NCBI RefSeq assembly: GCF_028641065.1
Contig: NC_073393.1
Coordinates: 21,638,001-21,702,000 of the forward strand
Length of the DNA: 64,000 nt
DNA from: Leucoraja erinacea
Lineage: Eukaryota
Reading direction: 5' to 3'
Of this stretch, positions 1 to 64,000 are shown in pieces (position 1 is the first letter of the stretch; each line of letters opens with the position of its first letter). The position numbers were made by a program, and so were the translations under genes. Under the pieces are notes generated by a model. The model saw only the letters and a program-made list of their open reading frames with translations, made no database searches and had not been told where the DNA came from.

Positions 1-922
1 GAACTGGCAACGTGTCTGGGTTTGTCTGGACAGTTTACCTAAATGTATAACCAAAGTTAGCGAGGCTTTGGTGAAACTGCGCACTTTGGTCCACTGTTTC
101 ACTTTTAATTGTTTTTAAACTTGAACTGCTGGAACCAAACATGCAAACTTTAAACTGCTTTGAAGTTAACAGAACAAAAGGTTAATCCATATAACTTGTA
201 TAGCGGGATGCTGAATAATTGTTACACAAACCTTGAATCCCAATTAATGCTTTGTGGACTTTTCTCTGCCTTTGTCTCTATATAGATTCTCTTCCCCCCC
301 CCCCCTTCTCCCTCTCTCTGCATGCTTGAACTCACCTAATTTTTCCTCTTCATTTTCCCTTGTGATTCACATTTTTGTCTCCATCTGCACTTCTATTTTA
401 ATCAAATATAATGTTCTACTACTCTGTCTATTCTTTATTCCACCTTCCCTGCTTCTTGGCCATCTATTATTTTTTTTTCTGTCCGTTCCTCAATCCCGTT
501 CATCGGTCTGTGCCACTCTCTTTACCTCTCCCCTTCTGAGTGATCACTGGTTCGAATCTTTACTAAAATCTGTCAAAGGGAAGTGGCTTCAAGTGTTCCC
601 ATGAGAAATGAAGTGAAATTTCTGCTGCTTAATTTAAACTTTGCACTTGAAAGATATTACAGGGGGAAATCAAATTGGAAGTTCAGAACAACTTGTAAAT
701 GAAAAAGTTCAGCAAAAATGATCACTAGCAGTGGGGAGAGAGGTAGGGTTGGTGTTTGTATATAAATTTGGTTTCCGTTTACCACTTTAGGTTATTTTTT
801 TGTATTAATGTCAGACAGAAATTGTAACACTGAGGAGAGTTTGGATTTTGTTTGTTTATGGCTTTAACATGAGAGAACCTTGCTGACAAAGACAAAAATG
901 TGTGTCTCCATATACCAGCTTC

Positions 923-928
923 AATAAA
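923..928 (+). promoter_or_regulatory. Candidate polyadenylation signal of the upstream gene (DYNC1LI2 expected by synteny)
   Basis: AATAAA at the end of an AT/U-rich, repeat-poor stretch, followed by a GT/T-rich tract (gtccttgttttctggtct). Gene identity is inferred only from the human order DYNC1LI2-CMTM4. Confidence 0.35.
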
Positions 929-1619
929 TGTGAATCCACACCCTCTGCTGCACGTCCTTGTTTTCTGGTCTATTAATGAAAGAATGTCACGGAGAATCCA
1001 GTGCACCTAGGAATACTGGTCCCACATCATCTGTGACCATTGCCCACTTGCATGACTGGTTCCCCTGTTGGCACTAGCTGGGAGCTGAAGGATATGGGCA
1101 GGCCTTGCACCCACCTCTACCAAAGAGGAGCATCCTACTGATGCTGGAGGGGAGGGAGACACATTGGATGGAATGCTCCGCGAGAATTGCCACTTTCATT
1201 TCACTGCACATCTCGTATGTGTATGTGACAAATAAACTTGACGACTTGAATAAGCATTATACAAAGGGCAATGTTAATGGAGGGATAAATCACCAGGCCC
1301 AGATAATATACACCAAATTTAAAAAAAAAAAAGCAAAAGAGAAAATTGAGGAGATTATGACTAGCATTGTCCAATTCTTCCTGGTTCCAGAACTGGGGAA
1401 GAGAAAGCAAATGGTTTTAAAGTTACAGAGAGAATGGGGAAGAGATGAATAGGACAAGGTGAAGCTCTCGATTAAGGTGAGGGCAGGATTGCAGTGGGAT
1501 TGTTAAAAATGAAATGGTCATGTTAATGGGGGCAATAGAGAATATGAATGAAATAATATTAAAGCTATAGAAGGAGCAGTTAGAGTGAGAACATATATGT
1601 AAGAGTTTTAAATTCAATG

Positions 1620-1845
1620 TTTGTGGAAGTTGTCAGTGACAGCACATTTTCCATCCCTCAATTGCCCCTGAATTGATGCAAATTTGTGATCAACCAATTT
1701 CCTTCCTTGAAGAACATTGGAGAACGAGATGTTTATTTGCAACAAACCTGCAATTGTAGGATTATCAATTGCTAAGAACTGCATTTTTAAGTTTCCTGGT
1801 ATATTTAATTCCCCAATTTAAGCAAGTTTCAAATTCATCTCATTA
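1620..1845 (-). mobile_element. Old, decayed SINE-like repeat, interrupted by the HE1-like SINE/Tc1 nest (continues ~3746-3800)
   Basis: Resembles the reverse complement of the old repeat at 22670-22830/23160-23248 (ttccatccctcaattgcccct, atttccttccttgaagaac). Confidence 0.4.
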
Positions 1846-1941
1846 GGGCGGCACAGTGTTGCAGCAGTAGAGTTGCTGCCTTACAGCGCCTAAGACCCGG
1901 GTTCAATCCTGATTACGGGTGCTGCCTGTACGGAGTTTATA

Positions 1942-3534
1942 CATTGCACTCAGAAAGTATTCAGACCCCTTCACTTTTTCCACATTTTGTTACGTTACAG
2001 CCTTATTCTAAAATGGATTACATTCAATTTTTTATCATCAATCTAAACACAATACCCCATAATAAAACAAATTTTTTTGCAAAGTAATCAAAAAGAAATA
2101 ACTGAAATATCACATTTACATAATTATTCAGACCCTTTACTATGACATTCACAATTGATCTGGGATGCATCCTATTTCCATTGATTATCCTTGATGTTTC
2201 TACAACTTGATTGGAGTCCACTAGTGGTAAATTAAATTGATTGTACATTATTTGGAAAGGCACGCACCTGTCTATATAAGGTCCCACAGTTGTCAGAGTA
2301 AAAACCCAGCCATGAAGATGAAGGAATTGTCCGGAGACCTCTGAGACAGGATTGTGTCGAGACAAAGATCTGGGGAAGGGTATAAAACAATTTCTGCAGC
2401 ATTGCATGTCCCGAAGAGCACAATGGCCTCCGTCATTCTTAAATGGAAGAACTTTCGATCCACCACTATGAACCACCTTCATAGAGCTGGTCGCCCGGCC
2501 AAACTGAGCAATTGGGGGAGAAGGGCTTTGGTCAGGGACGTACCAAGAGCCCGATGATCACTCTGACAAAGCAGAGTTCTTCTGTGGAGATGGGAGAACC
2601 GTCCAGAAGGACAACTATATCTGCAGCAATCCACCTATCAGGCCTTTATGGTAGAGTGGCCAGACGGAAGACACTTATCCGTAAAAGGCACATGACAGCT
2701 TGTTTGGAGTTTGACAAAAGGCACCTAAATACGATTCTTTGGTCTGATGAAACCAAGATTGAACTCTTTGGCCTAAATGCCAAGCGTCATGTCTGGAGGA
2801 AACCAGGCACCCCTCATCACCTGGCCAATACCATACCTATGGTGAAGCATAGTGGTGGCAGCATCGTACTGTGGGGATGTTTTTCAGTGGCAGGAACTGG
2901 GAGACTAGTCAGGATCGAGGGAAAGATGAACGTAGCAAAGTACAGAGAGATCCTTGATGAAAACCTGCTCCAGAGCATTCAGGACTTCAGACTGGGGCGG
3001 AGATTCACCTTACAACAGGACAATGACCCTAAGCACACAGCCAAGACAACACAGGAGTGGCTTTGTGACAAGTCTGTGAATGTCCTTGAGTGGCCCAGCC
3101 AGAGCCTGGACTTGATCCCGATCGAACATTTCTGGAGGGACCTGAAAATAGCTGTGCATCGACGCTCCCCATCCAATCTGACAGAGCTTGAGAGGATCTG
3201 CAGAGAAGAATGGGAGAAATTTCCCAAATACAGGTGTATCAAGCTTGTTATGTCATACCCAAGAAGACTTGAGGCTGTAATCGTTGCTAAAGGTGCCTCA
3301 ACAAAGTACTGAGTAAAGGGTCTGAATACTTATGTAAATGATATTTCAGTTATTTCTTTTTAATTACTTTGCAAACATTTCTAAACACCTGTTTTTGCTT
3401 TTTTTATTATGGGGTATTGTGTGTAGATTGATGATTATTTTTTTTTTTTTTAATTTAATCCATTTTAGAATAAGGCTGTAAAGTAACAAAATGTGGAAAA
3501 AGTGAAGGTGTCTGAATACTTTCTGAATGCACTG
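1942..3534 (+). mobile_element. Tc1 (DD34E) DNA transposon, IR/DR type, full length, inactive
   Basis: TA duplication at 1940-41 and 3535-36. ~200-bp TIRs (ca(t/g)tgca(c/t)tcagaaagtattcagac) with inner direct repeats at ~2126 and ~3313. Encloses a transposase. Confidence 0.95.
2312..3312 (+). pseudogene. Tc1 transposase pseudogene
   Basis: ATG at 2312 and premature TGA at 2342-44, plus a frameshift. HTH region (GYKTISAALHVPKSTM), GRP motif, WSDETK, QQDNDPKH and DLIPIEH, with 34 residues between the second D and the E. Confidence 0.92.
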
Positions 3535-4269
3535 TACGTTCTCCCTGTAACCGCGTGGGTTTTCTTCGGGCGATCAGGTTTCCTCCCACACTCAAGACAT
3601 GCGGGTTTGAAGGTTAATTGGCTTTGGTAAATTGGCCCTAGTGTGTAGGATAGTGCTGTTGTACAGGGTGATTGCTGGCTGGTGCAGACTCGGTGGGCCG
3701 AAGGGCCTATTTCCGCACTGTATCTCTTGAACTAAACTAAACTCATCTTACTGAAAAAAAAGGTCTAAAGACCTGGATCATTCCCAGTAATAACTGCCAG
3801 ACTGGAAGTATGTGGGTAGCAACAATTTGCATTGATATAGCAGCTTTGATATGGTGAAGTGTCCTACGGTCTGACACATTACAACAATCAGCGATAAAAA
3901 GGAGTATTTAAGGTGCTGTAGTACTGGGATCTGGTATGGGCTGATGAGTGCATGGTTTATGACTTGGATAAACCTGGTGTGGGTAACAAAATAGACAGCA
4001 GGGCTTTTGGTGACTGTTCTATAGTCAGACTGTTATATTAGATGGAATCACAACCACTAAACAAATAGCCAGATATATGGGATCGCAAGGAACTAAAGAT
4101 GCTAGTTTACCAAAAAAAGTACTGGAGTAGCTCTGGCAGCATCTATGGTCTGACGAAGCATCTTGATCCAAAATGTCACCTATCCATGTTTTGCAGAGAA
4201 GCTGCCTGATCTGCTGAGTTACTCCGGTACTTAGTGACTTTGCATTGATTTGACCACAGTCTTTAGCCA

Positions 4270-4700
4270 CCATCGAAAGCATCTACACCAGGCACTGCCT
4301 CAAGAAGGTGGCATCTATCATCAAGGATCCCCACCATCAGAGCCATGACCTCTTCTCACTGCTACCGTCGAGCAGAAGGTACTTGTCGAGCCTGAAGTCC
4401 CACACCACCAGGTTCAGGAACAGTTACTTTACTACAGCCATCAGGTTTTTGAACCGTCCCACACAACCCTAATCCCACCTCAGCAACGGAACACTACGGA
4501 CCACCTCTTGCACTACCATGGACTTTTTTTCCCAATTGTGTATGTTTCACTAATGTCTTGTTTTTTTGCAGTCTTTTCACTGACGTAGAAGATGTGTATA
4601 ATTTGTTTTTGTGTATTTGAGTCTAAGTGCCTGTGATGCTGCTGCAAGCAAGATATTAATTGTATCTTGTGCAGATGACAAAAAACTTAACTTGACTGAA
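4270..4700 (+). mobile_element. Rex1/Babar-like LINE 3' fragment
   Basis: Translates to an IIKDPHH...LFSLLPSSRRY...RFRNSYF-type C-terminus, followed by a tgacaaaaaac tail. Confidence 0.65.
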
Positions 4701-4899
4701 ACTGAACAAAGATGGGCTGGAGTAACTCAGTGGGTCAGGCAGTACCTCTGGAGAAAAAGGATGGGTGGCGTTTCAGGTCAGGGCCTTTCTGCAGACTCAA
4801 TAACCTAGCGTCAGGTGGGCGCCTGATTTTCTTTTGGTCATTGCAGCTTACCACATTAGCTTGTCCCATGGAGCTTAATTCATCAGGTGTTTGAGCTTA

Positions 4900-5262
4900 G
4901 TTTGTCACATGCACCGAGGTACAGTGAAAAGCTATTGTTGTGTGCTAACCAGTCAGTGGAAAGACAATACATGATTACAATCGTGCCATCCAGTGTACAG
5001 ATACAGGGTAAAGTGAATAACTAAAATAACATATAGTGCAAGATAAAGTCCAGTAAAGTCTGATCAAAGATAGTCTGAGGGTCTCCAATGAGGTAGATTG
5101 TAGCTCAGGATCACTCTTGTTGTTGATAAGATGATTAAGTAGCATGATAACAGCTGGGAAGAAACTGCCCCTGTATCTGGACGTGTGCTTTTCACACTTC
5201 TATACCTTTTGCCTGATGGGAGAGAAGAAGAGGGAACAGCCAGGGTGCAACATGTCCCTGAC
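4900..5262 (-). mobile_element. Rex1/Babar-like LINE 3' fragment
   Basis: SLPSGKRYRSVKS on the minus strand. The same 3' UTR recurs many times in the window. Confidence 0.65.
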
Positions 5263-5896
5263 CAATAGACGTATAAAGCATACATTTCTATTTGTCCTAA
5301 GAATGCACAAAATCACACATGGACCATTTTGCAGTAAATATTTTAAGCTATTTAATTATGCTGAGGTTGTACTTCCTAAACTTTAAATGCGCTTTCCCCA
5401 CTTAGATTGTTTACCTGTTTCTGTTTGTGTTTTATATATATAATACACTATTTTTTGTTTGTTTATTATGGGCTTTACAGAGTATTATGTTTACATATCT
5501 GTTGTGCTGCTGCAAGTATTTTGTTCCATTTTGGGACATATGACAATAAAACACTTTTGACACATTGCATTGGCAACATGGGTCACTCCATCCTAAGTCA
5601 CATTTCCTTAAGCCTCTCGAATAAATGAACTTCAGATTGTTGCCTTTTGGGGCTTTGAGTGCTCTGGGTGTACAGGTTGTTTCAATTATTCGACAGGTAA
5701 CAGAGCTCGAGAGGGAGAGACACGTACATACAGAATGGAAACTGATGGAGTCAGACTGGGGAAGAAGAGACAAAGGAAACTGATGGAGAGATGGGAAAAG
5801 AGTGTGAGGTTGTGACTAGGAATAGAGGGAGTGAGGCGAGAGAGAGATTTGGTTTATGGAAGGAATTTGAGTAGGATCGAATGCCAGTGGTGGACA

Positions 5897-6054
5897 GGGA
5901 GGGAGGGAGAGGGCGAGACAGTGATGAGGGGGCGGAGTGAGGGAGAGGGAGAGGGAGGGAGGGAGAGGGCGAGACAGTGATGAGGGGGCGGAGTGAGGGA
6001 GAGAGGGAGGGAGGGAGAGGGCGAGACAGTGATGAGGGGGCGGAGTGAGGGAGA

Positions 6055-6060
<6 letters not shown>
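5897..6060 (+). repeat. Three-copy 52-56 bp tandem repeat in the CMTM4 promoter, each copy with a GC box
   Basis: gggagagggcgagacagtgatgagggggcggagtgaggga occurs three times. GGGGCGGAGT lies at 5929, 5985 and 6037. Confidence 0.9.
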
Positions 6061-6559
<499 letters not shown>

Positions 6560-6806
6560 TAATGTTTGGGACAAAGATCCATCATTTATTTATTTGCCTC
6601 TGTACTCCACATTGTGAGATTTGTAATAGAAAAAAAAATCACATGTGGTTAAGGTGCACATTGTCAGATTTTAATAAAGGTAATTTTTATACATTTTGGT
6701 TTCACCATGTAGAAATGACAGCAGTGTTTATACATAGTCCCCCCCCATTTCAGGGCACCATAATGTTTGGGACACAGCAATGTCATGTAAATGAAAGTAG
6801 TCATGT

Positions 6807-8059
6807 TTAGTATTCTGTTGCATATCCTTTGCATACAATGACTGCTTGAAGTCTGCGATTTATGGACATCACCAGTTGCTGAGTGTCTTCTCTGGTGATG
6901 CTCTGCCAGGCCTGTATTGCAGCCATCTTTAGCTTATGCTTGTTTTGGGGGCTAGTCCCCTTCAGTTTTCCCTTCAACATATAAATGGCATGATAAATTG
7001 GGTTCAGATTGAGTGATTGACTCGGCCAACTGGCCATTTATTAGCTTTGAAAAACTCCTTTGTTGCTTTAGCAGTATCTTTGTGATCATTGTCTTGCTGT
7101 AAAATGAACCGCCGGCCAATGAGTTTTGAGTCATTTGTTTGAACTTGAACAAGATGTGTCTATACACTTCAAATTCATTATGTTACTACCATCAGCAGTT
7201 GTATCATCAATGAAGATAAGTGAGCCAGTACCTTCAGCAGCCATACATGCCCAGGCCATAACACCTCCATCACCATGTTTCACAGATGAGGTGGTATGCT
7301 TTGGATCTTGTTCATTCTCTCCTCCATACTTAGCTCTTGCCATGAAAAAAAAAAAAAAAAATGAAATGATTCAATTTATTGTCATTGTCAGTGTACAGTA
7401 CAGAGACAACGAAATGCATTTTTAGCATCTCCCTTGAAAGGGAGACACAGGGCGTCGCGGTGTGCCCGCGCCTGCCGCCGTAACATTCCATTACAGGCAA
7501 AGGTGGGTGAAGTGTCTTGCCCAAGGACACAACGACAGTATGCACTCCAAGCGGGATTTGAACCGGCTACCTTCCGGTCGCCAGCCGAACTCTTAGCCCA
7601 TTGTGCTATCTGTCGTCGTTAAACACACCATCACTCTGATATGAGTTAATCTTTGTCTCATCTGTCCACAAGACCCTTTTCCAGAACTGTGTTGCTCTTT
7701 TAAGTACTTCTTGGTAAACTGTAACCCGGCCATCCTATTTTTGCGGCTAACCTGTGGTTTGCATCTAGCAGTGTAGCCTCTGTATTTCTGTTCATGAAGT
7801 CTTCTGCGGACAATGGTAATTGACAAATCCACACCTGACTCCTGAAGAGTGCTTCTGATCTGTCGGACAGGTGTTTGGGGGTTTTTCTTTATTATAGAGA
7901 TAATTCTTCTGTCATCAGCTGTGGAGGTCTTCATGGCCTGCCAGTCCCTTTATGTGCAGTGCACTCTTTCTTCTTAATGATGTTCCAAACAGTTGATGTT
8001 GGTAAGCCTAAGGTTTGGCTGACGTCTCTAACAGTTTTATTCTTGTTTCTCAGTCTCAT
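6807..8059 (-). pseudogene. Tc1 transposase pseudogene (frameshifted, SINE-interrupted)
   Basis: Fragments MRLRNKNKTVRDVSQTLGL, STADDRRII, LWTDETKIN, VKHGDGGVMAWAC and WPSQSLNLNPI...RRLQAVIVCKGYATEY occur in shifting frames. Confidence 0.9.
7344..7627 (-). mobile_element. tRNA-derived SINE of a non-HE1 family inserted in the Tc1 transposase
   Basis: Minus-strand A box (tagcacaatggg, 7597-7608) and B box (ggttcaaatcc, 7554-7564), body gtgtccttgggcaagacacttcaccc, tail gacaatgacaataaa. ccat is repeated on both sides. Confidence 0.8.
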
Positions 8060-8656
8060 AATGGCTTCTTTGACTTTCATTGGCACAACTTTAGTTTATG
8101 TTGATAAACAGCAATAAAAGTTTCCAAAGGTGATGGCAAGATTAGGTGCTGAGAGCTCTCTTATACCTGCATTAAGGAGGCAATTAAACACACCTGAGCA
8201 ATTACAAATGCGTGTGATGCCATGTGTCCCAAACATTATGGTGCCCTGATATGGGAGGACACTGTATAAACAGAGCTGCAATTTCTACATAGTGAAACCA
8301 AAATGTATAAAAATACCCTTTAATAAAATCTAACAATATGCACATTAACCACATGGGATTTTTTTCTATTACAAATCTCAAATTGTGTAGTACAGAGGCA
8401 AATAAATAAATGATGGGTCTTTGTCCCAAACAATATGGAGGGCACTGTATGTAGAGACAGATACACACATGAAGGTACTTGCAGTAATACATACAAACAT
8501 ACACATGCAGGTCAAAAACAGTTGCATGCTCGGACACATGGACACCAACATATATGAACGTACTAAACATGTACACATAGACACAGACAAGTTACCCACA
8601 TGCTGTTCCACACATACCCTCATGATCTCCCCCTCCCCCTCCCCCTCCAACACTAA

Positions 8657-8846
8657 AGGGCCTGCCCCACTTGGGCATCATTTGTGTGTCACACAGATGG
8701 CGCGCAAAGATTTTGTACATCCCAAAATCCTAGGGCGCCGCGCACGATCGTGCGTCACGGCCTACGTCACCATGCACCATGCGCACGTAATGCACACCAT
8801 GCGTGCGTCGTGATGCGTAAATTGTGTTGTGTAAATGATGCCCAAG
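8657..8846. mobile_element. PIF/Harbinger-like MITE, right end truncated
   Basis: taa|agggcctgccccacttgggcatcattt ... aaatgatgcccaag. Shares its terminus with the element at 51990; CpG-rich interior. Confidence 0.6.
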
Positions 8847-9159
8847 ACTCGCCACACACAAGTCCACGTCCCTGACACACAATGCAGATACTTGTGCACT
8901 TGAGTCCCAAACACTCCACAAACTCACCAACAACAACCACAGCCACTCCCTCTGGACAAATCCTCCACTTCCTGTTCATACCCCACACCACTCACCCCCC
9001 CTTCACACCGTGTACCACACAGGCAGACACATCCAGAGACACATTCAGATCCCCGTCCCCCACACCCCATTTACACCTGCCCCACACGCTCATCTGCACA
9101 CATAATCCCAATCACACACACACACACACACATTCATATCCACTGCAAATCTCACCCTG

Positions 9160-9480
9160 GTCATTCCCCCTTCCACCCTCTCCCATCAGGCAAAAGGTAC
9201 AGGTGTGAAAATGCACACCTCCGGACAGAGACAGTTTCTTCCCAGTTGTTATCAGACAACTGAACCATCCTATCAATAACTACCTCATTGGACACCCTCA
9301 GACTATCTTTAATCAGACTTTACTGGACTTTATTCCCAATTAAACGTTATTCCCTTTCTCATATATCTGTACACTGTGGATGGCTCGATTGTAATCACGT
9401 ATAGGCTTTCCACTGACTGCTTAGCACACAACTAAACACTTTTTGCTGAAGTTCGGTACACGTGACCATAAATTAAACTA
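9160..9480 (+). mobile_element. Rex1/Babar-like LINE 3' fragment
   Basis: ccctctcccatcaggcaaaaggtacag...cagtttcttcccag motif followed by the shared 3' UTR. Confidence 0.6.
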
Positions 9481-9670
9481 ATAATTCACATCTAATGTTC
9501 AAATATATTCACCCACACTTCTATGGCATACACATGTGCACACATTCAGGAACACATTCACAAGTGCAAACACACACTCAGGGACACACAGGCACATGCA
9601 GGGGAAAGTGAAGTGCTTGCTTAGTGGTCAGTGCAGTATCCAGTGGCAGGGCCTCCACTGTTGGTAACTG

Positions 9671-9977
9671 TGGCACGGTGGTGCAGAGGTAGAGTTGCTG
9701 CCTTACACCACTTGTAGTGCTGTAGATCCAGGCTCGGCTATGGGTGCTGTCTGTATGGAGTTTGTACCTTCTCCCCATGCCCGCGTGGGTTTTCTCCAAG
9801 ATCTTCCTTTCCCCCCACAGGCCAAAGACGTACAGGTTTGTAGGTTAATTGGCTTGGAATAAATGTAGATTGTCCCTAATGCGTATAAGGTAGTGTTAAT
9901 GTGTGGGGGTCTTTGGTCGGTGCGGGCTCGGTGGTCTGAAGGGCCTGTTTCCGCTCTGTATCTCTGAACTAAACTAT
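9671..9977 (+). mobile_element. HE1-like V-SINE
   Basis: tRNA head, V domain (ggagtttgtaccttctcccc...gggttttctcc) and CR1-like tail (gaagggcctgtttccgctctgtatctct). Confidence 0.88.
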
Positions 9978-11064
9978 AATGACCGGAGTATGTCTACAAT
10001 ACTGGGACTGAAGCTGAGCTTTGAGGCAGGTGCGATGAGTTGTAAAGGGGAAGGGATGAGTTGCATTTTTGTGGATGAGCCATGACTGGCAAATACATCC
10101 CTCTCCCTGCTCGAGTGTGGCTTCACAAACCACCCGACCGTGGGGGAAGTGTCCAGACTCTTGTCTCCCTTGCAGTGAAGGGCAGGGAGAAACATTTGCC
10201 CAGTGCTAGGAGTAATAGTGCCGGATGGATGGGCGATGGGCAAAGTATGTGGCTGTGCACCTGGGTAGATAAGAGTCCAGAGTGCTTTGCTATCATATGT
10301 CCCAGATAGAACAATGAAATTCTTACTTGAATTCACACCAGAAAAAGTGAATATAGTGTAGAAATGGAAAGGAGAGTACTTTTCAGTGGCAAAAAACAAA
10401 GTGGTGGTTCAGGGGGTCTGTGTTACAAACTCCCAACTTACAAACACCACTGCATACAAGCTAGCTCCTGCAATATTATTCAATTCAGGTCTAACTTGTG
10501 TACGTGTGTTTGTCCATATGAATGACAAAGTGCTCTCTCTCACCCTCTGCTTCCCTTCTGCTCCCCCCCTTCTCTTTCGCACCCCCTTTCTCTCTCTCTC
10601 TCTCTCCTCTCTCTCCCTCCTCATTGCTCTCACTCCCCTCACTCTCTCGTTCCCCTTCCTCTCTCTCCCTCTTCCTTTCTCTCATTCTCTCTCTCTCACT
10701 CCTTTTACTAATGGTTCTTTCTTATTATCAGTATTATGCAATTCAGCCTGATACTGTGGAGTCATGGTTACGATGATGTTTGTGCTGAGCGGGGCTTTAT
10801 AACTCTTCTTAACTGTTGAGAGTCTCTGCCTCTACCACCCTCTCGGGGAATGTACTCGGGAATCCAACCACCCCCCCTCTGGTGGAAACAAAATCTCTAA
10901 ACCCACACCTCCCTGACCATGCTCTCATCTCACTGCTACCATCGGGAAGAAGGTGCAGGAGCCTGAAAACCGTGACCTCCAGGTTGAGGAACAGCTTTTG
11001 CCAACAATGACCAGGCTCTTGAACACTGCACAACGCTAACTAGAGTATGGATTGCTTTAGACTT

Positions 11065-11360
11065 TGGAGCTGCAGGCCCTTCGACCCACCGAGTCCGTGC
11101 CGACCAGCAATCGTCCCGTATCCCGCACTATCCTAGAGGGATAATTTGCAATACTACCAAAGCTAATTCACCTACAAACCTGTGCGCCTTTTGGAGTGTG
11201 GGAGGAAACCGGAACAGCCGGAGAAAAACCACGGGGTCACAGGGAGACCTTGCCAACTCCATGCCAACCATAGTCAAGCACCCATAGCACCCATAGTCAA
11301 GATCAAACCCAGGTCACTGGCACTGTGAGGAAGCAACTCTACAATGCTCCACTGAGCTGT
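11065..11360 (-). mobile_element. HE1-like V-SINE
   Basis: Reverse complement of the SINE consensus seen across the window. Confidence 0.85.
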
Positions 11361-12142
11361 ACCATTGGACGTACAATGAAAATCTTGCAGCAGTATCACA
11401 GGCACATAGGCTCAGCCAACACACAAAAACATAAGTTATACATAAATTCTAACGACAGAGAAAAGAAAAATATTCTGTAAAAAAACAAGACATTTGTGGA
11501 AATTAATAACCAGAAATCAAGTCCACGGTAGTGGAAGAGGTGCGTAGTGTTCCATTGCTGAGGAGGGATAGGGTTGTCCGGGTTGATTCAAGAACCTAGT
11601 GATTGTACAGCACCCATGGGGCTGACAACAGCCATGGTCAAGATCGAACCCGGTCTCCGTGAGACACAGTGAGGCAGCGATTCTACCGCTGCGCCATCGT
11701 GCTGCCATCCTAGTTGCACTAAGGATCAGTAATTTTGTGTTTATGATATTATCTATTCCTGTTGAATTTACAGGCCTGCAAGTAGTGATTGTACCGTTGT
11801 CAGTATGTATGACAATGAAACACAAAGTAACTCAACATGCTGCCTGACCCACTGAGTTACTGCAACAATTTGTGTCCGAATTTGTAAACCAGCATCCGCA
11901 GTTCCTTGAATCCTGACAATAAAACACTCTTTAGTTTAGTTTATTATTGTCACTTGTACCAAGGTTCAGTGAAAAGCTTTTTTTAATCTTTCCACGTGCT
12001 ATCCAGTCAGCAGAAAGACTGTACATGATTACAACCAAACCGTCCACAGTGTACAGATTCAGGATAAAGGAAATGACGATTAGTGCAAGATAAAAACCGA
12101 TTCATGATTAACCAAGGGGCTTCCATGAGGTAGATTAGAGTT

Positions 12143-12430
12143 TAGAACAAGGGGTCACAGTTTAAGGATAAGGGGGAAATATTTTAGGACTGAGATGAGG
12201 AAAACATTTTTCACACAGAGAGTGGTGAATCTCTGGAATTCTCTGCCACAGAAGGTAGTTGAGGCCAGTTCATTGGCTATATTTAAAAAGGAGTTAGATG
12301 TGGCCCTTGTGGAGAGAAGGCAGGTACAGGATACTGAGTTGGATGATCAGCCATGATCATATTGAATGGCAATGCAGGCTCGAAGGGTCGAATGGCCTAC
12401 TCCTGCACCTATTTTCTATGTTTCTATGTT
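12143..12430 (+). mobile_element. Young CR1 LINE 3' end nested in a Rex1-like fragment (~11930-12830)
   Basis: RTRGHSLRIRG...FFTQRVVNLWNSLP motif and (tttctatg)n tail. Near-identical copies at ~42790 and ~46165. Confidence 0.85.
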
Positions 12431-13347
12431 TACGATCGCTCTCTAGTTGGTGATAGGATGGTTCAGTTGCCTGATAGCTGGGAAGAAACTGTCCCTGAAT
12501 CTAGAGGTGTGCGTTTTCACATCTTGCCTGATTGGAGAGGAGAGATGAGGGAGTGACCAGGGTGAGACTGGTCTTTGATTATATTGGCTGCTCTCCCGAC
12601 GTGTCAATGGCGCAGAGTCTGGTTCGTCTGATGGACTGGGCTATATCCACAACTCTCTGCAATTTCTTGTGGTCTTTGGCAGAGTTGAAGTTGCCCAAAA
12701 CATTATTCCCTTCATCCTGTATCTGTACACTGTGGACAACTCAATTACAATCATGTATAATCTTTCCACTGACTGGATAGCACGCAACAAAAAAGCCAAT
12801 CACTGTAGCTCGGTACACGTGACAATAATAAACAAGGGCGAGTGGTCACGATTGAGGGGCGGTGACCAGACACAGTCATACAGCGTGGAAACTGGCCTTT
12901 CAGCCCAACTTGCCCTCACCGACCAACATGTCCCATCTACCCTAGTCCCACCTGCCTGCATTTGATCCATATCGCCATAAGTTTGTCTTATCTAAATACC
13001 TGTTGTAATGTGTCTTAAATGTTATAATAATACCTGCCTCAACTACCTCCTCCAGCAGCTCGTTCCATACACTCCCCACACTTTGTTAATTAGTTACCCC
13101 ACAAGTTCCTATTAAATCTGCTCACCATAAACCTTTGTCCTTTGGTTCTCGATCCCTCTACTCTGGGCAAGAGACTCTGTGTGCTCACCCAATCTATTTC
13201 TCTCGCAATTTTGTCCCCTTCATTCTCCTGCGCTCACAAGGAATAAAGTCCCAGCTTGCTCAACCTCTCCCTTTCAAGCACTTGAGTCCTGGCAACATCC
13301 TCATAAACCTCTGCACGCTTCCCTGCTTGACAACATCTTTCCTATAA

Positions 13348-13675
13348 TGGATGTTTCCACTAGTGGGAGAGCCTAGGACCAGAGGGCACAGCCTCAGAAT
13401 AAAAGGACATACCTTGAGAAAGGAGATGAGGAGGAATTTCTTTGGTCAGAGTGTGGTAAATCTGTGGAATTCATTGCCACTTAAGGCTGTGGAGGCAAAG
13501 TCAATGGATATTTTTAAAGCAACGATTGACAGATTCTTGATTAGTATGGGTGTCAGGGATTATGGGGAGAAGGCAGGAGATGGGGTTGAGAGGGAAAGAT
13601 AGATCAAACATGATTGAATGGCAGAATAGACTTGATGGGCCAAATGGCCTAAATCTGCTCCTTGACCTTATGAAC
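13348..13675 (+). mobile_element. CR1 LINE 3' end
   Basis: MFPLVGEPRTRGHSLRIKG...VVNLWNSLP. Confidence 0.85.
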
Positions 13676-14004
13676 GTGGGGGTCAAAACTGAACACAATC
13701 CTCTAAATGCAGTATCACCATCATCTTGTATATCAGCAACATGACGCCCCAACCTCTGTACTCAATAGATAAGGTCTGCGCATAGTATTCGGAAAGTGGC
13801 CTCACAGTAACTCTGCCCCGGCGCTCCCTGCCATACCGGTGTTATCCAGAGATCCAGACCTCGTGTTTGTGTGTAAAAAGCCGACTGACTAGCCCTGCCT
13901 CCTGTGGGTGAGACTGAACCAGCACATCCGGTCAGACCTGTTTAGCGGGACCATAGCCAGAACCTCAGAGGAAGTTCAGTGTAGAAACTGGTGTACAAAG
14001 AAAA

Positions 14005-14215
14005 GTCACAAAGTGCTGGAGAAACTCAGCGGGTCGGGCGGCCTCTCTGGAGAACATAGATAGGTGATCTTAGTCAGGACCCTTCCTCAGAGTCTCAAGA
14101 AGGGTCCATACCCACATCATCTATCCATGTTTTACAGAGATGCTGCTTGATACGCTGTCACTCCAGCACTTTGTGTCTACCTTTGATGCAAACCAGCATC
14201 TGCAGTTCCATCCTT
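14005..14215. mobile_element. Penelope-derived short repeat arranged as an inverted pair (example of dozens of related copies)
   Basis: Arms cacaaagtgctggag (14007) and ctccagcactttgtg (14161). Homologous to the 3' end of the Penelope element at 62140-62280. Confidence 0.75.
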
Positions 14216-14427
14216 CGCACTTATCTGTGTTCTCCTAAGATGCTGCCTAATCTGCTGAGTCTCTCCAGCACTTTGTGATTACTTAATATAAGGAAGATCA
14301 CATGTTTAAGGAAAGTTAGCTTTATTAGTGTCACGTGTAAACCCACATCTGCAGTTCTTTGTTCATACAAGAGCTTTGTTCTGCATGCCATCCAAACAGA
14401 TCAGATAATACTATATATGAAGGGAAG

Positions 14428-14742
14428 TACAGTGGAGCAGGGGTAGAGCCGCTGCCTCACAGCTCCAGAGACCCAGGTACGGTCCTGACCTCCGGTGCTG
14501 TCTGCGTGGAGTTTGCACGTTCTCCCTGTGACCACGTAGGTTTCCTCCGGTCTCTCCAGTTTCCACCCACATCCCAAAAGACGTTCGGGTTTGTAGATTA
14601 ATTGGCCATCTGTAAATTGCCTCTAGTGTGTACGAAGTGGATGTGAAATGGAATAACATAGAACTAGTGTAAACGGGTGGTCGTTGGTCGGCATGGGCCG
14701 AAGGGCCTGTTGCCGTGCTGTGTCTTTAAACTGAACTAAATG
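14428..14742 (+). mobile_element. HE1-like V-SINE
   Basis: Head, V domain and tail all recognisable. Confidence 0.87.
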
Positions 14743-14894
14743 CAATCAAGCCAAACTCAAGTACAGCAGGTAGAGCAAAGAGAAAGATACAGAGTGCAGA
14801 ATATATAGTCAGTTATGTTACTACCAATCACCTGGAGAACTCATCATAAAACCAAAAACACACAAATCGGCACTGCCACGACAGTTTACCATTG

Positions 14895-15250
14895 AATAGT
14901 AATCAAAAAGGTTGGACAAACTTCGATCGCTGTCTCTGGAACGCAGGAGATCGAGGGGAAACCCGACAGAAGTATATAAAATAATAAGAGGCATTATGTG
15001 ATATGGTATAAATAGGGTAGTCAGAGTATTTTTCCCCAGGGTAGAAGCATCGAAGACTAGAGGGCGTAGCTTTAAGGCAAGAGGGGCAACGTTTAAAGGA
15101 GATGTTCGGGACAATGTTTTTTACGCAGAAGGAGGTCGGTGCCTGGAATGCGCTGCCAGAGGTGGTGGTGGAGTCAGATATGATAGTGGTTTCTAAGAGG
15201 CTTTTAGTCAGATACATGGATCTACAGTGAATGGAAGGGATATGGATAGT
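14895..15250 (+). mobile_element. CR1 LINE 3' fragment
   Basis: gaagtatataaaataataagaggc...actagagggcgtagctttaag...tggaatgcgctgccagagg. Confidence 0.8.
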
Positions 15251-16099
15251 TTAGTCTATTGTCACCGAGGTACAATGGAAATCTTTTTGTTGCTTGCTAA
15301 CCGGTCAGTGGAAAGACTATAGATACATGATTACAATGGAGCCATCCATAGTGTACAAGTACAGGATACAGGGAATAATGTTTAGATAAAGTCCACTAAG
15401 GTCTGATTAAAGATAGTTCGTGGGTCTCCAATGAAGTAGATGGTAGGTCAGGACTGCTCTCTAGTTGGTGAGAGGACGATTCAGTTGCCTGATAACAGCT
15501 GGGAAGAAACTGTCCCTGAATTAGGAGGTGTGTGTTTTTCACATTTCCGTGCCTCTTGCCTGATGGGAGAGGTGAGAAGAGGCAGTGACTGGGCTGAGAC
15601 AGGTCCTCGGTTGGCATCATGTTGAGCAGAAACATTGTGGGCCGAATGGCCTGTTGCTATGCTGTACGGTGGGAGGATGGGGAAGGATATTCACTGTAGA
15701 ATAGGGCGCGGAATCAGGGACTAGTGATCACGAGAGACACAAAATGCTGGAGTATCTCAGCGGCCAGGCTGGTTCCCAGGAAAAAAGGAATAAGTGACTT
15801 TTGCATTGAGACCTTTCTTCAGACTGAGAGTCAGGGGAGAGGGAATCTGGAGATATAGGAAAACACGATCAGGATGGACTGGGAGCTACATTTGGAGTCT
15901 GTGAAACATCATTCAAAGGTGATCAACATACTTTGAGCAACCTGGAAGCCCCTGAACACACAGGTGGAAGTGTGATACTTTCCTGGGCCTTGACTCCTGG
16001 CTGAAAGTTCCTCAAATTACAACAGGACAAAATACGAGATGCCTCGATGAGATCTCGGCTCGGCTGACAGATGCTGCACTATCATCCCACGCTCTGCCC

Positions 16100-16113
16100 G
16101 TTTCCATAGCAAC
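16100..16113. promoter_or_regulatory. RFX X-box
   Basis: GTTTCCATAGCAAC, a 14-bp X-box-type near-palindrome in non-repeat intronic DNA. Confidence 0.5.
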
Positions 16114-16371
16114 CCAGCAGCGGGAGAGGCTGGGCTGGCACCTTACTGAACCCACCCACGGGGAGAGCGGGCAGGGGGGGGGGGGGGGGGGGGGGAAGCT
16201 GGGGAGGGAGAGGAGACGAGGGGGGGGGGAAGGGGGAGAGGGACAACTCATCTCCCTGCACGTGATCCATATCCCTCCATTCCCTGCATATCCATGTGCC
16301 TGTCTAATGTATCTTATTTAAGGCAAGACTAACTAAATTTAATTTTAAAAATCCTAATCTAGCAGCGATTA

Positions 16372-16678
16372 GGGCAGCACAGTGGCCCTGCGGTAGAGCT
16401 GCTGCCTCACGGCGCCAGAGACCTGAGTTTGATCCTGACTATGGGTGCTGTCTGTACGGAGTTTGTAAGTTCTCCGTGTGACCGAGTGGGATTTTTCCAG
16501 GTACTCTGGTTTGCCCCCACATTCCAAAGACATATAGGTTTTGTAGGTTAATTGGCTTGGTATAATTATAAAAAGGATTGTCCCTAATGTATGTAGGATA
16601 GTGTTCATGTACGGGATGGTCAGTGGGCCAAAGGGCCTGTTTCCATGCTGTATCTAAACTAAACTAAACTAAACTAAA
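16372..16678 (+). mobile_element. HE1-like V-SINE
   Basis: Full head, V domain and (ctaaa)n tail. Confidence 0.9.
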
Positions 16679-17008
16679 GATAGACACAACTTGCTGGAGT
16701 AACTCAGCGGGTCAGGCAGCATCTCTGGAGGGAAGGAATGGGTGACGTTTCGGGTCGAGACCCTTCTTCAGACTGAGAGTCAGGAGTGAGAGAGACTAGA
16801 GACATGGAGGGGTAAAGGATGAAAAGTAAAGAGTCTGCTCTCTAGTGCGAGTATATGGGTTACCTATTCCATGTGAGTGTGGGTGAACTCACTGCCAGTG
16901 GCTGTGGCCAGGTCTCTGGTGACTGGCTGGGTGTAGTGGAGCTGGGAACAGCAGCGTTTCACCAGCACCAACCATCTGTGACGGCTCAGTTACCAACCCG
17001 ACAGCCCC

Positions 17009-17022
17009 GTCACCATGGAAAC
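17009..17022. promoter_or_regulatory. RFX X-box
   Basis: GTCACCATGGAAAC, with a forkhead-like TAAACAA a few bases downstream. Confidence 0.5.
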
Positions 17023-17104
17023 GCCGCCTAAACAATCTCACGTCACACAATGAACAGGAGCCGAGTGCAAAGAGAACCTCAACACTGACGCTCGTTACTT
17101 CACA

Positions 17105-17402
17105 CTTCAGAGATATAGCTTAGAAACAGGCCCTTCGGCCCACCGAGTCCACGCTGTCCAGCGATCATCCGCCCACACTACTTCTATCCTACACACTAGA
17201 GGGCAATTTTCTACCGAAGCCAATTAACCTATAATCCTGTACGTTTTTGGAGTGTGGGAGGAAACCGGAGCACCCGGAGAAAACACCTGCAGTCACAGGG
17301 AGAACGTACAAACTTCGTAGAGACAGCACCCAAGGTCAGGATCGAACCCGGGTCTCTGGTGCTGTAAGGAAGCAACTCTACAGCTGTGCCACTGTGCTGC
17401 CC
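17105..17402 (-). mobile_element. HE1-like V-SINE
   Basis: Reverse complement of the consensus. Confidence 0.9.
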
Positions 17403-17882
17403 TGTTGACCTCTCTCTTGGCTTTTTTTCCCCTGGCATATCGTGCTACCGTCACCCCCTGAGATGGCTAGCAGGGTCGGGTGGGCCGAGTGCCCTGTTTC
17501 TGGTCTACATCTTGTGCACACGGAACCCAGTCCAAGCACAGACAAGTTCTTCATTGTTCTCCCCTGCCCCGTGCTCCAACAGAACGGTTTAAATAAAGTC
17601 CAGAAACTCTGCTATTTTTTCCTGGAATGCCGTCTGATTAAACTCTCTGTAATGCTGATCGCAGAGTTTATTTTCTTTGCTGTGTGGAATGTTCCTCGCT
17701 GGGCTCCAGAGCTCACTGGCTGTTGTTTAATTACAGCTTGTGACTGCCGACCTAATCAAACTCTTCCTTCCCCCCACTAGCCCCTTCCAGGCAGACTGGA
17801 CATCTTTGCTCAATCCAGGGAGTGACCTCGTACCAGTCAAGAGGCAAGAGAGAGTCAAGGGTGTTCAATTGCTCAATTTGCA

Positions 17883-18160
17883 GGGCACAACAGGTAGAGC
17901 TGCTGCCAAACAGCACCAGAGACCCGGGTTCAATCCAGATTACGGGTGCTGTCTGTACAGAGTTTGTACATTCTCCCTGTGACCACGTGGGTTTTCTCCA
18001 GGTGCTCCAGTTTCCTCCCACACTCCAGACGTGTGGATTTGTAGGTTAATTGGTTCCCTATAAATTGTCCCTAATGAGTAGGATAGATCTAGTGTACAGG
18101 GCGATCTCTGGTGGGCCGAAAGGCTTGTTTCCACGCTGTATCTCCAAACTGAAGTCTAAT
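17883..18160 (+). mobile_element. HE1-like V-SINE
   Basis: B box gggttcaatcc, V domain and tail. Confidence 0.88.
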
Positions 18161-18302
18161 GTAGCAATTCCCAGAACGATTACATTCTTACTTTGCAGCT
18201 TAAGAGGCCCTTAATCGTAATGACATGCCGATAATCATATGTTAATACAATATATAAATAACAATAATAACGAGGTAACCGTAAAACTGATCTGTGGTAC
18301 AG

Positions 18303-18605
18303 ACACAGGGTGGTGCAGCGGTAGAGTTGCTGCCTTACAACTTCAGAGACCCAGGTTTGATTCTCATAACGGTTGCTGTCTGTATAGAGTTTGCACGTTC
18401 TCCCTGTGACCGCGTGGGTTTTCACCGGGTGCTCCGGTTTCCTCTCACACTCCAAAGACGCGCAGATTTGTAGGTTAATTGGCTTCAGTAAAATTGTACA
18501 TTTCCCTTAATGTGCAAGATAGGCTGCTAGTGTATAGGGTGATTACTGGTCAGAGCAGACTCAGTGGGCCGAAGGGCCTGCGTCCATGCTTTATCTCTAA
18601 AGTAT
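18303..18605 (+). mobile_element. HE1-like V-SINE
   Basis: Head, V domain and tail. Confidence 0.88.
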
Positions 18606-18949
18606 AGTATCTCAAAAATAAAGTTGCTGAGGTTTGTGTTGTGCCGTGTTCAAGAGCCTTATGGTTGCTGGGAAACTGTTCCTGAACCAGGAGGTCACAG
18701 TTCTCAGGCTTCTGTGCCTTCTTCCCTGCGGTAGCAGTGAGATGAGAGGGTGGCCAGGGTGGTGTGGGTCTTGGATGGTATGGGCTGCCTTCTGGAGGCA
18801 GGGTTTACTCTAGATGTGGGGTTGTTGATAAGTTCCATGTACAGAATGAGGCCATTCGGCCCATCATGTGTACTCCCCTTCCCAACTCTCCCACAGCCCA
18901 CTGTCTCCGCCTCTTCCTTTCTTCTTCCCACCCTCCCCATCCCCACATC

Positions 18950-18985
18950 AGTCTGAAGAAGGGTCTCGACCCGAAACGTCGCCTA
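18950..18985 (+). ncRNA. Minimal type I hammerhead ribozyme motif within a Penelope-derived repeat
   Basis: CTGAAGA-a-GGGTC-tc-GACCC-GAAAC-GTC: CUGANGA and GAAA boxes, perfect stem II, GUC cleavage triplet. Stem I pairing is weak. Confidence 0.6.
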
Positions 18986-19139
18986 TTTCCTTCGCTCCAT
19001 AGATGCTGCCTCACCCGCTGAGTTTCTCCAGCATTTTTACCTTTGATTTTCCAGCATCTGCAGTTCCTTCTTAAACATATAAACATATTTGATCTGCGAT
19101 ATTTGATTCTCCTCTGTTGTTGGTTGCAACATGTCGCCA

Positions 19140-19410
19140 GACACAGGAGCCATCTTGTCTTCCCCTCTCAACCCCATTTTTCTCATAACCCCCCCGACAC
19201 CCTTATGAACAAGAATCTGTCAATCCCCGCCTTAAAAATATCCAATAGCCGTTTGTGGCAATTAATTCCACAGATTTGTTCCCTTCCGACTGAAGAAATT
19301 CCTCATCATCTCCTTTCTAAAGGTACACCCTTTTATTCTGAGTCTGTGCCCTCCAGTCCTGGACTCTCCCACTAGTGGAGACATGCTCCATATCCTCTAT
19401 CCAGGCCTTG
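19140..19410 (-). mobile_element. CR1 LINE 3' fragment
   Basis: ggactctcccactagtgg and gaagaaattcctcatcatctcctttctaaag, as in the other CR1 copies. Confidence 0.75.
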
Positions 19411-20054
19411 CACTGTTCGACGTTGCTTGCTGGGTTGGGTAGCACCTTGCCTCGGGGTGACCTTGAGCTGCGTCTCTGAGTCAGTGGCCACGGCTCCACC
19501 TGTTTGTTTTGTCATTAATGTTCAACTGGGATTAGCCAGTTGCCCAGTGACGGAGACGGTGGGGGTCAGGTCACAATAAACCTCTGCCATACACACACGC
19601 CGTGGGTTTGTCAGGAAATAGGCAGGCCGGGGGAAGATTGTGGGTGACGGTGCTTCCGATAAACGAGGATTGAAAACATAATGATGTTATAATATAATCT
19701 CACTCACTCCCCCGGGAACTACTTTAGGCACCAGTTTCCACAAAGAGGGTGTTGTGTGTATGTGTGAATATGGAACGAGCTGCCAGAGGAGGTAATTGAG
19801 GCAGTTACTATAACAACACTTAAAAGACACCTGGACAGGCACATGGGTAGGAAAGGTTTAGAGGAATATGGGCCATTTCTTCATTAGTAAAGGTGTCGGG
19901 GGTTGTGGGGGGAAGGCAGGAGATTAGGGTTGAGAGGGAAAGATTGATCAGCCATGATTAAATGCCGGTGTAGACTCAATGGGCCGAATGGCCTAAGTCT
20001 GCTCCTATAACATGAATAAATGTAGGCAGGTGGGACTCGTAGATTGGACATTTT

Positions 20055-20356
20055 AGTTTAGTTTAGATGTAGTATGGAAGCAGGCCCTGCAGCCCACTGA
20101 GTCCGCTCCGACCAGCGATCATCTCGTACACCTGTTCTTTCCTACACACGAGACAATTTACAATTTACAGAAGCTAACTAACCCACAAACCCATATGTCT
20201 TTGGAATGTGGTAGGAAACCAGAACACCTGGAGAGAGCCCACGTGATCACAGGGAGAACATACAAACTCTGTACAGACAGCACCTGTAGGTAGGATCAAA
20301 CCCGGGTGTCTGGCCCTGCAAGGCAGCAACTCTACCGCTGAGCCACTGTGCCACCC
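20055..20356 (-). mobile_element. HE1-like V-SINE nested in a CR1 3' end (~19725-20415)
   Basis: The CR1 tail ...gattggacat|cttggttggcatag resumes after the SINE. Confidence 0.85.
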
Positions 20357-20859
20357 ATCTTGGTTGGCATAGATGAGCTGGGTTGAAGGCCTGTTTCCGT
20401 GTTGTAGGACTCTAGAATGGTGAATCTCCCAGATCTATATGTCTGATTGGGTTTGATTATATTTAATATTTCATATTTATATATTCAATCTTTCCTCACC
20501 CACTGGGCAGGTGGGAGTAGTGTAAATGGAGCATCGTGGTTGGCATGGACTACTGCTGCAGGACTTTGTGTTCTCATCAATGCCCTTTCTAATTGAAATA
20601 TAACCTCACTACTTATGTATTCAATTCCCCTGAGACAAACAATAGCATTCTGTTCACTTTTCCAAGTGCTGTACGCGTGGCGTGGTCTTTTGTGAATCGT
20701 ACACCACAACACTTAGAGCCCTGTGCAGCTGCCACTTCCTAGTCCCCCCCCCCTGCCAGCGTCCCACAACTCACTCCATCGATCGTATCCCTCTGCAGAC
20801 TTCTCTGCAGCATGCCTCTGGCTGCCCTTCACACCTTTCATTGTGTCGTTGGCACTTTC

Positions 20860-21230
20860 AAGACCGCAAGAAATCGCAGAGAGTTGCGGACGCAGCCCAG
20901 ACCATCACATAAACCATTCTCCCTTCCATTGACTGCATCTCCACTTCACCAGATTCATCCAGGACCAGGTCACCCCCTCTTCTCCCCTCTCCCATCAGGC
21001 AAGAGGAACAGACTTGTGAAAACGCCCACCTCCAGATTCAGGGCCAGTTTCTTCCTGGTTGTTATCCAGACAACTGAACCATCCTATCACCACCTAGAGA
21101 GTGGCCGTGACCTACCACCTATCTCATTGTAGACCCTTGACTATCTTTAATCGGACTTTATCCCCTTTATCCTGCATCTGTACACTGTGGATGGCTTGAT
21201 TGTAATCATGTCCAGTCTTTCCACTGACGG
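20860..21230 (+). mobile_element. Rex1/Babar-like LINE 3' fragment
   Basis: PGHPLFSPLPSGKRNRLVKTPTSRFRASFF. Confidence 0.7.
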
Positions 21231-21454
21231 GAGCATGAGAGACTTTCCATTACGGTTACTGCACTTGGTGTATTCAGCCTGAGTCTGGGTGTTCCGAGCT
21301 CACAACATTCATCCCGTAGTTTGTTTCTGGTGCAAGTATCACGGTGTGAGGTTTATTACCCCAGCTGAGCTGTGACCTCACTGGGGGGCAATTGCATGTT
21401 GGGGGTATTTCACTGCATCTTGATGTGCATGACCGATACCACAACCAGTACTAA

Positions 21455-21790
21455 TTCAATCAAGGACCACTCCCACCCTGGCCATTCCCTCTTCTCCCCT
21501 CTCCTGTCGGGCAGAAGATACAAAAGCTTGAACGCACGTCCCATCAGATTCAAGAACAGTTTCTTCCCCGTTGTTGTCAGACTAGTGAATGGCCCTCCCG
21601 TAAGCTAGGGTGTAATCCCGATCTTCCAACCTACCTCATCATGGACCTTGCACTTTTTTAAATCTGAACTTTCTCTGTAACTAACTATCACTATATTCTG
21701 CACTTTGGTATTTTTCTCTTTGCACCACCTGTGGTACTTGTGGGTGGCTTGATTCTACTCATGCACTGTATGATTTGACTGGATAGCGGA
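21455..21790 (+). mobile_element. Rex1/Babar-like LINE 3' fragment
   Basis: IKDHSHPGHSLFSPLLSGRRYKSLNARPIRFKNSFFP. Confidence 0.75.
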
Positions 21791-22830
21791 GCTTTTCAAA
21801 TGGGGGTATTAGCTACAGGGAGAGATCTACAGGAGAGAATAACATGATTTGTATTTGTCAACTGAGTTCAAATTCTCAAAGAGCATTGGGAGCGTTTATG
21901 TTACCTATTCTTTGGAGCGCAGGAGGCTGAGGGGTGAAGTTTTGGGGATGTATAAAATCATAAGGGGAATAGATAGGGTGAATTCACAAGGATTTTTTCC
22001 AAGAGTTGGGGAACCAAGAACCAATGGACATAGGTGAGTGGGGAAAGATCTAATAGCAACCCACGGTGCAACTTTTTCACCAAGTTGAATGGTTGGGATA
22101 TGGAACGAGCTGCCAGAGGGGGTACGAAGTGCTGGAGTAACTCAGCGGGTTAGGCAGCATCTCTCGAGAAAAAGGGTGGGTAACGTTTCAGGTTGGAACC
22201 CTTCCTCAGACTGGATCCTTTGTACACATTTTGCCAGAGGGGGTAGATGTGGCATGTATTATAACAGCATTTAAAACACTGGGACAGGTTTAGAGGGATA
22301 TATGAGGCAAATGTGGGCAGGTGGGACTAGTTGAGGCAACTTGGTGGGCTTGGCAAGCTGGGCTGATTGTGTGGAGTGTGGCGCCAGGTCTCTTGGTTGG
22401 TGAATCTCCCAAATCTCTGTCCCAGGCGCTGGTGGGGGTTGGATTAGACAATATATTTAAGGTGGAGATAGCTAAATTGTTGACAGATTGAGGAACTGAG
22501 GGCTAGGGGGAACTGGCACAGAATATCAGCCATTATCTAGGGGATGGGCTTGAGTGCCCCACTCCACTTACTGTCCTCCAGACAACAACAGGGAGGCAGT
22601 CGGGCTTGTACAACAGTATGGTAGTTAACACAGTCACTCCATTGTCTGCTCAGGACCATTCATCCAGAGAATCACTTTAATCTCATCACAGCAGCTGGGC
22701 AATTCAAATTCAAGTAAATTAATAAATCCCCCTGTCATTAAAACACACCCTGGTTCAGCGATAACCTTCAGGGAAGTAAATCTTCCGTTCCTGCCTGTAA
22801 GAGTCTGTAAGTAACTCCAGATCCACTATT

Positions 22831-23157
22831 GTTTAGTTTAGTTTTGAGATACAGCGTGGAACCAGGATTTTCGGCCCAGAGTCCAGGCGACCATCGATCA
22901 TCTGCTCGCGCTAGTTCTATGTTATCTCACTTTCACATGCGCACCGTATACACACTAGCGGCAATTTACAGAGGCTGATTAACCTACAAACCCGCACGCT
23001 TTCGGGACATGGAGGGGAAACTGATGCACCCGGAGGAAATCTATGCTGTCACAGGGAGAACGTGCATACTCCACATTGACAGCACCCGAGCTCAGGGTTG
23101 AACCCTGGTCTCTGGTGCTGAGAGGCAGCGGCTCTACCCACTCCGCCCCCGTGCCAC
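22831..23157 (-). mobile_element. HE1-like V-SINE inserted in an older SINE-like repeat (~22670-23248)
   Basis: Consensus SINE on the minus strand. The flanks join as ...actccagatccac|gttgacactt...ggatgggcattaaa. Confidence 0.85.
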
Positions 23158-23791
23158 GCTGTTGACACTTGGCTTTCCCCTCAGCTCCTGGCCAGTTCAG
23201 GATGGGCATTAAAGGTTGGCCAAGCCCCTCGAATGGATGGAAAATAACCGGACAACTTCACCTTGTCTACAAGGACCAGTATTTCATTAGACAGACACAA
23301 AGCGCTGGAGTAACTCAGCAGGTCAGGTAGCATCTCTGGGGAACATGATTCGGTGACGTTTCGAGTCTTTATTCGGACTTCTTCGCAACCCACAGCGTCA
23401 TCCATCTTTTATTCTCCCGAGATGCTGCCTGGACCCGCTGAGTTACTCCAGCACTTTGTGTATATCTCTGATGTAAATCCACAACTACAGTACCGTCCTT
23501 TTACAGGTTTTGATTTGCATAGTTTCAACTGAATTCAAATGAGCTGAAGGTTGATTTGCATTTCTTGATGTGTGTGTTGGAGCAGGATGGATTTATCATG
23601 TATTTGTAACGAGCTGCCAGAGGAGGTGATTGAGGTGAGAACCTTTCAATAACATGGTGTCAGTGGATGGCAATCGGGAGGGTGCTGGGATTTAGTTTAT
23701 TATTTATTGTTGTCAGGTGTACTGAGGTGTGAACGAGTGCTGGAGTAACTCAGCAGGTCAGGCAGCATCTCTGGAGCAAATGGATGGGTGA

Positions 23792-24184
<393 letters not shown>

Positions 24185-24213
24185 TAGTGGTGCTGGGGTG
24201 TGTTGCCGCCGGT

Positions 24214-25065
24214 CTAGATACAGCGCGGAAACAGGCCCTTTGGCCCACCAAGTCCGTGCTGACAAGCGTATACCCGTACATTAGTTATTTAGTTACTTAC
24301 AATGTGCAGAGGGCCAATTAACCTACAAACCCACAAGTCTTTGGAGTGTGGGAGGAAACCGGAGATAAAACCCACGCGGTGATGGGGAGCACTTGCAAAC
24401 ATCGTATAGACAGCAGCCGTTGTCAATAGACAATAGGTGCAGGAGTAGGCCATTCGGCCCTTCGAGCCAGTGTGATCATGGCTGATCATCCACAATCAGT
24501 ACCCCGTTCCTGCTTTCTCCCCATATCCCCTGACAGCTATCTTTAAGAGCGCTATCTAACTCTCTCTTGAAAGCATCCACAGAACCGGCCTCCAACACCC
24601 TCTGAGGCAGGGAATTCCACAGACTCACAACTCTCTGTGTGAAAAAGTGTTTCCTCATCTCTGCTCTAAATGGCTTACCCCTTATTCTGAAACTGTGGCC
24701 CCTGGTTCTGGACTGCACCAACATCGGGAACATGTTTCCTGCCTCTAGTGTGTCCAAACCCTTAATAAATTTATATGGCTCAATAAGATCTCCTCTCATC
24801 CTCCTAAATTACAGAGTGTACAAGCCCAGCTGCTCCATTCTCTCAGCATATGACAGTCCCTCAATCCTGGGAATTAACTGTGAACCTACGCTGCACTTCC
24901 TCAATAGCATAAATGTCCTTCCTCAAATCTGGAGACCAAAACCACACACAATACTCCAGGTGTGGTCTCACTAAGGCCCTGTACAACTGCAGAAAGACCT
25001 CTTTGCTCCTTTACACAAACCCGGGTCTCTGGCGCTAGAAGTGGCTCTACCACTGCGCCACTGTC
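24214..25065 (-). mobile_element. HE1-like SINE split by a CR1 3' fragment (~24427-25015)
   Basis: SINE halves at 24214-24425 and 25016-25065. The CR1 ORF reads MRGDLIE...RTRGHSFRIRG...RVVSLWNSLP. Confidence 0.87.
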
Positions 25066-25794
25066 CTATATGATTCCATAACATCCTTGTAAATTTTCTC
25101 TGCACTCTTTGCAGCTTAATGTAATGTTTCCTACAGCAGGGTGACCAAAACTGAGCGCATTACTGCATTGCAAAGCCCAGCACGTGCCTTTTCCCTCAGG
25201 TCTGGTACAACTGCAGCGTAACAACCCTTGAATAAGCACGGGCTGTGTATCACCCACACTTATAGTTAGCACACGTGATATCACGGTGTGTTTCCGCCAA
25301 CACTTCCCAGTCGGCATGGGGTTGTGGTAGGCAGAGGCACGGAGGCATGGTATTTAGCAGCTTGGGTGGATTTCTGGGGCTGCACTGTCTGGCATCTCCC
25401 GGTGAGGTTGCAGCTACTTCCTCCTGATCCAGACGCAGCCGAAGAACTTGTTCCTCTGCACAGCCATTGAAGCCGAACCACAAAAATGTCAACAATCCCA
25501 GTTGGAAAAGTTTCATATCCATGTGGCTTGGGTTTTTACAAGAAGCACTTTCCAGATGTGGTGCGCTCTCTCACCCTGAGTTCACACTGTCTGCGGACCA
25601 GATGTTTCCGTCGGCACGGTAACAGGAGCTCCTACGAGGAGTGGAACCGCCCTCCAGTGTCGGACTACCCGATACCATCTCCTCCTCCAGACACCAACTC
25701 AGCTCGGCGATCCCGCCCGCAGCTGACTGACCTGGGACAGGGTTGTGGACGGTACCTTTGGAATTAGAAGATTCAAAATACGCTGAGGGAATCT

Positions 25795-26243
25795 TAGTTT
25801 TAGTTTTAGAAAAAGGCCCTTCGTCCCACCGTGTCCACGCTGACCATCGATCACCCCATGCACTAGCACGATCCCACACACTAGGGGCAATTTACTGAAG
25901 CCAATTAGCCTACATTCTTGGCAAGAAACTGGAGCACTTGCAGAAAACAAAGATCAGCACAGTAGCGCAGCGGTAGAGCTGCTATCTTACGGCGCCAGAG
26001 ACCCGGGTTTGATGGCGACTACGGCTGCTGTCTGCACGGAGCTTGTTCCCCCTGTGACTGTGTGGGTTTTCTCCGGGTGCTCCGGTTTCCTCCCACACGC
26101 CAAAGACGTACAAGTTTGTAGGTTAATAGACGTCAGTAAAAATTGTAAATAGTCCCCAGTGTGTAGGGTAGTGCTAGTGTACGGTGTGATCGCTGGTGGG
26201 AGTGGGCCGAAGGGCCTGTTTCTGCGCTGTATCTCTAAACTAA
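25795..26243. mobile_element. Two HE1-like SINEs in opposite orientation (partial minus copy 25795-25950, plus copy 25957-26243)
   Basis: Consensus matches on opposite strands. Confidence 0.85.
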
Positions 26244-26633
26244 AGAGAACGGCAGATGGCTGTAAGTGACAAAGGCTGGAGGTGAAAAGGAGATAAAAGG
26301 GTGTCAGGTGCGGACAGGAAGAGTGAAATGTAAAGCCGGAGGGAGGGAGAGTGGAAGGGGCAGGGGAGCGGTCGGGAAATAAGGCGGTTAAAAGGGAAAT
26401 GGGGTGATGGGGATGGGAGATGTCCATGGAGATAGAGGGCCTTCTGCTTCTCAGTTGCTGTTGTCGTCTTGTTCCTCAGGCTGTGTGGTTGGCCTGGGCC
26501 TGTTGGCGGGGAGCAAGCAGTTTGAGTTGAGGTGGGATCTCCGGGCCTGTGTGGTTGGTGTGATGGTCAGAAAGGCCAGGTTGAGGTGGGGTCTCGGAGC
26601 GTGCGTTCCTCACACTGTCTGCTTGCCCCTCAG

Positions 26634-26732
26634 GACTTGATCAACACCATCCTGAGTGCGCTGCTCTTCCCCATTGCCTCCATCGTCCTCACCGCCATGA
26701 ACCATAAGAGGAGCGGGGAGATCGCCGCTCTG
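26634..26732 (+). CDS. CMTM4: CMTM4 coding exon 3
   Basis: cctcAG acceptor; DLINTILSALLFPIASIVLTAMNHKRSGEIAAL (99 nt); GTGAGT donor. Confidence 0.96.
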
Positions 26733-26800
26733 GTGAGTGACCTGGATGACCGCAGACCCCTTGAAGTCCCTGGAGCCGGCACGTGTTGTGGGGGAGCGTG

Positions 26801-27080
26801 CCCCCTGACCTGTGACCCCGGGGAACATGCCCCCTGACCTGTGACCCCAGGGAGCGCGCCCCCTGATCTGTGACCCCAGGGAGCGCGCCCCCTGATCTGT
26901 GACCCCAGGGAGCGCGCCCCCTGATCTGTGACCCCAGGGAGCGCGCCCCCTGATCTGTGACCCCAGGGAGCGCCCCCTGATCTGTGACCCCAGGGAGCGC
27001 GCCCCCTGATCTGTGACCCCAGGGAGCGCGCCCCCTGATCTGTGACCCCAGGGAGCGCGCCCCCTGATCTGTGACCCCAG
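26801..27080. repeat. 29-bp GC-rich minisatellite, ~10 units, CMTM4 intron 3
   Basis: Unit cccctgatctgtgaccccagggagcgcgc. One unit is 27 bp, and the first two units read tgacct. Confidence 0.97.
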
Positions 27081-27249
27081 TGAATGTGCCATGGGGATCT
27101 CGGGGAAGTCCTGCCCCCCCCCCCCCCCCCCCCACCCCCACCCCCCCCCCAAAACACGATGGAGCTGCCATAATGCTGTCAATTACAAATATCTGACCTG
27201 TATATTTACGTTCTGTCCAACAACCAGCAGAATGTCCTCTCTCTATCCA

Positions 27250-28112
27250 CAGTCACAGTCAACAGGCCATTCGGCCTAACCCACCCATGCCGGCCAACAT
27301 GCCCCATCCACATTAGTCCCACCTGCCCATATTTGGCCCATATCCCTCTAAACCTTTCCTATCCATGTACCTGTCCAAATGTCTTAAATGTGGTTATATT
27401 ATCTGCCTCAATGACCTCCTCATTCACCCTTTCTATCTCATGATCTTATACACCTCTATAAGATCACCCTTCACCCTCCTGCCCTCCAAGGAATATAGTT
27501 CTAGGCTGCCCAACATCTCCCTAGAATTCAGGCCCTCAAGTCCTACAACATGGAACAGTACAGCACAGGAACTGGCCCTTCGGCCCACAATGTCCATACT
27601 GAACATGATGCCAAGTTAAACTAATCTCCTCTGCCTGCACGTGACCCATATCCCTCCATTCATTATCCATGTGTCTATACAAAGCCTTTTAAATGCCACT
27701 CTCATACCTGCCCTCGCCACCACCCCTCGTAGCATGTTTCATGCACTCACCATTTTCTGTGGGTAAAAAAAATATGCTTTGCACATCCCCATTAAACTTT
27801 GCCCCTCTGGCCTGAAAGCTAAACCTTCTCGCCTTTAATTTTTTCCATGCTGGGAAATAAATTCTGACTGACCGAAGATGGCTCCCGACCCGTGTCACCT
27901 GTGGGTCACCTATCCACGTTTTCCCAGGGTGCTGCCTGACCTGCTGAGTTACTCCGGCACTTTGTGTCTTTTTCTGTCTATCAATGTCTCTCATAATTTT
28001 ACATACTTCTATCAGTTGTCCCCTCAGCCTCCGGTATTTCAGAGAAAACATTCCCAAGTCTGCCCAACCTCTCCCTGTAGCTAACACCCTGATTCCAGGC
28101 AGCATTCTGGTA
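27250..28112 (-). mobile_element. Tandem CR1 LINE 3' fragments with a Penelope-derived insert (~27885-27970)
   Basis: MLPGIR...LGMFSLKYRRLRGQLIEVCKIMRDIDR on the minus strand. Confidence 0.8.
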
Positions 28113-28366
28113 AATGAGGTTTAGTTCAGAGATACGACATGGAAACGCCCTAAGGCCCACCGAGTCCATGCCGACCATCGATCATCCGTTCACAGTCGTT
28201 GTCTGTTATCCCACTTTCTCATCCACTCTCTACAATTTACTGAGGCCGGGATCGATCCCGCTGTAATGGCAACAACTGGCTGCATCACCCGTGCCGCCCT
28301 GTGATGGTCAGTGTTGGTTGTGAGAGTCTACGTGCGGGACTAAAATGTGTCACCCCTTCTCCTCTC

Positions 28367-28494
28367 NNNNNNNNNNNNNNNNNNNNNNNNNNNNNNNNNN
28401 NNNNNNNNNNNNNNNNNNNNNNNNNNNNNNNNNNNNNNNNNNNNNNNNNNNNNNNNNNNNNNNNNNNNNNNNNNNNNNNNNNNNNNNNNNNNNN
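28367..28494. other. Assembly gap (128 N)
   Basis: Run of n. Confidence 1.
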
Positions 28495-28870
28495 CTCTCT
28501 CCACCCCCCCTCTCTCTCTACCCCCCTCTCTCCACCCCCCCTCTCCACTCCCCCTCTCCCCCCTCCCCCCCCCCCTCTCCACCCCCCCCCCTCTCCACCC
28601 CCCCTCTCTCCCCCCCCTCCCTCTCTCCCCACCCCCCTCTCTCCCCTCCACCCCCCCCTCCCTCTCTCCCCCCCCTCCTCCCCCCACCCCCCTCTCTCCC
28701 CACCCCCCCTCTCTCCCCCCCCCCTCTCTCCTCGCACTCTCCTCTCTCTCTCCCCACTCTCTCTCCCCCCACCCTCTCTCTCTCCCCATCCTCTCATCCC
28801 CTCTCCCCACCACCCTCTCTCTCTCTCTCTCCCCCCCCCCCTCTCTGTCCCTCTCTCCCCTCCCCCCCCT
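28495..28870 (+). repeat. Low-complexity C/T tract abutting the CMTM4 exon 4 acceptor
   Basis: Almost pure pyrimidine with ctctcc(a)ccccc units. Confidence 0.95.
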
Positions 28871-28874
28871 GCAG

Positions 28875-29051
28875 GTGTTTGGGTACCTGTCCGCCGCTGC
28901 CTACCTGCTCAACTCCTACCTGGCGATCAAGGTGTGGCGTTTGAGTGACCGGCGGCCGGCAGCTGTGCAGGCCAGTGAGTACACGCGGGCACGATCCGAG
29001 TCCCGTGGAGAGGTGGAGGGACGGCCCGAGGTACAGCGGCTGGACGAGTGA
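28875..29051 (+). CDS. CMTM4: CMTM4 coding exon 4 (stop TGA); protein 211 aa
   Basis: ctgcAG acceptor; [22 protein letters not shown]...[24 protein letters not shown], matching the CMTM4 C-terminus (YIRARTESR...RPEIQRLD). Confidence 0.96.
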
Positions 29052-29544
29052 GGGAGCTGCCCCCTCCCTTCTACTCCCCCCACCCCCCCTCTCCTCCACC
29101 CCCCCCACCTTGCCTCCCCCTCCCCCCCCCCCCCCCCCACAAAGTACAGAGGCTGGAGGAGTGAAGGACATCTGCCCCATCTCCTCTACTGCCCCTCACC
29201 ATCCCCCCCCCCCCCGGCATAGAGCCAGCGAGGGGGCAGTGAGGGGGCGGGGAGGGGCCGAGCCATCTCCGGGACTGGGCCCTGGATGGGAGCCGCCGTC
29301 GCTGCCAGAGGTTTCGAGCTCTGGGATCAATCTGAAGGTGGAAAGATGTGGCCTGTTCGTCCCTCAACAGACGCTGCCTGGCGCGCTGAGATCCTCCAGC
29401 ACTTTCTGTCTTTTTGTTCCTGATTCCAGCGTCTGCAGTTCCTTGTGCCTCCCAGAAAGGATCATGTCCTTATTCCCTGCTCTGATTCACCCCGTCACAC
29501 GAGAGTGAATGTGAGCACATGGGAACACGGGTTTGAGTGCGTTT

Positions 29545-29780
29545 ATGGATGTGTGTGTGAGTGCGCTTGTGTGTGAGTGTGCTTGTGAGAGTGAGCATGT
29601 GTGTGTGAGGGTGAGTATATGAGCATGGGTGTGTGTCTACGTGTGAGTGTGTGTCTGCGTGTGAGTGTGTGTCTGCGTGTGAGTGTGTCTGCGTGTGAGT
29701 GTGTGTCTGCGTGTGAGTGTGTTTGCGTTTGAGCCAGTGGGTGTGTGAGTGGGTGTGAGAATGATTGCGTGAGTGTGAGA
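29545..29780 (+). repeat. TG-rich simple repeat (~18-bp gtgtgagtgtgtgtctgc units) downstream of the CMTM4 stop
   Basis: Visible tandem array. Confidence 0.9.
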
Positions 29781-31299
29781 CGCTCCTGTCTCCAGCGTGG
29801 CCTATTTACGGGGTGGAGGACGTTTCCCCATCTGCTTTCTGACCTCCCATCGAAGATGAGTGAGGAGTTGTTGGCGTTGCTGTAGCGAGGCTGCTGCATG
29901 TCTGCGCACCTCCCCCGAGGCGGCGCCGTGCAACAGGGGCACCGCCAACGATGCATTACCCGCCGGTGAGCCTCCGGATCTTCAGCTTCGACGCCACCAT
30001 CAAGCGCAGGCACAGTTGCGACGTTGCATTATGCAATGGACTTGGCAACCGTGCCGGCTGCTGCTCTCTGTCAACCTGGCCTCGACTTGCAGAGAGTCCT
30101 GATTTGACCAGGAGCTGCTTGACCCTCTCATCCCCAAACTCCTGAGCCTCACCACATCTCCAGCGGTGTTGCTGGTTATTATTGTCGTGCAGGTTGCTGG
30201 GTGGGCTTGCTCCGCCAACCCCAGTGGAGACCCACAGACGGCTGTGGTGGGGCTTCCATCATCTCCATGCTCACAGATACACACAGAAAGCTGGAGAAAC
30301 TCAGCGGGACATGCAGCATCTCTGGAGAGAAGGTCTTCTCTCCAGAGATGCTACCTGTCCCGCTGGGTTACTCCAGCTTTTTTGGTCTATCTTCGGTTTA
30401 AACCAGCATCTGCAGTTCCTTCCTACACATCTCCACGCTTGCCTTCCCTTCACTGGTTGTCTGAGTGTTGCAATAATGCCCTCAGAGCTGTTAATAGCTG
30501 ACTATTTATTACTAGACAGAGTTACTGAATCAGAATTGTTAATGTATCTGTTCATAAATGTACGAAGACAGTGACTTGCATTTTTTCGAAAGCACCATCA
30601 ACAATTGGTCCCAACATGTTCCAAAGTGCTCTTCAGCCAATGTCAGTGTCAACTTCTAGAGTCACAGTGCTGGACAACTGGGAAACAGAATATGGACATT
30701 ATTGTGTCCATACCGACCGCTGGCATTCTGGGCTAGTCCCATTTATCCTATTTGCATTGGGCCCATACCCCTCTAAACCTTTCCTTTCATTTAGTTTATT
30801 TGCACATGTACCCAGGTATAGTGAAAAGCTTTTTGTTGCGAGCTATCCAGCCAGCAGAAGGACTGTACATGTTTTAAATTTAGATGTACACAGTGTGCAT
30901 ATACAGGATTAGAGGAATAATGTTTAGTGCAAGATAAATTCCAGTAAAGCCCGATTAATGATAGTCCGATCGCAGAGAGGTGGGGTCTGGAACGCGCTGC
31001 CAGGGGTGGTGGTGGAGGTTGATACATCAGTGGCGTTTAAGAGGCTTTTAGATAGACACATGGAAGTGTAGGGAATGAAGGGATAGGGATTACATGCAGG
31101 CAGAGGAGATTAGTTTAACTTGGCATCATGTTTGGCACGGACATTGTGGGCCGAAGGGCCTGTTCTTGTGCTGTACTGTTCTATGTTTGGTGGCTGTGAA
31201 ACAGCTGAGGGAATGCAGTCCTGGGTTGCTGATTCCTACAAGTTTAGAGTTTTGTTCGGCAGCTTTGTCCAAACTTCTGAGAATCAGCGGGTAGGAGAG

Positions 31300-31590
31300 G
31301 AGCAGCGCTGTGGTGCAGCGGATAGTGCCAGGATCACAGTCTGCGGAGTGCAGTCGGTGCGGAGTTTGTGCGTTCCCCCTGTGACCATGTGGGTTTTCCC
31401 CGGATGCTCCGGTTTCCTCAAACACTCCAAAGATGTACAGGTTTGTAGGTTAATTGGCTTTGGTAACATTGTAAATTTGTCCCTAGTGTGTAGGATAGTG
31501 CTAGTGTACGGGGTGATCGCTGGTCGGCGCAGACTCGGTGGGTCGCAAGGCCTATTTCCACGCTGTATCTCAAAAAATATCTAAACTCAA
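31300..31590 (+). mobile_element. HE1-like V-SINE
   Basis: V domain and tail; head partly deleted. Confidence 0.85.
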
Positions 31591-31986
31591 ACATGTTGTA
31601 TCTGTGGGGTACCCAGAATTGGCCCAACAGCGTTGTAATGGAATAGCGGCTTTGAAGAGCCGTCCTAACATTCCCAAGCACCAATTAAATTTGCAGGGAG
31701 GGAATGGGGGAGAGATGGTGGAGAGAACATCACATCAATATCCTCATCTCACCACCAGGCGTCAGTGGCGAGCTGCCACCCATGTTTAGAGTGGCCCAGT
31801 ATCACCTCATCTGTTGGAATCTGTAGTAAAGAGTGGTCTTCTAAACAATAGATTAGAAACAGGGAACTGGAGGTGCTGGGTTACAAAGAAAAACTGTGCT
31901 GGAGTAACTCAGCAGGTCAGGCAGCATCTGTGGAGATGAAATTTTGGGTCAAGACCCTTCTTCGGACTGAATTTCTTCAGAACTCG

Positions 31987-32200
31987 GGTGGCACAGCAGT
32001 AGAGTTGCTGCCCTGCAGTGTCAGAGACCCAGGTCTGATCCTGACTATGGGTGCTGTCTGCGCAGAGTTTTTATGTTCTCCATGTGACCATGTGGATTTT
32101 CTCTGGGTGCTCTGGTTTGCTCCCACACTCCAAAGATGTGCAGATTTGTAGGATTCTGTAGATTATCCCTAGTGTGTAGGATAGTGCTAGCCTATGGGGT
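31987..32200 (+). mobile_element. HE1-like V-SINE, 3' truncated
   Basis: Head and V domain. Confidence 0.85.
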
Positions 32201-33260
32201 GACCAATCAGAATACAAACCTTGAACAGCTTTTGCCCAAAAGATTTCTTTAGAAGGGTCCTGAGTCACAATGTCACCTATCCACCTTCTCCAGGGATGCT
32301 GCCTTACCCGCTAAGTTACTCCAGCAATCTGTGTCCTGCCTTGTAAACCAAATAGTTCTTTGTTGAAGAAAGGACCAAGCTGTTTTATTTTTTGTACAAT
32401 GCTTGAAGCGTCACCTTAAGTGCCTATTGCAACTCGTAAGAGACAAAAGTTGGTCTTGTAAACCACATTTTGCTTTTCCATTAATTAGACCTCACTCACC
32501 ATGACAACCCTTTGTGTTTGGAGCGGGTAGAAATCAGGGTCCACGGTGAGGCACAGGACAGGTTGTTGTGCTATAACACGACAGTTACACTCCTAACAAA
32601 CTAGCGTTATAGAAAATCGTGTGAGGAAAACTGAGATTGGTTAATCTAGGCATCATGTTTAGCACAGACATAGTGGGCCGTGGGGGCCTGATCCTGTGCT
32701 GGACTGTTCTATCTTATAAAAACAGCGGCGTCTGTTGGGAAAAGGGGTTAGGGACTGGAAAGTTTCAGATCGCAATAACAAACTTATTTTTCCCTGCAGG
32801 ATTTTAAACACACAAAGGTCTTTAAGATGGGTGGAGTAAGTGACAAAGGCTGGAGGTGAAAAGGAGACAAAAGTGTGTCAGATTAGGAGAGAGGAGGAGG
32901 AGTGAAATGTAGAGCTGGAGGGAGGGATGTGGATGGAGAGGGAAATAGGGGGGGGGGGGGAGATTGGGGTCATTATGTTGCCCCAATCTCTTTTTGAAAA
33001 TTGCCCATGTTTTGGTGGGGTTTGAGGCAGGATGCAGTCCAATTTGTTGTTGACACTGAAGGTCAAAGCACATCGACCCTGTCCAAATATGAAATCTGGG
33101 TTTAATGGGAGGTGAGTTTTTCAATGTCCTGTGTTGTGGTTTATTGTAACTTGTTGACCCCTTTTCTCTCAGTTCTACTGTGTTTTTTTTTTGTAGATGT
33201 TTAGATTTTTACAGGGTGTTGTGGAGCCACTTGTACAGAGTCTTTGTGGTATCATTGTCA

Positions 33261-33266
33261 AATAAA
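33261..33266 (+). promoter_or_regulatory. Candidate CMTM4 polyadenylation signal (~4.2-kb 3' UTR)
   Basis: AATAAA after a U/UG-rich unique stretch (33100-33260), with gttgttgg downstream. Confidence 0.5.
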
Positions 33267-33380
33267 AACCAAATATAACAGTCGCGGTTGTTGGCGAAGT
33301 GTTTGAGGAAAGACTTTACACCCAATTATTAACCTTCCCCTCTGCAGGAAACAGGAGGTGTCAGTGGTTGAAATGTCTCC

Positions 33381-33579
33381 NNNNNNNNNNNNNNNNNNNN
33401 NNNNNNNNNNNNNNNNNNNNNNNNNNNNNNNNNNNNNNNNNNNNNNNNNNNNNNNNNNNNNNNNNNNNNNNNNNNNNNNNNNNNNNNNNNNNNNNNNNNN
33501 NNNNNNNNNNNNNNNNNNNNNNNNNNNNNNNNNNNNNNNNNNNNNNNNNNNNNNNNNNNNNNNNNNNNNNNNNNNNNNN
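33381..33579. other. Assembly gap (199 N)
   Basis: Run of n. Confidence 1.
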
Positions 33580-34134
33580 CTACCCTTGCCGTGAACAGAG
33601 GCAGCCACTCTGGGTGGCACAGTGGTGCAGCATTAGAGTTGTTGCCTTACAGCGCAAGAGATTCTGGTTCGATCCTGACTACAAGTGCTGCCTGTACCAG
33701 CCCCGGAATATTTGTTTTATATCTCTCCATCACTGTCTACATCTCTTGTTTCCCTTTCCCCTGACTAGTCTGAAGAGGGGGCTCGACCCGAAATGTCACT
33801 TATTCCTTTTCTCCAGAGATGCTGTCTGACCGTGAAGTTACTCCAGCTTTTTTGTGTCTATCTTCTGTACTGTGCTATGTTGTTTCTATATCTGACAATC
33901 GGTCTGAAGTCGGGTCTCAACCCGAACACCTCATTTATCCATATTCTCCAGAGATGTTGCCTGACCCGTTGAGTTACTCCAGCACTTTGTAGCTTTTGTG
34001 TAAACCAGCATCTGCTGTTCCTTGTTTCCACAGAATTTCTACCCGTTGCTAATCAGCAGGTAGACATTGTCCTGCAGGAACACCAACAACCTCCAGGTGG
34101 CAGTGGTGGTGGTAGGCGGTGGATAAGATCAATT

Positions 34135-34950
34135 GGACAAGGGGATTGAAGGCTTTGTGACCAAGTTTGCAGATGATGCTAAGAAGGTGGTGGGGCAGGC
34201 AGAGTGAAGGAAGCAATGTCTCTGTAGATGGACTTGGAGAGGTTAGGAGAGTGGGCAGAGAAGTGGCAGATGAAATTCAGTATAGTAAAGAATGGAGTCA
34301 TGCATTTTGGTGGAGATTATTTTCTAGAGAGAGAATCCAGAAATTGGAGTTGCAAAGTGAATTGTTAATTTGCACGTAGAATCGGTAGTAAGGAAGGCAA
34401 TTTCAATGCTAGCATTTATATCAAGAGGACTGGAATATAAAAACAGAGATGTAATGCTGAGGCCTGGTCAGGTCGCAATTGGAGTACTGTGAGCAAATTT
34501 GGGCCCCATATCTGAGGAAGGATGTGCTGGCTCTGGAGAGGGTCCAGAGAAAGTTTACACGAATGATTCCAGGAATTAGTGGGTTAGCATATGATGAGCG
34601 TTTGACAGCACTGGGCCTCTACTCGCTGGAGTTTAGAAGGTTGAGGGGGGGGGGCCTCATTGAAACTTTCAGAATAAGAAAGGCATATAGTGGATGTGGA
34701 AAGGATGATTCCACTGGTGGGGAAGTCTAGGACCAGAGGTCATAACCTCAAAATAAAAGTGCCTCTTTTAGAAAGGAGGTGAGGAGGAACTTCTTTAGTC
34801 AGTGGATATTTTTAAGGCAGAGATGGACAAATTCTTCATTAGAACGGTGTCAAGGGCGAAGGCAGGAAAATGGGATTAGGATGCAGAGATCAGGCGGAGT
34901 AGACTTGATGGGCCGAATGGCCTAATTCTACTACTATAACTTGTGAACTT
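34135..34950 (+). mobile_element. CR1 LINE RT/3' fragment
   Basis: KFADDAK and EYCEQIWAPYLRKDVLALERVQRKFTRMIPG. Confidence 0.88.
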
Positions 34951-35239
34951 GCAGTGAGCAGCCCCAACGCGCTCAGTGGCGCTACCATCAGGCTTGCTGA
35001 GGTATTGCAGGCAGTGACCATTGCACAAAGACTGTTGCCCATTTGGCCCCTTTACTTCAATCTCCCCTCCCTGTTCCCTTTGCCCAATGTGCCATTGCCC
35101 TTATTGAACTCCTTGCGTAGTGTCACTACCTGTCACTCAATCAGTACTGAGGGAGCTCCATACTGGGAGGGGTGGAAGTGAGGGAACACCAGGTTGTTTG
35201 GTTGTACGGGGAAACTAGTGAGCCAGATAATAGTGTGTA

Positions 35240-36485
35240 AGTGGAGTATTGCGTGCAGTTCTGGTTGCCCCATTACAGGAAAGCTGGAGAGGCTTTGGAA
35301 ACGGTGCAGTGAATGTTTACCAGAATGATGCCAAGATTGGTGGGTGTTTGCTACAGGGAGAAGTTGGGAAAACTTTGGTTAGTCTGGAACGCCAGAGATT
35401 GGGAGGAGACCAGATAGAAGTATATACAATTATGAGAGGCATAGATATGGTAAACAGTCAGAACCTTTATCCTAGGATGGAAATATCAAATAGTAGAGGG
35501 CATTACATTAAGATTAAAGGGGAAAGCTTAAAGGAGATGTGTGTGGGGAGGTTATCTTTAACAGAGGGTAGTGGGTGTCTGAGATGCGCTGCCAGGGGTG
35601 GTGAGGAGGCAGATACGATAGTGGCATTTAAGAGACTTTTGAATAGGCACAAGGATATGGAGGGATACGGATTATGTGCAGGCAAGTAAGAGATGGACTT
35701 GTGGCATCATGTTTGACACAGACGTTGTGGGCTGAAGGGTCTTCTCCTGTGCTATATTGTTCTATGTTCCAGGATGGAACTGCAGATGCTGGTTTATACT
35801 GAAGATAAACACAAAATGGGACTTGGGAGTGCTGGTACAGGTTTCCAAAAAGTTAATTTGCAAGTCGAAATGGTAGTAAGGAAGACAAATGCAATGCTAG
35901 CATTTATTTTGAGAGGGCTAGAATATAAAGACAGGGATGTAATGCTAAGGCTTTATAAAGCACTGGTCAGACCACTTTTGGAGTATTGTGAGCAGTTTGG
36001 GGCCCCTTATCTGAGGGGGGATGTGCTGGCATTGCAGGGATGTTTATGAGAATGATCTGAGGAATGATTGGTCTAACAAATGATGAGCGGTTGAAGGCCC
36101 TGGGCCTGTAGTTGGATGAGAGGGAGAGGGGGGATCTCATTGAGGCCTGGACAGTGTGGATGTGGAGAGGATGTTTCCACTAGTGGGAGAGTCTCGGACC
36201 AGAAGGCACAGCCTCAGAATAAAAGGACGCCTTTTGAAAGGAGATGAGGAGGAATTTATTTAATGAGAGGGTGGTGAATCTGTGGAATTCATTGCCACAG
36301 ACCTCTGTGGAGGCCAAGTCATTGGATATTTTTAAGGCGGGGATTGACAAATTTTTGATTAGTAAGGGTGTCAGGGGTTACGGGGGAAGGCAGGGAAATG
36401 GGGTTGAGAGGGGAACAATGATCAGGCATGATTGAATGGTGGTAGACTTGATGGTCTAATTCAGCTCCTATAACTTATGAACATG
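35240..36485 (+). mobile_element. Two CR1 LINE 3' fragments (~35240-35770 and ~35820-36485)
   Basis: SLERQRLGGDQIEVYTIMRG, RLYKALVRPLLEYCEQF and RVVNLWNSLP. Confidence 0.87.
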
Positions 36486-37595
36486 AAAATACTGGAGTAA
36501 CTCAGTGGGTCGGGCAGCATCTCTGGAGAAGAGGTATAGTTGATGTTTTGGGTCAGGACCATTCCTCAAACTGGTGAAAAATGTGTGAAGACGGATCCCG
36601 ACCCAAAACGTCACCTATGCCCGACACACTGCGTTATGTCAGCATTTTGTGTCTATCGTTCCATGTACTTTTAAAATAGAGGAAGCTGTTTTAGTTCCCA
36701 CTTTGTGTTTCCCTTTGTCTGTACATTTCTGTAAGCACCGAGGCAGGATGCCCACAAACCCATGACTAAAACCACTTCCTCCCTCAATCCTCCAGTGCCA
36801 CCACCAGTGTGGAGAGCAGCGCTGTGCGGTGGCTGTAGCTCCCAGCAGGGCAGGCAGCTTCCACTTTCCATGTTACCGAATCGTAGAAACTGTAGGTTCA
36901 GTGCTGCTGGTGGCAATGCAAGGTCCTGAGGGCGGAGTGCAGCAAACTCTGTAATTGAGTGGGGAAGCGTATATACACCTGAGGCAGAGAGAGCAGGGAC
37001 CGGTATTGAGGGCATGCTGGACTGGGAGGGGTGGTGAGGGAGCGCCGCACTGTTAGAGGGCAACGGGCCCTTCGGCCCAACTTGTCCATGCCCCATCCAA
37101 GTTGGTTGCATATGTCCGTGTTTGGTCCATATCCCTCTAAACCTTTCCTATCCATGTACCTGTCAAAATGTCTTTTAAGCTTTGTTATTGTACCTGCCTC
37201 CCACTTTCTCCGGCACGTCCTCCATGACTGCAGGTAGTCATTGGCTGATGTTCGGAGCCCAGTTCCTCGGTCTCCTGGAAGATCCTTGACTCAAGCTGAC
37301 ACTCACTCGCAGGTAAGGCAGAGCTGTAGTGAACCGCTTGGGTAGCTGACAACCCAACAGTATGAACATCGAATTCTCCACTTTTAGATAACCTACAAAT
37401 ACATCCCCTCCTCCCCCCCCTCCCCGTCCTTGTCTGCTTCAAGATGACCCATCACTCGCCATGTCCTGTCCTGTCCCCTCCTCTCCTCCTGTTTTCACCC
37501 ACCCCGGGTAGAGAAAAGTTGTCTGTCCATTCCCTCCACAGATGCTGCCTGACCCGCTGAGTTCCTCCAACACTTTATGTTTTGAACAAATTAAT

Positions 37596-37601
37596 TTTAT
37601 T
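37596..37601 (-). promoter_or_regulatory. Candidate CMTM3 polyadenylation signal
   Basis: AATAAA on the minus strand ~470 nt after the stop, at the end of a unique stretch. Confidence 0.5.
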
Positions 37602-38066
37602 GGATAATTTGCCTGTGGTTTCACCAATGCAGAGGAACACAGGATGAGCGAGGGATCACTAATGCCCCCCCCCCCCCGTACCAGAGTGAAACCTTCATGT
37701 TGAATCAAGAGCGTATCTATTACATGTCTGAAACATGATGTAGTGGTGAGTTGGAGTTAGGGGCGAGACTTGTAAAGACAACACTGACAGGCAGCAGAGG
37801 AATAGTTGGGACCACACGGAGCAGTGGGATCATTCACCTGGGTGGGTCAGGTCTGTAGATCCCTGAGAGTGAGTCATTGTTGCAACAGGGATCCGTGGAT
37901 GCCACAGTGACATCTCTGGCCTGTTATCAGGGTGAGGGGGGGGGAACCTCCCAGCCTGTACTGTCCACAGGGAGGGGGGGCTGTGGGGGTGACGTACACA
38001 GGTGAGGTTTGTTGTAAACATGCCGCTGGTCTCACGCGCACACGAGGATCGACCTGTCCCGGCCCT

Positions 38067-38104
38067 TCACTCGCTGTCGGAGTCTGAAGGCACCGCATCT
38101 TCCC
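38067..38104 (-). CDS. CMTM3: CMTM3 coding exon 5 (stop TGA); protein 175 aa
   Basis: ttctctctttggtccccAG acceptor; the phase 1 join gives GEDAVPSDSDSE*, matching the acidic SDSDSD tail of CMTM3. Confidence 0.9.
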
Positions 38105-38194
38105 CTGGGGACCAAAGAGAGAACCGTTAAACAGCTGCCAACAATTTCTGGCGGTACAGAGGGAGTGCCGCACTGTTTAGTTTGGCTTTCTTGT

Positions 38195-38495
38195 TTTTTT
38201 CTAACCAAAAATAATTTAATTTATTAAAAATAATATTTACAATATTAATATTTACAAATATAAAACGAAACAAAACCCACCACCGTAATACGAGTCAAAC
38301 AAAAATACTAAACAAACTACTATATAACTATATTATAATCCACATCGAGGATGACTTCCACCCCACGTGGTGCCCAATGATCTCGGAAATTCCCCGAGGA
38401 CGGCACGTGGTCCCTCTCAAGTACAAACCGGGGGCAGGTGTAACCCCGGTAAAGGGGCAAGCAGCCGGCTCGGTCACCTCAGTCTTAAGTGGCCT
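38195..38495 (-). mobile_element. Tx1/L1-like LINE 3' fragment
   Basis: Minus-strand translation CLPLYRGY...LERDH...FRDHWAPRGVEVILD, then an AT-rich 3' UTR with AATAAA and an A-rich tail. Confidence 0.55.
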
Positions 38496-38499
38496 CCCC

Positions 38500-40890
38500 A
38501 CAGTCCCCTGGTCCTGGACTCGCCCAACATAGGGAACATTTTTCCTGCATCTAGCTTGTCCAGTCCTTTAATAATTTTATATGTTTCTATAAGATCCCCT
38601 CATCCTTCTATACTCCAGTGAATACAAGTCTAGTCTTTTCAACCCCACATTTATCTATATTATAATGCATCTGCCACGCATCTGCCCACTCATTCAACCA
38701 GTCCAGGTCACCCTGCAACCTCCTAACATCCTCTTCACAGTTCACACTGCCACCCAGCTTCATGTTATCTGCAAACTTACTAGTGTTGCTCCTAATTCCC
38801 TCTTCCAAATCATATATATATATGGTAAACAGTTATGGCCCCAACACCGAGCCTTGCGGCACTCCACTCGCCACTGCCTGCCATTCTGAAAAGGACCCGT
38901 TCACTCCTACTCTTTGCTTCCTGTCTGCCAACCAATTTTCTATCCATGTCAACACCCTACCCCCAATACAATGTGCTCTAATTTTAGTCACCAGTCTCCC
39001 ATGGCAGCCCTTTATCCATTTTAATTGTCAAGATTAGTCAAGCATGATTTTCCTTTCATAAATCCATGTTGACTTGGACTAATCCTTTTACTGCTATCCA
39101 AATGCCCCATTTTGTACCTATTTAATAATTGACTCCAGCATCTTTCCCAGCACTGAAGTCAGGCTAACTGGTCTGTAATTCCCCATTTTCTCTCTCGCTC
39201 CTTTCTTGAAAATATCCTACAATTCACAAGAACTGATCCTGAATCTATTGAACATTGGAAAATGATCACCAATGTGTCCACTATTTCTAGAGCCACCTCC
39301 CTGAGGACCCTGGGATGCAGACCATCAGGCCCAGGGGGTTTATCATCCTTCAGTCCCATTAGCCTACCCAATACTATTTCTCTCCTAATGAAAATTTATT
39401 TCAGTTCCTCGACCCCCTTAGATCCTCTGTCCTCCAGTACTTCTGGGAGATTGTTTGTGTCTTCCTTACTGAAGACAGATCCGAAGTACCTGTTCAGCTT
39501 TTCTACCATTTCCTTGTACCCCATAATAATTTCACCCGTGTCTGCCTTCAAAGGACCCACATTTGACTTTGCTATACTTTTTCCCTTAACATATCTACAG
39601 AAGCTTTTACTGTCCTTCTTTATATTCCTGGCCAGCTTCCCCTCGTACTTCATCTTTTCAGCCCGTATTGCCCATTTTGTTTCCTTCTGTTATCCTATGA
39701 AACTACATCACTGACACTTCCGATTTAACCTTCTCCTTCTCAAATTACAGATTTAAATGAATCATATTATGATTACTACCTCCAAGCTGTTCCTTTACCT
39801 CGAGTTCTCTTATCAAATCTGGTTCATTGGACAATACTAAATCCAGAATTGCCTTTTCTCTGGTCGGCTCCATTACAAGCTGCTCTAAGACTCCATCTCG
39901 GAGGCATTCTACAAACTCTCTTTCTTGGGGTCCTGAACCAACCGGATTTTCCCAGTCCACCTGCATATTGAAATCCCCCATCACCACAGTGGCATTACCT
40001 TTGTTACATGCCAGTTTTAACTCCTGCTGCAACTTACACCCTACATCCGGGCTACTATTTGGGGGTCTCTAGATAATGCCAGTTAGTGTCTTCTTGCCTT
40101 TGCAATTCCTCAACTCAATCCACAGTGACTCCACCTCGTCAGTCCCTATGTCTTCCCTCGCAAGGGACTGATTCCATTCCTCACCAGAAGAGCTGTTCAC
40201 CTGCCTGTCCTTTCTATAGGATATATAACCCTGAATATTAAATTTCCAGGCCTGAACCTCCTGCAGCCACGTCTCAGTAATCCCCACAATGTCATATCTA
40301 CCAACCTCTAACTGAGCCTCAAGCTCATCTACTTTATTTCTTATACTTCACGCATTCAAATACAATACTTTGAATTCCTTACGCATCTCACCTTTCACAT
40401 CGATCACTATTACACTTGGCCGTACTCTCCTATCCCTTTGTGAGCTTCCTTTCCCGTTAATTCTGGTGTCATTAACTATCCCTTTACTCCCTTTCCCTTT
40501 AACTCCATCCTTGATTATCCCATTTGACATCCCCCCTCCTTATTCAGTTTAAAACCACCCATGTAGCAGTAACAAACCTGCCTACCAGAATGTTGGTCGC
40601 CCACCTGTTAAGGTGCAATCCGCCCCTTTTGTACAGTTCCCCCTTACTCCAAAACAGATCCCAGTGGTCTAAGAATCTAAATCCCTGCACCAGTTCCTCA
40701 GCAACCCATTCAGGTCCTGTATATCCCTGTTCCTGCTCTCGCCAGCACAAGGAACTGGAAGCAAACCGGAGATAACCACCCTGGAGGTTCTGTTTTTCAG
40801 CACTTTTCTGAGCTCTCTAAAGTCACGCTACAGAATATTCATCCCCTTCTTTACAACTTCGTTTGTGCCAACATGCACTACAACTTCTGA
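38500..40890 (-). mobile_element. Internally deleted CR1 LINE (ORF1 esterase, ORF2 endonuclease and RT remnants) in CMTM3 intron 4
   Basis: FRFLDHWDLFW...GLHLN (SGNH-type ORF1); KVLYLNA, GITETWL, VMGDFN, PTREKAILDLVL (APE endonuclease); PGPDGLHPRVLRE and SKFADNMKL (RT). Confidence 0.92.
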
Positions 40891-40896
40891 CTTCTT

Positions 40897-41170
40897 GATT
40901 GATTGAAAGATACAGCATGGAAACAGGCCCTTCGGCCCACCGAGACCATGCCGACCATTGATCACCCATTCACATCAGTTCTATGTTATCCCCCTTTCAC
41001 CTTCATTGTCAGTGCAATTTCCAGAGACCAATTAACCTACAAGGGAGGAACCCGGAGCACCGAGAGAAAACCCGCGTGGTCATAGGGAAAATGTGCAGAC
41101 TCCACACAGACAGCACCCGAGGTGAGGATCGAACCTGGGTTTTTGGCGCTGTGAGGCAGATGCTCTAACG
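40897..41170 (-). mobile_element. HE1-like V-SINE
   Basis: Reverse complement of the consensus. Confidence 0.85.
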
Positions 41171-41270
41171 GGCTGGTATTGGGGTCTTGTGAAGTGGCTG
41201 AGAGTCTTTTGCAGGGGACATACAAATGCAGGCTGGTGGGGAGTGGGTGCGGGCCCAGGTGCCGCCATAC

Positions 41271-41394
41271 CTGTGGACTTCCTGATGGTGGCGGTGTGGG
41301 TGGGCAGCTCCTGTGGGTTGATGAAGATCACCAGCTGGTTGAAGATGCCGTAGAAATCAAAGGCAAAGACAACGGTGGCCACGAACCCAAAGAT
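41271..41394 (-). CDS. CMTM3: CMTM3 coding exon 4
   Basis: ccacAG acceptor; IFGFVATVVFAFDFYGIFNQLVIFINPQELPTHTATIRKST plus 1 nt; donor GTATGG; phase 1. Confidence 0.93.
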
Positions 41395-41703
41395 CTGTGG
41401 AAGTGGGAAGGGTGAAGGGTGAGAGGTGGGTAAGGTAGGGGGACAAGAAGGGAGAGGATGGGGGATGAGAGGGAAGAGGTGGTGGAGAGGACGATCAGGG
41501 AGGAGGCGGATTGGTGAAGAGGAGAGTGGGGAGGGGAGGCACAAGAGGGGGAAGGAGGAGACTAGGTGGGGAGAGGATGGGCAAGTCAGGGAAGGAGTGG
41601 GGAGCCGTGGTGGGAGAGCGTGAGGGGGCGGGAGGGCTGGGGAGGGAGAGTGAGGGGAGGGAGAGTGAGGGGATGGGTGGAACCAGGGAGTAAGGCTACT
41701 CAC

Positions 41704-41796
41704 GCCCGCCGCCTTCGAGCCCGCGCTACTCTTTGTGACGGCGTAAATCGAGATCGCAAAGAAGATGATGGCAGCGGTGATGCAGCGGAGGAAATC
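41704..41796 (-). CDS. CMTM3: CMTM3 coding exon 3
   Basis: ttgcAG acceptor; DFLRCITAAIIFFAISIYAVTKSSAGSKAAG (cf. human DFLRCVTAALIYFAISI...SKAAG); GTGAGT donor. Confidence 0.96.
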
Positions 41797-42119
41797 CTGC
41801 AAGGTTTTCGATCAAAATAAATTGCATTGGAAGAAGCTACAGATTCGAGACTGCAGGCTGCTGTAATAACTGGTATCATGCTGGATAACATCTACATGAG
41901 ACCCCACTCAACCTGCTCCTTGCTTCTCTTACATACACTCATCACCCACCCCCGTCCCAAATTCCCCATCTATCCCCCTCTTTCACCTCTCTGTCCCCTT
42001 CCACCCATATCCCCTCCTCCAACTGACCCAGCTTTACATTTCACTCTTCCTCCCCTTGTCTGGCTATTTACTCCAATGAAGCATAAGTTGCTGGGTTATA
42101 TATTTAGGTTTATTACAGA

Positions 42120-42450
42120 GACATAGTCACACGGCACAGAAACACATCCTTCAGCTCCACTTGCCCGAGTCGACCAAAATCTCCATCTGCACGAGTCCCA
42201 TTTGCCTGCATTTGGCCCATATCCCTCTAAACGTCCCATATCCAAGTGTCTTTTAAATGTTATATGACCTGCCTCAACTACCTCATCTGACAGATCATTC
42301 CATATACCTACAACCCACTGTGTGAAAAAGTTGCCCCTCAAGTTCATATTAAATTTTGCCTCTGTGTCCTTAAACATACGCCCTCTTATTTTTAAATTCC
42401 CATATGCTCGGTAAAATGCTCAGTGCATGCACCCTATTTATTCCCCTCAT
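42120..42450 (-). mobile_element. CR1 LINE 3' end
   Basis: NLRGNFFTQWVVGIWNDL. Confidence 0.8.
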
Positions 42451-42499
42451 TATTATCACATGTATCGAGGTACAGCTGATGAACAATAACTTGTTAAAA

Positions 42500-43130
42500 T
42501 TCAGTTTAGTTTAGTTTATTGTAACGTGTCCGAGAGACGTGTTATGTGCGTGCTATTCAGTCAGCGGAAAGACTATACATGATTACAATCGAGCTGTCCA
42601 CAGTGTTCAGATACAGGATAAAGGGAATAACACTTAAAGTCCAATTAAAGGTTCGTTTCCAATGAGGGTCTCCAATGAGGTAGATGGGAGGTCAGGACTG
42701 CTCTCTAGTTGTTGATAGGATGGTTCAGTTGCCTGATAACAGCTGCGAAGAAACTGACCCTGAAGAAGGGTCTCGGCCCTGAAGAAGGGGTTCATTGGCT
42801 ATATTTAAGAGGGAGTTAGATGTGGCCCTTGTGGCTAAGGGGATCAGGGGGTATGGAGAGAAGGCAGGTACAGGATACTGAGTTGGAATGTCAGCCATGA
42901 TCATATTGAATGGCGGTGCAGGCTCGAAGGGCCGAATGGCCTACTCCTGCACCTAATTTCTATGTTTCTATGTTTCAAACGTCACCTATTTCTTCGCTCC
43001 ATAGCTGCTGCCTGACCCGCTGAGTTTCTCCAGCGTTTTTGTCTACCTTCTGAATTTGGAGGTGTGCGTTTACACAGTTCCGTACCTCTTGTTTGATGGG
43101 AGAGGGGAGAAGAGGGTGAGACTCATACTT
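42500..43130. mobile_element. Nested stack: Rex1-like 3' end containing a Penelope-derived repeat (~42760-43050) that is itself split by a young CR1 tail (~42790-42975)
   Basis: Each host sequence resumes after its insert. Confidence 0.75.
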
Positions 43131-43222
43131 GATTATGTGTGGTGTCCTTGCTGAGGCAGGTGCCCAGCGCTATCTGAGGGAGCAGGGTTGGGGAGGTACC
43201 AACGATGAGGGAAGTTACTTAC

Positions 43223-43378
43223 GATGAGAGGGCAGTGAAAGCCCCTAAAGCGCTCGACAAACTTGGTCACATAGAGGTAGTATGCGGTCAGAGCGAGCAG
43301 GAACTCGATGAGCGGCGCGGTGAAGAGGAAGACCACGGACGATGCCAGGTAGCAGATGAAGATGATAAAGGACAACAC
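43223..43378 (-). CDS. CMTM3: CMTM3 coding exon 2
   Basis: ctctAG acceptor; VLSFIIFICYLASSVVFLFTAPLIEFLLAL...RGFHCPLI (156 nt); GTAAGT donor. Confidence 0.96.
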
Positions 43379-43564
43379 CTAGAGTGGGGAGGAGGTGAGT
43401 GTCAACATTAGCATGTCACGGCGGGGTTGCCTCACCACCCCCAGGCCAGTCATACCCCCTCCCCTCCCCCCTTACACATATCTCTACCCCCCCACTCTAC
43501 CCCATGCACCCTTCGACACCTCAAGCAGCCCCTCGCCACCTATGGAATGGTCACAGGAGACATT

Positions 43565-43830
43565 GGCGATACAGCCGGACACAGGCCCTTTGGCCCATCG
43601 ACCAGCGATCAACCCATACACTCACACCATCATACACACTTGGGACAATTTACAATTGTTCCAAAAACTACAACCCCGCACATCTTTGGAGTTTGAGAGC
43701 ACACGGAGAAATCCCACGCGGTCACAGCGAGAAGGTACAAACTCCACACAGACAGCACCCGTAGTCAGGATCAATCCTGGGTCCCTGGCGCTGTAAGGCA
43801 GCAACTCTACTGCTGCGCCAACAATGCTGC
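43565..43830 (-). mobile_element. HE1-like V-SINE
   Basis: Reverse complement of the consensus. Confidence 0.87.
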
Positions 43831-44413
43831 CATTTGGCCCTGGGGCCATTCAGCCCAATGTACTCCTGCCGGCTCTTTGAAGGAACTGCCCAATCAGTCT
43901 AGGATGCCATGGACCAAGTATTTCTCCACCTGACCTCTGAAGTTCCCGCTCAGTTGCTAACTCTCCACGCCCCCATTCACCCCCTGCCGTATCCGTCCCG
44001 CCTGAGTAAAACACAAAGCTCAAGAGGAACTCAGCGGGCCAGGCAACATCAGTGGAGGGAATGGATATAGACGATTTTTCGGATCGGAACCTTTCTTCAG
44101 ACTGATGGAGCACGGTGGAGAAAGCTGGATAGAGTGGTGGGGGCACGAGAAAGTCTGCCGAGTGATAGGTGGATGGAGGTGAGGGGGGGGGGGGGGGATG
44201 GGCAGATGGGTGGAGTAAGAAAGGCTGGATGTGAAAAGGTGACAAAAGGGTGTCAGATAAGGAGAGGAAGAGTGAAATGTAAAGTCTTCTGTCCATGCCC
44301 TCCACAGATGCTGCCTGACCTGCTGAGTTCCTCCAGCAGTTTGTGCTTTTCACTCAGGATTCTACCATCTGCACTTCCTCATGTCCCCATTCTCATCTTT
44401 CTCGTCTCCTCTA

Positions 44414-44730
44414 GTTTAATTTAGTTTAGTTTAGACATACAGCATGGAAAAATGGCCCTTCAGCCGACCGAGTCTGCGCTGACCAACAATCCCCGCAGAC
44501 TAACACTATCCTACACACACACTAGGGACAATTTACAATTTACAAGTCAATTAACCTACAATCCTGTACTTCTTTGGAATGTGGGAGGAAATCGAACTAC
44601 CCAGCGAAAACCCACGCGGTCACAGGGAGAATGTACACACTACATACAGCCAAGCTTCCATAGTCAGGATTGAACCTGGGTCTCTGGCACTGTAAGGCAG
44701 CAACTGTACCACTGCATCACTGTGCCACCC
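44414..44730 (-). mobile_element. HE1-like V-SINE
   Basis: Reverse complement of the consensus, with a (tttag)n tail. Confidence 0.88.
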
Positions 44731-45129
44731 TACACTGCACCACCATGCTGTATCGCTCCAGCTACAGATCTTTTGTCAATAGGAACACTTTCTACTTTGC
44801 TCATGACTTACAACATCTCTATTTCCCCCCCCCCCCACCTTCCTCTTGTAACACCAATAGCTCCAACCACACGTCTCTGGGGCCCTATAAAGAAACGGTC
44901 TCTGCAGCCTCTTCCGGTCGATTACATCCTTCCAAAGGTGCAAAGTCACAGTGTCTTCCAGCACGGAAACAAGCCCTTTATCCCAACTCATCCATGCCAA
45001 CCAAGATGCCTCATCTAAACTTGTACATTTGCCCATGTTTGGCCCATATCCTTTTAAACATATCCATTTACCATAAGTATCTCTGTATTGTGTAAAGGGG
45101 GGTGTGAGTTATAAAGTCAAGCATTTCAA

Positions 45130-46575
45130 ATCATGTGCACAAAATACATGAGAGGAATAGATCGTGAAAATGCACAGTCTCTTGTCCAGAGTTGAGGACA
45201 TGGGTTTAAGAAGAGGGGGGAAAGATTTAATAGGAACCTTAAGGGTAACCTTTTCACACAAAGGGTGGTGGGTGTATGGCATGTGCTGCCAGACTAGGTA
45301 GTTTGCGGCAGTTACTATTGCAACGTTTAAGAAACATTTAGACGGGTACATGGATAGGGCACATTTAGGGGGATATGGGCCAAATGGAGGCAAGTGGGAC
45401 TAGTGTAGTTGGGGAAGGTGTAGACGGCCGGTGTGGGCAAGGTCTCAGTTTCCATGCTGTATACCTCTACGACTAAATGCTTTTTAGCAGTAAATGGCAG
45501 ATCCCTAAGAAGCATTGATGTAGAGAAGGAATCGAGGATGCATGTTTATAGCTTGCTAAAAGCAGCAATACAATTATCTGGGTGGCACGGTGGTGCATCA
45601 GTAGAGTTTGTATGTACAGAGTTTGTACATTCTCCCTGTGTTCTTATCGAGTCCACATCACAAGATTAGAAATTGTTCAGCCAGAGCTGAACACACTTTT
45701 CGGCATCTGTATACAATTCTGTCTTGCGCTTCTTGTGGTGGAAAGATTGGTGGAAATAGGACGCAACGTGAATGCACTTTCCTTGACCCCATTCTCCTTG
45801 TGACCTCATGGGTTTTCTCCTGGCGCTCCGGTTTTCTCCCACACTTCAATGACGTGCAGGTTTGTAGGTTAATTGCCTTTGGTGAAGATTGTAAATTGTC
45901 CCTGGTGTGTAGGATAGTGCTACTGTACGGGATGATTGTTGGTCAGTGCGTTGAAGGGTCTGTTTCCGCACTACACCTCTAAACTAAACTAAACAAATCT
46001 ATGCAATTCTGGTTGCCTCATTACATGAAGGAAATGGAGGATTTGGTAAGGGTGCCAAAATGATTTACCAAGATGCTTCCTGGATTACAGAATATTAGCT
46101 TTAAGGGGAGGTTGGACAACTTGAATTGTTTTGTCTGAAGCGTTGGAGGCTTAGGGGAGACCCGGAGACTTACAAAATTCTTAAGGGGTTGGACAGGCTA
46201 GATGCAGGAAGATTGTTCCCGATGTTGGGGAAGTCCAGAACAAGTGGTCACAGTTTAAGGATAAGGGGAAATATTTTAGGACCGAGATGAGGAAAACATT
46301 TTTCACACAGAGAGTGGTGAAGCTCTGGAATTCTGCCACAGAAGGTAGTTGAGGCCAGTTCATTGGCTATATTTAAGAGGGAGTTAGATGTGGCCCTTGT
46401 GGCTAAAGGGATCAGGGGGTATGGAGAGAATGCAGGTACATGATACTGAGTTGGATGATCAGCCATGATCATATTGAATGGCGGTGCAGGCTCGAAGGGC
46501 TGAATGACCTACTCCTGCACCTAATTTCTATGTTTCTATGATAGAAGTTTATAAAATGATGAGAGGGACAGGTAG
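45130..46575 (+). mobile_element. Cluster of CR1 3' fragments and fragmented HE1-like SINEs
   Basis: CR1 tails at ~45130-45475 and ~46165-46540; SINE pieces at ~45581-45640 and ~45790-45995. Confidence 0.8.
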
Positions 46576-47371
46576 TCCCTTGTCTTGCCCCACCTCTCCT
46601 TTCCAGCTTCCTCCCACTGCTCCATTGTCTGAAGAAGGGTCACAACCCAAAACATCCATTCCCTCCACAGATGCTGCCTAACCCACAAAGTTCCTCCAGC
46701 ACTTTGTGTTTTTTTTCCCAAAGATTCCAGCACCTGCAGTTCCTTGGGTCTCCTAGCATGTGATAGGTAGATATAGGTGAGTAGGGGTGGGGAGTTTGGC
46801 AGGTGGTTGGGTGTGTATAGGGGTAGAGACATAAGGGACTGCAGATGCTGGAATCTTGAGTAAAACATGAAGTGCTGGAGGAACTGAATGGGCCAGGCAT
46901 CAGATGAGGTTAAGAGCGCTGCATGTGAACCTCTGCTCACCTGAAATGACTGCTGGGGCCCCTGGATTGAGCTGAGGAAGGAGGTATAAACTCAGTCTGA
47001 AGAAGGGTTTCTACCTGAAGCGTCACCTATTCCTTTTCTCCAGAGATGCTGCCTGACTCGCTGAGTTACTCCAACTTTTTGTGTCTACTTCCGAGGAGGT
47101 ATAAGGACAGGTGTTACATCTCCTGTGGTTGCAGGGGAAAGTACCTGGGGAAGGTGGGAAGGGATGAGTAAACCAAGGAGTTGTGGAGGGAGCGGTAAAG
47201 CGTGAAAATGAGACAGATTAAGTCGTCAGATAAGGAAAGGAAGAGGAGTGAAATGTAAAGCTGGAGAGAGGGATGTGGGAGCAGTGTAGATCCGTGGACA
47301 CAAGGGGGCTTGGGGAACGGAGTTCTGTAGAACTTCAAACATGCATCTTGAAAATCAGGCATCATTCTTAC

Positions 47372-47424
47372 CAAAGATCCTTTAGCTCGCTATAGGACAA
47401 AGATCCTTTGCTATAGGATCTTTG
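47372..47424. mobile_element. 53-bp palindromic transposon remnant with perfect 8-bp TSD
   Basis: ATTCTTAC|caaagatcctttagc...gctataggatctttg|ATTCTTAC. Confidence 0.8.
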
Positions 47425-47445
47425 ATTCTTACAAGGTCTTACAAC

Positions 47446-47481
47446 GAACGATCTTAGACCTTCTCCGCTCCAGTATCTTTG
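47446..47481. mobile_element. 36-bp degenerate remnant of the same family with perfect 8-bp TSD
   Basis: CTTACAAC|gaacgatcttagaccttctccgctccagtatctttg|CTTACAAC. Confidence 0.6.
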
Positions 47482-47834
47482 CTTACAACAGTCTGAAGAA
47501 GGGCCTCGACCCGAAAAGTCACCCATTCCTTCTCTCCAGAGATGCTGCCTGTCCCGCTGAGTTACTCCAGCATTTTGTGTCTATCCTCGGTGTAAACCCG
47601 CATATGCAGTTCCTTCCTACCTACACATGATTCTTACAAATTCCCCAATTGCTATCCATACAAAAGCTTGCGACCCGTTGCCAAAACAAACAGGAACTCT
47701 GCGATTAACAGAGGGCTGTTTCTTTTGGCACCGTTTGAGCGAAGCTTTAGTTGTCATCGGCGCCGATGCTGTAAGCAGAACGAGGGAATGCGGTGGAGGG
47801 GAGTGCGGATTTGTCAGCGATTGCGGACACTCAC

Positions 47835-47951
47835 CACCTCGGCGGCCAGCAGCAAACCCTTCCGAGAAGTCAAGAAAGCTCTGTCCGCGATTAAAGCGCC
47901 AAGCCCCGGTTGGGACTGGGGACTAGGCTCCGGTGATTCGCACTCGCTCAT
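47835..47951 (-). CDS. CMTM3: CKLF-like MARVEL transmembrane domain containing 3, coding exon 1 of 5
   Basis: Not in the ORF track (39 aa): MSECESPEPSPQSQPGLGALIADRAFLTSRKGLLLAAEV (cf. human GLRALLPARAFLCSLKGRLLLAE). GTGAGT donor. A pyrimidine tract plus AG at 47966-65 suggests an upstream non-coding exon. Confidence 0.93.
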
Positions 47952-49009
47952 CTCCACACTGGTTCTGGGTGATGAGGGGAGGGGAGGAGGGAGAGGGTGA
48001 GGGTGAGCAAAATAAGTTTAAATTGGGGGGGAAATTGGAGCACTTGGGGAAAAAAAAAATACAGAGGGACTTCAGCGGAAAACGGAAACAGTGTGCAGAG
48101 ACTTGGGATGTCCAGTGTAAGGGCTAGAAACAATGGAACTATTACAGCAAAAATACCCAGCAAACAGGAAATTAAAAAAAAAAGCAAGGGGACTGAGTGA
48201 AATCAGCAACAGCTCTGCGTTGTTAAAACCCAATCACCCCTCAGCTCTGCTGAAATTAGTTATTGAAACTTTGCAAATAATTGCAAAACAATATTGTCAG
48301 CGTCTTGGTCATCCTTGACAATGTCTTTGCATTCGAACCTTTGCAAGCAATCGTGAAGTTGCAAACTTTCCAATTTTATAGAACTTAAAACAAGTTTGCA
48401 AAATAAATCAGCTACAACCGCCCCCCCCCCCCCCCCCCCTCTTTATATTAAAAAAAAGCTTGTCGGTAACTTTCAGTATCTTTTGCAAAGTTCTTTTCTA
48501 AAAATAAACTGTACGGAAACTGATGCAAATATATATCTTTTGAGCAAAAACGTGTTGATGGTTTGTATTTCAAGCGCTCCTTTTACAGGGGGTTCCTGAA
48601 TCATGGTGAGATGCCGAATATAAATATCCCAAAGATAGACACAAAGTGCTGGTTTAAGTCAATGGGTCAGGCAGCAACTCAGGAGAACATGAATGGGTGG
48701 TGTTTCGGCTTGAGACCCTTCTTCAGCACGTTATGCCCATCTTTGGTATAAACCAACATATGGTTAGTTTCTATTTTTCTTAGCTTTTAAGTTTCTGCAA
48801 TTTAAATTTTCCATTGAGCTGCCTCAGGTGTAACCTTTAGGGTGGGCACAGAGTTTAGGTGGACACAAGGAACTGCAGGTGCTGGTTTACAAAGACAAAG
48901 CCACAAAGTGCTGGAGCAAATCAGCGGCTCGGGCAGCATCTCTGGAGAACATGGATAGGTGGCGTTTCAGGTTGAGACCCTTCTTTAGACATGGGTCTGA
49001 GGTTTTGGG

Positions 49010-49820
49010 TCTCAAGTATTCAAATGCATCACAGCATGGTTTGGGAACAGCTCCATCCAAACGGCAATAAATTGCAGAGAATTGCCTCCCTTCCATTGAT
49101 TCAGTCTACATTTCACGTTGCCTCGGCATGGCCACCAGCATAATTAAGGACGAGTCTTACCCCGGCATTCCCACTTCTCCCCTCTCCCATCAGGCAAGAG
49201 GTAGAGAAGTGTGAAAGCACACATCTCCAGATTCTGGAACAGTTTCTTACTAGCTGTTAACATAGAAACATAGAAAATAGGTGCAGGAGGAGGCCATTCG
49301 GCCCTTCGAGCCAGCACCGCCATTCATTGTGGTCATGGCTGATCGTCCCCTATCAATAACCCGTGCCTGCCTTCTCCCCATATCCCTTGACTCCACTAGC
49401 CCCTAGAGCTCTATCTAACTCTCTCTTAAATCCATCCAATGACTTGGCCTCCACTGCCCTCTGTGGCAGGGAATTCCATACATTCAAAACTCTCTGGGTG
49501 AAAAAGTTTTTTCTCACCTCAGCCTTAAATGACCTCCCCTTTATTCTGTTATCAGGCAACTGAACCATCATCCTATCACCAACTAGAGAGCAGTCCTGAG
49601 CTACCATCCATCTCATTGAAGACCCTCGTACTATCTTTAATAAAACGTTACCGGACTTTATCTTGCACTAAATGTTATTCCCTTTATCATGTATCTGTAC
49701 ACTGTGGACGGCTCGATTGTAATCATATATAGTCTGTCCGCTGACTGGATAGAATGCAACAAAACGCTTTTCGCTGTACCTTGGTACACGTGACACTAAA
49801 CTAAACTAAACCAAACTAAA
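49010..49820. mobile_element. Rex1/Babar-like 3' fragment (+) with a young CR1 3' end (-, ~49260-49545) inserted
   Basis: ctgtta is duplicated at 49254-59 and 49546-51. The CR1 reads FFTQRVLNVWNSLP. Confidence 0.83.
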
Positions 49821-50394
49821 TTACCTCTGGCCAGTATTTGCAAGATTTGCAGAGTTGCAGAGTTGATGGATTTCAAAAACAAACTCGCTAACACGCTTCC
49901 TGTGTTATTCTGTCTAATTTTCTCATTTTTGTAGTACTGAGGTGTGATGATTTGAGTCAATGAGTCACACAGAAGGGCATTTGGCCCATCAAGTTTCTAC
50001 TACTTCTATTAAGACCCCAATCCTACCCAAACTCAGTTTATGTCCCCCATCCCCCCCATAGTAGGTCGATACAGTGATGCAGCAGGTATATCCGCTGCCT
50101 CACAGCGCTGGACACCCGGGTTCCAACCTGACCTTGTGTGCCTTTTGTCTGTGTGGTGTTTGCACATTCTCCTTGTGACCGTATGAGTTTCCTCCGGGTG
50201 CTCCGGTTTCCTCCTACATCCCAATTTACAGCACCAACAGCCAATAATCTTTTAGAGTCCTAGTACCATACAGTACGGAAACAGGCCCTTCAACCTATCT
50301 TGCTCATGATGGTCAATATGCCCTATCTAAGCAAGTCCCACCTGCCTGCATTTGGCCCATATTCTTCTTAACCATACCTATCCTTTCCTATCGT

Positions 50395-50833
50395 TCAAGT
50401 TCAAGTTAGTTTATTGTCATGTGTCCCTGATAGGACAATGAAATTCTTGCTTTGCTTCAGCACACAGAACATAGTAGGCATTTACTACAAAACAGATCAA
50501 TGTGTCCATATACTATAATATAAATATACACACACATGAATAAATAAAATGATAAAGTGCAAATAATAGATAATTGGTTATTAATTATCAAAGTTTTGTC
50601 CGGGTCAGGTTTAATAGCCTGATGGCTGTGGGGAAGTAGCTATTCCTGAACCTGGTTGTTGCAGTCTTCAGGCTCCTGTACCTTCTACCTGAAGGTAGCA
50701 GGGAGTTGAGTGTGTGGCCAGGATGGTGTGGGTCGTTGATGATACTGCCAGCCTTTTTGAGGCAGCGACTGCGATAGATCCCCTTGATGGAAGGAAGGTC
50801 AGAGCCGATGATGGACTGGGCAGTGTTTACCAT
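50395..50833 (-). mobile_element. Rex1/Babar-like LINE 3' end
   Basis: AQSIIGSDLPSI...RCLKKAGSIINDPHHPGHTLNSLLPSGRRYRSLKTATTRFRNSYFPTAIRLLN, then a tgacaataaa tail. Confidence 0.85.
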
Positions 50834-51029
50834 TAGTCATTGGAGACCCTCGGACTATCATTAATCAGACTTTGCTGGACGTTATCACATACTAAATGTT
50901 ATTCCCTTTATCCTGCATTTATACAGTGTCAACGCTTGATTGTAATCATGTATAATCTTTCCACTGACTGGTTAGCATGCAACAAAAGCTTTTCACTGTT
51001 CCTCGGCACACGTGACACTAAACTAAACT

Positions 51030-51570
51030 ATCCGTGTAGCTATCCAAATGTCTCTCAAATGGTGTTATACTACTTTCTCTGGCAGCTTGTTCCATATATA
51101 CCCTCTGTGTAAGAAAGCTGCCCCACAGCTTCCTATTTAATCTTTCCCCTCTCACCTTAATGCTGTGCCCTCTATTTCTGGATTCCCCCACTGGTAGTAA
51201 AAAACACTGGGCATTCACTCTATCTATTCCCCTCATGATTGTATGCGCCTCTATAAGATCACACCTCAGCCTCTTACATTGAGGGGGTGGGGGGGAGAAC
51301 CAAGGAGGGCCTGCTGTAGGATACATTGTAACTTTGTCACTGCCCTTTATGTGGCCACTCTTTGCATACCTTTGTTGTGCAAAACAAAGTATATTGCTGT
51401 GACTCGACAATAAAGCATCATTCATTTCAATAAATAAAGTCCTAACCTGCCCAACCTCCCTCTGTGGCTCAGGCCCTCGTGTCCTGATAAATTTTCCATG
51501 TACTTTTTCTCTAAACCCTTTCCAGCTTAATAACATCCATCCCACAGCAAGGTGACCAAAACTGAACATG
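51030..51570 (-). mobile_element. CR1 LINE 3' fragment
   Basis: RLRCDLIEAHTIMRGIDRV...NRGHSIKVRG. Confidence 0.8.
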
Positions 51571-51989
51571 ATGAAGCAATGAGCAAAAAAACGTAAAGTG
51601 CTGGAGTAACTCAGCGAGTCAGGCAGCACTTCTGGAGAACATGGATAGGCCACGTTTCGGGTCAGGACCCTTCTTCAAACTGCCCGACCCAGTTTCTCCA
51701 GCACTTTGTGTTTTTTTGCACAAGATCCCAGCATCTGCAGTTCCTTGTGAAAGCAATGAACATGTTTAAAAATGTTTATTCAATTTGGATCAAATGCCAA
51801 GAATAAGTAATGTATAAATACAAATACCGCGAAATGGCATGATACAGGAAACTGGGCAGAAAGTGGACAGAGCAGAAGGGAAAAATATTCCATCTGTTTC
51901 CTCAAAAAGGAGCTCTGCATTTTACGCAGGTTTAACTCTTCATGGTAACTGCTGCCACTTCAAATGCAGTGCTGGCAAATACAATGTTA

Positions 51990-52380
51990 AGGGCCTGTCC
52001 CACTATCGTGACCGTTATAGGCGACTGCTGGCACCCGTGATGGGTCGCCGAAATTTTCAACATGTTGAATATTCAGCGGCGACCAAAAAGACTCTGGTGA
52101 CCTCTCACGGCCACAGGAGACCTCTTACGACCATACAGGCTGTACGGTTGTGAGACGTTTCCTACGGTCATGAGAGGTCACCCGCGACATGTCGCCAGGG
52201 GTCTCCTATGATCGTGAGAGGTCTCCTATGGTTGTGAGAGGTCTCCTATGGTCTTGAGAGGTCTCCAAAGAGTTGTAGCGACTTTCTGGTCGCAGCTGAT
52301 TTTTCAATGTTGAAAATTTTGGTGACCTATCATGGGTGCTGGCAGTCGACTGTAAAGGTCACGTAAGTGGGACAGGCCCT
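51990..52380. mobile_element. PIF/Harbinger-like MITE (391 bp) with an internal 20-bp tandem repeat
   Basis: TTA|AGGGCCTGTCCCACT...AGTGGGACAGGCCCT|TTA. Arms pair imperfectly over ~100 bp; gagaggtctcctatggttgt units inside. Confidence 0.85.
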
Positions 52381-52767
52381 TTAGTTTTCATTTTGAGGGG
52401 ATTAGAATATAATAGAATCCGAGGAGGGATATACTGGTGTTGAAGAGTGGAACATGGGATGTTGTCTTTGGGAAGTGGGAGGAAAGCAGAGCATCCGGAG
52501 GAAACGCACGCGATATAGTCACAGGGAGAACAAGCAAACTCCACACAGACAGCACCACAGGTCAGGTGCTCTTACTTCCAGGAAGGACACTGCCTTCTTG
52601 GGAAGATCAGTGGCGGGAATAGAGGCAACCTTCGCCCATCCAGGGCAGACCAAAGCCAGTATTCAAGGGATTCATGTTCCTACGCTGACCAGCCCCTCCT
52701 GTGGGGTGAGGAGGGTCGGCTGCCGGCTCAAAGGTCAAGCCCTCACCGGGGGCACCAGGGCAAGGAT

Positions 52768-53090
52768 GGCACGGTGGCGCAGCAGTAGAGTTGCTGCCTC
52801 ACAGTGCCAGAGACCCAGGTTCGATCCTGACCTAGGGTGCTGTCTGTATGGAGTTTGCATGTTCTCCCTGTGACGGGTGTGGGTCTTCTCCCAGAGCTCC
52901 GGTTTGCTCCCACATTCCACAGACGTGCAGGTTTGCATGTTAATTGGCTTCTGTACATTGTCCTTAGTGTGTAGGATAGAACTAGTGTATGGGTGATCGC
53001 TGATCAGCATGGACTTAGTGGGCCGAAGGGTCTGTTTCCACGCTGTATCTCTAAACTAAACTAAACTAAACTAAACTAAACTAAACTAAA
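52768..53090 (+). mobile_element. HE1-like V-SINE, full length, with (CTAAA)8 tail
   Basis: A box (tggcgcagcagtag), B box (ggttcgatcc), V domain and tail. Confidence 0.92.
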
Positions 53091-53314
53091 CGAAACAAGC
53101 CCCATGAGCTCCTCCAGTGCATTGTACGCCCTCTCAAGGCACCAGTATACACGGGTTAATGTTCAGAATCTATCTCCCAATCAATATCACTAAGTAATCA
53201 TCTTACGATCTTCACATTGCTGCAGGTGGATTTGCTAGAACACGTAAAACAGGCTCAGGACTCCTTCAAGTCAAGTCAAGTTTATTATCGTTTGTACAAG
53301 TGCGAGGAGGTGCA

Positions 53315-53610
53315 GTTTAGTTTAGCGATACAGTGTGGAAACAGGACCTTCGGCCCACCAAGTCCATGCCGACCAACGATCACCCATGCATTAGCACGAT
53401 CCTACACACTAGGGACAATTTTACAGAAGCCAATTAACCTAAAAACCTGCACATCTTTGGAATGTGGGAGGAAAACAGAGCACCCGGAGATAGTCCACGC
53501 GGTCACAGTGAGAACGTGTGAAGACGGCACAGACAGCAGCCGAGGTCAGGATCGAAGTCATGTCTCTGGTGCTGTGAGGCAGCAACTCTACCGCTGCGGC
53601 TTGGTGCTGC
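53315..53610 (-). mobile_element. HE1-like V-SINE inserted in the tail of a Rex1-like element (~53270-54150)
   Basis: Consensus SINE. The host matches the copy at ~11370-11600. Confidence 0.85.
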
Positions 53611-55189
53611 CTCAATTGTGCCGTGCCATTGCAGGTACAATGAAAATATTACTTGCAGCAGTATCACAGGCACATAGGCTCAGACAACACACAAAAAACA
53701 TAAATTATACATACATTCTAACGACAGAAAAAATAAAAATATCGTGTAAAAAAATAAGACATTAGTGGAAATGAATAACAAAATCAAGTCCACTGTAGTG
53801 GAAGAGGTGCGTAGTGTTCCGTTGCTGAGGTGGGATTAGGGTTGTGCGGGTCGGTTCAAGAACCTGATGGTTGGAGTGAAGTCGCTCGTTCCTGAATCTG
53901 GCGGTGTGGGGCTTCAGGCTCCTGTACCTCCTGCCCGACACAGTAGCGGTGAGGAGAGGGCACAGCCCGGATGGTGGGGATCCGTGATCATACTTGACGC
54001 AGCGCCCGGTGTAGAGACTTTAGATGGTGAGAAAGGCGATGCCCGTGATGGACTGGGCTGAGTCCACCCCTCTCTGCAGCCTCTTGCAATCCTGTGCTTT
54101 GGAATTGCCAAACCAAGTCATGATGCAATCAGGCAGGATACTTTCTGGTGTTTAAGATGGAACTGCAGATGCTGGAAAATCGAAGGTACACAATATTTCC
54201 TTCGCTCCGTAGATGCTGCTGCACCCGCTGAGTTTCTCCAGCATTTTTGTGTACCTAGGATACTTTCTGGAATGCTTTGTCGGGGTTTGTTAGAGCACTC
54301 AGTAATATGCCATATCTCTTCACATGATTGCAGCAAACCCTTGGAAAAATGGACCATGGGAAGAGGGGGATGGTGTCCGTAATTGCCAATTGACCGCTAT
54401 AACCGAGTGAGGGGGAAAAATTTAATCCAAGGCCGGGAGGGAAGCGTGCTCATCCAGTCAGTGGAAAGACTATGCATGATTACAGTCAAACAGTCCACCA
54501 TGTACAGATAAGTGATAAATGGTGCAACATTTAGTATATATTAAGTCTGATAAAGACCAATTAAAGATAGTTCAAAGATTCCCAGTGAGGTGGGTGGGAG
54601 TTGAGGACGGCTCTCTAGCTGACGAGAGGACTGTACAGTTGCCTGATAACAGCTGTGAAGAAGCTGTCCTCAAATCTGGAATATTTCCTCACCCAAGTTT
54701 GTCCTACCACAAGTTTAGCTCTGCTGCAAGTTAACATGTGCTTTATAGCTTTGCAAACTGATTAGTTTAGGCTTCTGTTTATTATTGTTACGAGGTATAT
54801 AGTTGATCCCTGGGACACCTCACTATTTACAGATAGCTTATTCAAAATTGTCCCACTGATCCCAGCACTCTGTTTTTGGTTAGTTACCCACTTCCATATC
54901 AAATGCAATTTACATTTCCCACCCCTGCCATCATACTGGATATGGAATGGCTGCCCTGTTATTGTCCTTTGCATTGCAACAATGACTGCACCCCGGTAGT
55001 AACTCGCAGGACCAGCGACATGAAAATCCATGTACCAAATATTACTGATTATTACTTTACTGTATGATTATTGTATATTTATTTGTGCAGTATTGTGTTG
55101 GTGGGCCTGTTAAGCTGCAGCAAGTAAGAATGTAATTGTTCCGTTGCTGGTACATATGACAATTAAATACTCTTGAACTTTGCGTCAAT

Positions 55190-55490
55190 AACACAGTGGT
55201 GCAGCGTTAGAGTTGTTGTCTAACAGCGCCAGAGACTCGCCTTCGATCCTGTCCTTGGGTGCTGTCAGTATGAGGTTGCACGTTCTCACTGTGACCACAT
55301 GGGTTTTCTCTGGGTGCTCCGGTTTCCTCTCACATCCCAAATACATGCAAATGGTTGGTAGATTCATTTGCTTAGGTAAAATTGGCCCTAATGTGTAGGT
55401 TAGAACTAGAGCATGGCTGATTGTGGTTGGCATGGACTCGGTGGGCCAAAGGGCCTGTTTTCACACTGCATTTCTAAATCTAAAACTAAT
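55190..55490 (+). mobile_element. HE1-like V-SINE
   Basis: Head, V domain and tail. Confidence 0.87.
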
Positions 55491-55515
55491 GACAAAATAA
55501 GAATTTGGCGATTGT

Positions 55516-55521
55516 TTTATT
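55516..55521 (-). promoter_or_regulatory. Candidate CKLF polyadenylation signal (an alternative distal AATAAA lies at 51775-51780)
   Basis: AATAAA on the minus strand ~670 nt after the stop, with a T-rich tract downstream. Confidence 0.45.
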
Positions 55522-56192
55522 GAAGCTGCAACATGTTTACAGTGTATACCCAAGTTACGTCAGTGTGGCTGACTGGAAATTCCCCATTACCAAATTCACA
55601 AATGACTCACAAAAAATTTAAATTTCCAACATAAAAATGAATTCCTATGGAATTTAATTAATAAAAAAAGCAAGAATAGTGAGAGAAACAACAACTCGTG
55701 TCATTTCTATTTCCCCCTTGCACCTACATTCCTTCCTCGTATCTTCACAATTTGCAACTATTCAATCCTTTTGTCTCGCACCTTCTGCTTTACATCTGTG
55801 GCTTTTGTCCAATCATCAGCCGATCAAAAAAACGTCCTCACCTGTACCAACCCTATTATGTGGCAGGTAATTTAGAGGGACATGGGCCAAATGCGGGCAG
55901 GTGGGATAAGTATAGATGGGGCATCTTGGTCGGCATGGATGAGTTGGGCCGAAGGGCCTGTTTCCTTGCTGTATGACTCTACAACTCGATGAATGCTGTT
56001 CTGATAACGTTCGATGAGAGGCTTTACTTCATGTTGAGGTGGTAAAGCACGCGCCCATCGTCAATTCCAAGGAGGCCCAAGAGAAGATCACAGAAAGTTT
56101 CAGAAATGCAGTGATGAGTTGAGCGTGGTGTAGAAGGGGCTGAAGGTCCATCAGGAGATGAGTCAGAAGGTCACGTTACTGGACACGCGTGA

Positions 56193-56297
56193 CTATCTGG
56201 CTGGTACGCTTGTGGCCTTTGTTTGGTTGAATGTTATGAGGCTGAATATTACGTACGTGTCAACTGCGTAGACTACGACTCCGAGGAACCCAAAGAC
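56193..56297 (-). CDS. CKLF: CKLF coding exon 4 (stop TAG); protein 142 aa
   Basis: ttttatctccAG acceptor; VFGFLGVVVYAVDTYVIFSLITFNQTKATSVPAR* (fourth MARVEL helix). Not in the ORF track. Confidence 0.88.
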   Translation of the reverse strand, partial: VFGFLGVVVYAVDTYVIFSLITFNQTKATSVPAR

Positions 56298-56519
56298 CTG
56301 GAGATAAAATTAGACAGAAGATGGTTAGCATCTAGAAAGACTCAGAGCCTTCGTTATTCTCAGCCCTAAGGTCTTCTCAAGCTGACAACTCTCCAACGCT
56401 GAACATAGAACAGTCCAACACAAGGCCAGCCCCTTTGGCCCAGAGTGTCCATGCTGACCAAGATCAAGATCAAGATACAATTTATTTGTCATTCACCATT
56501 AAGCCAATTTAAACTAATT

Positions 56520-56815
56520 AGTTTGGTTTGTTTAGAAATAGAGCATGGAAACATGCCCTCTTGCCCACCAAGTCCGCACCGACCAAAGATCACACTAGTT
56601 CTATCCTACACACAAAGGACAATTTACAGAAGCCAATTAACTACAAGTCCGTACGTCTTTGGGGCATTGGAGGAAACCAGAGCACCTGGAGAAAACCCAT
56701 GTGGTCACGGGAGAATGTACAAACACGGTGCAGATAGCTCATGTAGTCATGAACCAACCCGGGTCTCTGGTGCTGCGAGGCAGCAGCTCTACCCGCTGCG
56801 TCACCGTGCCACCCA
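56520..56815 (-). mobile_element. HE1-like V-SINE
   Basis: Reverse complement of the consensus. Confidence 0.85.
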
Positions 56816-56942
56816 CCAGGCGACCGGGCTTAGAGGGAGAGGTGCGAGTGAGAAGGTGAGAGGACAGGATGGGAGGTCCAGTGGTCAGTTCCACCAGAGG
56901 AAGTCAGTCACGCTGGGAGAGCACATCCCCACCCACACTCAC

Positions 56943-57038
56943 CGAGCCGGTGATGATTCCCGCTGTGGTCCTGAGGACAACGGCCGCGATACAAATAACC
57001 AGCAGGAACAGGGCCGCAAACGCTGAGTTCACAGAGTC
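56943..57038 (-). CDS. CKLF: CKLF coding exon 3
   Basis: ttttcAG acceptor; DSVNSAFAALFLLVICIAAVVLRTTAGIITGS (96 nt); GTGAGT donor. Confidence 0.9.
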
Positions 57039-57229
57039 CTGAAAAACAGACACAATTTTCAAATAAATTAATCTGTTTTTCTTCTCAAGGTGAGGCCTGT
57101 TTATCCCTGAAGCACAAAGACCTTCTAGTAGGAAGTTTCTGCATCGCACACTCCAGGAAAGCTACATCATGTTCTCTCTACATACCCCCATCACACACTC
57201 CTGGGGACAGGCACAGAGTGAAGCTCCCT

Positions 57230-57565
57230 CTACATACTCCCAGGGTCAGGGGTCAGACACACTACCATGGTCAGGGGTCAGACACACTCCCAGGGTCAGG
57301 ATCAGGGGTCATACACACTCTCAGGGTCAGGGGTCAGACACACTCCCAGGGTCAGGATCAGGGGTCATACTCTCAGGGTCAGGGGTCAGACACACTCCCA
57401 GGGTCAGGGATCAGACACACTCCCAGGGTCAGGGATCAGACACACTCCCAGGGTCAGGGGTCAGACACACTCCCAGGGTCAGGGGTCAGACACACTCCCA
57501 GGGTCAGGTTCAGGGGTCAGACACACTCTCAGGGTCAGGGGTCAGACACATTCCCAGGGTCAGAC
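57230..57565. repeat. 25/31-bp minisatellite, ~13 units, CKLF intron 2
   Basis: Unit cagacacactcccagggtcaggggt; some units carry an extra ggatca or ggttca. Confidence 0.97.
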
Positions 57566-57772
57566 AGAGTAAAGCTGCCTCTACATATTCCCATCACACC
57601 TTCAAAGATCAGGTATGGAATTGGTAAACCACAATTATCTTCATTCATCTCACATGTCCAACGTTCCCAACCCTGTCCTTCCACCGCCCCACCGGATGTT
57701 TCTCACGACGCGATCTCCCTTTAGTCGGGTCTCGGGCAGCTCGCCCCATTGGGCTGGAGTGCTCGCGCTTAC

Positions 57773-57931
57773 CATCAGCGGCCAGAAGAGCTGGGTTATC
57801 TTGGAGTCGAGCTTGAGCAGATACAGGAGGTAGAAGGCCAGCGTGATGAAGATCTCCATGAGTGGAACGGCCAGGAAGGCCCCAGAGAATGATGAAGCAG
57901 CAAAGCAGACAAAAACCACAAAGGCCACAAC
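57773..57931 (-). CDS. CKLF: CKLF coding exon 2
   Basis: ttcaaAG acceptor; VVAFVVFVCFAASS...LLYLLKLDSKITQLFWPLM (159 nt; cf. human LLYVLRLDRLMKWLFWPLL); GTAAGC donor. Confidence 0.9.
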
Positions 57932-58384
57932 CTTTGAATATAAACACAAACACAAGAACATAAAGCCCTTGGTAAAGCACACTGGTCTCCCAATATCCCC
58001 GTTGCTCTCCTCCATAAGACTGTAAGACACATATGAGACGAGTTTTGACCTGAAACTTCACCCATTCCTGCTCTCCAGAGATGCCTCCTATCCCACTTAC
58101 TCCAGCATTTTTTTAAATCTATCTTAGACATATATGAAACCATAAGACATTAATCATGTATAGTATTTTTGCTGACTGGATAGCATGCAACAAAAAAACG
58201 TTTAACGCTCCCTCAGTACACCTGACAATAAGCTAACCTGTAGGAGCAGTATTAGGCCATTCGGACCATCAAGTCTACTCCACAATGAAATCATGGCAGA
58301 TCTATTCTTCTCTCTCAACCACATTCTCCAGCCTTCTCCCTATAACCTTTGATACCTTTGAGGAACAAAAGATCAAAGGGTCCT

Positions 58385-58417
<33 letters not shown>

Positions 58418-58859
58418 GGGGGGGGGGGGGGGGGGGGGAGGGGGGAATAGAGGAGGAGTCAGCATGCTTTGTAACTTTGTCAGTGCCATAGGTGGCTGCT
58501 GTTTGTATACATTGGGTTTACAAGCTAAGAATTTCACTGTGCCTAGTCACATGTGACAATAAAGTTATCCATAAAGTATTCTATTCAATTCTTTCCTAAT
58601 CATGACTTCCTCTCTGGGATGACCTCCCCCAACAATGTCTACACCCGACAAAGCATCCTATCAGGATGTATCGCAGCTTGGTTTGGGAACAGCTCTGCCT
58701 AAGACCACCAGAAATTGCAGAGTTGTGGACGTAGCCCAGTCCATCACGCAGACCAGACTCACCCACCATCGACTCTATTGTAATCATGTATTGTCCTTCC
58801 ACTTTTCACTGCACCTCGGTACACATGGCAATAAATTAAACTCAAATCTACAATTGGCT

Positions 58860-59265
58860 TTCCAAATGTGTCCTAAATGTTGTTATAGTACCTGCCTCAA
58901 CTCCTTCTCTCGCAGCTCAGTCCATATACCCACCACCCTATGGGTGAAACATGTTTCCCCACAGGTTCCTATTAAATCTTGCCCCTCTCACCTTAAACCA
59001 ATGTCCTCTGGTTCTTGATGCCCCTGCTCTGGGTAAAAGTCTCTGTGCATTTCCCCCCCTATATATTCCACTCATGATCTTATCCACCTCCATAAGATCA
59101 CCCCTCAGTCTTCAGCACTCCAAGGAATAAAGTACAAGCCTGCGCAATTTCTCCCTATAGCCCAGGCCCTCGATTCCTGGCACCATCCTTGTAAATCTTC
59201 TCTGCACCCCTTCCAACTCAGTGGCTTCTTTCCTATAGCAGGGTGACCAAAACTGAACACAACAC
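58860..59265 (-). mobile_element. CR1 LINE 3' fragment
   Basis: cctccataagatcacccctcag and cagggtgaccaaaactgaacaca motifs, as in the other CR1 copies. Confidence 0.8.
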
Positions 59266-59482
59266 TTGTTTAGTTAGGGCTGTGATGTGGTGAGAAGGGG
59301 TTGAAACAGGCAGAGGTGCGGGCTTGGATGAGGCAAAACACAAAAGGAGTTGACAAAGTTTGATAAGAAGGAACCTTATGACCTGGTGAACTGCAGATGC
59401 TGGTTTATACCAAAGATAGACACAAAGTGTTGGGGTAACTCAGCGGGTCAGGCAGCATCAGAAAATGAAGACACATTAAAAG

Positions 59483-59510
59483 CAAAGATCTTATAGCTAT
59501 AAGATCTTTG
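59483..59510. mobile_element. 28-bp perfect palindrome with perfect 8-bp TSD (transposon remnant)
   Basis: ATTAAAAG|caaagatcttatagctataagatctttg|ATTAAAAG. Confidence 0.85.
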
Positions 59511-60506
59511 ATTAAAAGATAAAGGGAATTGCAAATTGATTGAGACTGGATAAAAATGATTGATACCTTTCCCTGAGGCACACAGGATTTTACGACAAGG
59601 CAGTGACTTGACAACATGGTTACCCAGACTGTAGAAACCAAAGATCTTAGAGCGAAGAAACAAGGAACTGCTTATGCTGGTTTACCAATTATATATAGTA
59701 AGTGCTGGAGTAACTCAGAGGTTCAGGCAGCGTCTCTGGAGAAGACGGATAGGTGATTTTTCGGCTCAGGACTCTTCTTCATACTGAGTCTGAAGACCTG
59801 GTTACTCCTGCACTTTGTGTTTATCTTTGGTGTTAACAAAGTTATTGTAGAATACGTATTTAAAGTAATCTATGGCGTGCAGCTGTTTGCCATGTGATGC
59901 AAACGGTAGAGACCAAGAGTTTATGTAGGAAGTCTGTATAAACAAACGCAAGTACCTAATATTACCAAGCTTCAGTAGACACGCCCAATTAGAACCAACA
60001 GCCAAAAAAAATGAAGAAGCCCTACATGTACACAATGTCAGTGCAGTCACCGTCTGACTCAGTGACCCCACACTTCTGACTCAGTGACCCCACACAACCC
60101 CCCACTCACGCCCTGTTTTGTTGCTGTTTTGAAAACTTCACATCCCGGTGATTCTTCCCTCTGCACTCCCTCTCTCCACACCACTAACACCCCCCTCCCC
60201 TCCCCTCCCCTCCCCTCCCCTCCACTGGACCCCCCTCTCTCCTGAGTCTGAAGAAGGGTTTCGGCCCGAAACGTCGCCTATTTCCTCCGCTCCATAGATG
60301 CTGCTGCATCCGCTGAGTTTCTCCAGCAATTTTGTGTACCCCCTCTCTCCAACTCGTCTTTTCCTCTCCCTCTCCAACCCTTTATTTTCTCTTCCCCCTG
60401 CTCTCTCCACCCCTTTCTCTCACTCTTCCCCTGTCCCTCTCTGTCTCTCTCTCTCTTTTTCTCTCCGCCCCCCCCTCTCTCTCTCTCCCCATTCACTCTC
60501 TCTCAC

Positions 60507-60575
60507 CATCTCCAGAATCTTCAGCACACTCCGTTTGGATTTCACAAACGGGAAATTGACCTCTATGTCAGGCAT
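60507..60575 (-). CDS. CKLF: Chemokine-like factor (MARVEL protein), coding exon 1 of 4
   Basis: aacATG start; MPDIEVNFPFVKSKRSVLKILEM has the MARVEL F.xS.xxxLK motif; GTGAGA donor. Named CKLF from its position upstream of CMTM3 and its 159/96-nt internal exons. Confidence 0.85.
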
Positions 60576-60626
60576 GTTCTTGCTGTTTTCAGAGCGGTTC
60601 TGTATAGGGCAATCTGCAGTTCTTCG

Positions 60627-60650
60627 CAAAGATCCTATATAGGATCTTTG
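60627..60650. mobile_element. 24-bp perfect palindrome with 7/8 TSD (transposon remnant) 52 bp upstream of the CKLF ATG
   Basis: GTTCTTCG|caaagatcctatataggatctttg|GTTGTTCG. Confidence 0.8.
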
Positions 60651-61404
60651 GTTGTTCGGGCTGAAACACTTCCTGAAATCTTTCTTGGCCAGCCCCGACC
60701 ACCTCCTGTTGTAACAGCCAATCTCTCTGTGTCTGCCTTTGATTGATGCATCAACGTTAGTTAGTTACATTTTCTATGTAACTAACCGGGTTCTCCAGCT
60801 CTCTCCCCCAGGGGGCAGTAACAGGGGGGAAATACTTTAATTTCCTTCAACCCATTCACTTTATATCCTCTCACTCTAGAATGGTCACCAAAATAAACAG
60901 AAGAATTAGAATAACTAGCTGTAATCTATCGATTGTATGACATTGTTTCATTCATGTCGAGGCATGCAGCTTAGTGCAATGTATCCGGCTCAGACATTTC
61001 CGTCAGTCAGGCTTTTAAAAAGTCACAAACTTTCGTTTTCTCAGTTTTAGATAGAAAGGAGTTGGCAAGAGAGTCAAGAGTGTTTTATTGTCCTTTTTTA
61101 CCGGAACAGAACAATGGGCAAGTCTGAAGAAGGGTCTTGACCCGAAATGTCACCCATTCCTTCTACCCAGAGATGCTGCCGGTCCCACTGAGTTACTCCA
61201 TTTTGTGTTTATCTTCAGCATTCTTACTTGCAACAGCAATACAAAAGGGTTATGAACATAGTACCTAATAGATAATATAATAAACAAAACAAAACGTTCA
61301 ATACATAAAAGTTAAGTTCATTTTATTGTCACGTGCACAGCGAAAAGCTTTTTTTGTTAGGTAGTCAGTAAGACGACGATACATGAATACAATGAAGCCG
61401 TCAA

Positions 61405-62300
61405 GCAACAAGGGCAGAGTCCCCCAGGTCCTCACCTTTCACCCCACCAGCCGGCAAATACAACACATAATCCTCCGCCATTTCCGCCACCTCCAACGTG
61501 ACCCCACCATTCGCCACATCTTCCCATCTCCCCCCATGTCTGCCTTCCGCAAAGACCGCTCCCTCCGCAACTCCCTTGTCAATTCTTCCCTTCCCTCCCG
61601 TACCACCCCCTCCCCGGGCACTTTCCGTTGCAAACGCAAGAAATGCAACACCTGTCCCTTCACCTCCCCCCTCGATTCCATTCAAGGTCCCAAGCAGTCG
61701 TTCCAGGTGCGACAAAGGTACACCTGTATCTCCTCCAACCTCATCTACTACATCCGCTGCTCTAGATGTCAGCTGATTTACATTGGGGAGACTAAGCGGC
61801 GGTTGGGCGATCCTTTCACCGAACACCTCCGCTCAGTCCACAATAACCTACCTGAACTCCCGGTAGCTCAGCACTTCAACTCCCCCTCCCATTCCCAATC
61901 CGACCTCTCTGTCCTGGGTCTCCTCCATTGCCAGAGTGAGCAACACCAGAAATTGGAGGAACAGCACCTCATATTCCGCCTGGGCAGCTTGCATCCTGAT
62001 GGCATGAATGTTGAATTCTCCCAATTTTGCTAGCCCTTGCTGTCTCCTCCCCTTCCTTAACCCTCGAGCTGTCTCCTCCCATCCCCCCTGCCCTCGGGCT
62101 CCTCCTCCTGCCCTTTTTCCTTCCTTCTCCCCTCCCACCCCCCATCAGTCTGAAGAAGGGTTTCGGCCTGAAACGTCACCTATTTTCTTCACTCCATAGA
62201 TGCTGCTGCACCCGCTGAGTTTCTCCAGCAATTTTGTGTACCTTCGATCTTCCAGCATCTGCAGTTCCTTCTTGAACACGACAACCAATCTATAATCTTT
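61405..62300 (+). mobile_element. Penelope-like retroelement, 5' truncated: GIY-YIG endonuclease end, 3' UTR and hammerhead motif
   Basis: CKRKKCNTC linker and NLIYYIRCSRCQLIYIGETKRRL...EH...VAQHF...GMN; stop at 62033. CTGAAGA...GAAACGTC at 62150-62177. gccgtcaa is repeated at both ends. Confidence 0.9.
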
Positions 62301-62495
62301 GCCGTCAACAGTATACAGTGACATGACAATTGTCATGTGTACTGAGATTGAATGGTGGAGTAGAGTTGATGGGCCGAATGGCCTAATTCTACTCCTATTC
62401 CTTATGACCTTATGATAAAGGAAATGACGTTCAGTGCAAAGAACAATATTAGTGCAAAAACAAAACAAAGCCCCAGATCCCTAATGCAACCCAAG

Positions 62496-62530
<35 letters not shown>

Positions 62531-62659
62531 TTAGAGTTTGTGGATAGGGACAGACCCGCTGGTGGAGTGGACCTAATCAGGTCTGAGTAGGCGGCCAGAA
62601 TTTAGGGGGTTTCAGAAGAAGGCCATTCAGCCCATTGACCCTGCACTGGCTGACTGTGT

Positions 62660-62880
62660 CATAAGTTCATAGGTTATAGGAGCGGAATTAGGCCATTCGG
62701 CCCTTCAGGTCTACTCCGCCATTCAATCACGTCTGATTTATCTTTTCCTCTTTCCTGCTTTCTCCCCACAACTCCTGACACCCGTACTAATCAAGAATAT
62801 GTCAAACTCCGCCTTAAAAATATCCATTGACTTGGCCTCCACAGGAGGCAATGAATTCCACAGGTTCACCACCCTCTGAT
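62660..62880 (-). mobile_element. CR1 LINE 3' end
   Basis: ggcctccacag...gaattccacaggttcaccaccctctg. Confidence 0.8.
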
Positions 62881-63573
62881 AGTCATTCTTGCTTCTCTGC
62901 ATCTAGTTGTATATCTGCACGTTTATTGCCCTGTTACCTGTACAATTTGTCTTTGTAATCATTGGTTTCCACATCCAACATCCCCACAGACTGTGAGTTA
63001 TCATTCACTCTCGTACTGTTCCTCAGGAACTTCCTCTTCCCCTCTGTTACCAGGCTTCTGAACGGTCCTTCCATAAGCTAGTGTACTGTCCAATTCCCCT
63101 CTACCCCATTGCGGACATTGGACTTTGTCTCTGTAATTGGTGCGTTACAATGCTGAGAACGATATTCTGCACTCTGTATCTTCCCCTTTGCTCCACCTAT
63201 TGTACTTGTGTTTGAGTTGATTGTATTGATGTATAAAAACACTTTCATAAATCGGACTTCACTGGACTTTATTTTGTACTAAATGTTGTCTCCGCCTCTC
63301 CTTTAGGTCTCCTGTCTGAAATGCTGTTTTACTCTCCACAGATGCTGACGGACCCATTGAGTGCTCCCAGCGTTTTCTGTTCGTATTTCAGACTCGCAGC
63401 CTCTGTGGTTCTGGGACTGCCCACTATTATTTGGATGTCAGGGTTGGCCTAACGGCAGCATTCCCTTATAGCGGAACAGGAGGAAGCGATACAAGTGAGG
63501 ATGTTGCATTGTGACCGCGGTTCACGGGGCGGGACAGCCCAAGTGCTTCCGAGTCGGCCGCGCATAATGAGGC

Positions 63574-63703
63574 GTTTAAGAAGGAATTGCAGATGCTGGA
63601 AAATCGAAGGTAGACAAAGGGGCTGGAGAAATTCAGCGGGTGCAGCACCATCTATGGAGCGAAGGAAATAGGCAACGTTTCGGGCCGAAACCCTTCTTCA
63701 GAC
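63574..63703 (-). mobile_element. Penelope-derived short repeat inside a CpG-rich promoter-like segment
   Basis: Reverse complement of 62148-62277; tgaggc flanks both sides. Confidence 0.8.
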
Positions 63704-63756
63704 TGAGGCTCCGGCTCCCGGTTTATGTGCCGGTTCTTCAACTGGAGGCTCTGCTG

Positions 63757-63847
63757 ATGTGTGTATGGAAGCTGCGGAAGATGGCTGTGTGGTGCTGGAA
63801 CCGATTTCACCAGCTGCTGAAACTGACCAGCCTCCGCGGTTGTGCAG
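63757..63847 (+). CDS. Probable first coding exon of a divergent gene (thymidine kinase 2, mitochondrial, by synteny)
   Basis: M(CVWKLRK)MAVWCWNRFHQLLKLTSLRGCA is basic with no acidic residues, like a transit peptide. The second ATG (63781) is in strong context (aagATGG, overlapping ETS/YY1-like CGGAAGATGGC), and the donor is CAG|GTAACA. TK2 is head-to-head with CKLF in human, but no direct sequence similarity was recognised. Confidence 0.4.
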
Positions 63848-64000
63848 GTAACATGTGTGTAGGAAGGAACTGCAACTGCAAATGCTGGTTTAAACCGAAG
63901 ATAGACACAAAATGCTGGAGTAACTCAGCGGGACAGGCAGCATCTCTGGATAGAAAGAAGGAGTGATGTTTCGGGTCCAGACCCTTCTTTAGACTGGTCT

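What the first reader, a model, noticed from the sequence alone, without database searches (positions are those of the whole stretch)
47364..60658. Family of 24-53 bp TIR-only palindromes with 8-bp TSDs: candidate P-element-type excision footprints in a cartilaginous fish
Seen: four elements (47372-47424, 47446-47481, 59483-59510, 60627-60650) share ends of the form CAAAGATC(C/T)TA(T/G)AG...CTATA(G/A)GATCTTTG (the 47446 copy is degenerate). Each has a different length and a different 8-bp flanking duplication (three perfect, one 7/8). A lone left end lies at 59639-59654. All are within ~1.1 kb of a first coding exon. Known: 8-bp TSDs mark hAT and P elements. Drosophila P transposase cuts with long (17-nt) staggered ends, so repair leaves short pieces of both TIRs between the TSDs, and P favours gene 5' regions. 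hAT excision normally leaves no TIR sequence behind. Inference: these variable, end-to-end fused TIR stubs are fossil excision scars of a P/THAP9-type family once active in this lineage. The alternative is an extremely short MITE family.
Basis: partly seen in the sequence, partly recalled or inferred. Interest (0 to 1): 0.8.

Follow-up and report, generated by a model that had tools for sequence, protein, structure and literature searches.

The report
Transposon excision scars near skate promoters
Six tiny palindromic inserts next to the first exons of two little-skate genes look like the repaired scars left when a cut-and-paste transposon jumped out, giving a fossil record of where it once sat.

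Summary
E1, E2, E3 and E4 sit at the stated coordinates, share CAAAGATC...GATCTTTG ends and have 8-bp flanking duplications (three perfect, one 7/8). Chance does not give this: 3 hits against a mean of 0.035 in 200 simulations.

I add three points:
- E1 is a 32-bp element carrying a nested 13-bp one with its own perfect 8-bp duplication.
- The "lone left end" is exactly 17 nt of left arm joined to a trimmed duplication.
- All lie 52-994 bp from the first coding exons of a CKLF-like and a CMTM-like gene.

The anatomy matches, class by class, the published junctions left by Drosophila P-element excision, where 17-nt overhangs of each inverted repeat are end-joined. No arm in the window exceeds 17 nt. 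E3 and E4 are the lengths predicted by 2-nt self-complementary spots in the repeat.

Contigs of four other organism labels share E3, E4 or the lone end, and show 22/24/28-bp versions that probably lie at other loci. Unidentified animal contigs in a metagenome carry the same ends.

The scar reading is well supported. P-superfamily membership is not shown: I saw no long copy, and neither the duplication motif nor the repeat tip separates P from hAT. The scan flagged the same family on other DNA of this genome.

The parts
47364..47371 (.). Left copy of the 8-bp target duplication ATTCTTAC of E1
47372..47424 (.). E1, 53 bp. The outer scar is 32 bp (15 nt of left arm plus 17 nt of right arm) and is interrupted by a nested scar.
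47390..47397 (.). Left copy of CTATAGGA, the duplication around the nested scar; it lies in the right arm of the outer scar
47398..47410 (.). Nested 13-bp scar CAAAGATCCTTTG: a 12-nt left-arm run and a 5-nt right-arm run that overlap in CTTT
47411..47418 (.). Right copy of CTATAGGA
47425..47432 (.). Right copy of ATTCTTAC
47438..47445 (.). Left copy of the duplication CTTACAAC of E2
47446..47481 (.). E2, 36 bp, degenerate arms; it can be read as 17 + 2 + 17
47482..47489 (.). Right copy of CTTACAAC; its last base is the first base of an abundant SINE-like repeat
47835..47951 (-). Inferred first coding exon of a CMTM-like gene (ATG at 47951, donor GTGAGT from 47834)
   Evidence: inferred from the motif and from the parallel with CKLF-like exon 1
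59475..59482 (.). Left copy of the duplication ATTAAAAG of E3
59483..59510 (.). E3, a 28-bp perfect palindrome; the two arms are joined at the GC of repeat positions 14-15
59511..59518 (.). Right copy of ATTAAAAG
59631..59638 (.). Left flank GTAGAAAC of the one-sided scar
59639..59655 (+). One-sided scar: 17 nt of left arm (one mismatch at position 12), no right arm
59656..59661 (.). AGAAAC, the last 6 nt of the expected right duplication copy
60504..60575 (-). First coding exon of the CKLF-like MARVEL gene (residues 1-24 of P0002, 100% identical)
60619..60626 (.). Left copy GTTCTTCG of the E4 duplication
60627..60650 (.). E4, a 24-bp perfect palindrome; the arms are joined at the TA of repeat positions 12-13
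60651..60658 (.). Right copy GTTGTTCG (7 of 8)

Best explanation
These are end-joined donor-site scars. A cut-and-paste transposon with ends CAAAGATCYTWTAGCGA... inserted repeatedly close to the 5' ends of two MARVEL-family genes, each time making an 8-bp target duplication. It later excised.

Its transposase cut one strand at the element boundary and the other strand well inside the inverted repeat. In the window this offset is about 17 nt, as for the Drosophila P element. Each flank therefore kept a 3' single-stranded tail made of repeat sequence.

The two tails have the same sequence, so they can pair only at small self-complementary spots (GATC, TATA, TA, GC). Host end joining then produced short, variable stubs between the two duplication copies. 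Most are palindromic; sometimes one tail was trimmed away or extra copied letters were added.

What is shown: the anatomy, the duplications, the 17-nt limit on arms in the window, the junction positions, and the position near first exons.

What is inferred: the staggered cut, and that the family belongs to the P/THAP9 superfamily.
For: 1. Architecture. Every element has the form duplication / up to 17 nt of left repeat / 0-2 nt or copied filler / up to 17 nt of right repeat / duplication. P{wa} excision junctions in Drosophila have the same form, and there the 17-nt tails are known (PMC2895639, Tables 1-3 read; 17-nt cleavage also in PMC7776569).

2. Junction classes. Each class in those tables has a counterpart here:
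- 2-nt palindromic microhomology joins: E4 at TA, E3 at GC.
- Asymmetric microhomology join: the nested 13-bp scar, 12 + 5 overlapping in CTTT.
- Loss of one tail plus 2 nt of the duplication: the lone end.
- Filler-containing joins: E2.

3. Predicted lengths. Self-complementary spots in the repeat predict products of 12, 20, 22, 24, 28 and 30 bp. E4 is 24 bp and E3 is 28 bp. Contigs of all four other organism labels laid on E4 show a 22-bp form. Three of them also show a 28-bp form with TAGC added, and two a form with AGCG added.

4. Arm limit. The repeat sequence beyond position 15 was obtained independently from metagenome contigs. With it, the E1 outer scar is 15 + 17 and the lone end is exactly 17 nt. 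No pair of ends 54-6000 bp apart with a duplication exists in the window.

5. Duplications. T at position 2 in 6 of 6 and A at position 7 in 4 of 6, as expected for a real target preference (motif in PMC3276498).

6. Not chance.

7. hAT-type cleavage puts the hairpin on the flank and leaves no repeat sequence behind (PMC5499845; PMC1978519 abstract).

8. Unchecked notes of this scan report P-type transposons with a THAP transposase, and further CAAAGATC stubs, elsewhere in this genome.
Against: - I saw no long copy with these ends, so no transposase is tied to them.
- The repeat tip and the duplication motif fit hAT as well as P.
- In the metagenome contigs four independent arms share 19 nt, not 17, and clear 8-bp duplications are missing there. 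The limit may therefore not be 17, or those copies may have another history.
- E2's arms are about 30% off the consensus although its duplication is perfect. Simple ageing does not explain that.
- E1's inner piece could be copied filler rather than a second insertion.
- No empty site and no occupied site was seen in relatives.
- Only about six scars were examined.
Confidence: 0.6

Rival explanations
1. Micro-MITEs. The 22-32 bp palindromes are themselves mobile, moved by a transposase that needs only the outer 11-16 nt of each end. Each copy would be a primary insertion, not a scar.
For: - Each copy has its own 8-bp duplication.
- Contigs in four organism labels show the same few forms (22, 24, 28 bp), with summed depth well above the neighbouring unique sequence. 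At the E4 bin depth is 23-337 against 16-169 in the next bin. At the E3 bin it is 89-4727 against 9-49.
Against: - Lengths vary from 13 to 53 bp within one window.
- One member has no right arm and one has only 5 nt of it. Such pieces could not be recognised at both ends.
- The recurrent lengths are exactly those predicted by microhomology joining.
- As I recall, and did not check here, Drosophila P transposase needs internal binding sites beyond the repeat.
- The tool itself warns that summed depth is not a copy number.
Confidence: 0.12
2. A hAT family whose excision gaps were repaired by interrupted copying from the sister chromatid (abortive gap repair). This would leave extreme internal-deletion derivatives.
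For: - 8-bp duplications of the NTNNNNAN type (PMC2803484 and PMC3276498).
- The tip CAAAG fits the hAT end consensus YARNG, which I recall from memory.
- Another first-reader note in this genome called such stubs hAT micro-elements.
- In flies, incomplete repair synthesis followed by end joining is common (PMC2895639).
Against: - Copying tracts should give a broad spread of retained end lengths, yet nothing with paired ends between 54 bp and 6 kb is present.
- Arms stop at 17 nt in the window.
- hAT cleavage itself leaves no repeat sequence.
- The duplication motif does not separate hAT from P.
Confidence: 0.12
3. Scars of the same kind, from a long staggered cut, but left by a superfamily other than P that also makes 8-bp duplications and whose cleavage chemistry has not been studied.
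For: - The scar anatomy shows the cut geometry only, not the enzyme family.
- Arms of 19 nt in the metagenome contigs differ from the 17 nt of Drosophila P.
Against: - P is the only superfamily for which a long stagger is documented in the papers I read.
- Unchecked scan notes report P-type elements in this genome.
Confidence: 0.12
4. Chance palindromes, or palindromes made by local replication errors, that have nothing to do with transposition.
For: Short AT-rich palindromes are common. One further weak candidate (48486-48534) is at the level that simulations give.
Against: - Shared 15-17 nt ends at six places, each with a different 8-bp duplication.
- 3 hits observed against a mean of 0.035 in simulations.
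- The same ends occur in unrelated contigs.
Confidence: 0.02

Closest known systems
Drosophila melanogaster P-element excision junctions (P{wa} assay; 17-nt 3' tails joined by classical or polymerase-theta end joining)
   Same: - Both 8-bp duplication copies are kept.
- Up to 17 nt of each inverted repeat lies between them.
- Joins fall at 2-nt palindromic microhomologies near the tail tips.
- One-sided losses and copied filler occur (PMC2895639 Tables 1-3).
- Insertions favour gene 5' regions (PMC7776569 passage).
   Different: - The repeat sequence is unrelated (CATGATGAAATAACATA... against CAAAGATCYTWTAGCGA...).
- The skate scars are fixed germline fossils, and some are shared between organism labels.
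- The transposase has not been seen.
- Arms reach 19 nt in the metagenome copies.
Zebrafish Pdre2 / zfTHAP9 (vertebrate P-type transposon)
   Same: A vertebrate cut-and-paste family with short terminal inverted repeats that begin with CA, and with 8-bp duplications (PMC10983969 passages).
   Different: - The Pdre2 repeat is 13 bp, CATACCTGTCAAC, with no similarity beyond CA.
- That paper's excision junction sequences are in supplementary figures I could not see. Whether zfTHAP9 leaves repeat stubs is therefore unknown to me.
hAT excision footprints (Ac/Ds, hobo, Hermes)
   Same: 8-bp duplications with T at position 2 and A at position 7; insertion near genes; local re-insertion.
   Different: hAT cleavage forms hairpins on the flanking DNA. 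Footprints are therefore altered duplication copies without repeat sequence. Here the inserts are made of repeat sequence.
MITEs, including P-derived and hAT-derived ones
   Same: Non-coding, inverted ends, flanking duplications, many copies.
   Different: Known MITEs are tens to hundreds of bp with a family-typical length (recalled). These are 13-53 bp with no typical length, and some lack one end.

Membership tests
P superfamily (P element / THAP9 / Pdre) | Target-site duplication of 8 bp (7-8 in the superfamily) | tested here: met
   Of 5 complete pairs, 4 are perfect (E1, nested, E2, E3) and 1 is 7/8 (E4). The lone end keeps 6 of 8 nt on its right side. TSD lengths for P (8) and 1360 (7) come from PMC3276498.
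P superfamily (P element / THAP9 / Pdre) | Donor cleavage staggered by about 17 nt inside the inverted repeat, so that end-joined donor sites keep up to 17 nt of each repeat | tested here: met
   This is an indirect test on scars. The longest arms in the window are 17 nt (E1 right arm, lone end; E2 readable as 17+2+17) and none is longer. Caveat: four independent arms in metagenome contigs share 19 nt.
P superfamily (P element / THAP9 / Pdre) | Autonomous copies with the same ends encode a THAP-domain, RNase-H-fold transposase with a GTP-binding insertion domain | not testable with these tools
   No long copy lies in the window. The genome cannot be searched. Scan notes claim such elements exist in this genome, but I did not check them.
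P superfamily (P element / THAP9 / Pdre) | Palindromic, GC-rich target motif (GTCCGGAC for Drosophila P) | tested here: inconclusive
   T at position 2 in 6 of 6 and A at position 7 in 4 of 6, but the sites are AT-rich. hobo shares the GT..AC frame.
hAT superfamily | 8-bp duplication with the NTNNNNAN preference | tested here: met
   motif from PMC2803484 and PMC3276498. It does not separate hAT from P.
hAT superfamily | Excision through hairpins on the flanking DNA, giving footprints without repeat sequence | tested here: not met
   All inserts consist of repeat sequence. Mechanism from PMC5499845.
hAT superfamily | Transposase with BED finger, DDE domain and hAT C-terminal dimerisation domain in long copies | not testable with these tools
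   No long copy is available.
MITE | Family-typical length and two functional ends | tested here: not met
   Lengths are 13, 17, 24, 28, 32 (53 with the nest) and 36 bp. One member has no right arm and one has only 5 nt of it. Forms of 22, 24 and 28 bp coexist in contigs of other organism labels.
MITE | High copy number | tested here: inconclusive
   Summed contig depth is raised over E3 and E4 in four runs, but the tool warns that this is not a copy number.

The most novel reading that the evidence does not exclude
The stubs are themselves mobile. That would make them a family of 22-32 bp palindromic micro-transposons, the shortest mobile DNA known, moved by a transposase that needs only the outer dozen or so bases of each end. 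They would be seeding gene promoters in skates and in at least one other animal lineage.
Probability: 0.12. Interest if true: 0.8.

Novelty: new member of a known kind. Interest (0 to 1): 0.55.

Why it matters
If the scar reading holds, three things follow.

- The skate genome keeps a readable record of where a cut-and-paste transposon once sat and left. Such sites are normally invisible, because repeat annotation ignores 13-50 bp inserts.
- The unusual long-staggered cut, known biochemically only for the Drosophila P element, would be shown to operate in a vertebrate-resident family. That gives a sequence-only way to measure the cut offset, from the arm-length cut-off.
- The family repeatedly hit the same few bases next to first exons. 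E4 lies 52 bp upstream of a start codon. It has therefore left small palindromes in promoters and first introns that may affect regulation.

My searches found no paper describing such fossil scars in a vertebrate. Those searches cover open-access text only.

Tried and rejected
- My first reading was hAT with abortive gap repair, resting on the CAAAG tip and on T2/A7 in the duplications. I dropped T2/A7 as a discriminator after PMC3276498 Table 4 showed the P-element motif GTCCGGAC shares it.
- Paralogous empty sites. The flanks of E1/E2, E3 and the lone end abut an abundant SINE-like repeat, but the insertion points lie outside it. No paralogue gives an empty site.
- A long copy in the window. 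None was found among pairs up to 6 kb apart or among single ends with up to 3 mismatches.
- Weak matches rejected. 22043-22057 lies inside another repeat. 41388-41399 has no duplication. 48486-48534 has a perfect ATCTTTTG repeat but only a poor left arm and no right arm, which is at the false-positive level of 0.5 per simulated window.
- A third duplication pair, TCTTACAA / GG / TCTTACAA, between E1 and E2. It has C at position 2 and may simply be pre-existing sequence. I left it open.
- Reads. No empty site or occupied site was listed. The contig of run X12 stops aligning at 59511, the first base after E3, with 71 letters unaligned. This may mean a different state there, but the output does not resolve it, and 3882 joints were not shown.
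- Collection scans for the 15-mer returned mostly chance hits. Only 15 of 223 matches continue with GA, which is what chance gives. The family was recognised only by paired inverted ends in 5 contigs, plus one cut by its contig's end and one single end. None holds a transposase.
- The search of earlier findings by sequence was blank.
- Pfam on seven ORFs gave only weak MARVEL and GIY-YIG hints.
- I did not confirm the CMTM-like first exon with a protein search.
- Supplementary figures of PMC10983969 (Pdre2 excision junctions) could bear on the vertebrate P comparison. I did not see them.

Full report
**What is there**

- E1 (47372-47424, 53 bp) lies between two perfect ATTCTTAC copies.
- E2 (47446-47481, 36 bp, degenerate ends) lies between two perfect CTTACAAC copies.
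- E3 (59483-59510) is a perfect 28-bp palindrome between two ATTAAAAG copies.
- E4 (60627-60650) is a perfect 24-bp palindrome between GTTCTTCG and GTTGTTCG.
- All begin CAAAGATC and end GATCTTTG, except E2, which is off by two letters at each end.

**Chance controls**

- The 11-letter end motif with at most one mismatch occurs 14 times against 6.06 expected. None of 100 shuffles reaches 14, and the 8 exact matches are all at these sites.
- The 15-letter motif with up to 3 mismatches occurs 17 times against 6.07 expected, again 0 of 100 shuffles.
- A scan that knows nothing of the motif looked for any 12-120 bp segment with inverted ends and a perfect 8-bp flanking repeat. It finds 3 hits, all of this family. 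The mean over 200 first-order Markov simulations is 0.035 and the maximum is 1.

**New details of the anatomy**

- The motif-free scan showed that E1 is two things. CAAAGATCCTTTG (47398-47410) sits between two perfect CTATAGGA copies inside the right arm of an outer element. Without the insert and one CTATAGGA copy, that outer element is 32 bp.
- The lone left end is bounded. After 17 letters of left arm (59639-59655) comes AGAAAC, the last six letters of the left flank GTAGAAAC.
- The six flanking repeats have T at position 2 in 6 of 6 and A at position 7 in 4 of 6. For a base at about a quarter frequency, 6 of 6 is roughly 3 in 10,000 by my arithmetic. These are real target duplications with a target preference.

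**Context**

- A protein search with one ORF, given by reference, returned a 142-residue Leucoraja erinacea CKLF-like MARVEL protein (P0002).
- Mapped exon by exon with tblastn, P0002 lies on the minus strand. Exon 1 is at 60504-60575 at 100% identity, and the hits for later exons are 91-97% identical across their full aligned spans, which run a few residues past the exon ends.
- E4 is 52 bp upstream of that start codon. The lone end lies 849 bp and E3 994 bp into intron 1.
- A second gene on the minus strand has an ATG at 47951 and a GTGAGT donor at 47834. Its end-of-exon motif parallels CKLF-like exon 1. E1 and E2 lie 353-462 bp into its first intron. That this is a first coding exon is my inference.
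- A third CMTM-like first exon near 6341 has no such insert.
- The right duplication copy of E2 touches the first base of an abundant SINE-like repeat, but none of the inserts lies inside a repeat. No paralogue supplies an empty site.

**Related sequence elsewhere: sequencing runs**

One search for sequencing runs listed runs under six coded organism labels. I laid contigs of four of them (X16, X3, X10, X12) on 58801-61300 at 85% likeness.
- A 293-letter contig of X16 spans 59436-59729 with 2 differences and 1 gap, so that organism has E3 and the lone end.
- A 668-letter contig of X3 spans 60495-61146 with 15 differences and 5 gaps, so that organism has E4.
- A 237-letter contig of X12 lies on 59511-59683 with 11 differences and 7 gaps, so an organism about 6-7% different has the lone end.
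- That X12 contig stops aligning at 59511, the first base after E3, with 71 letters left over. This may mean a different state at E3. The output does not resolve it, and no empty-site joint was among those shown.
- At the centre of E4, all four runs have contigs lacking 2 letters (the 22-bp form). Three have contigs with TAGC added and two with AGCG added (28-bp forms).
- Summed depth over E3 and E4 is well above the neighbouring unique bins.
- I read this as other loci carrying the same ends with different centres. The tool warns that such depth is not a copy number.

**Related sequence elsewhere: metagenome and viral contigs**

Only 15 of 223 matches continue with GA, as chance predicts.
- Six contigs with one metagenome handle and one with a neighbouring handle are different. 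Five carry both ends in inverted orientation, 30, 30, 51, 51 and 45 bp apart. One is cut by the contig end. One is a single end 290 bp upstream of a dynamin first exon.
- These contigs come from an unidentified animal genome and have no other similarity to the window.
- They gave me the repeat beyond position 15 independently of the window. Four independent arms share CAAAGATCCTATAGCGACC.
- Clear 8-bp duplications are not evident in these contigs.

**Mechanism**

- The E1 outer element is 15 + 17 letters of the two arms with no filler. The lone end is exactly 17 letters. E2 can be read as 17 + 2 + 17. E3 is two arms overlapping at the GC of positions 14-15. E4 is two arms overlapping at the TA of positions 12-13. 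The nested 13-bp piece is a 12-letter left run and a 5-letter right run overlapping in CTTT.
- Listing every self-complementary spot in the repeat predicts products of 12, 20, 22, 24, 28 and 30 bp. The window holds 24 and 28, and the laid contigs add 22 and 28.
- This is what two identical single-stranded tails would give when joined. It is also what is documented for the Drosophila P element. The transposase cuts the 3' strand at the element boundary and the 5' strand 17 nt inside the repeat (PMC7776569 and PMC10983969, passages read). Seventeen-nucleotide non-complementary 3' tails are left on the donor DNA.
- The junction tables in PMC2895639 (read) show both 8-bp duplication copies kept, with up to 17 letters of each repeat between them. 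The most common joins are at AT or TA near the tail tips. There are asymmetric microhomology joins, loss of one tail, and copied filler of up to tens of letters.
- Every class seen in the skate window has a counterpart there.
- hAT, Transib, Mutator and RAG cleavage puts a hairpin on the flank and leaves no repeat sequence (PMC5499845 passages; PMC1978519 abstract).

**What cannot be decided here**

- The superfamily is inferred from the cut geometry alone.
- The duplication motif does not help. The same table gives GTNCGNAC/NTNNNNAN for hobo and GTCCGGAC for the P element (PMC3276498). Hermes gives NTNNNNAN (PMC2803484).
- The tip CAAAG fits the end consensus I recall for both superfamilies.
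- Pdre2, the zebrafish P-type element, has a 13-bp repeat that shares only CA with this one.
- No long copy is in the window. The 19-letter shared arms in the metagenome contigs show that the limit may not be exactly 17, or that those copies were extended by short repair synthesis.
- E2's arms are about 30% off the consensus although its duplication is perfect. Error-prone filler synthesis or a different subfamily could explain this; it shares a G at position 12 with the lone end. I cannot tell which.
- E1's inner piece may be copied filler rather than a second insertion. I favour insertion because the repeat is exactly 8 bp, has T at position 2, and the piece starts and ends exactly with the element's termini.

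**Earlier notes of this scan**

These are unchecked leads.
- Other first readers flagged ultra-short CAAAGATC palindromes with 8-bp duplications near promoters on other pieces of this genome, and a long copy of the same element.
- They also flagged P-type transposons with THAP transposases.
- One follow-up called a P-type copy in the little skate dead but recently mobile.

The scan has therefore found this family before on other DNA. None of these notes, as shown to me, ties the CAAAGATC ends to a P-type transposase.

**Novelty**

Nine full-text searches were run. They found the Drosophila and zebrafish work cited above. They found no report of fixed P-type excision scars in a vertebrate genome and no description of this family. 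The library holds open-access papers and preprints only.

**Verdict**

- The excision-scar reading is the best explanation (0.6 with the P-type cut).
- P-superfamily membership is plausible but untested.
- It is a new member of a known kind, of moderate interest.

Noticed in passing
window 47489-47640, 59388-59459, 59662-59786, 61121-61216 and about 40 further places; inverted pair at 30275-30392: A very abundant SINE-like repeat starting CAGTCTGAAGAAGGG... It gives 39-44 blast hits per flank query within the window, including a head-to-head pair with 2 nt between the arms.
   Followed up: partly
metagenome loci L015, L033, L034, L045, L053, L094 (one handle) and L026 (a neighbouring handle): Contigs of an unidentified animal genome (dynamin exons on L034) carry the same inverted-repeat ends as 30-51 bp stubs, some next to a first exon or a splice donor. 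L045 and L094 are 78-84% identical copies of one locus that both keep the 51-bp stub. Their flanking duplications are unclear.
   Followed up: partly
window 59511 (run X12): A contig of a roughly 6-7% diverged organism stops aligning exactly at the first base after E3, with 71 letters unaligned. This may be a different state of that site.
   Followed up: no
window 47427-47445: TCTTACAA, then GG, then TCTTACAA between E1 and E2. It may be a third duplication pair with a 2-nt remnant, or pre-existing sequence.
   Followed up: partly
window 61383-62033 (+): A 216-residue ORF with a weak GIY-YIG match (E 0.058), as in Penelope-like retroelements.
   Followed up: no
window 57169-57724 (+): Three overlapping ORFs made of a repeated unit (GQGSDTLPGSGVRHTPRVR-like), in the intron between exons 2 and 3 of the CKLF-like gene. 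This is a tandem repeat.
   Followed up: no
window 48486-48534: A 49-bp segment between perfect ATCTTTTG copies with a poor left-arm match and no right arm. It is at the false-positive level of the scan and is probably chance.
   Followed up: yes
window about 6341 (+): A third CMTM-like first-exon motif (…[15 protein letters not shown]…) with no scar nearby. The window thus holds a cluster of MARVEL-family genes.
   Followed up: no
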